Below are positions 1-64,000 of a DNA stretch of 64,000 bases, one piece after another; position 1 is the first letter of the stretch; each line of letters starts with the position of its first letter. The stretch is taken from positions 7,516-71,515 of the forward strand of contig JAKFEW010000058.1 in assembly GCA_036675505.1 (NCBI GenBank), written 5' to 3'. The stretch comes from Candidatus Sericytochromatia bacterium. Its GTDB lineage: Bacteria; Cyanobacteriota; Sericytochromatia; S15B-MN24; JAQBPE01. The notes below the pieces were generated by a model, which was given only the letters and a program-made list of their open reading frames with translations, did no database searches and was not told where the DNA came from. Both the position numbers and the translations under genes were made by a program.

Positions 1-950
1 CCGTCTACAGCGACATCCTCGAGAAGCACCAGCTGGGCGTGGACGTGCGCTACGGCATCATGAGCCAGCGCTTTTCCTACAACGCGCAGTACGTGAACCG
101 CATGTTCGGCTCGAGCTGGATGGTCAGCCTCTTCGACCAGCCCCAGATCGCGCTCTCGCCGGACGTGGGCCTCAACGGCCGGCCGGTCGTCGAGAGCCTG
201 TACTTCCAGCGGATGCGCGGCGCGTCGCTGGGCGTCCAGACCCCGCTCCCCGGCGGCCGCAGCCTGACGACCGGCGCGCAGATGGGCACGCTGAGCACGC
301 TGATGGATCCCTACGTCGGCAGCTACGGCCAGCTCAAACAGGGCCAGCTCAACACCCTGAGCGCCGTGTTGAACGAACAGAACGTCAAGAACACGATCGA
401 CGGCGACATCAACCCCTCGGATGGCTACCGCATGGCCCTGGGCATGACGATGTCCGACCGGAACATCGGCTCGAACTTCAACTTCTCGCAGTACGTGTTC
501 CAGGGCGAGCGTTACTTCGCGATCAACCCGGACCTCCGCCACAACCTGACCTGGCGCTGGAACCTCGGCCTGATCAACGGCGACGCGCCGCAGCCCTTCC
601 TGCTCGGCGGCGCGAACGGCTCCAACTCGATTTTCGCGCTTCGCGGCTACGCGGTGGGTGCCTTCTCGGGGACGCGCCTCGCCACGACGGGCGTGGAGTA
701 CACGCTGCCGCTGCTGACGCACATCGATAAGATGTTCGGCCCGCTCTACCTCGACCGCCTCTACGTCGCGGCGTTCACGGACGTGGGCTCGGCCTGGCAG
801 GACGGCGCGGCGAGCAACCCGTTCGCCAGCGCCGGCGGCGAGATCCGGCTCCGCACGTCGGTGATGGGGCGGCAGATGCTGACGTTCCGGATCGGGCTGG
901 CGAAGAAGCTGGGGTCTTCGGACTTCCCCGGCTTCTACCTCACGTTCTAA
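1..950 (+). CDS. Outer-membrane beta-barrel protein, Omp85/BamA (surface antigen D15) family, C-terminal part; 5'-partial, the ORF enters from upstream of the window
   Basis: Open frame from position 3, no stop until 950. The C-terminus ends in Phe (…GFYLTF). It has alternating beta-strand periodicity and a G..N..x.RGY-type motif (FALRGYAVGAFSG) typical of the Omp85 C-terminal barrel. Confidence 0.45.
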   Translation, partial: VYSDILEKHQLGVDVRYGIMSQRFSYNAQYVNRMFGSSWMVSLFDQPQIALSPDVGLNGRPVVESLYFQRMRGASLGVQTPLPGGRSLTTGAQMGTLSTLMDPYVGSYGQLKQGQLNTLSAVLNEQNVKNTIDGDINPSDGYRMALGMTMSDRNIGSNFNFSQYVFQGERYFAINPDLRHNLTWRWNLGLINGDAPQPFLLGGANGSNSIFALRGYAVGAFSGTRLATTGVEYTLPLLTHIDKMFGPLYLDRLYVAAFTDVGSAWQDGAASNPFASAGGEIRLRTSVMGRQMLTFRIGLAKKLGSSDFPGFYLTF

Positions 951-982
951 CCCGAACAGGAACTCTTTCCCTCTCCGGGTAA

Positions 983-1462
983 TCAGCGCTGCATGGCCTG
1001 CCACTCGGCCATCTTGGTGATCGCCTCGGCCTCCTGGTAGGCGTCGACGGCGAGCAGGGTGTTGATCACGAACACCGAAGCGAACATCGGCAGGTAGAGC
1101 GGCGAGTTCGTGCCCAACGACAGCTCGACGAAGGTGAGGCCCGCCGCGCCGGCGGTCAGGCCTGCACCGAGGACCGGTCGCTGCCAGTTGTAGATGTAGC
1201 CGGCGCCGCCCAGGACGAAGTTGAGGCCGCCCGCGATCCACGGGTTCTTCGGCGACAGCTTCGCCATTGGCTCCGCCGCCGCGGGGTCCGGGCAGGGCGC
1301 TTCGGCGGCCGCGCGGGCGTCGAGCGGCGCGGCCAGGACATCGACAGCGGCGACCTCGATGGGCGTGAGGCCGATGGCCGCCTCGGCCGCCGACGCGGCC
1401 GCGGTCAGGCTCGGCGTGAGGGTCAGGGCCGCGGCGATGAGTATGGCGTGGACGAGCTTCAT
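983..1462 (-). CDS. Small exported/membrane protein (159 aa) with an N-terminal signal peptide and a C-terminal hydrophobic segment; hypothetical
   Basis: ATG at 1462 is preceded by GGAGA. Signal-peptide-like MKLVHAILIAAALTLTPSLTAAASA. The long upstream extension in the ORF track has no RBS and is a high-GC artefact. Confidence 0.4.
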   Translation of the reverse strand: MKLVHAILIAAALTLTPSLTAAASAAEAAIGLTPIEVAAVDVLAAPLDARAAAEAPCPDPAAAEPMAKLSPKNPWIAGGLNFVLGGAGYIYNWQRPVLGAGLTAGAAGLTFVELSLGTNSPLYLPMFASVFVINTLLAVDAYQEAEAITKMAEWQAMQR

Positions 1463-1640
1463 TCCGGAGTCTCCTCGGGCGTGGGCGGGCAGGCGAGCCT
1501 GTGACGCCTCTTTTGTACCCGGCGCATTCGGCAAATCGGGCTTTTCCCGAATTTCACCCACGGAGGCGCGTTTGTCGCTCGCCTGTCGCCGGGCATGCCT
1601 TATAGTGGCGCTGCCGAAAGAGACCCGGAGGACCCGCACC

Positions 1641-2603
1641 ATGTCGACCGTCGACCGCAAGCAGATCCCCACGACGCCCGCCGTGGCCGCGACCGACAAG
1701 GTCGCGAAGCAACCGGCCAGCCAACAGCCGGCCGATAGCCGGCCCGTGACCGGCGCGCAGCCCACCGTCACCACGGACGAACAGGCGCTCGGGACCGACA
1801 AGGGCCCGCGGACGTCCATCGGCTTGCCCGGCCAGCCCGGCGCGGCCGCGGCGCCGGTGCCGCCTTACGCGAAGAGCTTCGGCAGCGCGAGCTACGTGAA
1901 GGACGGCGGCGACGGCAACCTGGTCGGCCTGGCCCGCCGCGTCGCGGCGACGAGCCCCGAGCTCGCCAACGGCGCGTTCGGGAAGAACGCCAAGCTCGGC
2001 AAGCTGAGCGCGGACGACGTGAAGACGCTCCAGAAGCACCTCGAGTCGAAGGGTTACAGCGTGGGCGAGAAGGGCACCGACGGAAAATACGGGCCACAGA
2101 CCCACCGCGCCCTCGCGGCGTATCTGGCGGGCGAGCAGCCGGTCGACGGTAGCAAGCCTGTCGACGGCGAAATCCCCGCCGGCGGCCCGATGCAGGGCGC
2201 CGGCATGGAGAAAGACGGCCTGCGCATCCCCGCCGGCGAGGGCCGCGCCACCACCTTCTGGAACGGCCACATGGCCTACAAGGGCAAGTACGACATGAAC
2301 AACCGCCAGAACAAGGGCCTGGGCGCCTGGGGCGACAAGAACGCGCCGACCGACTACTTCGTGGCCCTGCCGGTCAAGGACAAGAAGTGGCACAACCAGA
2401 AGATCCTGATCACCAACCCGGCGACCGGCCAGCAGGTGGTGGCCCGGGTGCAGGACAAGGGCCCTGGGGCCAGCACCGGCGCGAAGATCGACCTCTCGCC
2501 GGTCACGATGGAGGCGATCGGCGGCAACTTCAAGGGGGACCTCAAGCGGGTGAAATTCGAGTTCGCGCCGGCCGACGCGCCCGTGGGACCGGTGCGGCGT
2601 TGA
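1641..2603 (+). CDS. Peptidoglycan-binding domain plus RlpA-like double-psi beta-barrel (DPBB) domain protein
   Basis: ATG at 1641 with GGAGGA 8 nt upstream. PG_binding_1-like segment (DDVKTLQKHLESKGYSVGEKGTDGKYGPQTHRALAAYL). The C-terminal segment KILITNPATGQQVVARVQDKGPGASTGAKIDLSPVTMEAIG matches the RlpA/DPBB core (VRVTN..NGRSVVVRVNDRGP…IDLS). Confidence 0.6.
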   Translation: MSTVDRKQIPTTPAVAATDKVAKQPASQQPADSRPVTGAQPTVTTDEQALGTDKGPRTSIGLPGQPGAAAAPVPPYAKSFGSASYVKDGGDGNLVGLARRVAATSPELANGAFGKNAKLGKLSADDVKTLQKHLESKGYSVGEKGTDGKYGPQTHRALAAYLAGEQPVDGSKPVDGEIPAGGPMQGAGMEKDGLRIPAGEGRATTFWNGHMAYKGKYDMNNRQNKGLGAWGDKNAPTDYFVALPVKDKKWHNQKILITNPATGQQVVARVQDKGPGASTGAKIDLSPVTMEAIGGNFKGDLKRVKFEFAPADAPVGPVRR

Positions 2604-2664
2604 GCCAAGCGATGCCTGCCCGGGTACAAATCCCTTGATCGCTCGTCCGTGAAGGGGGCATGCC

Positions 2665-3192
2665 ATGGCCGATATCGGAGCAACCGGGGGCTCGAGCCCG
2701 CTCAACCAGGGCGCGGCGCGCACGGCGCCGCTCGACGCGCGTAAATCGCCCGAGCCTCAGGCGAAGATCGGGACCGACGGCCTGACGCTTTCGACGGGCA
2801 GCAAGGCCGAGCCCCAGTACTTCGGCCATTCCCCGCGCGTCACGGTCTCGCTGATGATGAAGCAGCCGATCTGGGCCGACGATCGCAGCGACGTCACGCC
2901 GGCACAATGGGCCCAGATGCCCGAGTCGCAGCGCCAGGAGATCCTCGCGCTGATCCCGCGCGAGGCCGCCAAGGCCCAGTTCCTCTCGAACGTCGATCCG
3001 GCGGTGGTCAAGGCCAAGGCCGAACTCGGCGCGCTGGCCAAGAAAGCCTGGGAGGGCGCCCTGGCCTGGAGCGCGGAGCAAGACGCGAAGAAGGCCCGGG
3101 CGGGGGAGGCCCCGCCGGCCCCGACCGCAGACGCCCAGGTCGATCGGCTGAACGCGCTGATCGAATCGAGCGAGCCGAAGCCCACGCCCTGA
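2665..3192 (+). CDS. Hypothetical protein (175 aa), Ala/Lys-rich C-terminus
   Basis: ATG at 2665 with GAAGGGGG upstream. No recognisable family. Confidence 0.4.
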   Translation: MADIGATGGSSPLNQGAARTAPLDARKSPEPQAKIGTDGLTLSTGSKAEPQYFGHSPRVTVSLMMKQPIWADDRSDVTPAQWAQMPESQRQEILALIPREAAKAQFLSNVDPAVVKAKAELGALAKKAWEGALAWSAEQDAKKARAGEAPPAPTADAQVDRLNALIESSEPKPTP

Positions 3193-3221
3193 CGGGCTCG
3201 TCGCCGCAGGCCGAGGCGGCG

Positions 3222-4040
3222 TCAGATGTCGCTGGTCAGGATGAAGCGCCAGTCGCTGCGTCCCATCCGGTGGTGCACGATGCTGGCCGTGGCGATCGGC
3301 AGCACCCCGCGGGCCGCCAGCGCGATCGCCATCGGGTCGCCGTGCGGCGCGCAGAACATGTGGGTGTGACCCACCTGCGGCCCCTTGCGGTTGGTCGGCG
3401 CGACGCCCTTGCCCAGGGGATCCCAGGTCACATGCACGAGCGGCATCGGCTGGCCGGTGGAGCCCAGCACCAGGTCCTTCACGCCGCCCAGCGACAGCAT
3501 GCCGATGTGGCCGCGGAACTGCTCGATCAGCGGCTTGAGGTCCGCGATCGTGGCGGCGTCCACGCCGTAGATGCCGAGCTCGGGGCCGAGCTCGAAGAGC
3601 GCCCAGCGGAAGTGCCGCACCAGCCTCACGATGCGATTCGGGCTGCCGTCGCCCGGGTTCATGCTGATGCCGTAGCCGCGCGGCGCCCGGGCATAGTTCA
3701 GCGGGAAATCGCCCTTCGCGAGCATGGTGAGCGGCAGGTGGCGGCCGCGGTAGTCCGGGTGGACCTTCACGTCGCAGAGATACCAGACCCGCGTCGGCGC
3801 CTCACCCACGCGCAACGGCACGGTGCGCAGCACGCCGGCACCCACGGCGGCCAAGCGCTCGCCGTCCATCATCGCGAGATACTTGAGGTCGCCGAGGCGC
3901 TCGAAGAAGGCGAAGTAATCCTCGCCGTGGTCGATCTGGAACGTGTCCTCGCCGAGCGGGTAGGTGGCGATGCGTTCTAGGTCGGCCACCGGGCCCTGGA
4001 GCGCGGCGCGGTTGCGGGCGTTCACCCAAACACGGCGCAT
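3222..4040 (-). CDS. Putative GNAT-fold N-acyltransferase; alternative TTG start at 4076
   Basis: GNAT motif-A-like segment VKVHPDYRGRHLPLTMLAKG. ATG at 4040 has AAGGA-like upstream sequence. The TTG at 4076 would overlap the upstream gene's stop. Confidence 0.4.
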   Translation of the reverse strand: MRRVWVNARNRAALQGPVADLERIATYPLGEDTFQIDHGEDYFAFFERLGDLKYLAMMDGERLAAVGAGVLRTVPLRVGEAPTRVWYLCDVKVHPDYRGRHLPLTMLAKGDFPLNYARAPRGYGISMNPGDGSPNRIVRLVRHFRWALFELGPELGIYGVDAATIADLKPLIEQFRGHIGMLSLGGVKDLVLGSTGQPMPLVHVTWDPLGKGVAPTNRKGPQVGHTHMFCAPHGDPMAIALAARGVLPIATASIVHHRMGRSDWRFILTSDI

Positions 4041-4072
4041 GGAAGTCCTTTCCGGTCGACGATGAGGCTGGA

Positions 4073-5188
4073 TCAAGGGCGGGACGGGACATCGGCCGCG
4101 AAGGCGGCCACGATTTCCTGGTAGAAGAACGAGCGATCGGCCGACGCGAGCTCGCGGGACAACTTGGCGTCGACGCCGACGTGGCCCTGGAGCTCTTCGG
4201 CGAGATCATAGTCGCCATTGAGCCTTCGCGCGAGGATCGCCCCGCCGGGCACGAGCGCCGCGGGCAGGCGGGCGAACAGCGCACGCAGATCCTCGCGCGG
4301 CATCCAGTCGGTGATGTTGGAGGTGTGGATCAGGTCGTAGGGCTGGGACGCCGCCAGGGGACCGAGGTTGGCCTCGAGCGTGCCCGCGTGGAGCCGCAAG
4401 TCCGCGAGGCCGCGGCGACGCAACTGGCCGCGTGCCTCGGCGCGCATGTAGGCGGGCAGGCCGGCCTCGCCGGGCGGATAGGCGTCGCGGAAGACCTGGT
4501 ACAGGTAGAGGTTGTCGGGCGGCTTCCAGCGCTGGAGCGCCGTCGCGAAGACCTGGGCGAAGTGCGCGGCGAAGGACCGCTGCGTCGAGTACATGACCGC
4601 GCGCGCGCCGAACAGCTCGACCAGGCGCTCGCGCCGGAAGACCCGCTGGAAAATCGCGAACCAGTCGGGGCTCACGAGGGCCTCGCCGGGCCTCGCGACC
4701 GGGTCGAGCCCACGGGCGGCGAACGCGGCCGCGAGCTCGCGGAAGAGCACCTCGAAGCGGCCGGCGCGGTTCAGGCCGAAGGCGAGCTGGGCGGGGCGGG
4801 CGTCCCACCAGTCGCGCGTCGCGGCCGGCAGCTCGATGCGCAGCCGGCCGTACACGCGGGCGGGCGCCGCCGGGTCATGGCCCGGGTCGGCGCCCAGCAG
4901 CGCGAGCTGATCCGCCGGGTCGAGGCGCACGGCCCCCCAGGCGCGCAGCATCGTGAGGTGGAGCTGGGCCGGGTTGGGGTCGACGGCGTCAACCACCGCG
5001 ACCTCCGGCCGGGCCAGCACGGCGAGCGCGTTGCAGCCGCCCGAGGCGATCATGAGCACGCGCAGGGGCCGGCGGCGGCGCTCGGCGAGCAGCCTGATCA
5101 CCGCCAACTCGGCGCCGGGATCCTCGCGGACCTGCGAGAACGCCAGCTCCGGCACCGGCTGAGCCTCAGCCGGCGAGGAGATCGTCAT
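4073..5188 (-). CDS. BtaA-like / DUF3419 S-adenosylmethionine-dependent transferase family protein
   Basis: 371 aa. Conserved blocks (LYLYQVFRDAYPPGE, DLIHTSNITDWM) characteristic of the DUF3419/BtaA N-terminal SAM-binding family. Its start overlaps the upstream gene by 23 nt. Confidence 0.5.
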   Translation of the reverse strand: MTISSPAEAQPVPELAFSQVREDPGAELAVIRLLAERRRRPLRVLMIASGGCNALAVLARPEVAVVDAVDPNPAQLHLTMLRAWGAVRLDPADQLALLGADPGHDPAAPARVYGRLRIELPAATRDWWDARPAQLAFGLNRAGRFEVLFRELAAAFAARGLDPVARPGEALVSPDWFAIFQRVFRRERLVELFGARAVMYSTQRSFAAHFAQVFATALQRWKPPDNLYLYQVFRDAYPPGEAGLPAYMRAEARGQLRRRGLADLRLHAGTLEANLGPLAASQPYDLIHTSNITDWMPREDLRALFARLPAALVPGGAILARRLNGDYDLAEELQGHVGVDAKLSRELASADRSFFYQEIVAAFAADVPSRP

Positions 5189-5942
5189 ACAGCGTCCAGA
5201 ACCAGTGCGCGCCCAGGGCGAGCCCGAGGGCGACCTCGGCGCGGGCGCGTGGCTCGGCCCAGGCGGGGGCGGCGATCGCGAAGAGGTCGCGCGCGTGGAT
5301 GACGTCGAGCTCCTCGTGGACCTCGTAGTGGCGCTGGCTGCCGGGCGCGACCCAGCCGCGGGCGTGGATTGTGCGAGCGATCGCCGCGCTCACCCCCACG
5401 TAAGCATGCTCGACCGCGCCGAGCGCCGCCGCACCCGCCTCCGGCCCGCGCGTCAGGCTCCATCCGAGCAGCGCCTGTTCGAATGCGAGCACGGCGGTGG
5501 GCGCCGGCATGGCGAGCTCCTGGGGCGTCGCGCCGAGCGCGAGCAGGTAGCCGAGGTAGGTGTGCTTGTGGCTGGCCGCGGCTGTGCCGTGGCCATGCTC
5601 CTCGGCCACGTTGCGGCTCAGCGCGAGCCGCTCCTCGAGCACCGGCATGCGCGCGAGGGTGGCCGCGAGCGCCCGCGAAAAGCCCTCCACCGCGTGGCGG
5701 AACGGCAGCTGGCTGGCCCTGAACGCGTCGCGATCGGTCGCCGGGCCCGTCATCCAGGCCAGGTAGGGGTGGGCGGCGAAGTCGTAGGCCGCATCGACGG
5801 CGGCGATCGCCGCTTCCAGGGTCGGGAGCGCCGCGATCTCGGCGGGCGCCAGCGCCGGCGGCCGGCACGGGCCGAGCGGGGTCGCTCGCACGAGGCGCTC
5901 GGCTGCGTCGATCGGGCTCGGGAGGGCTTCGCCAGGGGTCAT
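5166..5942 (-). CDS. Heme-oxygenase-like fold iron-containing redox enzyme (TenA/PqqC/CADD/HDO superfamily)
   Basis: 258 aa from ATG at 5942. Several E..H motifs (EEHGHG, HKHTYLGY, EHAY, EVHEELDVIHARD) are consistent with diiron HO-like oxidases. The upstream ORF-track extension is a GC artefact. Confidence 0.5.
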   Translation of the reverse strand: MTPGEALPSPIDAAERLVRATPLGPCRPPALAPAEIAALPTLEAAIAAVDAAYDFAAHPYLAWMTGPATDRDAFRASQLPFRHAVEGFSRALAATLARMPVLEERLALSRNVAEEHGHGTAAASHKHTYLGYLLALGATPQELAMPAPTAVLAFEQALLGWSLTRGPEAGAAALGAVEHAYVGVSAAIARTIHARGWVAPGSQRHYEVHEELDVIHARDLFAIAAPAWAEPRARAEVALGLALGAHWFWTLYDDLLAG

Positions 5943-6077
5943 GGTCACACGGGACGCGGGGGTGGGGGCACCCCTTCTTTCCCGCCCGCCGCGCGGGGCA
6001 AACCCCACCTGTGGCGAGCTCCGCCCGTCTGCTACAATGGCTCGCCCGTCACCCAGGGCGGGCCCATTGCCGAGGAG

Positions 6078-6854
6078 GAGCCGCCCATGCCGTCGATGTC
6101 GTTCCCGGACCTGATGAGCAAGAAGGAATCGCTCGGGCGCCCCTTGATCATGGGTCACCGCGGCGCGATGGGCCACGCGCCGGAGAACACGCTCGCGAGC
6201 TTCAAGCTCGCCCACGAGATGGGCGTGGATGCCGTCGAGCTCGACGTGCACCTCTCGGCCGATGGCGTGCTCGTCGTGCACCACGACGAGACCCTGGAGC
6301 GCACGACCAGCGGCAACGGCGAGATCTCGGCGATGACGCTCGAACAGCTCCGCCAGCTCGACGCCGGCGCGAAGTTCTCCAAGGACTACGCCGGCGAGCG
6401 CATCCCGACGCTCGAGGAGGTCCTGACCTGGGCCAAGGGCGTCGAGCTGCCGGTGGTGATCGAGTTCAAGCGCAACCCCAACGTGCGCGCGATCGTCGAG
6501 GCGGCGATCGGCCTGGTGGAGCGCATGCAGGCCGGCGCCGACGTGGCGTTCATCTCGTTCGACCACTTCGTGCCTGCGGGCCTCAAGCAGGCCCGCCCGC
6601 AGTGGACGACCGGCGTGCTCTACGTGGGCCGCCCTGTCGATCCGGTCGCGCTCGCGGCGAGCGCGGGCGCGGACGGGTTGCTGCCGAACTTCTACTTCGT
6701 GGAGCAGGAAGACGTGGCGCGGGCGCACGCGGCGCAGAAGTGGGTGGGCTGCTGGGCGCCGAACTCGGAGCGGGAGCTGGGCTACGCGATTTCGCAGGGG
6801 GTGGACATGATCGGGACGAACTTCCCGGACCGGCTCCAGGCGCTGTTGAAGTAG
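6078..6854 (+). CDS. Glycerophosphodiester phosphodiesterase (GDPD family)
   Basis: ATG at 6078 with GAGGAGGA 7 nt upstream. HRGAMGHAPENTL and ELDVHLSADGVLVVHHD catalytic motifs. Confidence 0.75.
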   Translation, partial: EPPMPSMSFPDLMSKKESLGRPLIMGHRGAMGHAPENTLASFKLAHEMGVDAVELDVHLSADGVLVVHHDETLERTTSGNGEISAMTLEQLRQLDAGAKFSKDYAGERIPTLEEVLTWAKGVELPVVIEFKRNPNVRAIVEAAIGLVERMQAGADVAFISFDHFVPAGLKQARPQWTTGVLYVGRPVDPVALAASAGADGLLPNFYFVEQEDVARAHAAQKWVGCWAPNSERELGYAISQGVDMIGTNFPDRLQALLK

Positions 6855-6898
6855 CTTCCGCCTCGCTCTGGAGGCATCTTCTCATACCAGGACACCAA

Positions 6899-6935
6899 GC
6901 CCCTTCCCCAGGTGGGTTAGTGGAAGGGGTGTGGC
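6899..6935. repeat. Degenerate/truncated copy of the 45-bp TIR repeat (ccccttccccaGGTGGGTTaGTGGaaGGGGtg)
   Basis: Aligns to the repeat family found at 11428, 26305, 26420, 36807 and 43579 with an internal deletion. It sits at the boundary between the high-GC region and the low-GC island. Confidence 0.4.
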
Positions 6936-7218
6936 CAAAGCGCGCAATACCCAAGATACCCTCGCATCAGCCGCCTGATTGGCGTAGCGGCGTTCTTGGT
7001 CTCGCTTGATTCGGAATAATTTGAACACGTCGGTCTCGGCGGTGGCGCAAGACCGGATCTGCATGGTGCCTGGGCGGGCATCTGCCCAGGCCGACCCGAC
7101 CGCACTACTCCATGCCAACGAACAGCAAGTGGCCCTCAGGAAGCCCGTGGCCTCGGTCAGTCCGAATCCACGCGCCGGCTCCCATAGACCACTGAGGCCA
7201 CCAGATTTTAAGGAGTCG

Positions 7219-7662
7219 TCATTCCGATCGCGCGAGCGCGACGGGGATCGCTGCCACAAGGTCTTCCAGTCGATCGGGAACAACTAGGTTCTCGGCCGGA
7301 GTGAATTTGAAGCCCTCGCGTGCGCCGGCATTCCGGGTGGGTGTGAGCGTAATAGCGCCGTCGGCCAGAATGAGATCTACGTATCGTGTGCCCTTCATGA
7401 AGGTCGCCCAGGACTTTACGTTTGCCGCGTCGAGCACTGGCTGGAACAAGATCTTGTACTGCTCCTGCGACGGTTGAGGCGCATCGTAAACCGAAGCCGA
7501 GAGGGCCTCACGGACCTTCGATGCGATGGTAATCGCATCTACTGCCCCCTCCTCGATGACCATTACAGGGACACCAGAAACCCAGATTCCCTTGGTCGTT
7601 CGATGATTCGGGAGGATGAAAAGGAATGATCCTCGTTGGTAAAGCGATGCGCCTTTTTTCAT
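7219..7662 (-). CDS. Hypothetical protein (147 aa) in the low-GC island
   Basis: ORF with ATG at 7662. It lies 10 nt downstream of the preceding gene's stop. No recognisable family. Confidence 0.4.
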   Translation of the reverse strand: MKKGASLYQRGSFLFILPNHRTTKGIWVSGVPVMVIEEGAVDAITIASKVREALSASVYDAPQPSQEQYKILFQPVLDAANVKSWATFMKGTRYVDLILADGAITLTPTRNAGAREGFKFTPAENLVVPDRLEDLVAAIPVALARSE

Positions 7663-7671
7663 TTTTCGCCT

Positions 7672-8235
7672 CTACGGGAAAACAAAGAACCGAACCGTGA
7701 CACCTAGTCGCGCTGCTTCCTGGATCGCTTGATTGACCACTAATTGTTGCTCAGCACTGGGTATCCTGGGAATTGCGATGTCGAGAGCGCGTCCTGTGAT
7801 TTCACTTGGTTGCACGATCACACCCTTCCAGGCCCGGCCTTCGAACTTTGCGATCGCGTTGATCTGCTTCGCCAACTCGCTCTTCAACTTTGATGGTATC
7901 TGATAGCTGGCCGCATTGAGATCCATCGTCTTGATGCTCGTCGCTATGCCATCCTCCATTCGGTCGATGACCGGGAAGTCGAACGGAAGGTGTGGGGATC
8001 GCCCCAGCGCTTCTTCGATTAGCCTGCCGCGTTCGAGCGGGGGAAGCCCCCAAACGCTGGGCGAGAGACCATGGCCACCTGGCGTCGTAACACCACATGC
8101 CTTTTTTGCGATTCGATCGCGGAACGACGGCGGAATCAGGTCTGCGGCGGCCTTCATTACGAACGGCGCGCCTGCGACAATGATCTTGCCCGCCGCGTAG
8201 CCAGCAGCCAATTCGGCGGCGTCCTGCGGCGTCAT
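7672..8235 (-). CDS. Hypothetical protein (187 aa) in the low-GC island; possibly toxin-like, speculative
   Basis: ATG at 8235 overlaps the stop of the upstream gene by 1 nt (TAATG). No family recognised by eye. Confidence 0.4.
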   Translation of the reverse strand: MTPQDAAELAAGYAAGKIIVAGAPFVMKAAADLIPPSFRDRIAKKACGVTTPGGHGLSPSVWGLPPLERGRLIEEALGRSPHLPFDFPVIDRMEDGIATSIKTMDLNAASYQIPSKLKSELAKQINAIAKFEGRAWKGVIVQPSEITGRALDIAIPRIPSAEQQLVVNQAIQEAARLGVTVRFFVFP

Positions 8236-8783
8236 TAGGAGTACTTGAAGGGCGGGTCGTAGGGTACGGCCTGCAACTTGTAGCCCTGAGCCGCCGGCGT
8301 TGACTCAGCCTGCCGGTAGACGTCCTGCTCGAGCGCATAGATGCTGACAGGGTCGTCGTTCTCCAGGTAGACCCATCCCTCAGGAGTACTGACTGCCAAC
8401 GAGGTGCTGGGGTCGACGCCGGCGCCGTTCAGCGAGGCGGTTGATTGGGACATCTCGAAGGCCTTCAGGTCTACGAGGTCGTCAACCCCATCAGCGCCTA
8501 GCTCGGGCCAGTCGGCGGCCAGTGCATCCCAGACGCTCTGGGAGACGCTCATCAACTTCCGCTTCGGCGCGACAGTAGCTACTGCCTGAAAGGGCGCCTG
8601 CTGTGCCGTCGGTGAAAAACCAGCTTGGCGGTCAGGATGGGCTGCTGACATGAAAGCAACGCCATCGCAAGGAGCAAGGACGTTCCCCGGGAAAACATCC
8701 GGCATGAGGACATGAGCTTTGCTCCATTGTGAAACATCGGTTTTCCCTTGCCGCCGCAGCGGCTCAATTGTCTTCCCCAGCAT
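8235..8783 (-). CDS. Hypothetical protein (182 aa; an acidic C-terminal half) in the low-GC island
   Basis: ATG at 8783. Downstream-coupled to 7672..8235. Start uncertain; an internal Met (MSVSQ…) is also possible. Confidence 0.35.
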   Translation of the reverse strand: MLGKTIEPLRRQGKTDVSQWSKAHVLMPDVFPGNVLAPCDGVAFMSAAHPDRQAGFSPTAQQAPFQAVATVAPKRKLMSVSQSVWDALAADWPELGADGVDDLVDLKAFEMSQSTASLNGAGVDPSTSLAVSTPEGWVYLENDDPVSIYALEQDVYRQAESTPAAQGYKLQAVPYDPPFKYS

Positions 8784-8823
8784 GCCCTTACTCGGCGTAC
8801 CTCAAACCCTTGCTCGGTTAACG

Positions 8824-8853
8824 ATTGTAAACATGCGGACAGAGTGCATTTAA
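8824..8853 (-). promoter_or_regulatory. Candidate sigma70-type promoter for the island operon (-35 TTAAAT, 18-nt spacer, -10 TACAAT on the minus strand)
   Basis: AT-rich stretch 8800-8870 between the megasynthase stop and the island genes. Hexamers read directly from the sequence. Confidence 0.25.
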
Positions 8854-8974
8854 TGCGAGTTATCCGACCATGTCCTCTGCGAATTCCCGGCCCCAGCTGC
8901 CCGCCGCGAGAGCGCGCGGGAGTCGACGACTCGACGGCGGCATAGAAAAGGCCGATCTGCCCCCGCGGCGAGCC

Positions 8975-17520
<8,546 letters not shown>

Positions 17521-17524
<4 letters not shown>

Positions 17525-20500
17525 AGCGTGAACTCCTCGAACTCGGCGTCCTCGCCGGCAGGCGGCAGGAAGGTCCAATCGGCCGCGACGTCGGCCGCCG
17601 CAGCGCCGCCCAGCAGCGCCAGCGCCAGCACGTGGCGCGGGCCGAGCGCGAGGTCCGGCGCCACGCGGCCGAAGTCCATCGCGCCGACGGCGCACAGGCC
17701 GAGCCCGGCCGGCGGTGCGGCTTCGCGCAGGATCTGGGCGATCGCGCCGGCCTCGAGCAGCGCGAGGTCGCGGGCGGCCTCGCCGTAGACCGGGGCGATC
17801 GCGTCGAGGTCGCCGATGAGGTAGATGGCGAAGGCCGCGCCGTCGGCGATCGCCCGGTTCATGAAAACATGCACGTCGGGATCGAAGGCCGCGCCCGGCC
17901 GGATCGGCACGAGGCGATGGTCGTCGGGGTGGTGGTAATACGTGCCGCCCGGCAGGTCCGTCACGGCGTCGGGCCTGACCTGCAGGTGGACCTGGACGGG
18001 GTAGAGCGCGCCCGCGGAGCCGTAGCGGAGCTTCGGACGCCCGTCGACGGTCTCGGCGCGCAGGCCGGCGAGCAGCGCGCCGATCGCCGAGAGCGAGATC
18101 GGGCCGGGCCCGAAGACCCGGGCGCTGTGGCCTGTGTGCGCGGAGGCGTCGCCCGCGAGCTGGACGGGCGGCCCGGCCTGCGCCAGCGTGCGCAGCCCGG
18201 GCCTGGCGTTCTTGAAGGCCTCGCGCTCGGCGGGGTCGAGCAGGATCCGCGGCCCGGTCGGGCGCGGCGCGCCGCCGCCGTGCGCCGCATACCAGGCGGC
18301 GACCGCCTCGATGGTCCGCATCCCGAGCAGCTCGGCCATCGCGGGCCGGGCACCCAGATCCTCCTCGAGCCGGTTGGCGAGCCGCACCAGCTCAATCGAG
18401 GCGACGCCGAGCGCGAGCAGGTCGGCGCGCGGGTCGAGGCTCGGCAGGCCGAGGGCCTCCGCGGCCATGGCGGCGAGGCGGGTGACGAGGGCCGGGTCGG
18501 CGGCGGGGTCTGCCGCCTGGGAAGGCGTGGCGGTGGTCTCGGCGAGGGTGGTGAGCGCGCGCCGGTCGACCTTGCCGTTGGGGGTGAGGGGCAGGGCGTC
18601 GAGGGCGTGGAGGGAGGTGGGGACGAGGGCCTCGGGCAGCCGGGCGGCCAGCCACGCCAGCACCCCTTCCCCCTCCGGGTGCCCGACGACGAACGCCACC
18701 AGGCGGCGGGCATGCCGATCCCCCACCGCCACCACCGCCGCCTCGCGCACCGCCGGGTGCCCCGCGAGCGCCGCCTCGATCTCCCCGAGCTCGATCCGCA
18801 CGCCGCGGACCTTCACCTGGTCGTCCTCGCGCCCCAGGAACTCGATCACCACGCCGTCGCCGGCCGGCGCCGGCCGCCAACGGCCGCGATCGCCCGTGCG
18901 GTAGCGCCGCTCGCCGCTCTCGGCGTCGACCACGAACGCCGCGGCGGTCCGCGCCGGATCCCGCCAATACCCTTCGGCCACGCCAGCACCGCCGATGTAG
19001 AGGTCCCCCTCGGCCCACAGCGGCCGGCTCCGGCCGCGCTCATCGCGCACATGGAAAGCCTGGTTCGCCATCGGCCGGCCATACGGCACGCTCGTCCAGC
19101 CGGGCGCGGGCTCACCCGCGTCCTCGCGGATCGACCAGATCGCGGCCTCGGTCGCGCCGCCCAGCGCGACCACGCGGCAGCCGGGCGCATGCGCGCGGAT
19201 GCGGCCCGGCATGTCGACCGGCACCCAGTCGCCGCTCAGCATCGCCGCGCGCAGGCCGGCCGGGAAGGCGTCCGCGCGGCCCTCGGCGTGCGCGAGCAGC
19301 ATCGCCATGAGCGGGGGCGCCGAGTTCCAGACCGTCACCCGGCCCTCGGCCATGCGGGCGGCCCAGGCCGCCGGCTCGCGCGCCTCGCCGGGCGCGAGCG
19401 TCACCACCGCTGCGCCTGCGGCGAGCGGCCCGAAGACGTCCCAGACGGCGAGGTCGAAGCCGGGCGCCGAGAGGGCCAACACGCGGTCCGCGGGGCCGAG
19501 CCCGAGGTCGGCGTTCACGTCAACGATGGTGTTCGCGGCCGCGCGCTGCGCGACGACCACGCCCTTGGGCTCGCCGGTGGAGCCTGAGGTGAAGACGACA
19601 TAGGCCGGCGCCGCCGGCGCGGGGCCCTGCGGCAATGGCACCTCCGCCGCGCCCGCCGCGAGCGCCAGCGGCGCGACGTCCATGACCTCCGCGAGCAGCC
19701 CCTCATCGCCCGCCCGCACCACCGCGGCGCCGGCGCCGGCCAGCGCGAGCAGCTGGGCCCGGCGGGCGGGCGGGGCGGCCGGATCGATCGGCACCCATGG
19801 CACGCCGGCGAGCGACGCGGCGAGGACGCCCACGACGGGCTCCCAGCCGCGATCGACGAGCAGGGCCACCGGCCGGCCGGGGCCGAGGCCGGCGGCGCCC
19901 AGGCGGGCGGCCAGCGCCGACGCCTCGGCACGTAGCGTCGCGTAGTCGAGCGTGCGATCCGGCGCGATCACGGCTGGGGCGTCCGGCCGTTCGGCGGCGC
20001 GGGCCAGGAAGGCCATGTGCAGGGTCTGGGCCGGCATCGGCGCGGCGGTCGAATTGGCGGCGGCGATCGCCCGCGCGTCCGCCGCAGGCAGCGCCACGGC
20101 CACCGGCCGCTCCCAGGTCGCCTCCGGCGCCGCCAGGCCGGTGAGCACGGCGTCGTACGCCGCCGCCAGCGCGTCGAGCACGCCCGGCGCCAGGTGGCCG
20201 TCCACGGCGTCCCAGTGCCACGCGAGCCCGCCTGCCAGCTGCATGACCTGGTGGTCGAGCACCACCTGCGGCGTCTGCGTCAGGGCATGGACCAGCTCGC
20301 CGCCGAGCGGCGACGCCCCCAGGTCGCCCTGATCGAGCACCGAGGTGAACACGACGGGGAAGGCCGCCGGCTCGCCGCGCTGGCGGGCCCATTCGCGCAT
20401 CACCCAGAGGCCACCGGCGTCGGCGTGATCGAGGTCTTCCCAGAGCCGGGCCTGGACCGTGCGGCAGCGCGCGCCGAAGCCGAGGACCTCGGCGTGGTCC

Positions 20501-23500
20501 AGCGCGAGCGGCGTCAGCGTCGTGAAGTCGCCCACCACGCGCTCGACGTCCGGGTGCAACGGGAGGCGTCTGAACGTGGGCAGGTTGAGCGTGAAGGCCG
20601 GCCGCCGCGCCCAGGCCGCGAGCACCTCGCCGAAGGCCGCCAGCACGGCGGCGGTCGGCGAGACGTCATATTCGGCCGCGCGCTCGCGGAAGCGCGCCCA
20701 GGCGTCCGGCGTCAGGCCGCCCGACCGGCGCACGAAGGTGGGCCGGCCGTCCGGCGGCGTCGGCGCGAGCGGCAGCTCGGGCGCTTCCGGCAGCGCGGGC
20801 AGGCGCATGCGCCACCAGTCGCGCGCGGCGGTGACGGCGGCGGCGCCGCTCGCCTCGCGGGCCGCGTCGGCCAGGACGTAGTCGCGGAAGGCGAGGGTCG
20901 GCGCGGATCCCAGCTCCGCGCGCGGATCGCGGTACAGGGCGTCGAGCTCGCGCGCCAGGATGCCCAGGCTCGCCGCGTCGGCCACCAGGGCGTCGAGGCC
21001 GAGGTGCAGCCGCACCACCTCGTCCGGCAGGCGGCTCGCGCGCAGCGCCAGCAGCGGCCAGCGGTCGGCCGGGCGCACCTCATGGGACCATTCCGACCGC
21101 CGATCCGCGAGCGCCTTCGCGCGGTCCGCAGGCGCCAACGGCCGGAGGTCGGCCTCCTCGAGCGGGAACGGCGGGACCGCGGGGAGCACGCGTTGGCGGC
21201 CCCGATCGTCCACCACCGCGCGCAGCATGGGGTGGCGCGCGACGAGCGCGTCAACGGCCGTGCGCAGGCGCTGGAGATCGAGGCCGGGCACGTCGAGCTC
21301 GACGTAGGCGTGCGCGGCGACGCCGCCGCCCGTGAGGCTCGCGTCGCGGCCGACCCAGTAGGCCGCTTGCACGGGCGTGAGCGGGAAGGGCTGATGGGCG
21401 GCGGCCGGATCGGGCAGGAGCGCGACCGCCGCCGCCGCGGGGGCGCTCGCGATCGCCCGCGCCATCCCGGCGACGGTGGGGTCGGCGAAGACGGCCGCGA
21501 GCGGCAGCTCGACGCCGAAGCGATCGCGGACGCGGGTGATCAGGCGCCAGGCGAGGAGCGAATGGCCGCCGAGGGCGAAGAAGCTCGCGCGCCGCCCGAC
21601 GACGGGCACACCGAGGACGTCGGCCCAGAGCGCCTCGACCGCGGCTTCGCGATCGTCCACGGGCTGCTCGACGCCGGCCGGGGCCGGCGGCTCGGGAAGG
21701 GCCCGGCGGTCCACCTTGCCGGCGGAAGAGAGCGGGAGGGCGGTGAGGAGGACGAGCGCGGCGGGGACCATGGCGGCGGGCAGCTGCGCGGCGAGCCACG
21801 GCAAGATCTCTTCCGCGTCCCCCGCAAGAGCGGCCGGAACCTCCGCGCCGGAGGTGGCGAGCGGGTGCAGGACGACGTAGGCCACCAGGCGCTCGGGGTC
21901 GCCCTTCGCCGCCACCGCGCATGCCGCGACGGCCGGATGCGACGCGAGCACCCCCTCGACCTCGCCCGGCTCCACGCGCACGCCGCGCACCTGAACCTGC
22001 GCGTCCACGCGCCCCAGGAACGCCAGCGCCCCGTCCGGCAGCCGGCGCGCGCGATCGCCCGTCCGGTACCACCGCCCGTCGCCCGGCAATTCCACGAAGC
22101 GCGCCGCGGTGAGCGCCTCGTCGCGCCAGTAGCCGAGCGCGACGCCGGCACCGCCGACCCACAGCTCGCCCGGCGCCCCGGCGGGCACCGCGCGGCCGGC
22201 GGCGTCGGCCACCCGCACACGGACGCCCGCGATCGCCCGGCCGATCGCCGGGGCCCCGGCGCCGGCGGCCACTACGTTCCCGGCGGTCGCCTCGTCCCCG
22301 GCGGCCGCCACGTCCCCGGCGGTCGCGACCACCGCGGCCTCGGTCGGGCCATAGTGGTTCACCACGCGGAAAGGCAGGCCCTGTGCCGGCCTGCGGTTCA
22401 GGCGATCGCCCCCCGTCAGCAGCGCGCGCAGCCGCCCGCCCGTCGGCCATGCCAGGCCCAGCACGTGCTCCGCCAGCGCCGTCGGCAAGAAGGCCACCGC
22501 GATCGCGTTCGCCACCAGCCAGGCCGGCCAGGCGTCCGGGTCGGTCGCCGCCGGATCGGGCGCCACCACGAGCGTCGCGCCGGCCGCGAGGGCCGGCCAG
22601 ATCTCCCAGACCGACGCGTCGAAGCCGGGGCTCGCCACCAGCGCCACGCGATCGCCCGCGGCCAGCCCGTAGGCGGCCAGGTGCCAGCCCACCAGGTTGG
22701 CGCGCCCGCCGGCGGAGACCACGACGCCCTTGGGTCGTCCTGTCGAGCCGGAGGTGAAGATCAAGTAGGCAGGTGCCGCCGGCGCCCAGGCGGCATCGCA
22801 GGCCGCCACCACCGAGCCCGCCGGCCCGTCGTGCCAGGCCGCGCGCAATTCAATCACGGGCCCGGCCAGCGCGACCTCGCCGGCCACCAGCGCCACCGGC
22901 GCGCCGAGGTCGGTCGCCATCGCGGCGAGCCGCGCGGCGGGCTGAGCCGGGTCGAGCGGGGCGGCGATCGCGCCCGCGATCGCCGTCGCCAGGTGCGCGA
23001 GCACGAGCTCGGCCGAGCGCGGCGCCACGATCGCGACCGGCACGCCAGGCCCGGCGCCGGCGGCGACGAGCCGGCCCGCGAGCGCGCCTGCCCGGGCGAG
23101 CAGGTCGCCGTAGGTCCAGGTCGTATCGCCGTCCACCACCGCCGGCGCGTCGGCCGGCGCCGCCCGCACGCCCGCCAGCAGGTCGATCGCGGGTGGCGCG
23201 GGCGCCGCGTCCTCGGCCTCGGCCGGCCCCAGCGCGAGGGCACCGAGGGGCGTGTCGGGCGCGTTCGCTCCCGCCGCGAGGACGTGCGTGAATTGGTCCA
23301 TCAGCGCCCGCACGGTCGCGGGCTCCCAGAGCGCCGCGTCGTACTCGGCGATCAGGCGCACGCCGGCGTCGGTCTCGTGCAGGCCGAAGGCGAGATCGAA
23401 CCGCGCGGTGCCCGGGTCCACCTCGACCGGCTCGGCGACCAGCCCGGCCACGACCGGCGCCCGCAGGGGCGCATGCCAGGCGAAGGCCACCTGGAACAGC

Positions 23501-26500
23501 GGCGACGACGCGAGGTCGCGCACCGGCGCGAGCGCCTCGACCAGCCGCTCGAAGGGCACGTCCTGGTTGGCCATCGCGTCGAGCAGGGTCCGTCGCACGC
23601 GTGCGGCCAGCTCGCCGAACGTCGGGTCGCCGGCGAGGTCGCCGCGCACCACCAGCATGTTGAGGAAGCACCCGATCAGCGGCTCGAGGCCGGGGTGGTG
23701 GCGGCCGGAGATCGGCGTGCCGACACAGAGGTCGTCCTGCCCGCTCCAGCGCCCGAGCACCGTCAAGAAGGCCGTGAGCGCGACCATGAAGCGCGTGGCG
23801 CCGGTGGTCCGCCCGAAGGTGTCGGCCGCCGCGACCGCAGCCGGCGGCAGCCAGGCGGCGAGGGTCGCCCCGCGGCCGGTCCGGGCGGCCGGGCGCGGAT
23901 GATCGGTCGGCAACGCGAGGCGGGCCGGCGCGCCGGCCAGCCGCTCGCGCCAATAGGCGAGCTGCGCGTCGAGCGCGGGCGCCTCCCGCGTGGCCTGCTG
24001 CCAGATCGCGTAATCGGCGTACTGCAGCGGCAGTGCCGGCAGCGCGGTCGGATCGCCCACGGGGTAAAGCGCCGCGAGCTCGTGCATCAACACGGCGAGC
24101 GACCAGCCGTCGCCGATCGCGTGGTGGAGCGTGACGCCGAGCAGGTGCTCCTCGGGCGTAAGGCGGATCAAGCTGGCGCGGAACAGCGGGCCCGCCGCGA
24201 GATCGAAGGGCCGGCTGGCTTCGGCGACCAGCCGGGCGCGTGCTTCAGCCTCCGCGACGTCGGCGGGCAGCGCCGCCAGGTCGAGCAGCGGCAGCGGCAG
24301 CGCCGCAGGCGGCGCGATCGCCTGCACCGGCCCGTCCGGCCCCTCGGGCAGCGACGTGCGCAGCGCCTCGTGGCGTGCCGTGATCGCGTCGAGCGTGCGG
24401 CCGAGCGCCACGCGGTCCAGCGGCCCGCGCAGCCGCATCGCGCCCGCCACCTGGTAGCCGGCCGCCCCGGGGGCCAGGCGCTCGAGGAACCACATCCGCC
24501 GCTGCGCGAACGAAGCCGGCACCACCGCGGGGCGGGGCGTCGCGGCCGTCGGCGGCGGCAAGGCCTCGCCGGCCGCCGCCAGCCGGTCCGCGATCTCGCC
24601 GGCGAGCCGGGCCAGGCTCGGCCCCTCGAGCAACAACGCCATCGGCAGCGCCACGCCGAGGTCGCGCCGCACCCGGTTGTTCAGCTCCATGCCCACGAGC
24701 GATCCGACGCCCAGCGTGGTGAGCGGGGCCTCAGGGTCGAGCTTCACCGCCGCCACGTCGAGCAGCCGGCCGAGCTCGCGCGTGAGGGCGTCGCGCAAGG
24801 CCGCGAGCCGCTCGGCACGCGGCAGCGCCCGCAACGCGGCGGCGTCGAGGCCAGGGGAGGGGACATCGAGGCCAGGGACATCGAGGCCGGGGATCCCGCC
24901 ACCGGCACCCGAGCCGGGACCCGACGCGGGGACCACGCGCTCGCCGATCGGCGCGGCGCCCAACGCCCGCAGCGGCGCCGCGGGGCGCTCTTCGAGCCAG
25001 TGGCGCTCTCGGCGCCAGGGATAGGTGGGCAGGTGAACGTGTTCCCCGGCCGGCACGAGCGCGTCCCAGTCGATCACAGCCCCCAACGCCCACAGCGCGC
25101 CGGCCGCCTCGCGCGCCGCGAGCGGCTCGGCGCGGTCCCGGCGGAGCACGCCGATCACGTCCGGCGGCGCGCCGCGCTCGGCGAGCACGTCCGCGACCGC
25201 CGGGGCGAGCGCGGGGTGGGCGGAGAGCTCGAGCACGATCGGCGCTTTTTCGGCGGCGGCGATCGCCGCGACCGCCTCGGCGAGCCGCACCGGCCGGCGC
25301 ATGTTGGCCCACCAGTAGGCCGCGTCGAGCGGGCCTGCGAGCCGCCCGCCGATGACGGTCGACCACATGGGCAGCACCGGCGGCCGCGGCACCACATCCG
25401 CGAGCGCCGCGAGCAGGTCCTCGCGCAGCGGCTCCACGACGGGGCTGTGCGAGGCGACCAGCGTGCCGCGCACCAGCCGGGCGAAGCCGCCCTGCTCCTC
25501 GACCGCGGCGACCACGGCCTCGAGCGCCGCCTGCTCGCCGGCAAGCAGCGTCTGGCGGGGGCCGTTCACGGCGGCGATCCAGGCGCGGTCGGCGTGGGGG
25601 GCGATCGCCGCCAGCGCCTCGGCCTCGGACAAGGCCACGGCCGCCACGGTGCCCGCGCCGGCCATCGTCTGCATGATCCGCGCCCGCCGCGCGACCACGC
25701 GGCAGGCGTCGTCGAGCGTGAGGCCGCCGGCCGCCCAGGCCGCGGCGATCTCGCCGAGGCTGCCGCCCACCACGGCGGTCGGCGTCACGCCCCAGCTGCG
25801 CAGGAGCGCGGTGAGGCCGACCTGGAGAGCGAATTGCAGGGGCTGGGCGACGTCACCGCGCTGCCAGCGTGCGTCGCCGCCGTCCGAAGCCATCGCGTCG
25901 AGCAACGACCAGGCACCCAGCTCCCCCTCGGCGAGGAAGGGGGCGATCGCCGCATCCACCTCGGCCACGGCCGCGCGGAACGCCGGCTCGGCCAGCAGCT
26001 CGCGACCCATCCCGGCGCGCTGGGCGCCCATGCCGGGATAGAGGAACACGATCGGCCGGGCGCGGCCGGCCGCGCGGGCGAAGCCCGTGGGATCCGCGTC
26101 CGCCACGTCCGCGAGGCGCGCGAGCAGGCCATCGCGGTCGGCGGCGGCGATCGCGCGGCGGATCGGCAGGTGGGCACGGCGGCGCAGGGCCGTGTGGCAG
26201 ACGTCGGCGGGGACGAGGGCAGGGTCGGCCGCGAGGGCGGCGTGCAGGCGGCGGGCGAGGGCGGCCAGGGCCGCGGGGTCGCGGGCGGAGAGGGGCAGCA
26301 CCAGCACCCTTTCCCTCTCCGGGTGGGTTCGTGGGGGGGCTGGAAATGGGGAGAGGTCCCCGCAGGGGGGTGAGGGGGCTCTCGGCGCCTGGAAAGCCTC
26401 CCCACACCCACTCCGTGGGAGCTCCCCTCCTTTCCAGCCGCCCCACGAACCCACCCCGGGAGCAAAAGGGTGCTCCAGGATCACATGGCAATTCGTCCCC

Positions 26501-27810
26501 GCGAACCCGAACGCGCTGACGCCCGCCACCCGCGGCCCCGCGGGCCAGGGCCCGGCCTCCTGCTGCAAGGCCAGCCCCAGCGCCTCGAACGCGATCCGCC
26601 CGCTCGGCGGGTCCCCATGCAACGTCGCCGGAATCACCCCGTGCCGCAGCGCCAGCGCCGCCTTGATCAGCCCCGCCACGCCGGCGGCCGCCTCCAGGTG
26701 GCCCAGGTTGCTCTTCACGGCGCCCAGCCGCAGCGCCCGGTCGGCCGGACGGCCCGTGCCCAACACGGCCCCCAGCGCGGCCGCCTCGATCGGGTCGCCG
26801 AGCGGCGTGCCCGTGCCATGCGCCTCCACGTACGCCAAGTCGCCGGTCGCCACGCCCGCGTCGCGGCAGGCCGCCGCGAGCAGCGCCCGCTGGCCAGCCG
26901 GGTTCGGCGCGGTGATGCCGTTGGTCCGGCCGTCCTGGTTGATCGCGCCGCCGCGCACCACCGCGTAGACGTCGTCGCCGTCGGCGCGGGCCTGCGCCAG
27001 CGGTTTCAAAACCACGATGCCCACGCCCTCGCCGCGCACCATGCCGTCCGCCCCTTCGCCGAACGCGGCGCAGCGGCCGGCCGGCGAGGTGGCCAGGGCC
27101 TGGGCGAAGCCGATGTGCAGCGCCGGCGAGAGGATCACGTTGACGCCGCCCGCGAGCGCGAGCGTGCACTCGCCGGACCAGATCGCCCGGCAGGCCGTGA
27201 GCACCGCCACCAGCGACGCCGAGCACGCCGTGTCGAGCACCAGGCTCGGCCCGCGCAGGTCGAGGTGGTAGGAGATGCGGTTGGCGATCGCGCAGGCCGC
27301 CGCGCCCGCGTTCGTGTGCATATCGACAGCGTCCGGGTCGCGCAGCGCCCGCTGGGCGTAGTCCGCGCTCGCGACGCCCATGAAGACCCCGGCCGCGCTG
27401 CCCGAGAGCGCATCCAGCGCCACGCCCGCATCCTCCAGCGCCTCGACGGCCACCTCGAGCGCGAGCCGCTGCTGCGGGTCCATCGCCGCCGCCTCGCCGG
27501 GCGAGATGCCGAAGTAGCGCGCGTCGAACAGGTCGACGCGGTCCAGGAAGCCGCCCCGTGGGCTGTTCGTCCGCCCCGGCATCGCCGGCCGCGGGTCGTA
27601 CAGCGCGCCCTGATCCCAGCGATCCGCCGGCACCTCGCCGACCGCGTCGCGGCCCTCGACGAGCAGCTGCCAGAACGCCGCGGGGCCGTCCGCGCCCGGG
27701 AAGCGGCAGCCGATCCCGACGATCGCGATCGGCTCCCGGCCATACACCTCGGACTCCCGCCCGGTCACGGCCGGATCCAGTCCCGCCTCGGCAGGCTCGC
27801 GCGCGCTCAC
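17521..27810 (-). CDS. Hybrid PKS-NRPS megasynthase 1: KS-AT-ACP, C-A-PCP, Cy-A(Cys)-PCP-Ox (3429 aa)
   Basis: GTG at 27810 overlaps the TGA of the LLM gene. Motifs: DTACSAS + HGTGT (KS), GGSLGE + VASHS (AT), GVGSL (ACP), HHAIGDGWS (C), [12 protein letters not shown] (A), [10 protein letters not shown] (PCP), [14 protein letters not shown] + DALVADAAS (Cy, DxxxxDxxS), [12 protein letters not shown] + FDLAVWD (A), a C-terminal McbC/nitroreductase-like FMN oxidase. Confidence 0.9.
17524..18258 (-). other. C-terminal FMN-dependent oxidase (Ox) domain, McbC/SagB/nitroreductase-like; predicted thiazoline to thiazole
   Basis: About 245 aa after PCP2. [26 protein letters not shown] and [10 protein letters not shown] resemble Ox domains of thiazole-forming NRPS (EpoB/MtaD/BlmIII type). 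Acidic C-terminal tail [10 protein letters not shown] may be a docking peptide. Confidence 0.6.
18286..18498 (-). other. PCP domain 2, megasynthase 1
   Basis: [23 protein letters not shown] (variant GxxS carrier motif). Confidence 0.5.
18541..20013 (-). other. Adenylation domain 2 (Cys-type), megasynthase 1
   Basis: [24 protein letters not shown] (the FDLSVYD block typical of Cy-module A domains). [12 protein letters not shown] gives I330 W331 as in the Cys code [43 protein letters not shown]. Confidence 0.65.
20041..21390 (-). other. Heterocyclization (Cy) domain, megasynthase 1
   Basis: N-terminal [15 protein letters not shown]. Core [16 protein letters not shown] (DxxxxDxxS in place of HHxxxDG). 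Confidence 0.7.
21436..21663 (-). other. PCP domain 1, megasynthase 1
   Basis: [17 protein letters not shown]. Confidence 0.7.
21691..23178 (-). other. Adenylation domain 1, megasynthase 1; specificity undetermined, D235 A236 W239 … V330 V331 looks Glu/Gln-like and is not committed
   Basis: [80 protein letters not shown]. Confidence 0.6.
23221..24528 (-). other. Condensation domain, megasynthase 1
   Basis: [12 protein letters not shown]…HHAIGDGWS. Confidence 0.7.
24586..24813 (-). other. ACP domain, megasynthase 1
   Basis: [24 protein letters not shown] (Ser in the GVGSL context). Confidence 0.55.
25171..26055 (-). other. Acyltransferase domain, megasynthase 1; variant active site GGSLG instead of GHSxG; VASH motif suggests a (2S)-methylmalonyl-type extender
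   Basis: [38 protein letters not shown]. Confidence 0.6.
26305..26476. mobile_element. MITE-like composite repeat (about 172 bp) bounded by inverted copies of the 45-bp TIR, inserted in-frame in the KS-AT linker of megasynthase 1 (aa ~448-502)
   Basis: Forward TIR 26306-26357 (caccctttccctctccGGGTGGGTTCGTGGGGGGGCTGGAAAtgggg). Inverted TIR 26420-26472 (…ccagccgCCCCACGAACCCACCCCgggagcaaaagggtgctc). The internal segment shares ggagaggtcCCCGCAGGGGGGTGAGGGGGcTCTC with the element at 43579. Translated as [53 protein letters not shown] with no stop. Confidence 0.6.
26470..27732 (-). other. Ketosynthase domain, megasynthase 1 (condensing, Cys present)
   Basis: [49 protein letters not shown]. Ends …[11 protein letters not shown] at aa 447. 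Confidence 0.75.
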
Positions 27811-29045
27811 GGCGTGACCCCCCAGGTGCGGGCCAGGCGGTCGATGCGGCCCAGGCTCGCGAGCACCTCATCGAGCCCGAGGCCCCAATCGACCAGGCAG
27901 CCGATTTCGTCGACGCCCGCGGCATGCAACCGCGCCGCCATCGCGCGGCCGTCGGCCTCGTCGCCCAGCAGCGCCGAGCCCGCCCACCAGCGCTCGAAGG
28001 CGTGATCCAGCAGGGCCTCGCGGTCCGCAGCCGGCAGGGCGGAAAGGTCGAGCGTCGCGCCGAGCGCGGCCGCCAAGGGCCCGAGCAGCTCGAGCGAGCC
28101 GCCCAGGTATTGCAGGAATGGCGCGCGCACATAGGCCTTGGTCGCCTCGCGTTCAGGCCCGAGGTAGGCGTGCACCATGGCGGTGACCCGGCCGGGCCCC
28201 GCGTGGCCGGCCGCCGCGCGCGCGGCCCGGTAGCGCGCGATCTTCGCGCCGAGCTCGTCGACCGACTGGCCGAGCAAGCAGGTCAGCACGTTCACGCCTT
28301 CCGCGCCCGCGGCCTCGAAGGTGGCCGGGTTGCCCATGGCCGTCAGCCAGGTCGGCAGCTCGGCAGTGAGCGGCCGCGGTCGGGTGCGCACGGCGATCTC
28401 GGCCCCCGCACCGTTGCGCCGCCGCAGGGCGTCGCCGCGCCACAGCGCGCGCACCTCGGCCATGCCCGCGAGCGCGGCCTCGCGCCGGTCGGCGTACCGG
28501 TCCGGGGCGAAGACGAAGTCGTCGGCGTGCCAGCCCGCGGCGAAGGCCAGGCCCACGCGGCCGCCGGCGAGCCGGTCGACCATCGCCCACTCCTCGGCGA
28601 CCCGCAGCGAATCGTGCAGCGCCGGCACCACCGAGCCCGCGCGCAGGGCCACACGGGTGGTGCGCGTGGCGATCGCCGCCGCCGCGACCGCCGGGTTCGG
28701 GAAGAGCCCGCCGAGCGCGTGGAAGTGCCGCTCCGGCAGCCAGACGGCCTCGAAGGCGTGCCTGTCCGCGAACTCGGCCGCGGCCAGCATGAACGCGTAG
28801 CCGCCGTCCGCGGCCTCCTCGTCGGCGGAGAAGAAGAACACGCTGAACGTCGGGCCGGTCGCGGCCGCGGCCGGCGCCTGGCGTCCGATCAGCGCCACCA
28901 GCTCGTCCTTGTGAGCGGCGAGCGCCGCGCGCAACGTCTCGTCGAGGGCCCCGCGCGGGGCGCTCAACCGCAACGCGCCGTCCTCCAGCGCCACGCGCGC
29001 GCCGCGCAGCGCGAGCTGGGCCAACAGCGCCTCGGCCCCGGTCAT
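27807..29045 (-). CDS. Stand-alone luciferase-like monooxygenase (LLM, bacterial luciferase/flavin-dependent oxidoreductase family) with an N-terminal TubC-like docking domain
   Basis: ATG at 29045 (MTGAEALLAQ…). N-terminus EALLAQLALRGARVALEDGALRLSAPRGALDETLRAALAAHKDELVALI parallels the docking domain of megasynthase 2. LLM core TFSVFFFSADEE…AFEAVWLPERHF…GRVGLAFAAGWH. Its stop overlaps the GTG start of megasynthase 1. Confidence 0.8.
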   Translation of the reverse strand: MTGAEALLAQLALRGARVALEDGALRLSAPRGALDETLRAALAAHKDELVALIGRQAPAAAATGPTFSVFFFSADEEAADGGYAFMLAAAEFADRHAFEAVWLPERHFHALGGLFPNPAVAAAAIATRTTRVALRAGSVVPALHDSLRVAEEWAMVDRLAGGRVGLAFAAGWHADDFVFAPDRYADRREAALAGMAEVRALWRGDALRRRNGAGAEIAVRTRPRPLTAELPTWLTAMGNPATFEAAGAEGVNVLTCLLGQSVDELGAKIARYRAARAAAGHAGPGRVTAMVHAYLGPEREATKAYVRAPFLQYLGGSLELLGPLAAALGATLDLSALPAADREALLDHAFERWWAGSALLGDEADGRAMAARLHAAGVDEIGCLVDWGLGLDEVLASLGRIDRLARTWGVTP

Positions 29046-29064
29046 GCCCCTGCCTCCGCTGCCG

Positions 29065-29300
29065 TCACGCGCCGGCCCCCGCGAGGTGGTCGGCGAGCCG
29101 CCGCGGGGTCGGGAACTCCCAGAGCAGCGTCGGGTCGAGCCGCCGCCCCAGCAGCTCCTCGAGCTCGCCGGAGATCGCGACGGCCTCGAGCGAGCCGAGG
29201 CCGAGCTCCGCGAACGGCGCTTCCGCATCCACCGCCTGCACGGCCAGGCTCATTTCGGCCGCGACGCGGGCCACCAGCCAATCCTCGAGCTCGGCGGCGG

Positions 29301-29304
<4 letters not shown>
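29065..29304 (-). CDS. Stand-alone acyl carrier protein
   Basis: 79 aa. LGLGSLEAVAISGELEELLG carrier motif. GTG start overlaps the FAAL stop (GTGA). Confidence 0.75.
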
Positions 29305-31013
<1,709 letters not shown>

Positions 31014-31216
31014 GGGCGAGGCACAACGGGGCGAGCCCGGCGGTTATACCCGCCTACCGAGCCTCCTCCTCGATCGGCGTCCACGAAACCGAAATCCACC
31101 AAGGGTGCCTTATCCAAGACCTCGCCCTGGGTTAACCGAATCATGAACCGCCTGCCCGATAACTCCCCAGGCCGGTCCAGACCGGAGGCGAGAGTAGAGT
31201 TGAGGAGTCGACGACC

Positions 31217-31562
31217 ATGTTGGCGAACATCACGAAGAATTCCATGCGCGAGGTGACCGGGGCCGAGGCCCGCAACCGCCTGTTCAAGGCCCTGACCGAG
31301 GCCGCGCACTTCGGCCTTCGCACCGAGGTCCCCGAACACATCGCCCCCGGGCGCGGAGGCCATCACCCGCGTCTACGTGCATGATCTGCGGATCACCAAC
31401 GCCTCGGACCTCTCGCACATCCGCTTCAAGGCCAACGTCGGCCAGCTCACCATGAACGGCACCAAGCCCGCCATCGCGTCGGGAAGCATGATCGAAGGCG
31501 TCTTCGACGCCGTGAGCGAACTCTTCACGCGGTTCCGGCAGTATGTCTCGCCGGGTCACTGA
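31217..31562 (+). pseudogene. Small ORF (about 115 aa if read through) split by a +1 frameshift in a C5/G3 homopolymer near 31343-31352; hypothetical
   Basis: ATG at 31217 preceded by GAGGAG. Frame 2 reads MLANITKNSMREVTGAEARNRLFKALTEAAHFGLRTEVPEHIAPG then stops at 31385. Frame 0 continues AEAITRVYVHDLRITNASDLSHIRFKANVGQLTMNGTK…VSPGH to 31562. The ORF track shows only the 3' part (GTG 31377). Confidence 0.3.
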
Positions 31563-31576
31563 CCTCGCGCCCCTGA

Positions 31577-31621
31577 AGCGCCCCGCCCGTGCCTGGGGAG
31601 GCACGGGCGGGGCTTTTGGGG
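31577..31621 (+). terminator. Rho-independent terminator
   Basis: Stem CCCCGCCCGTGCC (31581-31593), loop TGGGGA, stem GGCACGGGCGGGG (31600-31612), then CTTTTGGGG. Confidence 0.6.
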
Positions 31622-31665
31622 ATCGGGGATGGGGATGGGGATAGGGAAGGGGGTCGAAAACTGAT

Positions 31666-31824
31666 TCAGCTGGCGCGGCGGGCGTCAGCGATGTCGATCG
31701 CCGCGAGCGCGCGGTTGATCAACCTGGCCCGCTCGGTGGCGGCGTTGGCGGGACCCTTGAGCACCTCGAGCACGTCCTGGACGAACTCGGGATCGGCGGC
31801 GAAGATCGCGTTGTCGAGGAGCAT
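31666..31824 (-). CDS. Small hypothetical protein (52 aa)
   Basis: ATG preceded by AGGAGG with 6-nt spacing (strong SD). MLLDNAIFAADPEFVQDVLEVLKGPANAATERARLINRALAAIDIADARRAS. No family recognised. Confidence 0.4.
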   Translation of the reverse strand: MLLDNAIFAADPEFVQDVLEVLKGPANAATERARLINRALAAIDIADARRAS

Positions 31825-32054
31825 TGCGGACCTCCTGTGTCCTAGGACACTATTTCCATCGGCGTTGTCGGGGACGACTTGATGCCGAGTCGAAAATTTA
31901 TTTTCCGTGCGGGTCTTCTTGGGTCCATCTTCGCGCAGTCGGCTGACACGGGTGCTGACACGCGGCTGTGATCCTTCGGTCGGTTTCATGTCATCCGACG
32001 AGCGAACGGCCGGTTCGGTTCCCTCGGTCGGGCGAGCGGGAATACCAATGGCGC

Positions 32055-33605
32055 ATGCCCGATCAGACCCCCCAAGCCCGCCTCGCCGCCCTCGAAGCCG
32101 CCCGAACCCGGGCGGCGGCCGGGATGGGCCCCGAGGCGATCGCCAGGCAGCACGCGCGCGGCAAGCAGACCGCGCGCGAGCGCGTCGAGGGCCTGCTCGA
32201 CCCCGGCAGCTTCATCGAGCTCGATCGCTACCGCGTCCACCGCAGCCACGACTTCGGCCTCGCCGACAAGCGCATCCCCGGCGACGGCGTGATCACGGGC
32301 CAGGGGTTGATCGCAGGCCGCCTCGTCTATATCTTCGCCCACGACTTCACGGTCTTCGGCGGCAGCCTCGGCGAGGTCTACGCCGAGAAGATCTGCAAGG
32401 TGCAGGACGCCGCCTACCGCGACGGCGCGCCCTGCATCGGCCTCTACGACTCGGGCGGGGCGCGGATCCAGGAGGGCATCGAGGCGCTCTCGGGCTACGT
32501 CGACGTCTGCTTCCGCAACGTGCGCAACTCGGGCGTGATTCCCCAGATCACCGCGATCATGGGCCCCTGCGCGGGCGGCGCCGTCTACTCCACCTCGCTG
32601 TCCGACTTCACGATCATGGTGCGCGGCACGAGCTACATGTACGTGACCGGCCCGGACGTCGTGAAGACGGTGCTGCACGAGGAAGCCACGCACGAGGAGC
32701 TGGGCGGCGCGGACGTGCACGACGCGATCACGGGCGTGGCGTCGCTGGTCGTGGACGACGACGACGCGGCGCTCGCCGCGATCCGCGCGCTGCTCGCGCT
32801 GCTGCCGTCCAACAACCTCACCGACGCGCCCGTCGTGTCCTGCGACGACCCGGCCGACCGGCGGGAAGACGCCCTGCTCGCTCTCATGCCGGACCGCGCG
32901 TCGGTCCCGCTCGACATGCCCGCGCTCGTCCGCCTGGTCGTCGACGACGGCGCGCTCTTCGAGCTGCAGCCGGGCTACGCGCCCAACCTCCTTACGGCCT
33001 TCGCGCGCCTCGACGGCCACACCGTGGGCGTCGTGGCGAACGACGCGCGCCACCTGGCGGGCACGCTCGACATCGCGGCCTCGCTCAAGGCCAGCCGTTT
33101 CGTGCGCTTCTGCGATGCCTTCAACGTGCCGATCGTGACCTTCGTCGACACGCCGGGCTACTTCCCGGGCAAGGACCAGGAGTATGGCGGCATCATCCGG
33201 CACGGCGCCAAGCTGGCCTACGCCTATTGCGAGGCCACGGTGCCCAAGCTGACGGTCGTCGTGCGCAAGGCCTACGGCGGCGCCTACGGCTCGATGGGCG
33301 CGAAGAACACCCAGGTGGACGCCTGTGTGGCCTGGCCGACGGCCGAGATCGCGGTGCTGGGCGCTGAGAGCGCGGCCAGCGTGCTCTACCGGCGCGAGCT
33401 CGCCGAGGCGCCGGAGCGGCGCGAGGAGCTGCTCGAGGCCTACCGCGCGCGCTTCGCGACGCCCTGGCAGGCCGCCGAGCATGGCTACGTCGACGACGTG
33501 ATCGATCCGCGCGATACGCGCCCGTACTTGATCCGGACGCTGGCCACGCTCAGGCGGAAGCGCGTGGAAACCCCGCCGCGCAAGCACTCATCGATGCCGC
33601 TTTAG
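32055..33605 (+). CDS. pccB: Acyl-CoA carboxylase carboxyltransferase beta subunit (propionyl-CoA carboxylase / methylmalonyl-CoA carboxyltransferase family)
   Basis: 516 aa from ATG at 32055. QGLIAGRLVYIFAHDFTVFGGSLGEV…GPCAGGAVYS…carboxyltransferase fold. Likely supplies (methyl)malonyl-CoA extender for the adjacent PKS. Confidence 0.85.
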   Translation: MPDQTPQARLAALEAARTRAAAGMGPEAIARQHARGKQTARERVEGLLDPGSFIELDRYRVHRSHDFGLADKRIPGDGVITGQGLIAGRLVYIFAHDFTVFGGSLGEVYAEKICKVQDAAYRDGAPCIGLYDSGGARIQEGIEALSGYVDVCFRNVRNSGVIPQITAIMGPCAGGAVYSTSLSDFTIMVRGTSYMYVTGPDVVKTVLHEEATHEELGGADVHDAITGVASLVVDDDDAALAAIRALLALLPSNNLTDAPVVSCDDPADRREDALLALMPDRASVPLDMPALVRLVVDDGALFELQPGYAPNLLTAFARLDGHTVGVVANDARHLAGTLDIAASLKASRFVRFCDAFNVPIVTFVDTPGYFPGKDQEYGGIIRHGAKLAYAYCEATVPKLTVVVRKAYGGAYGSMGAKNTQVDACVAWPTAEIAVLGAESAASVLYRRELAEAPERREELLEAYRARFATPWQAAEHGYVDDVIDPRDTRPYLIRTLATLRRKRVETPPRKHSSMPL

Positions 33606-33634
33606 GCCATTCCCAAGATAACGGCGTTATCAGA

Positions 33635-34438
33635 TCACATCTTGAAGGTCTCGGCGCTTACCTTCGGGTTCCAGCGGAACTTCTGGAACGTGTAGTCCGT
33701 GACCTTCGTTTCGCCCGCGAAAGCGGTCAACGAACGCATGACCAAGGACTGGATCTCGATACCGAAGACCTCGCGGGTGATTTCGCGGTCGAGCCGCTGC
33801 ACGTTGTCGACCGCCACGAAGGCCATCGGCGCGCCGTTCGGCGCCACGCTTTCGCTCAGCACCGTCCAGGTGGCACCCTGGCCGGTCAGGCGCTGGATCT
33901 GGGCGTTCGGGCCGTACTTGTCGAAGGTGTGGTTGCGGGCGTTGGCGAGCTTCGGATCGTTCGCCTTGGCCTTGATCGGGATGAAGCTCAACAGGCCCTT
34001 GGCGCGGGCCGTGACGTTCACGCCATCGGTGGTGACCAGGCCGGCGCCTTCCATCAGCGGATCCGGCGAGTTGAAGACCTCGGCGCGGAACTTGGTGGGC
34101 TTCATCCAGACCACCTTGTAGCCGATCGTCACCTTGCGCAGCTCGTCGACCTTCTTGCCTTGCTTGTAGTTGCCCTGGGTCCGCGCGAGGATCTCGGCAT
34201 CGAAGCCGGTCACGTGGGCGAGCTCCTGGCGCACGCGCTCGAGCAGCTGGCCGCCGCGGCCCTGGTCCGCGCCGGGGGCCGGCATCTGGCCCTGGCCGGG
34301 CATCGGCATGCCGGGCAGCTGCGAGTTCATCGTGCGCATCGTGTTGCGCGTGGTCTTCGGCCGCGTGGGCGCGCTGGTGCCGCACCCCACCAGGGCGGCA
34401 GCAGCGACGACGGCGATGGCGAGCTTGAACTGACGCAT
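33635..34438 (-). CDS. Lipoprotein, hypothetical; paralogue of 36000..36800
   Basis: Signal peptide plus lipobox LVGCG. Shares blocks YKVVWMKP…DPKLANARNH…QRLTGQGATWTVL…FRWNP with the second lipoprotein. Confidence 0.6.
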   Translation of the reverse strand: MRQFKLAIAVVAAAALVGCGTSAPTRPKTTRNTMRTMNSQLPGMPMPGQGQMPAPGADQGRGGQLLERVRQELAHVTGFDAEILARTQGNYKQGKKVDELRKVTIGYKVVWMKPTKFRAEVFNSPDPLMEGAGLVTTDGVNVTARAKGLLSFIPIKAKANDPKLANARNHTFDKYGPNAQIQRLTGQGATWTVLSESVAPNGAPMAFVAVDNVQRLDREITREVFGIEIQSLVMRSLTAFAGETKVTDYTFQKFRWNPKVSAETFKM

Positions 34439-34522
34439 GGGCGAGCTCCTTGGTTACCTTCTTGTCGCCCGCCCCCTGGTCACAGTGTCTTATGACCCAG
34501 TAAGGATGAGATGAAACATTAG

Positions 34523-35245
34523 TTAACAGTCATCGCACACGGCGGCTGGCAGCGTCCAGGGCTGCACGACGAGCGCGTCGTCGCGCACGGCGACCGCGCC
34601 CGTGACGTCCGGCGCGAGGGTCAGGTCGGCGATCGCCCAGTGCCGCCCGTCCAGCGCCACGACCCGCGTCCCCGGCGGCCCCACGCCCACCTCGGCGGTG
34701 GTGGGCTCGATCGCGAGGCCGCCGCCATGCGCCTTGAGCAGCGCCTCCTTGCGCGTCCAGGCCCGGAAGAAGGCGGGCAGGCGGTCGGCCGACGCCAGGT
34801 CCTGCCAGGCGGCATGCTCGCTCGGGCCCAACGTGTGCGCCGCGAGCGACGCGAGGTCGGGGAGCTCGCGCCGCGGCTCGACGTCCACGCCCACCGGCGG
34901 CCCGGCGGTGAACGCCACCAGCGCCCAGTCGCCCGCATGGCTCAGGCTGAACGGCAGCCCGCCGCCCGCGAGCCGCGGCTTGCCGCCGGGCGCGACCTGA
35001 AAGGCCAGGGCGTCGGGATCACGGTCCTCGTAGGCGGCGAGCAGCGCGCGCAACGCGCGGCGCGCGGCGACCCAACGCCTGCGATCGGGCGCGAAGTGGA
35101 AGGCCGCGGCGCGCGCACGCTCGGCCTCGTCCAGCCAGCCGAGCGGCGGCTCGACCTCGAGGGCGAGCGCCACGCGCCAGACATGCACCTCACCGGTCAT
35201 GATCGGGGGCGGCGGCCAGGCCGCTGGCCAGTCGGCGCGGCTCAT
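34523..35245 (-). CDS. Sfp-type 4'-phosphopantetheinyl transferase
   Basis: 240 aa from ATG at 35245, which overlaps the TE II stop (ATGA). Motifs FSLSHAGDWALVA, VGVDVE, WTRKEALLKAHG. Confidence 0.85.
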   Translation of the reverse strand: MSRADWPAAWPPPPIMTGEVHVWRVALALEVEPPLGWLDEAERARAAAFHFAPDRRRWVAARRALRALLAAYEDRDPDALAFQVAPGGKPRLAGGGLPFSLSHAGDWALVAFTAGPPVGVDVEPRRELPDLASLAAHTLGPSEHAAWQDLASADRLPAFFRAWTRKEALLKAHGGGLAIEPTTAEVGVGPPGTRVVALDGRHWAIADLTLAPDVTGAVAVRDDALVVQPWTLPAAVCDDC

Positions 35246-35991
35246 GGCCGATCCGGGCCGAGCAGGGCGGCGATCGCCTCGACGACCGCCGGCGCGGCGC
35301 CGCCCGCGAAGGGGAAGAAGTGATCGCCGGGGAAAAGCGCGCAGGTGAACGGGCCCCGCGTGACGGCCGCCCATTCGCCCATCTCGCCATGAGGCGCCGC
35401 CCGATCCGCGAGGCCCGCGAGCGCGGTCACGGGGAGCGCGAGCTGTGCGGGCGCGTGGTCCACGTAGGTCGCCGCGAGCTTGAAATCCGCGCGCAGCACG
35501 GGCATCACCAGCGCCATGATCTCCTCGCTCGCGAGCACCGCGGCCGGCGTGCCCCCCAGCAGGCGCAGGCGCTCGGCGATCGCGGCATCCGGCATCGCGT
35601 CCGGGTCGTCCCAGCGCACGCGTGCAGGCGGGCGACAGCCCGACACCACCAGCGCCTGCGGCCCCCCCGCGTGGCGTCGCGCGCGGGCGAGCTCGAGCGC
35701 CGCCAGCGCGCCGAGGCTGTGGCCCCACAGCGTGTAGGGCGCGTCGGCCAGCGCATCCAGGGCCTCGCAGGCGCCGGCCAGCCAGGCCGGCCAGTCGCGC
35801 ACCGGCGGCTCCGCGAGCCGGGCCTCACGACCGGGCGGCGTCAGCACCCACAGCTCCGCGCGGCCCAGGAGCGCAGCGGCCCAGGGGCGGTAGGGGATCG
35901 CGCCTGCGCCGGCGTGCGGCGCGACGACCAGCCGCGGCAGATCAGGGCGCGCCGCGCTGAGCCGCCGGATCCATCGCCCCGCGGAGGCCAC
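35242..35991 (-). CDS. Type II (editing) thioesterase
   Basis: 249 aa. GHSLGALAALE nucleophile elbow. alpha/beta hydrolase. C-terminal His (GDHFF). Confidence 0.85.
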   Translation of the reverse strand: MASAGRWIRRLSAARPDLPRLVVAPHAGAGAIPYRPWAAALLGRAELWVLTPPGREARLAEPPVRDWPAWLAGACEALDALADAPYTLWGHSLGALAALELARARRHAGGPQALVVSGCRPPARVRWDDPDAMPDAAIAERLRLLGGTPAAVLASEEIMALVMPVLRADFKLAATYVDHAPAQLALPVTALAGLADRAAPHGEMGEWAAVTRGPFTCALFPGDHFFPFAGGAAPAVVEAIAALLGPDRP

Positions 35992-35999
35992 CGGGGGCG

Positions 36000-36800
36000 T
36001 CAGATGCCGAAGCTCTCCGCCGGGGGCTGGGTCCAGCGGAACGAAACGAAGTCGTAGCCCAGCACACGGCGCATGCCGACGTACGAAGCGTACTGGTAGA
36101 GGGCGAGCGAGCCGGCCTCGAGCTCGAGCTCCTCGCGGTCGATCTCGGGATCGAGCCGTGGCACGCCCTGCACGCCGATGCGCACGGTCGGCGCGCCGAG
36201 GGGCGTCTTGCCCTCGCCGATCACGGTCCAGACCGCGTACGGTCCGGTGAGGCGAGCGAGCTGGGCGTCAGGCACCACCGCGGCCAGCTCATGGCCGCGG
36301 GCGTTCTTGAGGCGCGGATCAGCGGCCGCGAACTTGCGCGTGAACAGGCCGAACAGGCCGGGCGCGCGCACATTGAAGCCACCGCTCTCCGCGCTTGCGA
36401 TGCGGGCGCCTTCGAGGTCGCCTTCCGACGACTGGCTCACATCGGCGCGCAAGCGCGCCGGCCGGGCCCAGAGCACCTTGTAGCGGTTCGAGACCTCGCG
36501 CGCCTCGCCGGTGTCGGCGCCAGCGCGGTACCGCCCGAAGGCGCGCATCACGAACTCGGCCTCGAGGCCGGGTGCCGTCTCCATGGTCCGCCGCGCGCGG
36601 TGCAGCAGGTCGCCGCCCCGGCTGTCGTCGAACGAGGTGCCGCCCATCTGGTTGCGGGCGAAGTCGCCCAGGTCGTTGCCCGGCACGCTCACGATCGTGC
36701 GCGTCGACGAACGACCCACATTTTGGGTCGGCGACCCGCCGCAGGCGGTGAGCAGGGTGCTGGCGAGCAGAAGGCCAAGTACCGAGCGAAGCGGGATCAT
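36000..36800 (-). CDS. Lipoprotein, hypothetical; paralogue of 33635..34438
   Basis: ATG at 36800 (MIPLRSVLGLLLASTLLTACGG). Lipobox LTACG. 8-nt gap to the TE II start. Confidence 0.55.
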   Translation of the reverse strand: MIPLRSVLGLLLASTLLTACGGSPTQNVGRSSTRTIVSVPGNDLGDFARNQMGGTSFDDSRGGDLLHRARRTMETAPGLEAEFVMRAFGRYRAGADTGEAREVSNRYKVLWARPARLRADVSQSSEGDLEGARIASAESGGFNVRAPGLFGLFTRKFAAADPRLKNARGHELAAVVPDAQLARLTGPYAVWTVIGEGKTPLGAPTVRIGVQGVPRLDPEIDREELELEAGSLALYQYASYVGMRRVLGYDFVSFRWTQPPAESFGI

Positions 36801-36806
36801 AGGTTT

Positions 36807-36843
36807 CCCGGTTGGGGTGGGTGGGTGGGGCGGCTGGAAGGAG
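36807..36843. repeat. Diverged copy of the TIR repeat (cccGGTTGGGGTGGGTGGGTGGGGCGGCTGGAAggag) immediately upstream of the lipoprotein start
   Basis: Aligns to GGGTGGGTTCGTGGGGGAGCTGGAAAG of the other copies. Confidence 0.4.
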
Positions 36844-36999
36844 CGCAGCGACTGAAGTATCATCATTGATCTCCACCTGGTTTGTCGTTCAACACCCAGA
36901 TTGGCTGTCTTATCATCGCCTTATTGCGAGGTGAAATCTGGGTTAATGGGCCGGTTCAGCGACGCCTCACGCGCGTATCGCAGGTGGTACCATGGCGCC

Positions 37000-38448
37000 A
37001 TGGGCAAGCGAACCAAAGCGACGCGCGAGATGCCGGTGCAGGTGGGCGATCGGGCCACCGTCACGATCGACGCCCTGGTGGGCGGCGGCGAGGCGATCGG
37101 CCGCGTCGACGGCTTCCCGATCTTCGTGCCGCTGGCCGTGCCGGGCGACGTCGTGCGCGCGCGCGTGATCTCGATCAAGCCGGGCTATGCGCGCGCGTTG
37201 CTCGAGGAAGTCGTCACGCCCGGGCCTGGCCGCCAGGTCCCCCCCTGCGCGGTCTTCGGCCGCTGCGGCGGCTGCCAGTGGCAGGCCCTCGCCTACGAAG
37301 ACCAGGTCGCCTGGAAGACCCGCATCGTGGCCGAAGCGCTGCAGCGCCTCGGTGGCATCGATCCGGCGGGCGTGCTCGCGGACTGCCTGCCGTCGCCGTC
37401 GCCCTGGGCCTACCGCAACAAGGTGCATTGGGCCGTGGCGAAGGAGCGCGGTCGCTGGCGCGTGGGCCTCTACGAGCCGCGCAGCCATGTGGTCGTCGAC
37501 GCTGAAACTTGTGGCATCCAGGACGACGTGAACAACCGCGTGCTCGCCGTGTTGCGCGAGCTGCTCGCGCTGTTCCCGTTCGAGCCCTACGACGAGGCGC
37601 ACGGGCGCGGCTGGCTGCGATCGGCGTTCGCCAAGCGCGGCCACCGCACCGATGAGCTCATGCTGGGGCTGGTGACGCGCACGGCGGACTTCCCCGAGGC
37701 CGACCGGTTCGTCGCCGAGGCGCGCGTGCGGCTCCCCGAGCTGACGACGATCGTCCAGAACGTCCACGCGAAGGGCGGCAACAAGCTGCTGGGTGCCGAG
37801 ACGATCGCGCGCTTCGGCCCAGGCCAGATCCACGAGCGCGTCGCCTATGGCGAAGGCGATCAGGCGCTGACCTTCGCGATCTCCGCCCAGTCGTTCTTCC
37901 AGGTCAACAGCGCGGCGATCGAGATCCTCTACGACCAGGCCGCGCGCGCCTGCGGCCTGCCGGCGACCGGCCCCGAGGGCGCGCGCCCCCGCGTGATCGA
38001 CGCGTACAGCGGCACGGGCTCGATCGCGCTGTTCCTCGCGGCGCGCGGCGCCGCCGACGTCCTGGGCGTCGAGATCGTGCCCGAAGCCACGCGCGACGCG
38101 ATGGCCAACGCCGAGGCCAACGACCTCGCCGGGCGGGCCCGCTTCGCGACGGGCGCGGTCGAGGCCGTGCTCCCGCGCCTGGCCGCCGGCGGAGAACGTC
38201 CCGACGTGATCGTCCTGGATCCGCCCCGCAAGGGCTGTGAGCCCGAGGTGCTCGCGGCCGTCGCCGCGATGGCGCCGCCCCGGCTCACCTACGTCTCCTG
38301 CAACCCGGCCACGCTCGCCCGCGATCTGAAGATCCTCGCGGGCCTCGGCTACGCCGTGCGGGGGGTCCAGCCCGTGGACATGTTCCCGCAGACCGCCCAC
38401 GTCGAGTGCGTCGCCCGCCTCGAGCGCGAGGACCGGCAGGCGAAATGA
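37000..38448 (+). CDS. rlmD: 23S rRNA (uracil-5-)-methyltransferase RlmD/RumA family (TRAM domain plus [4Fe-4S] plus SAM MTase)
   Basis: ATG at 37000. TRAM-like N-terminus. CAVFGRCGGCQWQ cluster. SAM-binding VIDAYSGTGSIALFLA. DPPRKG…YVSCNP. Confidence 0.8.
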   Translation: MGKRTKATREMPVQVGDRATVTIDALVGGGEAIGRVDGFPIFVPLAVPGDVVRARVISIKPGYARALLEEVVTPGPGRQVPPCAVFGRCGGCQWQALAYEDQVAWKTRIVAEALQRLGGIDPAGVLADCLPSPSPWAYRNKVHWAVAKERGRWRVGLYEPRSHVVVDAETCGIQDDVNNRVLAVLRELLALFPFEPYDEAHGRGWLRSAFAKRGHRTDELMLGLVTRTADFPEADRFVAEARVRLPELTTIVQNVHAKGGNKLLGAETIARFGPGQIHERVAYGEGDQALTFAISAQSFFQVNSAAIEILYDQAARACGLPATGPEGARPRVIDAYSGTGSIALFLAARGAADVLGVEIVPEATRDAMANAEANDLAGRARFATGAVEAVLPRLAAGGERPDVIVLDPPRKGCEPEVLAAVAAMAPPRLTYVSCNPATLARDLKILAGLGYAVRGVQPVDMFPQTAHVECVARLEREDRQAK

Positions 38449-38498
38449 CCGGAGACGCGACCGAGCTGCGGCGGGTAGCCGTCCCCAGCCCGTGCCGG

Positions 38499-39113
38499 CT
38501 AGGTGCCGCCGAAGGCGGACCGCACGGTGCCGACCACCGAGCGGTAGATGCTCGAGTTGCGGAAGATGCCGGCGACCACGCTGTAGCCCGCCACGCCGCC
38601 GATCGCCGCGAAGATCGTCGCCATCGTGCCGGTGAAGGGCAGCAACGCGAGGACCACCGCGCCGCCGAGGGCGGCGCCTGCGCCGCCCGCGAGGCCGGTC
38701 ATCGAATCGGCCGTCACGCGGCCCGCGAACTCGCCGAAGCCGATCCGCCCCTGGAAGAGCCGGACGCCGTTGGCGACGGCCGAGATCGCGGCCTCGAAGA
38801 GCGCCGAGCGGGTGAGGAACGGGAGCGTGGCGCCCACGATGCCCTTGACGCTCGAGAAGATCGCGTTGCCGCGGAGGTTCTTGAGCGCCTTGAACAGCGC
38901 GCCGAACGCCGGGTTGACCGCCCGACCGCCGTCGATGCCGGTCTTCGCCATGTTGTAGAGGTGGGCCAGCGAATGGCCCTTGTCGATCATGTCGCCGTTG
39001 GTCAGCGCGTCGACCATCCCGCCGCCGCGCGGCTGGGAGGCGGCGGTGTAGACCGGGGCGGGACCCACGGGACGCATGGGCGTCGGGGTGGGGTAATAGC
39101 CGGTCGTGTACAT
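38499..39113 (-). CDS. Hypothetical membrane protein with Pro/Tyr-rich N-terminus and Gly-zipper hydrophobic C-terminal region
   Basis: ATG at 39113 with AAAGGAG 8 nt upstream. YTTGYYPTPTPMRPVGPAPVY…GLAGGAGAALGGAVVLALLPFTG…IGGVAGYSVVAGIF. Confidence 0.5.
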   Translation of the reverse strand: MYTTGYYPTPTPMRPVGPAPVYTAASQPRGGGMVDALTNGDMIDKGHSLAHLYNMAKTGIDGGRAVNPAFGALFKALKNLRGNAIFSSVKGIVGATLPFLTRSALFEAAISAVANGVRLFQGRIGFGEFAGRVTADSMTGLAGGAGAALGGAVVLALLPFTGTMATIFAAIGGVAGYSVVAGIFRNSSIYRSVVGTVRSAFGGT

Positions 39114-39256
39114 CGCGGTGGCTCCTTTCAGCTCCTGGTTCGACTCCAAACCAATCTCTGGAAACCTTGTAGGTGTTAACCAACTATTAATGAGTTAAGG
39201 AGTAAATAAGGTTTGGTTAAGAATGGGTGTGACGACCGGGAGATCCTCATGTAGAA

Positions 39257-39281
39257 GGCGCCCCTCCGCCGGAGGGGCGCC
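39257..39281. terminator. Perfect 11-bp-stem hairpin (GGCGCCCCTCC gcc GGAGGGGCGCC), likely terminator for the lipoprotein gene at 39305..39862
   Basis: Read directly from the sequence. Flanking arms extend the palindrome (agatcctcatgtag / cacgtgtaggatct). No strong U-tract. Confidence 0.4.
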
Positions 39282-39304
39282 ACGTGTAGGATCTGCTTCG
39301 CCGA

Positions 39305-39862
39305 TCACATCGCCGGGGGCGCCGGCGCTGGCGCCGGGGGCCCGCCGCCGCCGCTCTTCTTCTTCTTCTTCTTGAAGTAGCTGCGGATGATGTCCCACAC
39401 ATTGAACCGGCGGCGCTTGCGCTTGGCCTCGGTCTGGCCCGCGCCGATCACCGCATCGTCGCCGTCGATCGTCTCGTGGTGCTGGCGCGGCGCCGTCAGA
39501 TCCTCGTCGAGCTCGGCGAGCGCCGACACGATCGCGGGGATCAGCTTGTCCTGCACCGCCTCGGACTCGCCATCCACCCGCTCGAGCTCGGTCGCGAGGA
39601 AGGCCGCCGCGGCGTCGCTGTCGGTCTCGCCGAGCTTGTCGATCAGCGCGAGCCGGCGCTTGGTGGCCGCAGCCGTCTGGCCCCGCACGGCCTTGTAGGT
39701 CGTGATCAGGCGCGCGGCTGCCGCGTCCTTGGCGGCGGCCTGGGCGGAAACGACCTCGGTGCGCACGGCCTGCGGCGTGCGGGCGGGCGAGGCGTTGACG
39801 CCGCAGCCGGCCAACATGGCACCCAAGAGCACGGTGGCGGTCAGGCGAGTCAGACGGGGCAT
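39305..39862 (-). CDS. Lipoprotein with a C-terminal poly-Lys then Gly/Pro-Ala tail (…KKKKKKSGGGGPPAPAPAPPAM)
   Basis: ATG at 39862 with AAAGGAAAGG upstream. Lipobox LAGCG. Confidence 0.6.
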   Translation of the reverse strand: MPRLTRLTATVLLGAMLAGCGVNASPARTPQAVRTEVVSAQAAAKDAAAARLITTYKAVRGQTAAATKRRLALIDKLGETDSDAAAAFLATELERVDGESEAVQDKLIPAIVSALAELDEDLTAPRQHHETIDGDDAVIGAGQTEAKRKRRRFNVWDIIRSYFKKKKKKSGGGGPPAPAPAPPAM

Positions 39863-40166
39863 GGCACCTTTCCTTTCTCAGGGGCCACGGTCGTATCGTG
39901 GCAGGGAGCGACGAACGATAACTTAATCGTTCCTTTACCTTTCCACCATCTTAATTTTAGATCCTCAGATCGAGGTTATGAAAAGGTTAAATTTAGCCTG
40001 AAATCGCCAAATTCGCACCTGACGGCCTTCACTCGGCCCCTTAACAGCTCACGGCCGCCGATCACGGCGATCAGCGAACGACGGAGCGCGCGTTGCCGCA
40101 GGCATCCGCGCCCGGCCATGCTGAAAGCGGGAGACCGCGCGGGGTGCGGCAAGAGAGGAGGGTCGA

Positions 40167-41009
40167 ATGCGGAGGATCTTTGCGGCTCTGGTGATGATCG
40201 GCCTGGCCGGCGCGGCCCCGCTGGGGTGTGGGCGCGTCGTCGAAGGCGTGCTGACGGCGGCGCCGGCGTTCCTGATCGGCGAGAGCCAGGAGATCGCGAT
40301 CGGCCTGCAGGGGGCCAGGGAGATTGTGGCCGAGACGCCGATCTACCCGGATCCCAGGCTCGCGGGCTACGTTCAGCGCCTCGGCGCGCGCGTCGCCGCC
40401 ACGACCGAGCGAGCTGACCTGCCATGGACCTTCACCGTGCTCCGGTCCGACGAGCCCGACGCCTTCGCGCTGCCGGGCGGCTACGTCTTCCTCACCACCG
40501 GCATGATCAAGCGCATGCGCGACGAGGCCGAGCTGGTCGGCGTGCTCTCCCACGAGATCGGGCACATCACCTCGCGCCACGCCCTCGAGCTGATCCGCCA
40601 GGCAGCCGTGGCGCAGGGCCTCACCGAAGCCGTGATCGGCCAGGACTCGGGCGCGACGGCGCTGCTCGCGAACGTGGTCACCACGCTGGTGCTGCGGGGA
40701 TACGGCCGCTCGAAGGAGATCGAGGCCGACCAGCTCGGCGCGCGCTACGCGGCAGGCCTGGGGTTCGATCCGCAAGCCCTGGGCGACATGCTCACCAGGC
40801 TCGAGCTGGAGAGCGGCGGCGCGCCGGCCTGGCTTGCGCCCCTCTCGACCCATCCCACGCTCGACGAGCGCCTGAGCGCCTTGAACACGACGATCGCGAC
40901 GCTCGGCGGCGGCGGTGGCGGTGGCGGCACCGGCGGCACCGGAACGCGGACCCCGAGCAGCCGCGGCGACGGCCAGGCCTTCGCCGCCGCGACGGCCTCC
41001 CTGCGCTGA
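40167..41009 (+). CDS. M48-family zinc metallopeptidase lipoprotein (BepA/YcaL-like)
   Basis: ATG at 40167 with GAGGAGGG upstream. Lipobox LGCG. HEIGH zinc motif. The C-terminal GGGGGGGTGGTG tail. Confidence 0.8.
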   Translation: MRRIFAALVMIGLAGAAPLGCGRVVEGVLTAAPAFLIGESQEIAIGLQGAREIVAETPIYPDPRLAGYVQRLGARVAATTERADLPWTFTVLRSDEPDAFALPGGYVFLTTGMIKRMRDEAELVGVLSHEIGHITSRHALELIRQAAVAQGLTEAVIGQDSGATALLANVVTTLVLRGYGRSKEIEADQLGARYAAGLGFDPQALGDMLTRLELESGGAPAWLAPLSTHPTLDERLSALNTTIATLGGGGGGGGTGGTGTRTPSSRGDGQAFAAATASLR

Positions 41010-41027
41010 TCACGAACTCCTCGAAAC

Positions 41028-41062
41028 CTGCGCGCTGGCTGCCATAGCCGGCGCGCAGCTTT
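41028..41062 (+). terminator. Candidate terminator hairpin after the M48 peptidase gene
   Basis: CTGCGCGCTGGC tgccata GCCGGCGCGCAG (12-bp stem with 1 mismatch), then CTTTGT. Confidence 0.35.
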
Positions 41063-41281
41063 GTAACGAAAACTTCACGACTTATGTCTCTCACACTCAA
41101 GTCGTTTAACAAAGTTTAGTTGTTCAGGGGGGGTGCCGCTGCTATCATGAATTCACCAGGAAACGCCCCCCCGATCGGTCGACAGCCCGGATGCCTCCTT
41201 GCATTCGAGCTATTCATTGCCGCGTCCGCCCTCCCTGGTGCCCCGCCCGATGGACGGGTGGCCCGAAAGTGAGAGGCCCCT

Positions 41282-41494
41282 ATGGACGCCCCGCGCAAAA
41301 CCTCCCGCAAGCCCACGACGCCACGTACCGCCTCGCACGCGAAGCGAAGCGAGACGGCTCAGGCCGCGAAGATGCCTCGCGGACGCATGAAGAACCTGAC
41401 GCCGGACGGCTTGCGTCGGCTCTGGCAGCTCCACCATCCGGACCTCCCGGAAATTCGCTCGTCCCTCGAACGGCTCTATCGTCGCGGTTACTAG
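41282..41494 (+). CDS. Small basic hypothetical protein (70 aa)
   Basis: ATG at 41282 with GAGAGG upstream. Arg/Lys-rich. Followed by a clean terminator. Confidence 0.45.
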   Translation: MDAPRKTSRKPTTPRTASHAKRSETAQAAKMPRGRMKNLTPDGLRRLWQLHHPDLPEIRSSLERLYRRGY

Positions 41495-41507
41495 CGAGAA
41501 CGCCACC

Positions 41508-41535
41508 AGGCCCGGCTCACGCCGGGCCTTTTTCG
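41508..41535 (+). terminator. Rho-independent terminator
   Basis: AGGCCCGGC tcac GCCGGGCCT followed by TTTTTCG. Confidence 0.6.
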
Positions 41536-41750
41536 TTGGCGGGCTCGGTCTTGCCCCACAGCGCCGCCATCAGGCGCTCGATGCCGCGCTGGCTGTGGAC
41601 CATGAAATCGAGCGTGCCGAGCCGCGCGAGCCCCTCTGCCGCGGCCACGTCTTCCAGGAGCCGCCGCACCGAAGCCACGGTCTGCTGCGGCTCCGGGTAA
41701 CGGTGGCAGGAGTAGACCACCCCGTTCACCAGGACCTGCCCGACAATCAT
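41517..41750 (-). CDS. Small hypothetical protein (77 aa), translationally coupled downstream of the STAS gene
   Basis: ATG at 41750 overlaps the STAS-gene stop (ATGA). MIVGQVLVNGVVYSCHRYPEPQQ…. Confidence 0.35.
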   Translation of the reverse strand: MIVGQVLVNGVVYSCHRYPEPQQTVASVRRLLEDVAAAEGLARLGTLDFMVHSQRGIERLMAALWGKTEPANEKGPA

Positions 41751-42118
41751 GCGGTCACCCCCGCCACGTAGCGTCCCATCCCGAGGCGTTCCACCGAAAA
41801 CCGCGGCACCGCCGGGATCGCGAGCCGCTCCAGCAATAGCTGGCATGCGCCGCTCGCCCCCGAAAAGCTGATGATCGCCCGGCGCGAATGCACGCCGACC
41901 ACCTGCAAGAAGAGGTCCTCGGCCGCTTCCGCGTCGAGCGCGGTCACACCGGACAGATCGATCGTCAGGCGGACGCCGATGCGGCTCGCCGCCAGCTCAC
42001 GCAGCCGCTCGACCACGGCCTGGCATGCGCCCGCTCCCAGGTCGCCCCTGAGCCCGAGTACCAGCGTGTCGCCCGCCAACCAATCATTCATCACGAATCG
42101 AGGATCCAGGGACGCCAT
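41747..42118 (-). CDS. STAS-domain anti-sigma factor antagonist (SpoIIAA/RsbV-like)
   Basis: ATG at 42118 with GGAGG 4 nt upstream. LVLGLRGDLGAGACQAVVERLRELA…RLTIDLSGVTALDAEAAEDL. Confidence 0.6.
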   Translation of the reverse strand: MASLDPRFVMNDWLAGDTLVLGLRGDLGAGACQAVVERLRELAASRIGVRLTIDLSGVTALDAEAAEDLFLQVVGVHSRRAIISFSGASGACQLLLERLAIPAVPRFSVERLGMGRYVAGVTA

Positions 42119-42260
42119 GCGACCTCCAATCGGCTCGGGATGCGGGGCTTAGGGCTTGTAACGAATCGTGAACCTTTGCTACCGGTTATAGCACGCACCT
42201 AACCTGGCGTGCAACAGAAATTCACAACTTTCACATTCGTGCAACATTCGGGAGGCCGCA

Positions 42261-42857
42261 TCACGAGGCGGTCGGCGGCTCCCCGTCGCCGGCCCATGGC
42301 CGGAGACGCGGCAGGAGCGCAGGGACCGCCCGGCAATAGGCGTCCCACTCGGCGCCGAACGCCTCGGCCAGCATCGATTCCTCGACCCGCACGCGCCAGG
42401 CCAGGGCAGGCGCGTAAACCACCGGCACGAGCGCGGCCGCGGCCACGGAACCGAACAACAAGGGCAGCGCCGCCACCCAGCAAGCGGATCCGAGGTACGC
42501 AGGATGGCGCAACCGTGCATACAGCCCGCGCGTGACGAGGCGGTGGCCCTCGCGCAGCTCGACGAGCGGCGAGAAGTGCTCGTCGAGCGTGGCGACCGCG
42601 GCCAGGCGCAGCGCGAAGCCCAGCGCGAACAGCGCGACGCCCACCGCCGGCGCCCAGGCCGGCTCCGGCCAAACGCCTGGCGCGAAAGCCAGCTCAAGGA
42701 CGCCGGCGGCGAGCACGGCATGCCAGGCCGCCACGAGCGCGGCGGCGCTGCCCTGGTCGCGCCGGCCACCGCCAGCGCGCGCCGCGCGCAAGGCGCCGAG
42801 CTGGGCGATCGTCATCAAGACGGCGAGCGCGACGCCGAAGATCGCGAAACCGCTCAC
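42261..42857 (-). CDS. Isoprenylcysteine carboxyl methyltransferase / phospholipid methyltransferase family membrane protein
   Basis: LVTRGLYARLRHPAYLGS motif. Proposed GTG start at 42857 overlaps the TGA of the HD-GYP gene (GTGA). An alternative ATG exists at 42812. Confidence 0.55.
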   Translation of the reverse strand: MSGFAIFGVALAVLMTIAQLGALRAARAGGGRRDQGSAAALVAAWHAVLAAGVLELAFAPGVWPEPAWAPAVGVALFALGFALRLAAVATLDEHFSPLVELREGHRLVTRGLYARLRHPAYLGSACWVAALPLLFGSVAAAALVPVVYAPALAWRVRVEESMLAEAFGAEWDAYCRAVPALLPRLRPWAGDGEPPTAS

Positions 42858-43576
42858 GGCGCCTGCTCGCGGCCGAGCTTGCGCGGCAGCACGTAGTCGA
42901 CGAAGATGCGCGCGAGCTCCGGGTCGTAGGCGATGCCCGCGAGCCGGTTGATCTCGGCCATCGCGTCCTCGGGGCGCATCGCCGGGCGGTAGGGCCGCGC
43001 CTGCGTCATCGCCTCGGCGCTGTCGGCCAGGCGCAGGATCCGCGCAGGCAGCGGGATCTGGGTGCCGGCGAGGCCATCCGGGTAGCCGAGGCCATCCCAG
43101 CGCTCGTGCGACCAGCGCACCCACGTCGCGACAGTGGGATCGTTCGTCACCTCGAGCGCGCGCTGCGCGCCGCGGGCGGTATGGGTCCAGACGCGATGCA
43201 GGTCGGGCTGGCTCAGCAGGCCCGATCCTGCGAGCAGGTCGGCGGGGAAGTCCAGCTCGCCGACGTCGTGCAGGAGCGCCGCGCGCTCGAGCCGCCCACG
43301 TTCTTCAGCCGGCAGGGCCACGGCGTCGGCCAGGGCCAGCGCCAGATCTGCGACGCGGCGGGCGTGGCCAGGCCCGTAGCGCTCGTGGGCGTCGGCCTCG
43401 CGGACGAGCGCGTCGAGGTCCTTGGGCTTGGCCGGCTTGGCCCGCCGGAACGCCCCGCTGGCATCCTCATCGCCCTCGCCCTTCGGGCCGGGGAGCAGGA
43501 AGTAGAAGACGGCCAGGGAGGCGAAGAAGAAGCAGAGGTAGCCGAAGAGGGCCGCCCAATCTGAAAAAGTGGTCAT
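42854..43576 (-). CDS. HD-GYP domain c-di-GMP phosphodiesterase with an N-terminal transmembrane helix
   Basis: ATG at 43576 (MTTFSDWAALFGYLCFFFASLAVFYFLL). HDVGE…HHERWDGLGYPDGL motifs. Confidence 0.75.
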   Translation of the reverse strand: MTTFSDWAALFGYLCFFFASLAVFYFLLPGPKGEGDEDASGAFRRAKPAKPKDLDALVREADAHERYGPGHARRVADLALALADAVALPAEERGRLERAALLHDVGELDFPADLLAGSGLLSQPDLHRVWTHTARGAQRALEVTNDPTVATWVRWSHERWDGLGYPDGLAGTQIPLPARILRLADSAEAMTQARPYRPAMRPEDAMAEINRLAGIAYDPELARIFVDYVLPRKLGREQAP

Positions 43577-43749
43577 GGAACCCTTTCCCTCTTTCCAGCT
43601 CCCCCACGAACCCACCCGGTGGAGAGGTGCTCCGCAGGGGCGGTGAGGGGGTCTCCCAGCTTGCTCCGAGACCCCCTCACCGGAAAGCCCACCAGGCCTG
43701 CGCCTGGTGGGCTTTCTGTCCTCTCCCCCACCGGGGAGAGGGAGGGGTG
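43577..43749. mobile_element. MITE-like repeat element (about 173 bp) filling the hppA / HD-GYP intergenic region
   Basis: 5' TIR ccctttccctctttCCAGCTCCCCCACGAACCCACCCgg, an inverted orientation of the family motif. Shared internal block GGAGAGGTGCTCCGCAGGGGCGGTGAGGGGGTCTC. Two perfect hairpins (GGTGAGGGGGTCTC…GAGACCCCCTCACC and GAAAGCCCACCAGG cctgcg CCTGGTGGGCTTTC). Degenerate inverted TIR at the 3' end (cctctcccccaccggggagagggaggggtg). Confidence 0.5.
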
Positions 43750-45966
43750 TTAGGGGGAGACCGCGGGGCTCGGCGCCATCGCCGGGCTCTCGACAGCCAT
43801 CGGGCTTTCGACAGCCACCGGGCTCGCCACCGGCGAGGTCACCGGGACGGGATGAACCACCACCGTCGGCACGATCGCCTTGGCATTCGGGTGCACCTGG
43901 AGGATGAACGGGATGATCAGGAGCGCCACGATGTTGAGGATCTTGATCATCGGGTTGAGCGCGGGGCCGGCGGTGTCCTTGAAGGGGTCACCAACCGTGT
44001 CGCCGACGACCGCGGCGGCGTGAGCCGGCGTGCCCTTGGCGCCCTTGATCTCGATCGCCTTCTTGGCGTTGTCCCAGGCCGCGCCGCCGACGGTCATCAT
44101 CAGCGCGAGCGTGAGGCCCGTGATGATGACGCCGACCAGCAGGCCGCCGAGGACGATCGGGCCGAGCACCATGCCGACCGTGATCGGGATGAGGATCGCG
44201 AGCACGGCCGGGAGGAACATCTCCCGGATGGCCGCCTCGGTGACGATCGAGACGCAGCGGTCGTACTGGGGCTTGTTCTTGCCTTCGAGGATGCCCAGCT
44301 CGCGGAACTGGCGGCGCACCTCGGTGATGACCGACTGCGCGGCCTTCGAGACAGCCCGCATGAAGATCGAGCTGAAGTAGAAGGGCAGCACGCCGCCGAT
44401 GAAGAGGCCGGCGATGACCATCGGATCGGAGAGACCGAACGAGATGTATTCGGCGTGGCCGCCAGCCTTCACGGCCGCGATCTCCATGTAACGGTAGAGG
44501 TCCTGGGTGTACGAGGCGAACAGCACGAGGGCGGCGAGGCCGGCCGAGCCGATCGCGTAACCCTTGGTGACGGCCTTGGTGGTGTTGCCGACCGCGTCGA
44601 GCGCGTCGGTGATCTGGCGGATCTCGTGGGGCAGCTCCGACATCTCGGCGATGCCGCCGGCGTTGTCGGTGATCGGACCGAACGAGTCGATCGCGACGAC
44701 CATGCCGGCCGTCGAGAGCATCGACACCGCGGCGACCGCGATGGCGTAGAGGCCGGAGTTGTAGTCACCGGCGAAGCCGCCGGCGGCGCCGAAGGAAGCG
44801 ATGATCGCGGCCACGATGACGAGCACCGGCGCGAGCGTCGACTCCATGCCGACCGCGAGGCCGGCGATGATGTTGGTGGCGGCGCCGGTCTCGGACGCCG
44901 TGGCGACTTCCTCGACCGGGCGGAAGCCGGTGGCGGTGTAGTACTCGGTGATGATCGTGATGATGACCATGACCGCGGTACCGATCAGCGCCGCCGACAG
45001 GAACTTCCACGGCATCGTCGGGAACATCGTGTAGGTGAGGGCGACGAAGCCGAGCATCGCGATGGCGGCCGTCACGCCCGTGCCCATGTAGAGCGCGTGC
45101 ATGATGTTGTTGTTCTTGCCGAGCCGGACGCTGAACGTACCGACGATCGAGGCCAGGATGGCGATCGCGCCGAGGCCGATCGGGTAGAGGACGTACTTCA
45201 CGTTGGTCGGGTCGGCCGCTTCGGGGAAGAAGAGGTGGCCGAGCAACATCGCCGCGATCAGCGTGACGACGTAGGTCTCGAAGAGGTCGGCGCCCATGCC
45301 GGCGCAGTCGCCGACGTTGTCGCCGACGTTGTCCGCGATGACGGCGGGGTTGCGCGGGTCGTCTTCGGGGATGCCCGCCTCGACCTTGCCGACGAGGTCG
45401 GCGCCGACGTCGGCGGCCTTGGTGAAGATGCCGCCGCCCACGCGGGCGAACAGCGAGATCAACGAGGCGCCGAAGCCCATGCCGATGATGTGCTCGACGG
45501 CGCGCGCCGGATCGATCATGCGGACGACGCCGAAGTAAGCGGCGACGCCCAGCAGGCCGAGGCCGGCGACGGCGAGGCCGGTGACGGCGCCGCCGCGGAA
45601 GGCGACCTGCAACGCGGCGGCGAGACCCTTCTCGGCGGCCGCGGCGGTGCGCACGTTCGCGCGCACCGAGATGTTCATGCCGACATAGCCGGCGGCGGCC
45701 GAGAAGGCCGCGCCGATGGCGAAGCCGACGGCCGAGTACATGCCCAGCGCGATCGCGATGACCACGAAGGTGATGGCGCCGACGACCGCAACCCACTTGT
45801 ACTGGGTGTTCAGATAGGCGCCAGCGCCCTCCTGGATGGCAGCGGCGATCTCGCGCATCCGCTCGTTGCCGTCGGGCATTTTCAGGATGCTCATGGCGAG
45901 CATTGCGCTCACTCCGAGCGTGAGGATAGCGGCGACGACGCTACCCCAGATGATCAGATGTTCCAT
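43750..45966 (-). CDS. hppA: Membrane-bound H+-translocating pyrophosphatase (V-PPase) with a C-terminal SP(V/M)A-repeat extension
   Basis: 738 aa. [41 protein letters not shown]. Multiple TM segments. C-terminal …[30 protein letters not shown]. Confidence 0.9.
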
Positions 45967-46076
45967 GGTTGCTGCTTACCTACTCCTTGCGGTGCGAGAC
46001 GATGGGACGGCCATGTCAACGAATAGAGTTGAATCTCGAGTCAATCAGAGAGGGGATTTTACCGGAGTTTAACGAA

Positions 46077-46108
46077 GCCGGCAACCACGGGATCCCGCGG
46101 TTGCCGGC
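46077..46108 (-). terminator. Hairpin terminator candidate downstream of the GGDEF gene
   Basis: GCCGGCAACCACGGG atc CCGCGGTTGCCGGC (14/15 bp stem). On the minus strand it is followed by TTCGTT. Confidence 0.4.
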
Positions 46109-46133
46109 TCAGGGGTGACATAAGACGTTCAAT

Positions 46134-47681
46134 TCAAGGAGCGACGGCTTCCTCGCAGACCGTCGTGCGGTTCCTGCCCGCTTGCTTCGAGCGATACAGC
46201 GCGCGGTCCGCCGCCTCGAGCAGGGCATCCTCGTCGCGTGCATGGGTCGGCCAGGTGGCGACCCCGACGCTCACCGTCACCTGCATGATCTCGCCCTTCG
46301 GGCCGGGCAGCGCGACGGCCTCGATCGCCTCGCGCACCCGCTCGGCCATCGACCACGCGCCGTGCACATCGGTCTCGGGCATCAGCACGAGCATCTCCTC
46401 GCCGCCGAAGCGTGCGGGCACGTCGAGGTCCTCGCGCACGCTGCTCTTGATCGTCCTCGCGACCACCCTGAGGACCTCGTCGCCGGTGGCGTGACCATAG
46501 GTATCGTTGAAGCGCTTGAAGTGGTCGATGTCCATGATCATGATCGACACCTTCGTGTCGTAACGGCCCGCCCGACGCACCTCCTCGGCGAGGCGCTGCT
46601 CGAAGTGCCGGCGGATGTACAGCTTGGTCAAGCCGTCCACGGTCGCGAGCTCGTAGAGCCGCGCGTTCTCGATCGCCGTCGCGGCCTGCGACGCCAGGTT
46701 CACCAGCAACGGCACGTCTTCTTCCGGATCGAAGGGCTCGACCGTGTTGCGCGCCTCCTTGTCGAAGACCACCAGCACGCCGAAGACGCGCTCCTGGTAC
46801 GTGACCGGCACCGCGACGCCGGTGGTCGCGCCGAGCTCGGGCGGAATGTCATCAGCCGTGAGCATGACCGGCTGGCCGCCGCGCAAGGCCTCCACGATCC
46901 ATGGCGCCGTGACCGGCCATGAGAAAGGCTGCTCGCGCTCCTCGAAGCCATACATGGCGACGGCATCCAGGCTCTCCGCGCCCTCCGAGACCGTCAGCAG
47001 GAAGCCCCGGCGTGCGTCGACCAGCTCGATCGCGCGGATGATCAGCTCGCGCGTGATGCGCCCACGGTCGAGGCTCGAGCTGATGTCGCGGCTGATGTCG
47101 TAGAGCTGCTCGAGCTGGCGCACCTTGAGGCCGAGCTGCATGTTGGCCGCCATCAACTCGGTCTTGAGCGCGTAGTTGTGGAGCGCGACGGCCAGTTGGC
47201 GGGCGATCAGCGTCAGGATGTCCGTCTCGGTCTGGGAGAGCGGCGCGCGAGAGAGCTTCTCGCCGAGCATCAGCAACCCCATGAAGTGGCGGTTCACGGC
47301 CAGCGGCAGCCAGACGGCGCGCGGCAGGCCATCGAGGGCCGTGGCGTTGTCGGCCAGGAACTCCGCGAGCGCCTCGTGCGGGTCCTCGAGGTCCACCGGC
47401 GAGCCGCCCTCGGCGATGAAGAAGCGCCGCGCGTCGGCCGGCACGGACAGCTGCGTCGGCGTCTCGATGCCGACCGACTCCAGCGCCCGGTCCTCGGGCC
47501 GGTAGAGCATCAGGGCCCCGCGCCCGATGCCGAACGCGCCGCCCGCCATGCGCAGGATCGCCCGGATCGAGGACTGGGGGTTCGGGTTCGTGGTCATCTG
47601 CTCGGCCATTTCGCCGAGCGCGGAGAGGATGTAAAGCAGCCGCTCCAGGGCGTGGTCGCCCTGGTCCTGGTCTTCCACCAT
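46134..47681 (-). CDS. GAF-GAF-GGDEF diguanylate cyclase
   Basis: Two GAF-like regions, then a GGDEF domain with the intact RFGGEEM signature plus RYDTKVSIMIMDIDHFKRFND. ATG at 47681 overlaps the STAS stop by 1 nt; a TTG at 47684 is also possible. Confidence 0.85.
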   Translation of the reverse strand: MVEDQDQGDHALERLLYILSALGEMAEQMTTNPNPQSSIRAILRMAGGAFGIGRGALMLYRPEDRALESVGIETPTQLSVPADARRFFIAEGGSPVDLEDPHEALAEFLADNATALDGLPRAVWLPLAVNRHFMGLLMLGEKLSRAPLSQTETDILTLIARQLAVALHNYALKTELMAANMQLGLKVRQLEQLYDISRDISSSLDRGRITRELIIRAIELVDARRGFLLTVSEGAESLDAVAMYGFEEREQPFSWPVTAPWIVEALRGGQPVMLTADDIPPELGATTGVAVPVTYQERVFGVLVVFDKEARNTVEPFDPEEDVPLLVNLASQAATAIENARLYELATVDGLTKLYIRRHFEQRLAEEVRRAGRYDTKVSIMIMDIDHFKRFNDTYGHATGDEVLRVVARTIKSSVREDLDVPARFGGEEMLVLMPETDVHGAWSMAERVREAIEAVALPGPKGEIMQVTVSVGVATWPTHARDEDALLEAADRALYRSKQAGRNRTTVCEEAVAP

Positions 47682-48040
47682 CAAGTCTCCAGGACGCCGC
47701 GGATCGCCTGCGCCTCGTTCTCATACAAGGCCGCGTATTGGGTCAGGCCCATGATCGTGAAGGTCTTGTGGATGGTCTTCGTGAGGTTGCAGAAGGCCAG
47801 CACCCCGTGGATCTCCTGCATCTTCTCGATGATCTCGATCAGGATCGAGATGCCGATCGAGTTGATCACCGTGCTCTTCTCGAGGTTGATGATCAGGCGC
47901 GAATAGCCTTCGGCCATCAACAGGCTCGCCGCCTCGCCGATCCGCTCGCCGGCCAGGTTGTTGATGTAGCCGTCGGTGTGAATGACGGCGAAGCGACCCT
48001 GGGGGTCCTTCTGGGTGGTGATGGCGAATTGGTTGATCAC
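47681..48040 (-). CDS. STAS-domain anti-sigma factor antagonist (RsbV/SpoIIAA-like)
   Basis: GTG at 48040 overlaps the TGA of the upstream kinase gene (GTGA). FAITTQKDPQGRFAVIHTDGYINNLAGERIGE…LIINLEKSTVINSIGISILIEI. Confidence 0.65.
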   Translation of the reverse strand: MINQFAITTQKDPQGRFAVIHTDGYINNLAGERIGEAASLLMAEGYSRLIINLEKSTVINSIGISILIEIIEKMQEIHGVLAFCNLTKTIHKTFTIMGLTQYAALYENEAQAIRGVLET

Positions 48041-48483
48041 GATTGGCCCTCCTCGGTCCGCTTCTTCGTCATCGTGATGCGGGTGCCTTGCGGGCCGCTC
48101 TCGATTTCGACGGCGTCCATCAGGCTCTCCATCATCATGAGCCCCCATCCCCGTTTGTAGTCGTCACCGCCCGTGACTTTCGCGCCGATTTCGGGCTTCG
48201 GCACGGTCTCGAGGTCGAACCCGGCGCCGAAGTCCTGGATCACGACGAGCAGCTCGTCCGCCTGCATGACGAACTTGATGTAAACGTGGCCGTCTTTGCT
48301 GGCGCTGTGCTCGAAGGCGTTGATGCAGGCCTCGATCAGCGCATGCTTGACCTCGTCGATCTGATCCGGAGTGAAGGCCATGAAGCGCAGCACCGCCTCG
48401 GCCGTCTGCGTCGCCGCGACCTCCATGTCCGGAATGATCGGGATCGTCAGGCTGACTTCCTTGGGCTGGTCGGTCTGCTGCAC
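48037..48483 (-). CDS. Anti-sigma regulatory factor, Ser/Thr protein kinase (RsbW/SpoIIAB-like HATPase_c)
   Basis: GTG at 48483 with AGGAGGG 8 nt upstream. HALIEACINAFEHSA…VIQDFGAGFD…GWGLMMMESLMD. Confidence 0.7.
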   Translation of the reverse strand: MQQTDQPKEVSLTIPIIPDMEVAATQTAEAVLRFMAFTPDQIDEVKHALIEACINAFEHSASKDGHVYIKFVMQADELLVVIQDFGAGFDLETVPKPEIGAKVTGGDDYKRGWGLMMMESLMDAVEIESGPQGTRITMTKKRTEEGQS

Positions 48484-48501
48484 GCGGCGCCCTCCTGCGG
48501 G

Positions 48502-49359
48502 CTATTCTACCCGCACGAGCCGCGTATAGATCTTCTGACCGAGCAGCGACTCCTGTCCGCCCCCACGCCAGAACTTGTTGACGACCAGCACGTGCGCGTA
48601 GGTGCCAGCCTTCATGGGTGAGCGCAGCTCCGCGTCCAGGCCGCCCGCGGGGAACGGCACGAACTTGAGCGCGCGGAAGACGTCCTCGGCGCCGGACTTC
48701 GCGATCACGGTCGCGAGCGGGACGGCCGCGTACGCGTAGGAAACTCCCACACCAGGCACGCCGTTCTCGCCGACGTAGAGGCGCATCCGGTAAGGCTGGT
48801 CGGCACCGAGCAGCACGGGCAGCGTCGTGAAGCCCATGACGCCGAACTGGCGGCCGATGTCGATGAAGCTGTCGTTCCAGGCGACTTGCAGCGTGTCGGT
48901 GCGCCAGCCCTCGCCCGTAAGCTTGTAGAACGCGGTCACCTCGCCGGCCTCGCGGTAGGTCGCGCCGAGGCCCGAGCCGTCGTAGCTGCTGGTCGAGCCC
49001 GTGAACTCGGCCACCGTGGTCACGTTGGCTTCGGCATCGCCCATCGGCGCGATGCGCGTGGATTTGTAGGCCATCTTGAGGTTCGGGAAGCTCTGCTTGA
49101 GCTCCTGGTTGATCTCGACCAGGCGCGTGCGGTCCACCGTGATGCCGTTGTACGCGAGGCGCATGCCGAAGTCGTGGAGGTAGCCCGGGAAATCGCCGCG
49201 GTTGAAGGCGGTCAGGCTCGTTTCCAGGTTTGCGCGCAACGCGCCCTCAACGGGGCCAGGAGTGGCTGCGGGGGCGCCCTGCGCGAGGGCGGCGCCCGCC
49301 GGGACACAGGCGAGCGAAAGGACCGCGAGGACGGCGGCGAAGAGGCGGCGATTCGGCAT
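48502..49359 (-). CDS. Secreted hypothetical protein (signal peptide)
   Basis: ATG at 49359 with AGGGGA upstream. MPNRRLFAAVLAVLSLACVPAGAALAQG. Confidence 0.55.
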   Translation of the reverse strand: MPNRRLFAAVLAVLSLACVPAGAALAQGAPAATPGPVEGALRANLETSLTAFNRGDFPGYLHDFGMRLAYNGITVDRTRLVEINQELKQSFPNLKMAYKSTRIAPMGDAEANVTTVAEFTGSTSSYDGSGLGATYREAGEVTAFYKLTGEGWRTDTLQVAWNDSFIDIGRQFGVMGFTTLPVLLGADQPYRMRLYVGENGVPGVGVSYAYAAVPLATVIAKSGAEDVFRALKFVPFPAGGLDAELRSPMKAGTYAHVLVVNKFWRGGGQESLLGQKIYTRLVRVE

Positions 49360-49405
49360 TATGAGCTCCCCTGCTGGGTTGACGTGTACGTTTCGGGTGA
49401 ACGGG

Positions 49406-51637
49406 CTATCGGACGGTGAATTCCAGGCGGCAGCGCCAGGTGGCGCTTTCCCCGAGCGCCAGGCGCCAGTTCGGCACCAGCACGGAGCTCTGGTATACGC
49501 GCTCGAAGCCGCCCTCCGAGCGGGAAACTGTTTCGACCGGGAAGCGCCACAGGGTGCCCGTGACGCCCCACGCGAGGTGGACGTCGATGCCCAGCGCCTC
49601 GTCGCGCACGCCGATCTCCTTGATGTGCTCCTCCTCGGCCATCGAGGCCGGGTGGGAGGGCTCGATGTGGCGGCCGGTGGCGCTGTAGAAGGAGCCCTGG
49701 CCTGTGCCCGAGCGCAAATTCAGGTTGAACTCGACGCCGAACCACAGGTCCACCGGGCGGTCCCAGAGGTTGGTCAGCTCATAGTCGACCACGTAGCCGG
49801 CGCCGCTGCGTGGCACCCGCACGGCCTTGCGCACGCGCACCGGCCAGAACTCGGGCCCGACCCACACGTGGCCGTCACGCGCGAGCTCGATCACCACCCC
49901 GTCCTCGTCCTCGCGCGTCACGAGGTCGTAAGGCTGGTTGATGAAATCGCCCTGCTCGCCGTAGCTCATGTTGTGGAGCGTCTCGAGGCGGGTGTCCGGA
50001 TGCAGGAAGTGGTCGAGCAGCGAAAGGCGGCGGTACCAGTCGTAATGCAGGAACCGCTCGAGGCCGCTCTCCTTCACGATCGCGCGCTCGCCGAGCGCGG
50101 TGGGCGGCTCGTTCGCGACCTCGCGCGCCGGGATCGCCCGTGCGATCTTGGCGTGGTACGCCTCGGGGCGGCGCGCCAGCGTATCGATCAGGTTGAAGCG
50201 CGGGCCCTTGAGGTCATGCTCGAAGAGCGCGCCGCCATAAGTCGGCGTGAGGTAGACGTTTTGGGCGCGCGTCGAGATCAGCGCCTCGACAGCGCCGTCG
50301 CGATCGAAATCGACGATTTCGAGCTCGCAGAACTCCCCGTCGCCGTGCCGGATCCGATCGGTCAGGGCCTCGGCCTGGAGCAGCGCCGCGTAGTTCGCGC
50401 CGCGCAGGTGGTTGAGGTAGATGCCGCCGAAGACCCCGTGCCAGTAGGGATCGTTGCCCTGGCCGCGCCACAGCGCGTCGCGGGCCTCCTCGAGCCGGTC
50501 AGCCGGGGCCTCCAGCGTCGCCCCGCCGCCATCGCCGGCACGCACCGGCACGCCGGCGGGGACCCCTATCCGCTGCGGCGCAGCGGCCCCACCGTTAAGG
50601 ACGATCAGCGACGCGGCCTTCACCTGGGCGGCCACGCGCAGCATCTTCTTGTGGAGGTTGTTGGCCTCGGGATACTTCACGAGGAAATGCCGCCAGTAGC
50701 CGCCGCGCAAGAAGTCCGCGTAGCGCGGATCGACCGTCGTGCGGGCCTCTTCGAAGAGCACCGCCTGGTCGGGCGGCAGGGCCCACTCCTGCATCTCCGG
50801 ATAGGATCCCGAAGGTAGGTAGATGCGGCCCCAGGGGCGGTACTTGGCGCGGTAGTCGTCGATGGTGACGGTCGCGATCCAGTCGTGGTTGGCCTCGAGC
50901 AGCTGGAAGAAGCGCTCGAGCCAGCCGCCGATGTAGACGGCCTGGTACGTGTTCGGCCAGCCGCCGAACTTGGCGCCGTCGTCGAAGAAGAGCGCGAGGC
51001 GCGCGCCGTCCGGCGTGGCCTGTTGCCTGAGCCATTCGATCACGCGCTCGGGCGGCTGGAAGGGGATCATGGCGCGCAGCTCGCGCGCGATCGGGAACAT
51101 GGCGAGGATCTCGCCCTGCTCCTCGGTGGCGTAGTAGCCGAGCAACTCGTCATCGCGCAGCCCGGTCGCCTTGAACGGGGTGTCGTCCAGCACGGCGTAC
51201 TTGATGCCGGCCTCGGCGATCGCCCGCGCCAGGTGCGGCTCCCAGACGCGCCCGGCCAGCGACATCCCGACCGGCTCGTAGCCCGTCAGCTGCCGGACGG
51301 TCTCGGAAAGCCGGCGGATCTGGCCGACCTTGTCGTCGTCCGGGATGAGCGCGAGCATCGGCTCGTAGAAGCCGCCCGACAGGAGCTCGAGCTGGCCGCG
51401 CGCCACGAGCAGCCGCAGCCGCTTGAGGAACTCGGGGTGGTTCGCCGCCAGCCAGGTGAGCAGGTGCCCGTCGTAGTGGAGCGTCAGGCGGATCGCCGGG
51501 TGGCGCTCCAGCACGTCGATGAAGGGCAGGTACGAGTGCTGGTACGCGTCCTCGATGACATGGTCCCAGTTGCCAACGGGCTGGTGGTTGTGCAAGCCCA
51601 GCGCCAGGTGGATCTTGTCATGATCGGCAAGCAGCAT
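49406..51637 (-). CDS. Glycoside hydrolase family 57 enzyme (4-alpha-glucanotransferase / alpha-amylase-like)
   Basis: N-terminal GLHNHQPVGN GH57 signature. 743 aa. Confidence 0.7.
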   Translation of the reverse strand: MLLADHDKIHLALGLHNHQPVGNWDHVIEDAYQHSYLPFIDVLERHPAIRLTLHYDGHLLTWLAANHPEFLKRLRLLVARGQLELLSGGFYEPMLALIPDDDKVGQIRRLSETVRQLTGYEPVGMSLAGRVWEPHLARAIAEAGIKYAVLDDTPFKATGLRDDELLGYYATEEQGEILAMFPIARELRAMIPFQPPERVIEWLRQQATPDGARLALFFDDGAKFGGWPNTYQAVYIGGWLERFFQLLEANHDWIATVTIDDYRAKYRPWGRIYLPSGSYPEMQEWALPPDQAVLFEEARTTVDPRYADFLRGGYWRHFLVKYPEANNLHKKMLRVAAQVKAASLIVLNGGAAAPQRIGVPAGVPVRAGDGGGATLEAPADRLEEARDALWRGQGNDPYWHGVFGGIYLNHLRGANYAALLQAEALTDRIRHGDGEFCELEIVDFDRDGAVEALISTRAQNVYLTPTYGGALFEHDLKGPRFNLIDTLARRPEAYHAKIARAIPAREVANEPPTALGERAIVKESGLERFLHYDWYRRLSLLDHFLHPDTRLETLHNMSYGEQGDFINQPYDLVTREDEDGVVIELARDGHVWVGPEFWPVRVRKAVRVPRSGAGYVVDYELTNLWDRPVDLWFGVEFNLNLRSGTGQGSFYSATGRHIEPSHPASMAEEEHIKEIGVRDEALGIDVHLAWGVTGTLWRFPVETVSRSEGGFERVYQSSVLVPNWRLALGESATWRCRLEFTVR

Positions 51638-51684
51638 CGATCGGCCTCGAAGGGGGGGACGAGGCCAACACTATACCACAGCCG

Positions 51685-53733
51685 CTAGTTGGTGGCGCCG
51701 ACGCGCTCCTGGCGGTTCGCGAAGACCCTGTAATCGATGTCCGGGAAGAGGTTGTCGATGCCTTCGATTTCCGCGACCTGGGCTTCTTCCACGGAGCCGG
51801 CCATCAGGGCGTCGGCGATCGCGTCGAAGCGCTCCACGTGCTCGTTGAAGCGATCGGTGGCGTAGACCCTGGCCTGGCCGGTCGTGACCAGGAACGGCCA
51901 GTCGCTGCCTTCGAGCAACAAGAGCTCACGGGCCGCCTGGGCCAGCGCACGCCCCTCGAGCGGCGAGTCGGGCTTGGGGAAGCGCTTCACGAGCTCTTCC
52001 ATGCGGGTCTCGCAGCGGTGGATGATCGGCCACATCCACTCGACCTGGGGGTTCATCCAGACGTGGTAGTGGCCGCCGGCGCCCCAGGTGCTCTCGGGCA
52101 GCTGGTACGCATGGGTCGGGGGCTTCTGGTGGTGCAGCTCGGAGACCGTCAGGCGACGAACGCCGCTGCCCTTCGCCATCTTGCGCACGACCTGCTTGAT
52201 CCACTCGATGCCCTCGAACCACCAGTGGCCGAAGAGCTCCGTGTCGAAGGGGACCACCACGTGGCCTTCTTCGCCGTTAGCGTCCTGGTAGCCCTTGAGC
52301 ATGTCGTGGATCAGCGACACGTAGTGGTCGCTGTTCTCGCCGATGCGCTGGAGCGCCATCTGCGGGTTGTAGAAATCCTTGTCGGCGAGGTCGCAGTTCG
52401 GCCCGGTCACGCGCCAGTAGGGCATGCCGCTGTTGCCGTCCTTCTTGTGGAACTCGCGGTACCACGGGTCGCCCGGGTAGCCCATGTCGGCCGACCAGAC
52501 CTGCCAGCCGGCGCGCTCGTTGCGTGCGTAGACCGCGACGGGGTTCTCGGGCAGCCAGTAGCCGTGGAAGGTGTCGAGGCCCGAGAGCGGCCGCTCGGGC
52601 ATCTCGACGTACTCGATGTTGCCGTACAGGCCGATGTGGCGCCGGTAGCCCGAGGTCTTGCCGCCGACCACGGCGTGCGCGTCGGTGAAGAAGTACTCGA
52701 GCCCGTTTTCCCGCAGGAACTGATCGACCGGCGGCCGTTTCTCGGTTTCCGTCTCGACGCCGGGCCGGTAGGCGCACTCGGGCAGCCAAACGCCCTTGGG
52801 CTCCCGGCCGAAGTGGCGCTTGTAGGACTCGACGCCCACCTTGAACTGGGCGTTCAGCGACGAGTCGCGGCTGAGCAGCGGGCTGAAGCCGTGGGTGGCG
52901 GCGCAGGTGATGATCTCGATGGCGCCCTCGTCCTGCAGGCGGCGGAACGCGCCAAGCACGTCGCGGCCATAGGTCTGCTGGAAGTCTTTCAGGCGGGCCT
53001 GGTGCCAGTCGAGGTACCACACCGACAGCTCGCGGCGCGGGTCGGGCTTCTCGGGGGCGACCACGGGCTCTTCGGGGATGTCGGCGATCGTGGGCTCGGG
53101 GTCGTTGGGGTCCAGTGCAACCAGCTGGTCCGCCGCGTCTTCGGTGATCGCCCCGGCCCGGGCCTCGGCCTCGGCGATCGCCTGGTCCATGCCGGCGACG
53201 AGCACCACGCCCGGCACCGCGGCCGCCACGTCGGGCTCCGCCTCGGGCATCGGCGGCACCTGCGCGGGGCGCGCGGCGGCGTGCGTGGCGACGAGATCCG
53301 GCGAGTCCGGCTCGGCCTCGGGCATGAGCGGCACGGGGGCCTTGGCCACCTGGCGCTCGGCCCACGCGGCGCGGGCCGCCTCGAGCTTCGCGGTGCGGCG
53401 CTCGCCGGCCGTCCAGGCGGCGGCCTCGAGCTCACCTTCCGGCGAATAGCGGTGTACGTCCTTCTCGAGGCGCTCGACGATGTCCGCGATGTATTGCTCG
53501 AAGCCGCGCTTGAGGTGCTCGTCGGCGAGCTGCTCGGCGAGCACGGGCGTGATGCCGATCGTCAGCTTGGGCGCGATGCCCTCCTCGCGCAGCTCGTACA
53601 GCGCGTTGAGCAGCGGTACATAGGTCTCCGCGATCGCCTCGAACAGATTCTCCTCGCCGAATGGCCACATACCGGCCTTGCGGTAGTAGGGGAGGTGGCT
53701 GTGCAGGACCAGGGAGAAAGTGCCGACGGGCAT
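51685..53733 (-). CDS. Glycoside hydrolase family 57 1,4-alpha-glucan branching-enzyme-like protein with an internal Pro/Glu/Ala-rich duplicated insert
   Basis: LHSHLPYYRKAGMWPFGEE GH57 signature. Insert aa ~125-245 carries PVPLMPEAEPD…PPMPEAEPD repeats. Confidence 0.7.
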   Translation of the reverse strand: MPVGTFSLVLHSHLPYYRKAGMWPFGEENLFEAIAETYVPLLNALYELREEGIAPKLTIGITPVLAEQLADEHLKRGFEQYIADIVERLEKDVHRYSPEGELEAAAWTAGERRTAKLEAARAAWAERQVAKAPVPLMPEAEPDSPDLVATHAAARPAQVPPMPEAEPDVAAAVPGVVLVAGMDQAIAEAEARAGAITEDAADQLVALDPNDPEPTIADIPEEPVVAPEKPDPRRELSVWYLDWHQARLKDFQQTYGRDVLGAFRRLQDEGAIEIITCAATHGFSPLLSRDSSLNAQFKVGVESYKRHFGREPKGVWLPECAYRPGVETETEKRPPVDQFLRENGLEYFFTDAHAVVGGKTSGYRRHIGLYGNIEYVEMPERPLSGLDTFHGYWLPENPVAVYARNERAGWQVWSADMGYPGDPWYREFHKKDGNSGMPYWRVTGPNCDLADKDFYNPQMALQRIGENSDHYVSLIHDMLKGYQDANGEEGHVVVPFDTELFGHWWFEGIEWIKQVVRKMAKGSGVRRLTVSELHHQKPPTHAYQLPESTWGAGGHYHVWMNPQVEWMWPIIHRCETRMEELVKRFPKPDSPLEGRALAQAARELLLLEGSDWPFLVTTGQARVYATDRFNEHVERFDAIADALMAGSVEEAQVAEIEGIDNLFPDIDYRVFANRQERVGATN

Positions 53734-53786
53734 GGAAGCTCCTTGTTGAAATATGAAATCTAGATTAAATGTATCATGTCAAATGA

Positions 53787-55037
53787 CTAAGTGCCAGGCG
53801 AACGGGCTGTTAGCAGGCGGCGGCGCAGGAGATCGAGCGCCGCCTGGGTGGCCCGCTGCTTCACGACCTCGCGCGGGAAGCCGCCGAAGCGCCATTCCTG
53901 CGCATCCGCGCCGCCCGGCCCGTCGACCGCGACCCACACCCGGCCCTCGTCGTCGGCGGGCAGGCCCGGCGCGGCGCCGGCCCAGCCGGTGACGCCCACG
54001 CCCCAGTCGGCGCCGAGCATCGCCCGGACGCGCGTGGCCAGGGCGAGCGCCACCGCCTCGCTCACCACGCCCTGCTCGGCGACGACGGCCGCATCGACGC
54101 CCAGCACGTCGGTCTTGACCGGCGTCATGTAGGCCACGAGCGCGCCGCGCACGTACTGGCTGCTGCCCGCGACGTCGGTCAGCCGGCTGGTGAGCAGGCC
54201 GCCTGTGCAGGACTCGCCGGCCGCGACCGTCTGGCCGCTGGCGATGAGCAGGCCGCCGACCGCCGCGGGCAGCGTGACGTCGTCCTCGCCGTAGTAATAG
54301 GGGGCGATCGCCCGCAGCCGCGCGAGCACGGGCGCCATCATCGCCTCGGCCGCGACCTTCGACGCGGCGCGGGCCGTCACGCGCAGGTGCACCTCGGCGT
54401 CGCCGGCGTAGGGCGCGACGGAAGGGTTGACGCCCTCGAGCAGGTCCGCGACCTGGTCGGCGAGCTGGGCCTCGCCGATGCCGACATAGCGCAGCAGCAC
54501 CGAATGGATCGTGCCGCCGCCGCCGGCCTCCATCAACTGGGGCCTCGCCCAGGTCGCCCACATCTCCTTGAGCTCCATCGGCACTCCCGGGAAGCTCATG
54601 ATCCAGGCGCGGTCGTGACGCGCCGAGAGCCCGAAGGCCGTGCCGGCCGGGTTGCGGATCAGGTCCGCCGACGGCGGGAAGAGCGCCATCTTGTAGTTCG
54701 AGGCCACGAGCGGGCGCCGGCGCATGGCGAAGACGCGCTCGATGTGGTCGCGGACCTCCTGGCGCTCGGCGAGCGGCTCGCCCATCAGGCGGGCGATCGC
54801 CTCGATCGTGATGTCGTCCGCCGTCGGCCCGAGGCCGCCGGTGGTGACCACCAGATCCGCGCGGGCGCAGGCCCGGCCGAGCGCGTCGGCCAGGCGATCC
54901 CAGTTGTCGCCGACGGTCGTGACCCACAGGACCGAGATGCCGAGGGCGGCCAACTCCCGCGCGATCCAGGTCGCGTTCGAATTGACCGTCTGCCCGATCA
55001 GCAGCTCCGTCCCGATGCAGAGGATTTCCGCCTGCAT
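53787..55037 (-). CDS. cinA: CinA-family protein (competence/damage-inducible; MoCF-like N-terminal domain plus C-terminal NMN deamidase-like domain)
   Basis: 416 aa from ATG at 55037 (AGGGG upstream). MQAEILCIGTELLIGQTVNSNATWIAREL. C-terminal AGESCTGGLLTSRLTDVAGSS. The longer ORF-track extension is an artefact. Confidence 0.8.
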   Translation of the reverse strand: MQAEILCIGTELLIGQTVNSNATWIARELAALGISVLWVTTVGDNWDRLADALGRACARADLVVTTGGLGPTADDITIEAIARLMGEPLAERQEVRDHIERVFAMRRRPLVASNYKMALFPPSADLIRNPAGTAFGLSARHDRAWIMSFPGVPMELKEMWATWARPQLMEAGGGGTIHSVLLRYVGIGEAQLADQVADLLEGVNPSVAPYAGDAEVHLRVTARAASKVAAEAMMAPVLARLRAIAPYYYGEDDVTLPAAVGGLLIASGQTVAAGESCTGGLLTSRLTDVAGSSQYVRGALVAYMTPVKTDVLGVDAAVVAEQGVVSEAVALALATRVRAMLGADWGVGVTGWAGAAPGLPADDEGRVWVAVDGPGGADAQEWRFGGFPREVVKQRATQAALDLLRRRLLTARSPGT

Positions 55038-55042
55038 GACCC

Positions 55043-55705
55043 CTAGATCACGGTGCCGAAGGCCCGGTCGCCCGCGTCGCCAAGGCCCGGCACGATGTAG
55101 CCGAGCTCGTTGAGGTGCGAGTCCACCGACACGCAGTAGATCGGCACCTCCGGGTACTGGCGATGAACGTTCGCCACGCCTTCCGGCGCCGCGATCAGGC
55201 AAAGGAACTTGATCCGCTTGGCGCCGCGCTTCTTGAAGGCCGCGATCGTGGCGGTGGCGGAGCCGCCGGTGGCGAGCATCGGGTCGAGGATCAGCACGGT
55301 GGCGTCCTCGCGGATCTGCCCCGGCAGCTTGAGGTAGTACTCGACAGGCTGCAGCGTTTCCTCGTTGCGGTAGAGGCCGATGTGGCGCACCTGCGCCTCG
55401 GGCAGCAGCTCGGTGGCGGATTCCATCATGGCGAGGCCGGCGCGCAGGATCGGCGCGACGATGAGCGGCCGATCGCCGAAGGTATGGCCCTTCGTCACCT
55501 CGAGCGGCGTGGGCACGTCCACGACGTCGGTCTCGAGATCCCGCGTGGCCTCGTAGATCAGGAACTTCGCGAGCTCGCGCACGCGGTTGCGGAAGCGCGG
55601 GGTCGGCGTGTCCTTGTGGCGCAGCTCGGCGAGCGCCGTGCACACCAGGGGATGGTACAGCTGGACGACGGTGCCGGTAGCGGTCGACTGGGGCGAACTG
55701 GACAT
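55043..55705 (-). CDS. upp: Uracil phosphoribosyltransferase
   Basis: ATG at 55705 with AGGAGG 8 nt upstream. PILRAGLAMMES…LILDPMLATGGSATATI…YIVPGLGDAGDRAFGT. Confidence 0.85.
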   Translation of the reverse strand: MSSSPQSTATGTVVQLYHPLVCTALAELRHKDTPTPRFRNRVRELAKFLIYEATRDLETDVVDVPTPLEVTKGHTFGDRPLIVAPILRAGLAMMESATELLPEAQVRHIGLYRNEETLQPVEYYLKLPGQIREDATVLILDPMLATGGSATATIAAFKKRGAKRIKFLCLIAAPEGVANVHRQYPEVPIYCVSVDSHLNELGYIVPGLGDAGDRAFGTVI

Positions 55706-55792
55706 GGGGCGAACCTCCTGATCGGCCGCCATGATGCCCGCTCGCACTTCGCTTGTCCAGCCACGCTCCGACCAACCCCCGCGCCGGGCGGA

Positions 55793-56413
55793 TCAGTCGC
55801 CCGCGTTCGCCGCCTCGACGACGCGGCAGAGCACCTCGACGGGCCTGGTGGCCGCTCCCACGAGCACCTTGCCGCTCTCGGCGTGGATCAGCACCTCGGC
55901 GTCGTCGGCCTTGATGCCCCATAGCGGCGGCGCGAGCCGCGCGCGACCGAGCGCGAGCAGCGCGATGGGCTTGCCGTGATCGGCCGGCAACTGGGCCTTG
56001 GCGATCGCCAGCGCGCGCTTCGCATCGACGGGCCAGCGCTCGATCTCGGCGAAGGCCTTGGCCGCCAGCGCGAGCTTGCGGTCCGCGATCACGCGCGGCT
56101 TCTGCCACCAGGTGGTCAGCTTGGTCTCGATCACGCACAGCTCGTCCGCCTTGCCGCCGCGGAAGACGTGGAACACGACGCTCGACAGCTCGAGCTTAGG
56201 CACGGCCCAGACCACGCCGATGAGCGTCGCGCCGGCGCGCCACTCCTGAGCCTTGCGGCGGGCTTTCTCCTCGGCCTGCTCGGGCGCCAGGCGGGCGCTG
56301 GCGAGCCCGGGCGTAGGCACGCGCGCGACATCGGGCGATGGCGTGGCGCGGCCACATCCGGCCAGGACGGCGCCCGCCAGCATCACCAGGCCCCATCGAT
56401 CGATCGTGCGCAT
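55793..56413 (-). CDS. Lipoprotein, hypothetical
   Basis: ATG at 56413 with GGAGGG 6 nt upstream. Lipobox LAGCG. Confidence 0.5.
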   Translation of the reverse strand: MRTIDRWGLVMLAGAVLAGCGRATPSPDVARVPTPGLASARLAPEQAEEKARRKAQEWRAGATLIGVVWAVPKLELSSVVFHVFRGGKADELCVIETKLTTWWQKPRVIADRKLALAAKAFAEIERWPVDAKRALAIAKAQLPADHGKPIALLALGRARLAPPLWGIKADDAEVLIHAESGKVLVGAATRPVEVLCRVVEAANAGD

Positions 56414-56528
56414 GTTATCCCTCCAACTACCAACCCATAACCTCACCTTAACACTATCGGGCGCTCGCTGGCTAGCCCCTACCGGGCGGGTATGACGCGC
56501 TCGGCAGATTTGGAAGGCCGGAGGTCAG

Positions 56529-58214
56529 ATGCGTCGAGGAATCGCAATCGCGATCATGATGTTGGTGGGCGCGTGCCAGCCGCCCGGCGCCACCAACGGG
56601 GGCGGCAAGGCCACGCGCACGAACGCCGCGCCGTCGACCTCGCCGTCGACCGCACCGAGCGCGGCGGGTCCGCGCCCGAAGGCCTCCCCCGCGCCAAAGG
56701 CTTCGGCCGGCACGGGCGCCACCGCCACCTCGAGCGCCGCCCCGATCACCGACGTCACCAAGCTCGGCAGGCTCCAGGCGCCGCCTGGCGCCACCAGCAA
56801 GCTCACCGGCACGATCAAGGTCGACGCGGCGTACATGGTCTCGGCCGGCGCGGGCAACATCCTGAGCCACAACGGCGCGCAGATCGTGGCCGCCGGCGGC
56901 CTGAACATGATCGCCGCGGGGGCCGGGAACCTCGTCGCCGCGGGCGGGCTGAACCTGGTCGCGGCCGGTGGCCTGAACCTGGTCGCGGCCGGCGGCCTCA
57001 ACCTGGTCGCGGCGGGCGGCCTGAACATGATCGCGGCCGGCGCTGGCAACGCCCTGCCGGCCAACGCGGGCGCCTACGCCCTCGCCCAGGCCGCGACCGC
57101 GCCGCGCGCCGGCGACCAGCTGCCGGCGGCCGGCATGCTCGTCTCGGTCGCCTCGCTCACCACGCGGCAATACCTCCCGCTCGGCCAGGACGCGAGCGGC
57201 CAGCCCGTGTACGTCGTCTTGTCCGACGCGTCCGGCGGCTACGAGCTCTACGTGCCCGAAGGGGCAGACACGAACCTGCTCGTGATCGTCCAGCCTCCCG
57301 GCAAGCCGGATCCCCGCCTCGTTTTCAACGTCTTCACGCCGCGCGCCGAGGAGACGCGCCGGATCGTCGACGAGGACTCGGCCCTGGGCGCCCGCTACCT
57401 GCGCACCTGCATGATCGCCCGCCTGAACGAGACGCTGATCAACGACGACCCGGCGGCGATGATGGCGATGTTCAACGGCGAGGCGGCCGCGATGGAAGGC
57501 ATCAGCGAGATCCTGATCCGCTTCGCGAAGTATTACCGGGCGATCGCCATCTCGAAGGGCATCGGCCGCGACACCGACCCGCGGGTGCGGTCGGCGATGT
57601 CGCAGGCGATCGCCGACGCCGCCCTCGCGATGCTCGACATCGAAGGCGTCGAGATGGACCCGGTGCTCGCCCCCCAGTGGACCGGCGACCGCCGGGCCCG
57701 GGCCGCCCAGGTGCTCGGCGCGGCCATGCGCGACCTGCGCGAGCGCGGCGCGCGCTACCTGGCCGACCCGGCGGACCCGACGCGATACCGCGAGCGCATC
57801 GACCCGGCCTTCCTCGCGAAGGTGAACGGTCCGCAGGAGCGCGAGGTCGGGCATTTCGACGTGAGCACGATTCCGCCGTTGATCGAGCCGAACCGCCGCA
57901 TCCTGCTCCCGGCCGACCTCACCACGTTCGTCATCGACGAGTACCTCGCGCCCCACCGCGACTGGGTCTGGACGCCGCTCTCGAACCTGTATACCTGGAT
58001 CGAGCCGGACCCGGCCGCCTCGGCGGCCGCCAGCCGCGAAGCGGGCGAGCAGTTCTCGAACACCGTCCGCTTCTCCGCGGCGGCGCTCGCAGGGACCCTC
58101 GCCATCAACCTCGCCCCCCTGGGTGAGGGTCCGGACGCCCAACCCGGCACGCCCGCCGGCCTGGCGGCCGTCGCGGCGGCCCGCGCCTTCGACCCCGCGG
58201 AGGAAAGACCTTGA
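56529..58214 (+). CDS. Lipoprotein with an N-terminal tandem 8-residue repeat array (LNLVAAGG)n
   Basis: ATG at 56529 with GGAGG upstream. Lipobox LVGAC. Repeats AAGGLNMIAAGAGNLVAAGGLNLVAAGGLNLVAAGGLNLVAAGGLNMIAAGAGN. Confidence 0.6.
   Translation: MRRGIAIAIMMLVGACQPPGATNGGGKATRTNAAPSTSPSTAPSAAGPRPKASPAPKASAGTGATATSSAAPITDVTKLGRLQAPPGATSKLTGTIKVDAAYMVSAGAGNILSHNGAQIVAAGGLNMIAAGAGNLVAAGGLNLVAAGGLNLVAAGGLNLVAAGGLNMIAAGAGNALPANAGAYALAQAATAPRAGDQLPAAGMLVSVASLTTRQYLPLGQDASGQPVYVVLSDASGGYELYVPEGADTNLLVIVQPPGKPDPRLVFNVFTPRAEETRRIVDEDSALGARYLRTCMIARLNETLINDDPAAMMAMFNGEAAAMEGISEILIRFAKYYRAIAISKGIGRDTDPRVRSAMSQAIADAALAMLDIEGVEMDPVLAPQWTGDRRARAAQVLGAAMRDLRERGARYLADPADPTRYRERIDPAFLAKVNGPQEREVGHFDVSTIPPLIEPNRRILLPADLTTFVIDEYLAPHRDWVWTPLSNLYTWIEPDPAASAAASREAGEQFSNTVRFSAAALAGTLAINLAPLGEGPDAQPGTPAGLAAVAAARAFDPAEERP
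56895..57050 (+). repeat. About 7 tandem copies of a 24-bp coding repeat (ctgaacctggtcgcggccggcggc)
   Basis: Read directly. Encodes the LNLVAAGG octapeptide repeats. Potential length-variable tract. Confidence 0.6.
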
Positions 58215-60172
58215 CCCGCGTACGACGTCGCCTTTCGCTGGGCTTGCTGACCGCGTTGACCGCCGCCGCCTGTTCCTCGCCGCAGGCGCCCGCCCCGCCC
58301 ACCGAAAGCGGCACCGCGCGCGTTTCGGCCGCCTCGAAGGTGCGCGCGCTGCCGGTCGCGGCCAACAAGGGCGTGCTCCGGGGCGAGCTGTTGGTGCCGG
58401 TCGCCGGCGTGATCGCGAACCACGGCGCCAAGCTGGTCGCGAACAACAGCGCGGCCGTGGTCGCCAACAACGCCGCCGGCGTGATCGCGAACCATGGCGC
58501 TGGCTACAGCGTCGTTGCCACCGATGATCTGCTCGAGCCGGCCGCGAACGTGGAGGTCGTGGCCTTCGATCTGGCCGGCCGCCGCCTCGACGGCGCGAGC
58601 GGCCGGACGGACGCCCAGGGCCGCTTCGAGCTCAAGGGGCTCGGCTCCTCCGCGGCGGTGATCGTGCTGCGCGCGAGCCTCCAGCGCGACGGCCGGGCGA
58701 TCGCGCTCTCCAGCGTGGTGGCGGCCCCGCGCGACGGCGTGATCGAGGGCGTGAAGGTGGACCCGGCCACGTCGCTGGTGGCCCGCAAGGTCGCGGCCCT
58801 GATTGAACGCGACGCCGTCGAGCCTGTCACGTTGCGCCCCGACGGGCTCGCGGCGGCGGCGAAGGCGATCGCCGCGTCCCTCGGCGGCGCCGAGGTCACC
58901 ATCGCGGTGGCCGGCGGCAACGCCCAGGCCGCCGAAACGCTCGACACCCTGTTCGCCCAGAACGAAGGCCTGCGCGGCGAGGTCGACCGCGCCGCCGGTG
59001 CGGCCGTGGCCCGGGCGCTGCCCACCGCGCCACCCGCCACGCCAGGCGGTCCGGCCTCCGGCCCGCCGGCCAGCGCGGCGCCGCTGGTCGCGGTCGGCCC
59101 GGGCGTCGCGTCGGGCGAGCCGAAGGCCGAACCATCGCCCGCCGCCGAACCATCGCCCTCGGCCGCGCCTTCGCCGAACACGACAGCGGCCCCGTCGATC
59201 GCGCCCTCCGTGAGGCCGTCCGAGCAGCCCGCGTCCTCGCCATCACCCGTCCCGAGCAGCGGTGTCTGGAGCGTGACCACGCTCGCGGGCGGCGACTTCG
59301 GCGAGGGCGACGGCATCGGCACGGCCGCGCAGTTCAAGGCGCCCTCGGACGTGGACCTCGCGACGAACGGCGAGCTGATCGTCCTCGACGCCGACAGCGA
59401 ACACCTGCGGCGCGTGACCACGACGGGCAAGGTGACCACCTGGCAGCTGCCGGGCGGCGACCACCACCACGTCGAGGACGCCGAATCCATCGCCGTTGAC
59501 GCCCAGGGTCGCGTCTACGCGCCGAAATCCGGCGCCGGCGGTCCTGCCGTCTGGCGCTACACCGACGGCGGGGCCGCTGTGAACTTCGCGGCGCTGCCGG
59601 CCGGGGCCGCGAGTATCGAGCTGCCGAGGGGCCTGGATTTCAACACCGGCGGCTCGCTTTACTACGCGATCGTGGGCGGGACCGAGGACACGTTGCGCGC
59701 GATCACGGCGGCCGGTGCCGAGGGCCCGGTGCTGAACGCCGGCGGGCTGCCGGTGGTCGTCCAGGGCTCCCGGGCGATCGTGGCGGGCCCGGACGGCATC
59801 CTCTACGTCGCCGGCGACCACCGGATCTTCAAGGTCACCCCGCAAGGCGGCGTCGCGACCCTGGCCGGCAACGACGACGGGTACGCCGAGGGCACCGGCA
59901 CGGAAGCCCGCTTCGACGGCATCAGCGACCTCGCCCTGGCCCCGGACGGCAGCCTGATCGTCGCGGATGCCGACAACAACCGGATTCGCCGCGTCACGAC
60001 GGCCGGCGTCGTCACCACCGTGGCGGGCGACGGCATCGAGGGCTTCCGAAACGGCGCGGCAAACACAGCGCGCTTCAGCAACCCGCTCGGCGTGGCCGTC
60101 GCCGCCGATGGCACCGTGTACGTGGCCGACGAGGGCAACGACGCCATCCGCAAGTTCACGCTGCCCCAATGA
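58211..60172 (+). CDS. Lipoprotein with an N-terminal octapeptide repeats (VIANHGAK/LVANNSAA…) and a C-terminal NHL-repeat beta-propeller
   Basis: TTG at 58211 with GGAGGA 7 nt upstream, overlapping the previous stop. Lipobox LTAAAC. NHL-type blocks (ADADNNRIRRVT, DEGNDAIRKFT, LYVAGDHRIFKVT). Confidence 0.65.
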   Translation: MTRVRRRLSLGLLTALTAAACSSPQAPAPPTESGTARVSAASKVRALPVAANKGVLRGELLVPVAGVIANHGAKLVANNSAAVVANNAAGVIANHGAGYSVVATDDLLEPAANVEVVAFDLAGRRLDGASGRTDAQGRFELKGLGSSAAVIVLRASLQRDGRAIALSSVVAAPRDGVIEGVKVDPATSLVARKVAALIERDAVEPVTLRPDGLAAAAKAIAASLGGAEVTIAVAGGNAQAAETLDTLFAQNEGLRGEVDRAAGAAVARALPTAPPATPGGPASGPPASAAPLVAVGPGVASGEPKAEPSPAAEPSPSAAPSPNTTAAPSIAPSVRPSEQPASSPSPVPSSGVWSVTTLAGGDFGEGDGIGTAAQFKAPSDVDLATNGELIVLDADSEHLRRVTTTGKVTTWQLPGGDHHHVEDAESIAVDAQGRVYAPKSGAGGPAVWRYTDGGAAVNFAALPAGAASIELPRGLDFNTGGSLYYAIVGGTEDTLRAITAAGAEGPVLNAGGLPVVVQGSRAIVAGPDGILYVAGDHRIFKVTPQGGVATLAGNDDGYAEGTGTEARFDGISDLALAPDGSLIVADADNNRIRRVTTAGVVTTVAGDGIEGFRNGAANTARFSNPLGVAVAADGTVYVADEGNDAIRKFTLPQ

Positions 60173-60177
60173 GAAAC

Positions 60178-60198
60178 GGGGCCGGCGTTGCCGGCCCC
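60178..60198. terminator. Bidirectional terminator hairpin between convergent genes
   Basis: GGGGCCGGC gtt GCCGGCCCC (perfect 9-bp stem). The minus-strand side is followed by GTTTCT. Confidence 0.5.
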
Positions 60199-60214
60199 GC
60201 CAGGTAGGGGGAGA

Positions 60215-61480
60215 TTACTCGCCGAGCGCGGCGGTGACGTCCACTTCGCCGTGACCGAACATCGGGTCGACGCCGGGCGCGCCCATGTCCTTGGCCGTGC
60301 GCTCGAGCTGCTCCTTGACCTGCTGGGCGGTCCAGTCCGGGTGCTGGCTCCACACCAGCGCAGACACGCCGGCGACGTAGGGGGCCGCCATGCTGGTGCC
60401 GCTGAACTTGGCGTAGGTGTCGCCCGGGATCGTCGACAGGATGCCGACGCCGGGAGCGGTGACGCTCATGCTGGCGTCGTGGTTCGAGAACTTCGCGAGG
60501 CCGCCGCCGCTGTCAGTCGCGCCCACGGAGAGCACGCCGGGGTACGCGGCCGGGAAGCCCAGGCCGTCGGCGCTGTTGCCGGCCGCCGCGACCACCAGCG
60601 CGCCGCTCATCACGGCCGCTTCGTAGAACTTGCGCTCGACGCTGGTCGTCGCCGTGCCGCCGAGGCTCATGCTGACGATCTTCGCGCCGTTGGTGATCGA
60701 GTAGGCGACGCCCTTCATGACGTCGTATTCCGTGCCGCCGCCCTTCGCGGTGAGCACCTTCACGGCCATCAGCTTCACGCCGGGCGCCACGCCCGCGATG
60801 CCGACGCTGTTGTTGGCGGTCGCGCCGATGATGCCGGCGCAGTGCGTGCCGTGGGCGTTGTCGTCCATCGGGCCGTTCTTGTCCTTGCGGTTGAAGATCA
60901 TGCCCGGGCGGAACGTGAAGTCCTGGCCGAGGACCACGCGGTCCTTCAAGTCGGGGTGGGTGTAGTCGATGCCGGTGTCGACCACGGCCACGATCAGGTT
61001 CGGGTCGCCGGTGGTGATCTTCCAGGCCTGCGGCACGTTCTTCTGCAAGAGGCCGTACTGCAGGGGGAAGAACTCGTCGTCCGGCGCCTCGCCGTTGGTC
61101 GGCCCGCCGAGCGCGTACATCATGGTGTTCGGGTCGGCATGCTTGATGCCGGCCTGGCCGCGCAGCGAGCCCAGGACGCGCTGGAGCATGTTCTTCTGGC
61201 CGACGTCGAAGAGGTGGTAGGTCATGCCGCGGAACGAGAAGCTGTCGAGGTGCGAGGCGCCCGAGACCTTGGGAGCCGGGACGCGATCGCCCTCGGTCGC
61301 GACGATCATTTCAGCGGGGGCATCCGCGAAGGCGTTCTTGGCCTGCATGAGCGGACGCTCACTCGCGATCTGTGCGCGTGCCGGGGCTTTCGCGCCGATC
61401 ACCGGTCCGCCGCAGGCGGCCAGCGTCAACGAGCCCGCCAGCGCAGACACGATCACCGAGGCGTACTTCCACTGAGACAT
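60215..61480 (-). CDS. Subtilisin-like serine protease (S8 family) lipoprotein
   Basis: Lipobox LAACGG. Catalytic triad blocks VVDTGID (Asp), HGTHCAG (His), GTSMAAPYVAG (Ser). SD GGAGG 5 nt upstream of ATG 61480. Confidence 0.85.
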   Translation of the reverse strand: MSQWKYASVIVSALAGSLTLAACGGPVIGAKAPARAQIASERPLMQAKNAFADAPAEMIVATEGDRVPAPKVSGASHLDSFSFRGMTYHLFDVGQKNMLQRVLGSLRGQAGIKHADPNTMMYALGGPTNGEAPDDEFFPLQYGLLQKNVPQAWKITTGDPNLIVAVVDTGIDYTHPDLKDRVVLGQDFTFRPGMIFNRKDKNGPMDDNAHGTHCAGIIGATANNSVGIAGVAPGVKLMAVKVLTAKGGGTEYDVMKGVAYSITNGAKIVSMSLGGTATTSVERKFYEAAVMSGALVVAAAGNSADGLGFPAAYPGVLSVGATDSGGGLAKFSNHDASMSVTAPGVGILSTIPGDTYAKFSGTSMAAPYVAGVSALVWSQHPDWTAQQVKEQLERTAKDMGAPGVDPMFGHGEVDVTAALGE

Positions 61481-61493
61481 CGTTACCTCCGGG

Positions 61494-61525
61494 CACAGCT
61501 TTTCTGAATACAGCTTTTCTGAATG
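61494..61525 (-). promoter_or_regulatory. Tandem direct repeat (cagcttttctgaat x2; minus strand attcagaaaagctg x2) immediately upstream of the S8 protease start
   Basis: Read directly. It sits between the putative promoter region and the SD; candidate response-regulator or repressor site. Confidence 0.3.
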
Positions 61526-61595
61526 CTGTTAACGCTATCCCGCTGGGCCCGATCGATCTTGTCCTGGGAAGATGAAGCGACGGTTAAAGTTGGGT

Positions 61596-62720
61596 TCAAT
61601 CTCGTTGAAAAGAGCGACCGGGCGCCGGCTGCAAGAGCGCCGCGAAGGCCGCCGTCAGAGGCACCGCGGCAGCCAGGCCGACCAGGCCGACCATCAGCGT
61701 GGTGGCTGCGCCGGCCAGCGTCTCGAGGTGGGGCAGCCGGATCCAGGCCGGCGGCTGGGCGCCGAGCGCGAGCAGCACCGGCAGGAAGCCGCCGAGGTAG
61801 GCGAGCAGCAGCGTGTTCGACGTGGTGGAGAGCAGGTCGCGTCCCACCTGCCAGCCGCTGCGGAAGAGCACCCCGCGGTCGAGCGTCGGGTTGGCTTCGC
61901 GCAGCTCGTCGACGGCCGCCGCGATCGAGAGCGAGAGGTCGAGCATCACGCCGAGCGCGCCGATCAACATGCTGGCCGCGAGCAAGCCCGGGAAGTTGAT
62001 CACCGCGCCCGCGAGCGACTGCGCGGCCAGGCTCTCCTCGCTGACCATGCCGGTCAGCCGTGCGCCGCCCACGCAGAAGGCGGCGACCAGGGCGGCGAGG
62101 CCGGTGGCGGCCGAGGTGCCGAGCACGGCGGCCCAGGTCTTGCGACCCATCCCGCTCGTGAGCAGCGCGGTCACCAAAGACACGGCCATCGCGATCAGCA
62201 CGGCGAGCGGCAACGGGCTCCAGCCCCGCAAGGTGAGCGGCAGCAGCACGCCGGCCACCATCCCCAGCGTCATGGCGAGCGTCAAGATCGTCTTGAGGCC
62301 GCGCCACCCGCCAACCACGACCAGGGCCGCCAGCGTGGCCGCGAGCAGGCCGTAGACGGGGGTGGCGCGCTGGTAATCCACGATTTGCCAGTCGAGCTCG
62401 TCCGCATCTTCCACTGGCAGGCCGGCCACCACCACCCGGTCGCCCGGCGCGACCTCGAGCTCGAGGCCCTGGGGCCCGGTGCCGCGCTGGACGATGGTCA
62501 CCGGCCGGCCCTGCGCATCGCCCGTGGTCAGCTCGACCGTGACGACCTGCTCCTCGGGCGTCTCGCCGGGCTCGATCCGCCGCACCACGCCGAGCTCGTG
62601 GCGGGGCTCGACGTCTTCGAGCGAGACTGGCTCGTCGGCGCGGGCGGGGGCGATCGCGATCATGATGAGGATCATGAGTGCGGGCGCGAGGAAGCGGAGG
62701 AGGCGGGCGAGAAAGGGCAT
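61596..62720 (-). CDS. YibE/F-family integral membrane protein
   Basis: ATG at 62720. Multiple TM segments with the LTLAMTLGMVAGVLLPLTL…GMGRKTWAAVLGTSAATGLAALVA pattern typical of YibE/F. Confidence 0.55.
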   Translation of the reverse strand: MPFLARLLRFLAPALMILIMIAIAPARADEPVSLEDVEPRHELGVVRRIEPGETPEEQVVTVELTTGDAQGRPVTIVQRGTGPQGLELEVAPGDRVVVAGLPVEDADELDWQIVDYQRATPVYGLLAATLAALVVVGGWRGLKTILTLAMTLGMVAGVLLPLTLRGWSPLPLAVLIAMAVSLVTALLTSGMGRKTWAAVLGTSAATGLAALVAAFCVGGARLTGMVSEESLAAQSLAGAVINFPGLLAASMLIGALGVMLDLSLSIAAAVDELREANPTLDRGVLFRSGWQVGRDLLSTTSNTLLLAYLGGFLPVLLALGAQPPAWIRLPHLETLAGAATTLMVGLVGLAAAVPLTAAFAALLQPAPGRSFQRD

Positions 62721-62898
62721 GGGCCCTGCATTGGATAACGGACAGGCGCCCAGCGTCAACTCACCTTGCCACAAACTGAAAGGTGAACATCAGTCTAGAA
62801 AGGCGTTAAAGAACGTTTAATTTTCATTCACCGCGCACACGCCCGCCCGCACCTGAACCGACATGGAACCCAGCATCCCCCTGTCCGAGGAGCGTTCC

Positions 62899-64000
62899 AT
62901 GTCCTGGTCCACTCGCCGCGCCCTTCCGCTCATCGCGAGCGTCATGCTGCTCGCCGCCTGCGGTCGCCCCACCGCCATCGGCCCCGCCACGGTGCGCCCG
63001 GGTGAGGTGCCCGAGACCAAGAGCTTCAGCCTCTCGGGCGGCAACGCCGTGTCGCTCCTGACGGACGGCCCGCAGATCTTCGACGAGATCGAATACGCGA
63101 TCCGCCAGGCGCGGAAATCCGTCCAGGTGCACATCTTCCAGCTCGGCGGCGCGACCGGCATGCGCATCGTGAAGGCGCTGGTCGACCAGAAGGCCGCGGG
63201 CGTGGCGGTCCAGGTGATCGTGGATCCCAACCACGGCGGCGCGGGCTCGGTGAAGGAGCAGTTCATGCAGTGCCTGACCGCGCTCCAGCAGGCCGGCATC
63301 CCGGTCCGCGACTACGACCTGCGCGGCATGCCCAAGGGCCCGACGTGGCTCTCCAGGCTCGGCCTGCTCGACCACTCCAAGCTGGTCGTCATCGACGGCC
63401 AGACGGCGATCATGGGCGGCATGAACTTCTACGACCACGCCGCGCCCAACCACGACTACATGGTGCGCATCGAGGGACCCGCGGCGACCCAGCTCGGCGA
63501 GCTGATGAACCAGGACTGGGTCCATTCCGGCACGAACGAAGGCACGATCGCGCTGGTGCCCGCCGGCACGCGCGGCGAGGTGACCGTGGCGCTGGCCGAG
63601 ACCAGCCCGCGCGTCCGCAACATCCGCGGCCTGCTTTGCGAGCGCTTCCTGGCCGCGCGCAAGAAAATCTGGACCGAGATGCTGTTCCTCGACGACGACC
63701 GCGTGATCGACGCGCTGGTGAAGGCCCGCGGCCGCGGCGTCGAGGTGAAGGTGATCCTCGACCCGATCAAGTGGGGCAACCACGTGCCCGAGCTCGAGAA
63801 GCTGCCCTTCAACGGCATCCCGAACTGGGCCGCCGTCAACAAGCTGATTCTGGCCGACATTCCCGTGCACTGGTACGAGAGCGATCGCCCCCAGCGCAAC
63901 CTGCACGCGAAGATCTCGATGGTGGACGACCGCTGGGTGATGACGGGCTCGGCGAACTACACCTACCGCTCGCTCGACCGCAGCCGCGAGCTGGCCATGG
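62899..64000 (+). CDS. Phospholipase D / cardiolipin synthase-like lipoprotein with two HKD motifs; 3'-partial (runs off the window, absent from the ORF track)
   Basis: ATG at 62899 with GAGGAG 6 nt upstream. Lipobox LAACG. HKD-1 LDHSKLVVIDG. HKD-2 NLHAKISMVDDRWVMTGSANYTYRS. No stop before 64000. Confidence 0.7.
   Translation, partial: MSWSTRRALPLIASVMLLAACGRPTAIGPATVRPGEVPETKSFSLSGGNAVSLLTDGPQIFDEIEYAIRQARKSVQVHIFQLGGATGMRIVKALVDQKAAGVAVQVIVDPNHGGAGSVKEQFMQCLTALQQAGIPVRDYDLRGMPKGPTWLSRLGLLDHSKLVVIDGQTAIMGGMNFYDHAAPNHDYMVRIEGPAATQLGELMNQDWVHSGTNEGTIALVPAGTRGEVTVALAETSPRVRNIRGLLCERFLAARKKIWTEMLFLDDDRVIDALVKARGRGVEVKVILDPIKWGNHVPELEKLPFNGIPNWAAVNKLILADIPVHWYESDRPQRNLHAKISMVDDRWVMTGSANYTYRSLDRSRELAM

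Follow-up and report, generated by a model that had tools for sequence, protein, structure and literature searches.

The closest described relatives of the locus analysed here belong to different kinds of toxin systems. The CdiA-CT(o11)/CdiI(o11) pair of E. coli EC869 (TA271) and the pair of Yersinia pseudotuberculosis YPIII are represented by the PDB entries 4G6U and 4ZQU and by the families PF21111 and PF07262, and the active-site residues of the EC869-type toxin are Glu177, Asp198, Ser209 and Lys211 (PMC9086364). SitA/SitI are myxobacterial lipoprotein polymorphic toxins that are delivered by TraAB outer-membrane exchange; in the SitA paper, Gln at +2 and Thr at +7 is the pattern taken to indicate outer-membrane sorting. 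Classical orphan modules, in the passages that PMC9086364 devotes to them, lie downstream of full-length cdiA or rhs genes, have no start codon and begin at the pre-toxin motif. The PDB entry 2GKP, NMB0488 of Neisseria meningitidis, was deposited without an assigned function.

The locus compared with these systems is a low-GC island at positions 6860-8975 of the window, i.e. of the whole 64-kb stretch of DNA that was analysed (Table 1). A sequence-only reading had described it as a small operon of three genes without a recognisable family. Our profile searches identify a toxin in ORF2 and an immunity protein in ORF3, and in place of a third gene we find in ORF1 a fragment of a frameshifted and internally deleted lipoprotein toxin gene. 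Hence the island is likely a decayed polymorphic lipoprotein toxin/immunity locus, in which the toxin module and the immunity gene are intact. The toxin/immunity cassette is of a familiar kind and not a new system.

Table 1. Positions of the predicted features in and beside the island (window coordinates).
Feature	Position	Strand	Details or basis
Low-GC spacer, ORF3 to convergent GDPD gene	6855..7218	.	GC 0.61
ORF3, CdiI (PF07262)-type immunity protein	7219..7662	-	gene order, profile, model
ORF2-ORF3 spacer	7663..7671	-	9 nt; read from sequence
ORF2, whole	7672-8235	-	187 aa, intact ORF with ATG
PD-(D/E)XK DNase domain, ORF2 residues 61-187 and stop codon	7672..8055	-	E74, D91, S100, K102
Pre-toxin region of the mobile C-terminal module, ORF2 residues 1-60	8056..8235	-	begins TPQDAAELAAGYAAGKIIVAGAP
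Called ORF1	8235-8552	-	105 aa
Junction and frameshift 2	8236..8270	-	alignment and tblastn
Carrier N-terminal region in the ORF1 frame	8271..8614	-	linker SPTAQQAPFQAVATVAPKRKL and conserved domain of ~95 aa
Frameshift 1	8615..8619	-	1-nt deletion in T5 run (A5 on plus strand); DNA alignment to L045
Toxin-gene 5' remnant in its own frame	8579..8737	-	type II signal peptide MFHNGAKLMSSCRMFSRGTSLLLAMALLSC followed by QQP; alignment to L045
Non-coding spacer, PKS/NRPS gene stop (8975) to toxin-gene start	8738..8974	-	GC 0.62

Composition and layout of the island

The compositional anomaly is real. The GC content across 6860-8975 is 0.593 compared with 0.725 in the rest of the window, which makes this stretch the lowest among all 2116-bp windows (z = -3.3; the others have a mean of 0.726, a standard deviation of 0.041 and a minimum of 0.654). 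The value of 45% reported for 7621-7680 is exact (0.45), and a T-run motif begins at 7654. The three minus-strand ORFs are present as listed, ORF1 at 8235..8783 and the other two as in Table 1. Their GC3 of 0.63-0.70 sets them apart from the host genes (0.86-0.97), and the coding signal is borne out by a coding-type pattern of GC1>GC2 in all three. The spacing had been given as 1 nt and 10 nt and has to be revised: ORF1 shares 1 nt with ORF2 (TAATG), and 9 nt separate ORF2 from ORF3, whose GAGG Shine-Dalgarno sequence (TAGAGGCGAAAAATG) extends from the ORF2 stop codon into this spacer.

The island shares its strand with the terminal PKS/NRPS gene and begins 1 nt past the stop codon of the latter. 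A conserved ribosome-binding stretch, AAGGGAAAACCG, lies within the spacer just 5' of the toxin-gene ATG at 8737, and the DNA homology to the paralogous locus L045 (see below) starts about 14 nt 5' of this ATG (8751), with none earlier. The spacer on the opposite side is without homology to any of the fetched loci, its ORFs are without Pfam match, and it contains a hairpin at 6900-6929 (CCCCTTCC...GGAAGGGG) that folds no better than shuffled sequence (z = 0.37). The hairpin includes a 13-nt core, GGTGGGTTAGTGG, at 6911-6923, with further copies at 11448, 26322, 26443 and 43604, thus five exact occurrences against 0.17 expected. The degenerate copy of a TIR repeat proposed for this left edge hence stands with respect to its core, while the likeness outside the core is weak.

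The sigma70-like promoter proposed for 8800-8870 was not recovered, since no sigma-70-like candidate passes the scanner within 6700-9100. No Rfam family, tRNA or convincing terminator is present in or beside the island, and the window genes scanned include none for a secretion system. The presence of an Omp85 gene in the window indicates that the host is a high-GC diderm. No integrase or transposase was found, so the island is not a classical integrative island. The closest homologue of the cassette (67-70% amino acid identity) is located at L003, in another high-GC genome and in a different flank, and both the L003 and the L045 copies are low in GC within high-GC flanks. A foreign or mobile origin of the island, as suspected from its base composition, is therefore plausible given its alien composition and the likewise low-GC homologue at L003. 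The low GC content is best read as a mark of the mobile, foreign character of such cassettes.

The predicted DNase module and its immunity gene

Residues 73-181 of ORF2 match the Pfam family PF21111 with an E-value of 6e-17 and 62.5 bits (gathering cut-off 27 bits), and a sequence search against the PDB retrieves 4zqu_A (2e-7) and 4g6u_A (6e-7). The same two structures are the only Foldseek matches of the ORF2 model below an E-value of 1e-2 (4g6u_A with 5.5e-10 and an rmsd of 2.1 A over 131 columns, 4zqu_A with a TM score of 0.80), and the AF2 model has a pLDDT of 92-98 across residues 61-187. E74, D91, S100 and K102 align column for column with Glu177, Asp198, Ser209 and Lys211 in the TA271 numbering; in an alignment of 108 sequences, no variation occurs at S100 and K102, and conservation at E74 and D91 is at least 90%. 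The region aligned to the beta-hairpin of the toxin is free of gaps, and the model shows two short strands at 134-141. Profile and model allow us to assign ORF2 confidently to the EC869/o11-type CdiA-CT PD-(D/E)XK DNase toxin domains, of which the representative library contains 1424 homologues. By analogy, the domain is probably a Zn-dependent DNase.

The first 60 residues of ORF2 are modelled with low confidence (pLDDT 54-74) and may have a role in translocation or entry. Homology to the C-terminal modules of Rhs and other carriers (P0082, P0117, P0101, P0084) sets in exactly at ORF2 residues 1-6. The L003 homologue is a protein of at least 378 aa with a missing N-terminus, and its last 187 aa correspond to the whole of ORF2. 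The homology begins at ORF2 residue 2 and extends, in the frame of ORF2, for a few codons upstream, and the ORF2 ATG is replaced in L003 by an internal Leu codon (TTG). A VENN motif is absent from ORF2. Metagenomes and viral contigs, which were searched with an alignment of close C-terminal modules, yielded nothing.

The immunity function of ORF3 is indicated by gene order, profiles and structure. In at least 25 loci, spread over many phyla, a homologue of ORF3 directly follows the toxin domain (E 8e-23 to 4e-4). The family profile retrieves 2gkp_A (1e-6), 4zqv_A (1e-5), 4zqu_B (5e-5) and 4g6u_B (2e-3) from the PDB, and PF07262 is matched by 6 of 22 family members, with a best value of 1e-10. 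ORF3 on its own has no match in the Pfam scan, and its precomputed match to PF07262 is weak. Its AF2 model, built from a two-sequence alignment (pLDDT 85), retrieves with Foldseek only the CdiI-o11-type structures 2gkp, 4zqw_B, 4g6u_B, 4zqv and 4zqu_B, with E-values from 8e-10 to 5e-8 and TM scores from 0.65 to 0.81. On the basis of these profiles and this model, ORF3 is confidently predicted to be the cognate CdiI-type immunity protein of the EC869-type DNase, and its gene is intact and has its own ribosome-binding site. Word-indexed homologue searches with the three ORFs returned only the ORFs themselves and one relative of ORF3, and the PADLOC, PHROGs and NCBIfam scans gave nothing useful for any of them. 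Accordingly, among the functions that the sequence-only reading had put forward as speculation, the toxin/immunity option is supported by both proteins, and the defence option is not supported, with no PADLOC hit.

The ORF2 ATG is located exactly at the module boundary, and together with the TAATG overlap this arrangement resembles translational coupling; expression could persist. It has to be considered, therefore, whether ORF2 is made as a cytoplasmic toxin by re-initiation at TAATG and neutralised by ORF3 in the manner of a toxin-antitoxin-like addiction module. Loss of the locus would then kill the cell, and the region including the adjacent biosynthetic genes would be stabilised. The intact ORF2 with its ATG and all catalytic residues, the 1-nt stop/start overlap and the strong Shine-Dalgarno sequence of ORF3 are in line with this scenario. 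Standalone toxin ORFs of 114-170 aa followed by immunity genes recur in other genomes (e.g. L006, L011, L022, L023, L033), and orphan CDI toxin modules are toxic when expressed, according to a review. However, the ORF2 ATG is not preceded by a Shine-Dalgarno sequence, a promoter was not found, the upstream ORF that would be needed for coupling is a gene fragment, and nothing points to a differential stability of the two proteins. Moreover, gene decay trivially yields the same arrangement, and we consider an addiction module unlikely.

The probably disrupted lipoprotein gene

The 182-aa version of ORF1 is an artefact of ORF listing, of which only the last 105 codons (start 8552) are backed by gene callers and by homology. 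The ORF1 frame as a whole contains a conserved N-terminal domain of about 95 aa, which opens with MSVSQSVW and closes with AAQGYKLQ. This N-domain shows 72-73% amino acid identity to residues 1-95 of P0005, which correspond to residues 63-157 of the 821-aa protein P0153. The intact 821-aa ORF is a paralogue located in L045/L046, from the same two sequencing runs as the window, and begins in L045 with a canonical lipoprotein signal, MSGRGARLMFANRILSRGTPLVLAMALLAC followed by QQP. Neither NCBIfam nor Pfam has a match for this paralogue, for its C-terminal ~100 aa or for the 108-aa ORF downstream of it. The N-domain itself has no Pfam, NCBIfam, PHROG, PADLOC or PDB match, and no relatives were found in species-representative genomes, JGI metagenomes, IMG/VR or plasmids. 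The carrier family thus comprises two detected loci, and its 'polymorphic' character rests on two alleles.

The upstream part of the toxin gene persists in another reading frame. It starts with the ATG at 8737-8735, has the lipobox cysteine codon (Cys30) at 8650-8648 and meets a stop at 8579 because of frameshift 1. The PROSITE PS51257-type lipobox rule is satisfied in the window as well as in L045, with the cysteine at residue 30 in both. At the site of frameshift 1 the window reads GGTTTTTCA compared with GGTCGTTTCA in L045, and the match to L045 follows the signal-peptide frame up to TAKLV and the ORF1 frame from SPTAQQ on. The alignment shows that frameshift 1 separates the predicted signal peptide from the N-domain. 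The Logan contig L001 is 100% identical over both lesions, and L002 also spans the junction. Frameshift 1 is located in a homopolymer (A5), where one assembly besides the source record agrees, possibly from the same reads; a sequencing error may conceivably be behind it.

The second lesion is a junction that lacks the middle of the carrier, a region of about 500-600 aa in the paralogue. The homology to L045 stops at GGCTACAAGTTGCAG, about 20 nt at the junction match neither L045 nor L003, and the L003 homology in the ORF2 frame starts about 5-6 codons before the ORF2 ATG (ALQVLLM-TPQD vs GLQNIPL-TPQE). The N-domain frame ends at a TAA (8237-8235), where the frame of the toxin tail is already open, one nucleotide out of phase. 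The N-domain and the C-terminal module each have a Ka/Ks ratio of about 0.11, which indicates that they evolved as coding sequence and hence that the decay is recent. On the evidence of these alignments, ORF1 is a fragment of a larger disrupted lipoprotein toxin gene and not an independent gene.

The ancestral gene would thus have encoded an outer-membrane lipoprotein toxin of four parts, namely a lipobox-bearing type II signal peptide, a conserved carrier region at the N-terminus, a long central stretch and a C-terminal module open to exchange. The latter would have consisted of a pre-toxin segment of about 60 aa and the EC869/o11-type DNase, with the CdiI-type immunity gene next to it. We infer the in-frame EC869-type tail on this lipoprotein scaffold; the L003 homologue lacks its N-terminus. 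In the gene as it stands, a deletion of 1 nt just past the lipobox cuts the signal peptide off the N-domain, and after an out-of-frame internal deletion or recombination the N-domain breaks off at about codon 95 and continues directly into the C-terminal module, so that the two lesions result in three reading frames. The DNase would no longer be made as a lipoprotein and would therefore not be delivered to neighbours, leaving the immunity protein as the presumable functional part. ORF3 would bind the beta-hairpin of the toxin by beta-augmentation, as CdiI does, and shield the cell from the same toxin type sent by relatives; it would also counter any ORF2 that arises from re-initiation at the TAATG overlap.

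A more far-reaching interpretation combines two claims: the shared lipobox scaffold would define a new family of outer-membrane lipoprotein polymorphic toxins, and ORF2 and ORF3 would form a coupled addiction module. The scaffold family may then be analogous to SitA without a relationship in sequence and could carry a CDI-type DNase module, and the addiction module may hold the neighbouring biosynthetic region in place. We regard this combination as conceivable, if doubtful.

The co-directional and tightly packed arrangement of the three ORFs could also suggest a functional effector system, in which ORF1 would act as adaptor or chaperone and ORF3 as immunity protein, and ORF2 would be a small effector that leaves the cell by another route, e.g. 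through a type VI system or in vesicles. Small adaptor genes are commonly found upstream of effectors in type VI systems. However, the homology of ORF1 lies with an internal, N-terminal segment of the 821-aa lipoprotein and not with an adaptor family, it has no match in Pfam, NCBIfam or PADLOC, and none of 41 other loci has an ORF1 homologue beside the toxin. The persistence of the lipobox signal upstream in another frame and the lack of secretion-system genes among the window genes scanned also argue against such a system, which makes it very unlikely. Even less credible is a recoded gene in which a lipoprotein toxin of about 340 aa, made up of signal peptide, N-domain and toxin tail, results from two programmed -1 frameshifts, at GGTTTTTC and near TAATG. 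Both frame changes have the same direction (-1) and the first site lies on a U-rich run, but neither is a canonical X XXY YYZ heptamer, a stimulatory structure or Rfam element was not found, the intact paralogue needs no frameshift, and a gene that depends on two efficient frameshifts would be highly unusual.

The proposal that the genes are self-resistance, transport or regulatory cargo of the PKS/NRPS cluster has only their position in its favour (1 nt after the PKS/NRPS stop, same strand) and is effectively refuted: both intact proteins are confidently assigned as nuclease toxin and immunity protein, their homologues accompany Rhs and other toxin carriers and do not occur in biosynthetic clusters, and their codon composition is sharply unlike that of the cluster genes. 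We found no evidence for a link between the locus and the biosynthetic cluster, and nothing ties the suspected resistance/transport module to PKS/NRPS functions. The three ORFs are a false lead in this respect and should be excluded from predictions of cluster boundary and function.

Comparison with known systems

With respect to the decayed toxin locus that we favour, the island provides a clear snapshot of polymorphic toxin decay in which the pair of toxin tail and immunity gene is kept. The EC869-type DNase/CdiI cassette is known from CDI and Rhs carriers, and its occurrence here indicates that it has spread to the locus of a lipoprotein carrier gene in a high-GC diderm.

The pair in the window corresponds to the EC869 and YPIII pairs in the fold of the toxin, the Glu/Asp/Ser/Lys active site, the fold of the immunity protein and the order of toxin then immunity gene, and by analogy Zn-dependent DNase activity and neutralisation by beta-augmentation are probably common to all of them. 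The identity in the structural alignments is only 28% for the toxin and 15-18% for the immunity protein. Unlike CDI systems, the window has no CdiA filament, CdiB or VENN motif, its carrier is a broken lipoprotein, and ORF2 lacks the N-terminal entry domain of the EC869 CT. No haemagglutinin-repeat or TPS domains were found in the Pfam scan. A type V system of CdiB, CdiA and CdiI was rejected as a candidate, because the region upstream of ORF2 consists of the lipoprotein gene fragment and then the PKS/NRPS gene. The best structural and profile match to ORF3 is NMB0488, with 17% identity.

The carrier differs from SitA, which enters the comparison by its description, in that no sequence relationship to any annotated family was found. 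Its conserved stretch comprises about 95-157 aa compared with an escort domain of about 375 aa and six families in SitA, and its copy in the window does not work as a lipoprotein. The architecture is nevertheless SitA/SitI-like: the paralogue and the reconstructed window gene have a lipobox signal and a conserved N-terminal region, the variable C-terminal nuclease is shared with other toxin systems, the immunity gene is located directly downstream, and several loci of foreign composition are present per genome. The residues at +2 and +7 of the lipoprotein are Gln and Thr. If the carrier represents a new lipoprotein delivery family, the SitA-type concept widens beyond the six known families.

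Compared with the classical orphans as portrayed in the relevant passages of PMC9086364, ORF2 differs by its ATG, by its position behind the 5' end of the carrier and not behind a 3' core, and by its proximity to the PKS/NRPS gene. The overall situation still resembles the orphan cdiA-CT/cdiI and rhs-CT modules of Poole et al. (2011), to the extent that they are covered in PMC9086364, since a toxin-immunity pair is detached from a working delivery protein. As in these orphan modules, the immunity gene is probably expressed, and the pair could possibly serve as a substrate for recombination and as protection against foreign toxins.

A predicted DNase toxin and its immunity protein

No family had been recognized for the ORFs of the low-GC island in the sequence-only reading, which named a toxin/immunity module as a speculative option; profile and structure searches now bear out this option. 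Residues 73-181 of ORF2 (187 aa) match Pfam PF21111, the EC869-like CDI toxin restriction-endonuclease-like domain (E 6e-17), and the ORF2 sequence retrieves the solved toxins 4ZQU_A (2e-7) and 4G6U_A (6e-7). The published active site of the EC869-type toxin group comprises Glu177, Asp198, Ser209 and Lys211 (PMC9086364), with which E74, D91, S100 and K102 of ORF2 align in the PDB sequence alignment. S100 and K102 are invariant in an alignment of 108 sequences, E74 and D91 are conserved in at least 90%, and the AlphaFold model based on this alignment reaches a pLDDT of 92-98 for residues 61-187. Foldseek matches the model to 4g6u_A (E 5.5e-10, rmsd 2.1 A over 131 columns) and 4zqu_A (TM 0.80), with no third match below E 1e-2.

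An exhaustive HMMER search yielded 1424 ORF2 relatives, nearly all aligning to the nuclease part only, which lies C-terminally in proteins 120-2650 aa long; the carriers include Rhs, SpvB/FG-GAP/Rhs and LysM proteins. Across 41 genome loci, the domain is carried by Rhs/YD proteins, by actinobacterial proteins of ~500 aa or by short orphan ORFs, and a lipobox is absent from every carrier. Short toxin ORFs (114-170 aa) accompanied by immunity genes are present in several genomes (L006, L011, L022, L023, L033) and look like classical orphan modules.

ORF3 by itself has no Pfam match, and its homologues directly follow the toxin domain in at least 25 of the 41 loci (E 8e-23 to 4e-4), ranging from Sphingomonas to Chloroflexi and Actinobacteria. 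A profile of 22 ORF3-family proteins, six of which match Pfam CdiI PF07262, recovers NMB0488 (2GKP, 1e-6) and the CdiI structures 4ZQV (1e-5), 4ZQU_B (5e-5) and 4G6U_B (2e-3). The two-sequence AlphaFold model of ORF3 (pLDDT 85) retrieves with Foldseek exclusively the four structures just named and 4ZQW_B (E 8e-10 to 5e-8, TM 0.65-0.81). Based on the toxin matches of ORF2 and the gene order, profile and model of ORF3, the two are predicted to be an EC869/o11-type DNase and CdiI pair. In comparison with L003, a contig from a different sample that harbors the only close relative of ORF2, aa identity is 48% for the immunity protein and 70% for the toxin; this much faster divergence of the former is the asymmetry expected of a co-evolving toxin/immunity interface. 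Two tandem CdiI-like immunity genes follow an EC869-like toxin in L038 (Gemmataceae).

Coordinates of the island, its neighbors and related loci (window positions unless a contig is named)
Feature	Coordinates	Strand	Remark
Low-GC island	6860-8975
ORF1	8235-8783	-	gene callers: start 8552
ORF2	7672-8235	-	toxin
ORF3	7219-7662	-	immunity
GDPD gene	6087-6854	+	left of island
Haem-oxygenase-like PF14518 gene	5166-5942	-	left of island
DUF3419 gene	4073-5155	-	left of island
Lipoprotein signal	ATG 8737; Cys30 codon 8650-8648
T5 run with deletion	8615-8619		plus-strand A5
Repeat core GGTGGGTTAGTGG	6911-6923; 11448; 26322; 26443; 43604
Repeat family, core GGTGGGTTCGTGG	11447-11484; 26303-26377 / 26400-26474; 43580-43617; core 6911-6923
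Tandem 24-nt repeat	56886-57050
ORF with tandem repeat	56529-58214	+	no NCBIfam match
821-aa lipoprotein paralogue (P0153)	L045 1588-4053; L046 1280-3745		intact; same SRA runs as window
108-aa ORF	L045 4150-4476
ORF3 homologue	L003 1150-1593
Tandem immunity genes	L038 2539-3171; 3274-3879

A lipoprotein paralogue and the probable decay of the toxin gene

ORF1 had been proposed as an independent gene, a status that it loses here. Gene callers accept only its last 105 codons, whose sole match (72-73% identity) is residues 1-95 of P0005, a protein on contig L045 from run SRR17380409. One contig of this run shows 100% identity to the window, and a second run (SRR17380414) likewise contains both loci; P0005 is very probably a paralogue within the same genome. 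Upstream extension of the open frame in L045 leads to an 821-aa protein, called at that length in SRR17380414 (P0153), which begins with a predicted canonical type II signal peptide and lipobox (MSGRGARLMFANRILSRGTPLVLAMALLAC followed by QQP). DNA alignment with L045 documents that the window retains this lipoprotein signal (MFHNGAKLMSSCRMFSRGTSLLLAMALLSC followed by QQP), which a 1-nt deletion within a T5 run has shifted out of the ORF1 frame (window GGTTTTTCA vs L045 GGTCGTTTCA). On this comparison, ORF1 is best regarded as a gene fragment.

P0153 contains Pro/Ser-rich linkers, a weak FlgD-Ig-like match, a hydrophobic segment and a ~100-aa unclassified C-terminus that differs from the toxin tail of the window. 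Its gene is followed by a stretch of 0.42-0.50 GC with a 108-aa ORF, which could be its immunity gene; Pfam and NCBIfam contain no match for this ORF or the P0153 C-terminus, nor do PDB sequences for the latter. The Logan contig L002 terminates at window position 8365, within N-terminal sequence common to the paralogue; such a stop is consistent with an assembly break caused by a repeat, and it points to two or more copies of this N-terminal region in the genome.

Over its entire length, ORF2 has its counterpart in the 187 C-terminal residues of the L003 protein (at least 378 aa; 5' end cut by the contig), whose gene is then followed by the ORF3 homologue. Homology starts at ORF2 residue 2 and extends over a few codons upstream in the ORF2 frame (ALQVLLM-TPQD vs GLQNIPL-TPQE), so the ORF2 ATG represents an internal Leu codon of L003. 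Homology of the N-domain, the conserved N-terminal carrier region in the ORF1 frame, to the paralogue stops at AAQGYKLQ (about 8271); only ~20 nt of the junction match neither L003 nor L045, and the frames of N-domain and tail are one base apart. The closeness of both ends and the frame difference indicate that the center of the carrier (~500-600 aa) is lost from the window and the joint out of frame. Alignments with several Rhs-type relatives (P0082, P0117) begin exactly at ORF2 residues 1-2, so ORF2 equals a full exchangeable C-terminal module of a ~60-aa pre-toxin region and the nuclease. Ka/Ks is ~0.11 for the N-domain (vs L045) and for the tail (vs L003); both have thus evolved as coding sequence, and the disruption is recent relative to the L045 and L003 divergences.

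Composition and surroundings of the island

The island has a GC content of 0.593 vs 0.725 in the remainder of the window and represents the minimum among all 2116-bp windows (z = -3.3; elsewhere mean 0.726, sd 0.041, minimum 0.654). The low GC content noted in the sequence-only reading thus holds, as do its 45% for 7621-7680 (measured 0.45) and a T-run motif, which begins at 7654. GC3 is 0.70, 0.63 and 0.63 in the three ORFs vs 0.86-0.97 in host genes of the window, and all three retain the GC1>GC2 pattern of genuine coding sequence. The coordinates of the three packed ORFs were correct; the supposed 1-nt and 10-nt spacers are a one-base overlap of ORF1 with ORF2 (TAATG) and a 9-nt gap with a GAGG Shine-Dalgarno between ORF2 and ORF3. 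A consensus scanner found no sigma-70-type promoter in 6700-9100, contrary to the candidate proposed there, and no Rfam family or tRNA is located near the island.

Foreign composition is common to the cassettes in the window, L003 and L045, and the flank around the nearest relative (L003) differs from that of the window; both observations fit mobile toxin cassettes. The idea of horizontally acquired cargo is plausible to this extent, without integrase, tRNA or direct repeats as insertion marks at the island. The GDPD, PF14518 and DUF3419 genes may be tailoring genes, in which case the biosynthetic cluster may enclose the island instead of ending beside it.

From the degenerate TIR-repeat copy reported at the left edge, the 13-nt core GGTGGGTTAGTGG persists within a local hairpin (five exact copies in the window vs 0.17 expected), and its flanks align poorly. 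Two 38-nt arms of the repeat family defined by the core GGTGGGTTCGTGG, one at 11447 and one at 43580, are 97% complementary and separated by 32 kb. The copy at 26303-26474 is a 75-nt inverted pair (RNA fold -140 kcal/mol, z = -9.2) within an uninterrupted 3429-aa PKS ORF, and the one at 11447 codes for part of an inter-domain linker; the family resembles a MITE/REP-like element that megasynthase linkers tolerate in frame. A separate tandem 24-nt repeat encodes an 8-aa, AAGGLNLV-like unit.

Interpretation and relation to known systems

The island is probably a decayed polymorphic lipoprotein-toxin locus that retained an EC869-type DNase module and a CdiI-type immunity gene, with ORF3 as the functional survivor. 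The ancestral gene would have encoded a polymorphic outer-membrane lipoprotein toxin; the lipobox is followed by Gln at +2 and Thr at +7, a pattern read as outer-membrane sorting in the SitA paper. The present toxin would be neither lipidated nor exported, and ORF3 would guard the cell from toxins of this type that relatives deliver, as well as from any ORF2 that re-initiation at TAATG yields.

The carrier, represented by the 821-aa paralogue, has no match in Pfam or NCBIfam, and it is conceivable, if doubtful, that it belongs to an undescribed lipoprotein toxin-carrier family whose surviving ORF2/ORF3 pair serves as an addiction module. A TA-like addiction module as such is rather unlikely, although the DNase module and the CdiI-type gene are intact. 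A functional trio of adaptor, effector and immunity is improbable: although the three ORFs are tightly packed, the supported part of ORF1 matches inside a lipoprotein. The lipoprotein signal, N-domain and tail stand in three different frames; double programmed frameshifting across them is very improbable. Cargo of the adjacent biosynthetic cluster is hardly credible, since no functional link to the PKS/NRPS genes was found, which also speaks against a resistance/transport module.

The toxin and immunity domains belong to the EC869/o11 CdiA-CT and CdiI families, with which they agree in fold and active site as well as in gene order and by profile. The locus differs from a CDI system, which was rejected as its identity because CdiA, CdiB and the VENN motif are all absent. 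Functionally, the locus is similar to orphan CT/immunity modules, whose defining layout it does not share. The host is a high-GC diderm with an Omp85 gene in the window. With the myxobacterial SitA/SitI lipoprotein toxins, the carrier has in common the lipobox, a conserved N-terminus, a modular nuclease tail, a downstream immunity gene and the presence of several loci per genome, a likeness at the level of described architecture.

Follow-up and report, generated by a model that had tools for sequence, protein, structure and literature searches.

The stretch of Sericytochromatia DNA analysed here (64 kb, hereafter the window) contains a palindromic repeat that is read in frame within two megasynthase genes and also occurs between genes. 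It is probably a family of non-coding palindromic repeats that is specific to this lineage and landed both in genes and in the spaces between them. By analogy, the family would be new but of an established type, behaving like the palindromic elements of Rickettsia (RPEs). The features concerned are as follows.

6899-6935, plus strand: doubtful diverged copy downstream of a GDPD gene
8975-17695, minus strand: PKS2, host of module B (longest ORF 2906 aa; Pfam C-A-PCP-KS-AT-KR-ACP-TE)
11429-11485, plus strand: solo module B (57 nt = 19 codons, aa 2071-2089 of the minus-strand PKS2; nhmmer E=9e-16)
17521-27810, minus strand: PKS1, host of element A (longest ORF 3429 aa; Pfam)
26303-26360, plus strand: left module of element A (nhmmer E=5e-17)
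26305-26472: element A, full-length near-palindrome (168 nt = 56 codons, aa 447-502 of the minus-strand PKS1)
26417-26474, minus strand: right module of element A, inverted (nhmmer E=9e-16)
36804-36849, plus strand: doubtful diverged copy D
42854-43576, minus strand: HD_5/HD-domain gene downstream of hppA (Pfam)
43578-43655, minus strand: truncated copy C (nhmmer E=9e-15)
43672-43749, minus strand: 3' region belonging to hppA itself, outside the repeat, with two hairpins
43750-45966, minus strand: hppA, membrane pyrophosphatase (100% match to P0121)

Anatomy and copy number of the repeat

The family is defined by a module of ~57 nt (CACCCtTTCCCTCTcc-GGGTGGGTTCGTGGGGGAGCTGGAA-AGAGGGGAAGGGTG) with the ends GCACCC and GGGTGC, which is present four times at three loci of the window (nhmmer E<=1e-14). 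A profile made from the four modules returned exactly the same four (E from 5e-17 to 9e-15), and its best match in 64 kb of syntenic relatives had an E of only 1.4. The 17-nt core GGGTGGGTTCGTGGGGG was matched at 11447 (+), 26321 (+), 26440 (-, 1 mismatch) and 43601 (-), as well as at 36815 with 3 mismatches; these five matches compare with 0.35 expected, and five or more were reached in none of 100 shuffles. An earlier description made from the letters of the window (the sequence-only reading) had counted at least six copies of the motif. The repeat itself and the four modules stand, but the two copies described as diverged are marginal: the first is matched at 6900-6923 (E=0.015, 11 bits), and the second, copy D, at 36814-36839 (E=0.12, high composition bias). 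Copy D lies a short distance upstream of a lipoprotein gene on the minus strand (ATG at 36800), and its positions 36808-36831 are a plain G-quadruplex-type run (GGGGTGGGTGGGTGGGG). The solo copy that had been placed at 11428-11484 was recovered as module B.

Element A, previously drawn as an inverted pair bounding 26305-26476, has inverted arms at 26303-26377 and 26400-26474 (75 nt each, 79% complementary), and the element proper extends over 168 nt, with terminal inverted repeats that begin and end as CACCC...GGGTG. Since the arms are just 79% complementary, this copy is either old or was never perfect. As single-stranded DNA it folds into a hairpin of -69.7 kcal/mol (z -7.8 against shuffles), and as mRNA-sense RNA into one of -137.9 kcal/mol (z -8.9). 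The solo modules, with a loop of ~26-29 nt, fold no better than shuffled sequence (z -1.4, +1.3 and +0.5); the strong hairpin is a property of the doublet only. The inverted doublet as a repeated unit was seen in element A and in a collinear copy in the protein P0241 (see below). Overall, the units measure 168 nt and 57-78 nt, are small (below the ~500 bp typical of MITEs) and multi-copy, have non-coding codon-position GC and occupy three loci in the window and one in P0241.

Copies within coding sequences

Element A and module B both begin on a codon boundary of the host gene, consist of whole numbers of codons (56 and 19) and contain no stop in the frame that is read; the peptides quoted in the sequence-only reading were recovered from these open frames. 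In total, five of the six frames are open in element A and all six in module B (shuffle P 0.016 and 0.021, respectively). The codon-position GC pattern of the host genes is absent from both inserts: GC1/2/3 is 0.71/0.71/0.68 in element A vs 0.82/0.57/0.94 in PKS1, and 0.53/0.63/0.74 in module B vs 0.83/0.59/0.92 in PKS2. The GC3 of element A is the minimum of all 56-codon windows in PKS1, where the next lowest value is 0.82 and the mean 0.94. Separately, the higher GC content of the BGC (77% vs 68-70%) was considered as a sign of horizontal transfer and discarded as evidence: GC3 is equal in BGC and core genes (0.94), and the excess is confined to codon positions 1 and 2.

Both inserts are located in loops between domains, whose length differs from one homologue to another, in line with their earlier assignment to inter-domain linkers, and the domain series of each host continues in frame on both flanks. 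In PKS1, this series comprises KS, AT, three PP-binding (carrier), two condensation and two adenylation stretches and a nitroreductase (oxidase) domain, and the KS active-site motif is DTACSAS, with the active-site Cys present. The assignment of element A to the KS-AT linker is borne out by Pfam, whose linker models are split at this point, the KS-AT linker model ending at aa 447 and CurL-like_PKS_C beginning at aa 504. Lsd14 (7s6b) and DEBS M5 (2hg4) align to PKS1 up to HVILE and again from PLSARD; the gap between these motifs is 18 residues in Lsd14 and ~8 in DEBS M5 vs 58 in PKS1, and the loop at the position of element A has 6 to 47 residues in homologues. In an AF2 model of the PKS1 KS-AT region (mean pLDDT 89, pTM 0.84), the sole internal stretch with pLDDT<50 is aa 451-498, a coil between the strands 440-446 and 503-509; of all internal segments of this confidently predicted KS-AT fold, element A alone is modelled as disordered. 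Module B directly follows the post-AT motif of PKS2, at which the alignment to DEBS module 1 (7m7j) stops.

A further translated copy was found in P0241, a subtilase lipoprotein that presumably belongs to the same genome as the window; it lies in the tether that follows the signal peptide of this lipoprotein. P0241 matches the whole of element A collinearly, across frames +1 and +2, which brings the full-length copies to two, in genes that are unrelated. The repeat DNA is read in different frames in PKS1, PKS2 and P0241 (e.g., GGVVGGLERE in P0241), which indicates that the repeat exists at the DNA level. A 'His-Pro, phase 0' start proposed as common to all coding copies was discarded: it holds for A and B only, and the copy in P0241, when back-translated, appears to start in another phase.

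The intact frames of 2906 and 3429 codons and the active-site Cys of the PKS1 KS domain are the grounds on which the megasynthases, called active in the sequence-only reading, may be taken to be functional. The RNA hairpin of element A (-138 kcal/mol) falls within the PKS1 ORF, where it could impair production of the full-length protein.

The spacer between hppA and the HD gene

In the hppA-HD spacer, a full element of ~173 bp had been proposed at 43577-43749. We found that the repeat-derived part spans only ~43578-43655 and consists of a module (43578-43630) and a 25-nt extension in common with the arms of element A, a similarity equalled in none of 2000 shuffles. Relative to these arms, the flanks of copy C are collinear and the 26-nt core is inverted. 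The distal 78 nt (43672-43749), which contain the two strongest hairpins (fold z -8.3), align to positions 9560-9633 in the hppA-HD spacer of the relative L001 with 76% identity, and compensatory changes preserve the stems; the module is absent from L001. The hairpins are hppA's own, and none passes a terminator scan, so the suggestion that the element supplies terminators after hppA was rejected.

The module is absent from the orthologous hppA-HD spacers of three relatives, which are 97, 113 and 54 nt long vs 173 nt here. However, HppA of the nearest relative compared is just 86% identical, so that the 'empty' spacer is weak evidence of recent insertion; the nearest named relatives are Sericytochromatia MAGs (82-83%), and hppA serves as the marker by which the window is placed in Candidatus Sericytochromatia. 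The end of copy C lies 4 nt ahead of the HD gene's ATG (43576), a start set by homology (MTTFSDW vs MTSFSDW in L001). The idea that intergenic copies provide the ribosome-binding site of downstream genes is plausible, from the position of the start codon, for copy C only.

Origin of the repeat and its place among known families

No convincing target-site duplication was detected at element A or module B, the two complete junction pairs examined: the edges of element A carry an imperfect pair, CTGGAG/CTGGTG (5/6 identical), and nothing similar is seen at module B. Among the ORFs of the window that were compared with Pfam, there is no transposase, RAYT or IS. No orthologue of PKS1 came up in which presence or absence of the insert could be scored, the best match having 46% identity along the full length or 55-57% along one half. 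The label of a MITE given earlier implies transposition, for which a convincing target-site duplication, a parent IS or RAYT in the window and an empty site in a close relative are all missing. Exact-pattern scans with the 26-nt degenerate core gave 0 matches in GTDB representative genomes and 0 in JGI metagenomes, and a relaxed 23-nt pattern (21 specified bases) gave 0 in metagenomes and 0 in IMG/VR; a bare 16-mer had at least 118 single chance matches in genomes, with flank identity to the module of no more than 18/41 among the matches listed. Element A had no blastn match in plasmids, one of its frames had no phmmer match in 1.84 billion representatives, and no Rfam family was matched at gathering thresholds. 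The PKS1 homologue matches listed were all <=1575 aa long, and neither a 900-aa query nor the exact 62-aa element peptide returned PKS1 itself; megasynthase-sized proteins therefore seem to be outside the reach of this search, which would miss inserts in very large proteins. A literature search found no paper on Sericytochromatia repeat families.

In our preferred explanation, the full-length unit is a near-palindrome of ~170 nt, in which two ~57-nt modules in inverted orientation, both extended by ~25 nt, enclose a short centre, and the bare 57-nt module and the truncated arm are its shorter derivatives. We infer that the family multiplied as DNA, presumably in the form of a non-autonomous element mobilised in trans, now or formerly, and that copies landed both inside genes and intergenically. 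The intragenic copies that survived would be those that added whole codons, had no stop in the frame read and fell into structurally permissive loops. Three such loops are seen: one in PKS1, where it separates the final KS strand from the strand that opens the KS-AT linker domain; one in PKS2, directly behind the post-AT linker; and one in the subtilase P0241, in the tether that follows its lipoprotein signal peptide. There, the repeat DNA would be translated incidentally into disordered peptides rich in Gly, Pro, Ser and Trp, leaving the flanking domains intact.

RPEs are palindromic repeats of ~100-150 bp, many of them in frame in unrelated ORFs, where they add a peptide at fold-compatible positions (PMC10969869). 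The resemblance lies in the palindromic unit, the open frames and three in-frame coding copies placed in loops, that is, at fold-compatible sites of unrelated ORFs (PKS1, PKS2 and the subtilase). In contrast to RPEs, whose host is a reduced alphaproteobacterium, the present family resides in a high-GC, free-living member of Sericytochromatia and targets inter-domain linkers of PKS/NRPS megasynthases; its copies are read in different frames, whereas RPE families encode a conserved peptide. RPEs also end in a CGTC tag (PMC3733652), which is absent here. The host phylum differs as well, and a relationship in sequence to RPE-1 to RPE-10 is unlikely.

Several other origins were weighed. A classical MITE, i.e., a deletion derivative of a DDE-type IS with the ends of the 170-nt unit as terminal inverted repeats and the short copies as solo ends, is unlikely. 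The size of ~170 bp, the long inverted ends, the multiple copies and the presence of a full-length unit at two loci fit this origin, but the junctions of A and B show no clear target-site duplication, no parent IS lies in the 64 kb, and the palindrome spans the whole unit through its 75-nt arms rather than forming short terminal repeats. The cyanobacterial phylum does have small inverted-repeat elements that land in NRPS/PKS genes, namely, Nezha and the MITEs disrupting the mcy microcystin NRPS/PKS genes in Anabaena (PMC10969869). However, the present repeat has no sequence similarity to these MITEs and no clear target-site duplication, and mcy insertions inactivate the cluster, whereas both inserts here keep the frame and sit in linkers. 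We find it quite unlikely that the repeat is a strict REPIN/REP family, with doublets as the replicative unit, singlets as decayed copies and single-stranded hairpins mobilised by a single-copy RAYT (an IS200/IS605-type tyrosine transposase) elsewhere in the genome. Doublets with a spacer forming long single-stranded DNA hairpins, accompanied by singlets, fit the outline of REPINs given in PMC3116915 and PMC3337134; the mosaic arrangement also recalls REP/BIME sequences, intragenic REPs are documented (PMC3733652), and a missing target-site duplication is expected from IS200/IS605-type chemistry. REPs, however, are short imperfect palindromes with a stem of 5-13 bp, a loop of 2-20 nt and an unpaired GTAG (or CGTC) tag at one end (PMC3733652). 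The present module is ~57 nt long with a long asymmetric loop of 26-29 nt, is not itself a significant hairpin (z -1.4 to +1.3) and has no GTAG or CGTC tag at its end; three of the five loci are intragenic, and the window holds no RAYT.

It is improbable that the repeat serves as a functional cis-element, be it a protein-binding site, a G-quadruplex-prone motif or an RNA structure, that recombination or template switching has duplicated, with the coding copies as by-products. The core GGGTGGGTTCGTGGGGG is rich in G-tracts, copy C adjoins a start codon, as does the doubtful D, which is not an established family member, and inversion of the core between otherwise collinear copies is expected from template switching or recombination at inverted repeats. 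Nevertheless, C and the marginal D differ in orientation to the downstream gene, Rfam offers no family, relatives with the same gene order do not have the module, and, of the five loci known, three fall within unrelated ORFs. The inverted core (arms of A vs C), which recalls the flip/flop of hairpin-primed replication, and the lack of a clear target-site duplication together with the depletion of stops in nearly all six frames led us to a further reading, in which the repeat is a new kind of hairpin-propagated element, shaped to survive in ORFs, that could drive shuffling of megasynthase modules and domains; we give it little credence. If it were true, homology would be seeded at the KS|linker and post-AT boundaries, and natural module or domain shuffling might follow. 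Convergence of Gly/Pro-rich, GC-rich linkers, or a metagenome-assembly artefact at the repeat, is hardly credible. The DNA comes from a MAG, and variability and low complexity are natural in KS-to-linker loops, but the coding copies are 83-94% identical in DNA to the intergenic copy over 41-58 nt (94% over 48 nt for B vs C) and are nevertheless read in different frames, the inserts have a flat, non-coding codon-position GC, and each is flanked on both sides by the same domain series in frame. The earlier view of a single DNA repeat family is upheld by these data.

The preferred explanation, a lineage-specific palindromic family, would extend in-frame palindromic repeat insertion, best known in Rickettsia, to Sericytochromatia, the basal, uncultured and non-photosynthetic sister class of the photosynthetic cyanobacteria. 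For annotation, the inserts split linker domain models and break local alignments with homologues in two. If the cluster is functional, PKS1 naturally carries 56 additional residues at the KS/KS-AT-linker junction and PKS2 carries 19 just after the post-AT linker, both of them boundaries used in AT-swap engineering, and the inserts would show, at no cost, how much insertion these linker boundaries tolerate.

Repeat modules and their megasynthase hosts

The window carries a repeat unit (module) of ~57 nt, laid out, according to blastn and profile comparisons, as GCACCC(t)TTCCCTCTcc - GGGTGGGTTCGTGGGGGAGCTGGAA - AGAGGGGAAGGGTGC. The features concerned are as follows, with E values from an nhmmer profile made from the four good copies.

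26303-26360, plus strand: left module of element A, within PKS1 (E=5e-17)
26417-26474, minus strand: right module of element A (E=9e-16)
11428-11486, plus strand: module B, a solo copy within PKS2 (E=9e-16)
43578-43630, minus strand: module of copy C, a truncated copy in the hppA-HD spacer (E=9e-15)
6900-6923, plus strand: "diverged" copy of the sequence-only reading, marginal (E=0.015)
36814-36839, plus strand: second such copy, marginal (E=0.12, strong composition bias)
17521-27810, minus strand: PKS1, longest ORF 3429 aa
8975-17695, minus strand: PKS2, longest ORF 2906 aa, domain order C-A-PCP-KS-AT-KR-ACP-TE
27807-29228: luciferase-like monooxygenase with TubC docking domain
29301-31013: FAAL-like AMP-binding gene
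31968-33605: carboxyltransferase
34523-35728: PPTase

The repeat described by the sequence-only reading is real, with four modules at E values of 5e-17 to 9e-15, two of them inverted to each other as element A, although its count of at least six copies was overstated, the last two being marginal and that at 36814-36839 essentially a G-run (GGGGTGGGTGGGTGGGG). The 17-nt core GGGTGGGTTCGTGGGGG has five matches in the window at up to three mismatches versus 0.35 expected, and in 64 kb of syntenic DNA of relatives the best E value of the module profile was only 1.4. The plus-strand run at 36808-36831 (GGGGTGGGTGGGTGGGG) is of the canonical G-quadruplex type; a lipoprotein gene on the minus strand (MIPLRSVLGLLLASTLLTAC) has its ATG (36800) 8 nt away.

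Element A is a near-palindrome of 168 nt (26305-26472) with arms of 75 nt each (26303-26377 and 26400-26474) that are 79% complementary. The doublet folds into a strong hairpin both as ssDNA (-69.7 kcal/mol, z -7.8) and as mRNA-sense RNA (-137.9 kcal/mol, z -8.9); single modules fold no better than shuffled sequence.

Both megasynthases belong to a hybrid NRPS-PKS gene cluster of this Sericytochromatia MAG (8975-36000). In PKS1, Pfam detects a KS, an AT and a nitroreductase-type oxidase domain, along with three carrier (PP-binding), two condensation and two adenylation stretches. Within a window GC range of 66-80%, the cluster has 77% GC versus 68-70% elsewhere, while GC3 does not differ, so that amino-acid composition accounts for the excess. 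A low-GC patch (6000-8800, 62%) contains a CDI-toxin restriction-endonuclease-like ORF (7672-8235) and an adjoining ORF without a family match; it may be a toxin/immunity islet beside the biosynthetic cluster. Tandem 24-nt (8-codon) coding repeats at 56886-57050 encode an Ala/Gly/Leu/Asn-rich periodic protein segment.

Probable insertion of non-coding DNA into interdomain linkers

Element A occupies PKS1 codons 447-502, and the Pfam KS-AT linker model ends at aa 447, the next linker model starting at aa 504. Alignments of PKS1 to Lsd14 (7s6b) and DEBS module 5 (2hg4) run to HVILE and restart at PLSARD, between which there are 18 residues in Lsd14, ~8 in DEBS module 5 and 58 in PKS1; homologues have 6-47 residues at this loop. 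An AlphaFold2 model of PKS1 aa 1-930, built from 41 input sequences, is confident (mean pLDDT 89, pTM 0.84) save for two parts: the N-terminus, and a coil at aa 451-498 that joins strands 440-446 and 503-509. Module B occupies PKS2 codons 2071-2089, directly after the post-AT motif at which the DEBS module 1 alignment stops.

One question is whether the coding copies are inserted DNA or resemble each other through convergence of GC-rich linkers. The inserts (168 nt in A, 57 nt in B) are whole codons, each starting at a codon boundary, and their GC content is flat across codon positions, unlike that of their host genes.

GC content by codon position in the inserts and host genes
Element A: GC1 0.71, GC2 0.71, GC3 0.68
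PKS1 without A: GC1 0.82, GC2 0.57, GC3 0.94
Module B: GC1 0.53, GC2 0.63, GC3 0.74
PKS2: GC1 0.83, GC2 0.59, GC3 0.92

Among 56-codon windows of PKS1, the GC3 minimum lies at element A, and the second lowest value is 0.82. Moreover, the reading frame of the repeat DNA differs from copy to copy, so no peptide is conserved, and coding module B is 94% identical to intergenic copy C over 48 nt. Taken together, these four observations exclude linker convergence, and the view of A and B as insertions in the megasynthase genes, proposed from the sequence alone, is well supported. Five of the six frames of A and all six of B are open (shuffle P 0.016 and 0.021), a suggestive depletion of stop triplets in two copies that were both ascertained as coding copies.

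Mobility of the repeat is only inferred by us. At the two loci checked for target-site duplications, A is flanked only by an imperfect CTGGAG/CTGGTG pair and B by none; no transposase or RAYT was found in those ORFs of the window that were searched against Pfam. For an empty-site comparison, the protein collection contained no PKS orthologues above 57% identity.

Copy C in the hppA-HD spacer

The gene order GGDEF - hppA - HD gene is kept in three relatives, whose spacers measure 97, 113 and 54 nt versus 173 nt in the window. Read on the minus strand, the window spacer passes from the hppA stop codon through a small hairpin, a 15-bp hairpin followed by TTTCC, and GGTGAGGGGGTCTC to a further hairpin arm, the extension (the ~25 nt beside the module), the module, TTCC and the ATG of the HD gene. 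The module-less spacer of one relative (L001) aligns with its initial 78 nt (43672-43749) and retains both hairpins, with compensating stem substitutions (window, GAAAGCCCACCAGGC/GCCTGGTGGGCTTTC; L001, GAAACGCCCCGAGC/GCTCGGGGCGTTTC). The hairpins thus belong to hppA itself, as its 3' structure, and are not repeat-borne (fold z of the region, -8.3); they suggest that the 3' RNA structure of hppA is conserved. Between 43683-43741 and L001 9565-9625 (a relative 86% identical), stem changes are fully compensatory and the GCAG loop is identical. The tail after the hairpins has only three T, and none of the hairpins passes a terminator scan. Thus, neither the single 173-bp element formerly drawn at 43577-43749 nor the terminator hairpins ascribed to it can be upheld: the repeat-derived part is ~43578-43655.

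Copy C stops 4 nt short of the HD-gene ATG, where GGAAAGAGGGAAAGGG replaces the clean GGAGG of L001, and so it may act as the ribosome-binding region. At 43642-43681 there is a perfect 14-bp hairpin (GGTGAGGGGGTCTC ... GAGACCCCCTCACC), of which one arm comes from the repeat extension, while its partner aligns with spacer sequence native to L001 (GGTGAGGAGGCT); this suggests that the repeat was inserted beside a similar native sequence or was homogenised with one.

Core inversion, a further copy and known palindromic elements

On either side of the core, copy C runs collinear with the arms of A, sharing ACCCTTTCCCTC... and ...GGAGAGGT-CCGCAGGGG-GGTGAGGGGG-CT, and the similarity of their extensions was reached in 0 of 2000 shuffles. 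Despite these collinear flanks, the 26-nt core is opposite in orientation (26321-26346 in A versus 43592-43617 in C), in a flip/flop-like manner. This single flipped copy would be explained by an inversion at the short inverted stems within the module, via template switching or recombination.

The protein collection was searched with eleven open six-frame translations of A and B, concatenated, A's one stop-containing frame being omitted. The single match (E=3e-7) was P0241, an NCBI singleton subtilase lipoprotein of 536 aa encoded on a 241-kb contig, whose residues ~35-97 are collinear with all of A, alternating between its +1 and +2 frames, with the core in A-type orientation. The tether that follows the signal peptide of P0241 thus contains an in-frame doublet, the second of full length; P0241 is likely from the same genome as the window. 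The window's own 3429-aa PKS1 was returned neither by its first 900 aa nor by an exact 62-aa query, no listed match to PKS1 exceeding 1575 aa, so this search would miss in-frame copies in very large proteins.

The window HppA is identical to NCBI protein P0121; among named organisms it is closest to Candidatus Sericytochromatia MAGs (82-83% identity), and a Sericytochromatia contig from ENA has 86%. The GC range of 66-80% and the TubC-type docking domain notwithstanding, the window does not come from a myxobacterium. No repeat copies were found in GTDB representative genomes, JGI metagenomes, IMG/VR, PLSDB plasmids, Rfam or 1.84 billion protein representatives, nor among the matches listed in a 16-mer genome scan. 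The family is new and apparently lineage-restricted.

In-frame palindromic inserts are a hallmark of Rickettsia palindromic elements and occur sporadically in other MITEs (PMC10969869), and the window family works like the Rickettsia elements. Its organisation is that of a REPIN, an inverted doublet of REPs (PMC3116915, PMC3337134). Intragenic REPs are known in many species, and REPs have short loops, a GTAG or CGTC tag and, in many cases, a RAYT (PMC3733652); the window family differs in that it has no tag and its single module is not a hairpin. Whereas MITEs are known to inactivate the mcy NRPS/PKS genes of Anabaena (PMC10969869), the window repeats preserve the frame in PKS genes. As a natural experiment on linker tolerance, the PKS/NRPS inserts are of some practical interest.

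Follow-up and report, generated by a model that had tools for sequence, protein, structure and literature searches.

A luciferase-like monooxygenase with a predicted TubC-type docking head in a FAAL-primed PKS/NRPS cluster

Introduction

Why would a free-standing flavin monooxygenase carry an assembly-line docking head, what would that head bind, and which carrier-bound chain would the enzyme oxidise? The question is raised by a 64,000-nucleotide stretch of a Candidatus Sericytochromatia contig (JAKFEW010000058.1; here the window), in which the gene of a luciferase-like monooxygenase (LLM) stands between a starter ACP and the first KS of a PKS/NRPS line.

Results

Gene order and cluster content

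The genes of the cluster are as follows.

34523..35991, minus strand: phosphopantetheinyl transferase and type II thioesterase (Pfam ACPS E=1e-13, Thioesterase E=5e-39)
31968..33605, plus strand: divergent acyl-CoA carboxyltransferase (Pfam Carboxyl_trans E=8e-173)
29301..31013, minus strand: fatty acyl-AMP ligase (FAAL), 570 aa (Pfam AMP-binding E=3e-67, with a DIP2-like C-terminal domain); its stop overlaps the ACP start
29065..29304, minus strand: discrete starter carrier ACP0, 79 aa, ending ...RRLADHLAGAGA (Pfam PP-binding E=2e-14)
29046..29064, minus strand: ACP-LLM spacer of 19 nt, whose GGAGG, read from the sequence, is the ribosome-binding site of the LLM
27807..29045, minus strand: whole LLM gene, encoding 412 aa; the stop codon, TGA, shares bases with the GTG that starts megasynthase 1
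17521..27810, minus strand: megasynthase 1, 3429 aa, KS-AT-ACP-C-A-T-Cy-A-T-Ox (Pfam and motif checks)
24577..24798, minus strand: ACP1 in the first PKS module, which lacks a KR; residues ~1005-1078; an alternative site of LLM action as a 3-oxoacyl thioester
8975..17524, minus strand: megasynthase 2, 2849 aa, bHD-C-A-T-KS-AT-KR-ACP-TE; its true start, ATG at 17524, overlaps the megasynthase 1 stop

The LLM reading frame runs from an ATG at 29045 to a TGA at 27809-27807, which agrees with the coordinates and strand of an initial annotation. We place the start at this Met because homologues begin there and GGAGG lies 8 nt 5' of the ATG; a 473-aa ORF from 29228 was rejected as the LLM gene for its out-of-frame overlap with the ACP gene. 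ORFs and Pfam likewise confirm the FAAL-ACP-LLM-KS order claimed earlier. The genes had also been described as all start/stop overlapped, which holds for FAAL/ACP (GTGA), LLM/megasynthase 1 (GTGA) and megasynthase 1/2 (ATGA) but not for ACP/LLM, where 19 nt with a Shine-Dalgarno sequence intervene.

The best NCBIfam matches of the FAAL protein are all FAAL models, and ACP0 resembles the N-terminal ACP of Pks13. Pfam and motif checks find neither a KR nor an aminotransferase in the first PKS module of megasynthase 1. The Cy DxxxxD motif and the Ox domain are both present further along. Predicted A-domain codes, extracted and positioned by hand, read ~Leu, ~Cys and Thr, with no Gly. The carboxyltransferase keeps its position in locus L003 (73% identity) and on one JGI contig, and possibly supplies an extender unit. 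The phosphopantetheinyl transferase ORF spans 34523-35728 (true start uncertain) and the type II thioesterase 35242-35991.

A docking head joined to an oxygenase core

Three segments make up the LLM, and a domain like the first opens megasynthase 2.

28890..29039, minus strand: TubC-type beta-hairpin docking domain (bHD), residues 3-52 (Pfam TubC_N, PDB matches, AlphaFold)
28848..28889, minus strand: Ala/Pro-rich flexible linker, residues 53-66 (pLDDT <50 at 57-61; variable and gapped in the alignment)
27834..28847, minus strand: luciferase-like flavin monooxygenase core, a TIM barrel, residues 67-404 (TIGR04020, 6KET, Foldseek)
17339..17491, minus strand: bHD of megasynthase 2, residues 12-62 (Pfam TubC_N E=2e-15)

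Residues 6-52 match TubC_N (PF18563) with E=9e-11 and 42.2 bits against a gathering cutoff of 26, and the N-terminal segment also has matches among docking domains of known structure, namely those of TubC (2JUG), Bamb_5915 (6CGO), EpoB (5T7Z) and the halogenase AerJ (8AQQ). The parallel drawn earlier between residues ~3-52 and the docking domain of megasynthase 2 is borne out by BLASTP (54% identity over 41 residues, E=1e-8), and both segments score as TubC_N. In the AlphaFold2 model (mean pLDDT 83.7) a bHD fold is followed by a low-confidence linker and the TIM barrel. The predicted head consists of a helix (3-13), strands 17-21 and 24-28, and helices 36-44 and 46-61. Residues 3-61 are predicted to fold at pLDDT 78-87, so the segment is not a disordered leader. 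Its N-terminal position, with a flexible linker to the catalytic domain, is what is expected of the TubC_N class (~20-residue linker). The enzyme is thus a free-standing flavin-dependent oxygenase with what sequence and structural model identify as an assembly-line docking head.

In the core, Bac_luciferase covers residues 71-378 (Pfam, E=1e-30), and TIGR04020, the MupA/Atu3671 family, scores 430 bits (NCBIfam, cutoff 244.45) over model positions 1-340 of 341; these models and the TIM-barrel fold concur with the luciferase-like assignment of the initial annotation, and in the HMM search it had proposed both TubC_N and the luciferase-family models exceed their curated thresholds. Among solved structures, the OX domain of the puwainaphycin enzyme PuwE (6KET) is closest, with E=6e-91 over 338 residues. 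Foldseek places the model on the same structure (E=9e-37, TM 0.88, 41% identity), and luciferases and other LLMs rank next. The ERHF active-site motif (E105-R106-H107-F108) is invariant in the LLM alignment, where at least 90% of the sequences also have H109. We found no flavin reductase gene in the window; the mupirocin cluster, whose MupA alpha-hydroxylates ACP-bound thioesters only, also lacks one (PMC10952193).

Most LLM family members lie inside NRPS modules, and many of these modules begin with TubC_N. The head could then be a non-functional remnant of fission from such a MOX-embedded module, or the protein a non-catalytic structural adaptor, in keeping with a suggestion that MupA helps to form an interface between modules. 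The bHD is, however, retained in homologues down to 36% identity, its residues L11, L25, P30, G32, L38, K46 and L49 are conserved in homologues of 91% down to 43% overall identity, it folds confidently, and the catalytic-core motifs are invariant; we regard a remnant or adaptor as very unlikely.

Embedded relatives with a known setting are the MOx domains of MtaG and MelG (myxothiazol, melithiazol) and FshJ, which are inserted in an A domain and oxygenate the alpha-carbon of a carrier-bound thioester. We take these to belong to the LLM superfamily of the window enzyme. Similarly embedded family members are present in the loci retrieved here. That the window LLM would likewise alpha-hydroxylate a terminal glycine and release a primary amide seems barely credible. 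The family does include such domains, and a relative with the order LLM-bHD-TE, placed after a SLiM-tailed last PCP (P0128), may work in this way. The MtaG/MelG domains, though, sit in the terminal glycine module, whereas the window enzyme is a discrete 412-aa protein whose gene lies at the initiation end, the predicted modules include none for Gly, and megasynthase 2 has its own terminal TE.

Recurrence beside FAAL-loaded carriers

The gene order of the window recurs in metagenomic relatives of 36-91% identity. An ACP followed directly by a bHD-LLM is found in the window, L003, two JGI contigs, L004, L121 and L125, and the L121 megasynthase, from an organism of 26% GC, is KS-AT-ACP-C-A-T-Cy-A as in the window. 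Two further arrangements, both uncharacterised, likewise place a FAAL, a starter ACP and a family LLM at the head of an NRPS. Nocardia yunnanensis encodes a FAAL, an ACP-LLM fusion and an NRPS that starts with a C domain, with no PKS module; in L128 a FAAL-ACP ending ...EVEEIEEFAL precedes a bHD-LLM-C protein, a canonical docking pair. In these loci the LLM forms one polypeptide with either the ACP or the C domain, and the line goes on without a PKS module, while the window has three separate proteins. The Nocardia fusion, L128 and the split form in the window are three independent arrangements that tie the family to FAAL-loaded starter carriers. The bHD-LLM phylogeny itself is poorly resolved (29% bootstrap), and one bHD-LLM is an orphan with no PKS or NRPS nearby (L007).

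Because these three arrangements link the family to FAAL-loaded carriers, it is a well-supported inference that the LLM oxygenates a starter or early acyl thioester in line, on its carrier, probably by alpha-hydroxylation. Likeness to PuwE OX, MupA chemistry and the recurrence of the ACP-LLM pair point the same way, in line with the role suggested by the initial annotation.

Several comparisons bear on which chain would be oxidised. For the PuwE oxygenase domain, the proposed role is to add the 2-hydroxyl group to an acyl chain that derives from a FAAL (PMC4219810), and the domain shares its LLM family with the window enzyme; a similar domain occurs in ralsolamycin RmyA. Puwainaphycin lipoinitiation, like the window, has a separate FAAL and ACP that feed a KR-less KS-AT-ACP and then C-A-T. 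PuwE OX, by contrast, is internal and paired with an aminotransferase, whereas the window LLM is its own protein with a bHD, encoded between ACP and KS, with no aminotransferase. Megasynthase 1 has no internal aminotransferase and oxygenase between ACP and C; only ~18 residues separate the end of ACP1 (~1078) from the C domain (1096). The trans-AT PKS alpha-hydroxylases MupA, OocM and CalD are free-standing TIGR04020 proteins, as is the window LLM. MupA, however, has no recognisable docking domain and acts in a KS0 'alpha-hydroxylation bimodule'; in the window a TubC-type bHD is present, the AT is in cis, the C domain directly follows ACP1 and there is no KS0.

These parallels suggest that the enzyme could be a MupA-like alpha-hydroxylase that acts on ACP1 only, at C2 of a 3-oxoacyl (possibly 2-methyl-3-oxoacyl) thioester. 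Condensation with the first amino acid would then give a 2-hydroxy-3-oxoacyl amide. This would be the PuwE/RmyA logic with the aminotransferase absent and the oxygenase in trans. MupA requires a beta-ketoacyl-ACP, as does OocM, and this strict need favours ACP1 over ACP0; PuwE OX, moreover, lies behind a KR-less KS-AT-ACP. The window, L003, L121 and L002 all retain a first PKS module that lacks a KR, and the L002 bHD-LLM comes after a KS-...-ACP protein with a short linear docking motif (SLiM, ...TVIEGVL) on its ACP. Against this, the L004, L125, Nocardia fusion and L128 bHD-LLM-C clusters would form no beta-keto intermediate because the next enzyme starts with a C domain, and ACP1 is internal in megasynthase 1, with no docking motif beside it. 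We consider action on ACP1 alone possible but not probable.

The docking partner

The expected ligand of the bHD is a short acidic motif at a C-terminus. The initial annotation had offered two candidates, the tails of ACP0 and of megasynthase 1, and they fare differently.

17524..17553, minus strand: C-terminal SLiM of megasynthase 1, 10 residues, the sole canonical bHD ligand in the window

Among the 37 genes of the window, only megasynthase 1 ends in an acidic tail with a hydrophobic end. It is a canonical SLiM that resembles tails before bHD proteins elsewhere (..QEFEEGSL, ..DWEEGVI, ..EVEEIEEFAL) and shares 7 of 12 positions with the tail in L128, which upholds it as a docking tail. The ACP0 C-terminus, compared with tails at other loci, is not a docking motif, and the proposal for it falls. 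No docking tail is present on the ACP that precedes the bHD-LLM in any of seven contexts, so the canonical rule for docking argues against the carrier that gene order favours. The window ACP has either lost a docking motif or never had one. Bamb_5915 (the enacyloxin C domain), AerJ, and TubC and EpoB, which act at subunit junctions, share with the LLM an N-terminal bHD fold and a flexible linker, and the window cluster too has an acidic C-terminal motif; the difference from these bHD-SLiM systems is that the carrier encoded beside the LLM lacks it. No cognate SLiM is thus present on the upstream ACP, and the megasynthase 1 tail fits but must be shared with megasynthase 2. Such sharing has precedent, since one SLiM can recruit several bHD proteins, and SLiMs are also placed after oxidase domains (PMC9113145). 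In both the window and L004 the bHD closest to that of the LLM is the one of the co-resident megasynthase.

It is tempting to ask whether the LLM works where its motif lies. In that case it would compete for the SLiM at the megasynthase 1/2 junction and modify the T3-bound chain before the megasynthase 2 C domain, in the manner of AerJ, a tailoring halogenase whose bHD has been solved (8AQQ). This follows canonical SLiM-bHD logic, the sole SLiM adjoins T3-Ox, and the bHD-LLM-C fusion amounts to an LLM acting on a donor just ahead of condensation. Yet the T3 thioester would be a thiazoline or thiazole carboxylate, with no useful alpha C-H after in-cis Ox, and the conserved ACP-LLM gene pair and ACP-LLM fusions would go unexplained; late tailoring is therefore quite unlikely in our view.

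The LLM bHD might instead skip the acidic-tail rule altogether, by binding the tail-less starter ACP directly or by pairing with the next subunit's bHD, which is nearly identical to it. In L004 the two bHDs have an identical 4-residue hairpin insertion. We hold this to be improbable. If true, the LLM would be an obligatory bridge from the starter ACP to the first KS or C domain, and a well-studied domain would have a new docking mode.

Discussion

On balance, we favour a role for the window enzyme as a trans-acting, FMN-dependent LLM of the MupA/PuwE-OX family that is tethered by its bHD to a FAAL-primed PKS/NRPS line and oxygenates a carrier-bound acyl thioester at the start of that line. We propose a model where an LLM acquired a bHD and thereby became attached to the line. 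Its substrate would preferably be the fatty acyl chain placed by the FAAL on the discrete ACP whose gene lies just upstream; the second choice is the ACP1-bound 3-oxoacyl chain of the first, KR-less PKS module. Hydroxylation of the alpha-carbon is the most probable outcome. Reduced flavin would come from a housekeeping reductase. Because the cluster has a single SLiM, at the C-terminus of megasynthase 1, and this would also serve the megasynthase 2 bHD, the LLM is probably parked on megasynthase 1, beside the KS that consumes the cargo of the free ACP. Docking at the far C-terminus of this 3429-aa protein, with no demonstrated geometric link to KS1 or ACP1, counts against this best explanation, as do the tail-less ACP, the orphan bHD-LLM and the poorly resolved bHD-LLM phylogeny.

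The initial annotation could not match the arrangement to a described pathway. This stands for the exact arrangement only, since PuwE OX in cis and MupA and OocM in trans are close, described analogues. In our literature search we came across no described bHD-LLM, and the catalogue of bHD partners in a review comprises C, E, Cy, TE, MT, reductase and halogenase, with flavin monooxygenase absent (PMC9113145). The bHD-LLM is a fresh combination of two known parts and no new principle.

Beyond this cluster, flavin monooxygenases of the LLM type would join the enzymes recruited by bHDs, and the engineering of assembly lines may in principle gain a portable 'clip-on' hydroxylase. Gene order, which sets the ACP beside the LLM, disagrees with the site of the motif, at the end of megasynthase 1, and this poses a concrete, testable question of how free-standing tailoring enzymes are placed on megasynthases. 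In a broader context, FAAL-ACP-LLM appears as a recurrent, uncharacterised initiation cassette of several phyla, whether split, ACP-fused or C-fused, and it predicts lipopeptides with an extra oxygen adjoining the lipid-peptide junction.

Results

A luciferase-like monooxygenase with a docking domain

The bHD-LLM, a luciferase-like monooxygenase (LLM) with a TubC-type beta-hairpin docking domain (bHD), belongs to a minus-strand cluster whose core genes are, in order of reading:

31013-29301, minus strand: FAAL, first in minus-strand order
29304-29065, minus strand: ACP0, discrete starter ACP of 79 aa, between FAAL and bHD-LLM
29045 (ATG) to 27809-27807 (TGA), minus strand: bHD-LLM, 412 aa
27810-17521, minus strand: megasynthase 1, KS-AT-ACP-C-A-T-Cy-A-T-Ox
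17524-8975, minus strand: megasynthase 2, bHD-C-A-T-KS-AT-KR-ACP-TE

The initial annotation had read 27807-29045 as an LLM whose N-terminus parallels the docking domain of megasynthase 2. By Pfam, residues 6-52 are TubC_N (E=9e-11, 42.2 bits against a cutoff of 26) and residues 71-378 Bac_luciferase; NCBIfam assigns the protein to TIGR04020, the MupA/Atu3671 family of FMN-dependent LLMs (430 bits; cutoff 244). Solved bHDs matched by the first 64 residues are those of TubC, Bamb_5915, EpoB and the halogenase AerJ. Over 41 residues the N-termini of bHD-LLM and megasynthase 2 are 54% identical, the latter also being a TubC_N domain (Pfam, E=2e-15). An AlphaFold2 model built from 11 homologues (mean pLDDT 83.7) predicts a helix at 3-13, strands at 17-21 and 24-28 and helices at 36-44 and 46-61, with pLDDT 78-87, after which come a linker modelled with low confidence and a TIM barrel. 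The protein is thus TubC_N plus a TIGR04020 family member on every criterion checked, and because its N-terminus matches the docking-domain model and is predicted to fold rather than to form a disordered leader, the earlier observation is confirmed. The ERHF motif invariant across the family (E105-R106-H107-F108) is present in the core, which should therefore be catalytic; His109 is kept in at least 90% of sequences.

A longer reading frame from 29228 was rejected as an artefact. The 61 residues it would add are rich in Arg and Ser and come from reading the ACP gene out of frame; homologues begin at the Met encoded at 29045, whose ATG has a Shine-Dalgarno GGAGG 8 nt before it.

Organization of the cluster

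Domain calls bore out the order FAAL-ACP-LLM-KS on the minus strand. The accompanying claim that all these genes overlap start to stop holds in part: 4-nt overlaps join FAAL to ACP0, the LLM to megasynthase 1 and megasynthase 1 to megasynthase 2, while between ACP0 and the LLM there are 19 nt, which include a ribosome-binding site. Upstream of the core lie a divergent carboxyltransferase, a phosphopantetheinyl transferase and a type II thioesterase. The carboxyltransferase (31968-33605, plus strand) occupies the same place in related clusters, a hint of a dedicated extender-unit supply. No flavin reductase gene was found within the 64-kb window.

In the first PKS module of megasynthase 1, Pfam and motif checks found neither a KR nor an aminotransferase, and its ACP (ACP1) and the C domain are about 18 residues apart. 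AT1 (residues 682-788) has GGSLGE in place of GHSxGE, and its VASH motif is, by a rule of thumb, methylmalonyl-like. The A-domain codes, extracted by hand at the Stachelhaus positions, are DAWFLGHVVK, DLWNMSLIWK and DFWNIGMVHK, which we take to be approximately Leu, approximately Cys and Thr, respectively. In megasynthase 2, the carrier after the KR (residue ~2516) has a PCP-type motif almost identical to that of the module's own T domain (~1080), and this near-identity suggests an internal carrier duplication.

The biosynthetic core (8975-31013) has a GC content of 76-80%, against 62-72% in flanking genes. Directly downstream of the 77% GC cluster, a 62% GC stretch (6900-8900) holds a protein with a CDI-toxin EC869-like nuclease domain (7672-8235, minus strand; PF21111, Pfam E=6e-17) among small ORFs with no Pfam match; it may be a toxin/immunity islet.

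Distribution and gene order of relatives

An identical protein is present on a 2.9-kb Logan contig, and the docking head is retained in proteins at 36-91% identity. The architecture is rare: of the 120 best-matching clusters in a 5.8-billion-protein index, 11 to 13 show it. An exhaustive search through 1.84 billion proteins gave, among its best 150 representatives, only two (P0169 and P0236) with a Pfam TubC_N directly before the LLM; in nearly all the rest the LLM is one domain inside a multi-domain synthetase. A scan of GTDB representative genomes with the bHD-LLM alignment reached 57% at best, with a discrete bHD-LLM in only one of 80 loci. That gene (locus L007, 10001-11209) is an orphan in a 26% GC Sericytochromatia MAG, between an EamA transporter and molybdenum-cofactor genes, with no PKS/NRPS within 10 kb. 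No close sister cluster was found among the GTDB representative genomes or metagenome contigs scanned; the megasynthase 1 C-terminus found at most 45% identity in metagenomes, with no bHD-LLM nearby. In an LLM-core phylogeny, N-terminal bHD-LLMs cluster at a bootstrap of only 29%, and P0029, P0236 and P0128 fall elsewhere.

The ACP/bHD-LLM pair recurs in several relatives. The arrangement carboxyltransferase / FAAL - ACP - bHD-LLM - KS-AT-ACP-C-A is found on one JGI contig and in L003, a 74% GC MAG filed as an unclassified cyanobacterium, whose FAAL and carboxyltransferase are 58% and 73% identical to the window's. A second JGI contig carries FAAL - ACP - bHD-LLM and then a large unannotated gene, the upstream gene being likewise unannotated. 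In L121, from a 26% GC organism, ACP - bHD-LLM is divergent from a KS-AT-ACP-C-A-T-Cy-A megasynthase, covered up to about 200 residues before its C-terminus; L004 and L125 have ACP - bHD-LLM - bHD-C-A. In Chitinivorax sp. B (L002), the bHD-LLM is downstream of a KR-less KS-hydrolase-ACP protein ending in a SLiM, the short acidic C-terminal motif that bHDs bind, in a FAAL/desaturase cluster. This locus (1343-12622) holds a polyyne-like set of FAAL, three fatty-acid desaturases and ACP, and the bHD-LLM is followed by a class II aldolase and a thioesterase.

Natural fusions

In Nocardia yunnanensis (CP032568; L124, 8298-11341), the gene after FAAL encodes an ACP-LLM fusion (P0045), and a 9441-aa NRPS that starts with a C domain comes next. 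ACP-LLM fusions are common in Nocardia, and both orders occur, ACP-LLM in P0299 and LLM-ACP in P0198. In a second locus, L128 (5809-10607), a FAAL-ACP didomain with the tail ...NAAEVEEIEEFAL precedes a single bHD-LLM-C protein, itself followed by a TauD-family oxygenase gene. The tail and bHD of L128 read as a canonical docking pair, which would put this LLM family on a FAAL-loaded ACP right before condensation.

Two further architectures were seen. P0128 (L122; L123, 10001-12289) is LLM - internal bHD - thioesterase, the preceding NRPS's last PCP ending in ...DDREEVLL, and may be a trans-acting hydroxylate-and-release unit. In P0137, an LLM of the same family is fused to an MbtH-like domain (PF03621).

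Candidate docking partners

Proteins directly before bHD synthetases in the fetched loci mostly have acidic tails with a hydrophobic end (..QEFEEGSL, ..DWEEGVI, ..DWEEGEL, ..DETEIVI, ..TVIEGVL, ..EEIEEFAL). Such a tail is absent from the ACPs before window-type bHD-LLMs, which end in ..HLAGAGA, ..HLAAPC, ..HLASA, ..HLAG and ..FLEINK; the two JGI ACPs, at only 79-80 aa, have no room for one. Among the 37 genes of the window, megasynthase 1 alone has an acidic, hydrophobic-ended tail, matching that of L128 at 7/12 positions.

The closest bHD to that of the LLM is the co-resident synthetase's, both in the window and in L004, and within-cluster pairs are the most similar in two of three clusters, which, given so few cases, is at most suggestive of co-variation. 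In L004 (1844-3400), the LLM bHD shares 65% identity and a 4-residue hairpin insertion with that of the next NRPS, suggesting duplication or co-evolution inside the cluster.

Discussion

The closest solved structure to bHD-LLM is 6KET, the flavin-utilizing OX domain of PuwE from the puwainaphycin PKS/NRPS (sequence E=6e-91 over 338 residues; Foldseek E=9e-37, TM 0.88, 41% identity). Puwainaphycin initiation employs a separate FAAL (PuwC) and ACP (PuwD), and PuwE, KS-AT-ACP-aminotransferase-oxygenase-C-A-T, has been proposed to yield a 3-amino-2-hydroxy acyl unit (PMC4219810). Ralsolamycin RmyA has been described similarly. The setting is alike, but the PuwE oxygenase acts in cis and bHD-LLM is a separate protein; with no aminotransferase either, a puwainaphycin-type module is excluded. 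The lack of a KS0 and the cis ATs likewise exclude a trans-AT alpha-hydroxylation bimodule, and an MtaG-type MOX is excluded because the LLM is discrete and none of the modules is predicted to take Gly. MtaG-like amide release was rejected for that lack of a predicted Gly module and for the presence of a TE.

By analogy, bHD-LLM would resemble MupA and OocM as a trans-acting LLM on carrier-bound thioesters, and Bamb_5915 and AerJ in its recruitment through a bHD. Free-standing MupA hydroxylates the alpha-carbon of beta-ketoacyl-ACP in vitro; neither the ACP nor the beta-keto group can be dispensed with, and the MupA cluster itself lacks a reductase (PMC10952193). A 3-oxoacyl chain on ACP1 of the KR-less module is accordingly a second candidate substrate, being what MupA demands. 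It applies only to the window, L003, L121 and L002, and the N. yunnanensis cluster, with no PKS module between fusion and NRPS, offers no beta-keto intermediate. Both natural fusions, the ACP-LLM of Nocardia and the bHD-LLM-C of L128, implicate the starter carrier. Taken with the conserved pairing of the ACP and bHD-LLM genes, they leave FAAL-loaded acyl-ACP as the substrate that best suits all of these contexts. On this acyl-ACP, the reaction would be oxygenation at the thioester alpha-carbon, the chemistry common to MupA, PuwE-OX and the MOX domains of MtaG, MelG and FshJ.

Gene order, with the ACP beside the LLM, and docking logic, which leads to the megasynthase 1 tail, disagree. In a published catalogue, SLiMs follow oxidase domains and one SLiM can recruit more than one bHD protein (PMC9113145). 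Given these precedents and the sole tail in the window, the canonical reading is that the tail of megasynthase 1 serves both the LLM and megasynthase 2. Such sharing would put the LLM in the same complex as KS1, the KS of megasynthase 1's first module and the consumer of ACP0 cargo. The likeness of the two bHDs fits a shared ligand, and would also fit bHD-bHD pairing.

The bHD-bearing enzymes listed in the review are C, E, Cy, TE, MT, reductase and halogenase, with no monooxygenase among them (PMC9113145), and full-text searches of open-access papers gave only the MupA paper and none describing an LLM that has a docking domain. The bHD-LLM brings two well-understood parts together in a new way, within a recurrent, uncharacterized initiation cassette.
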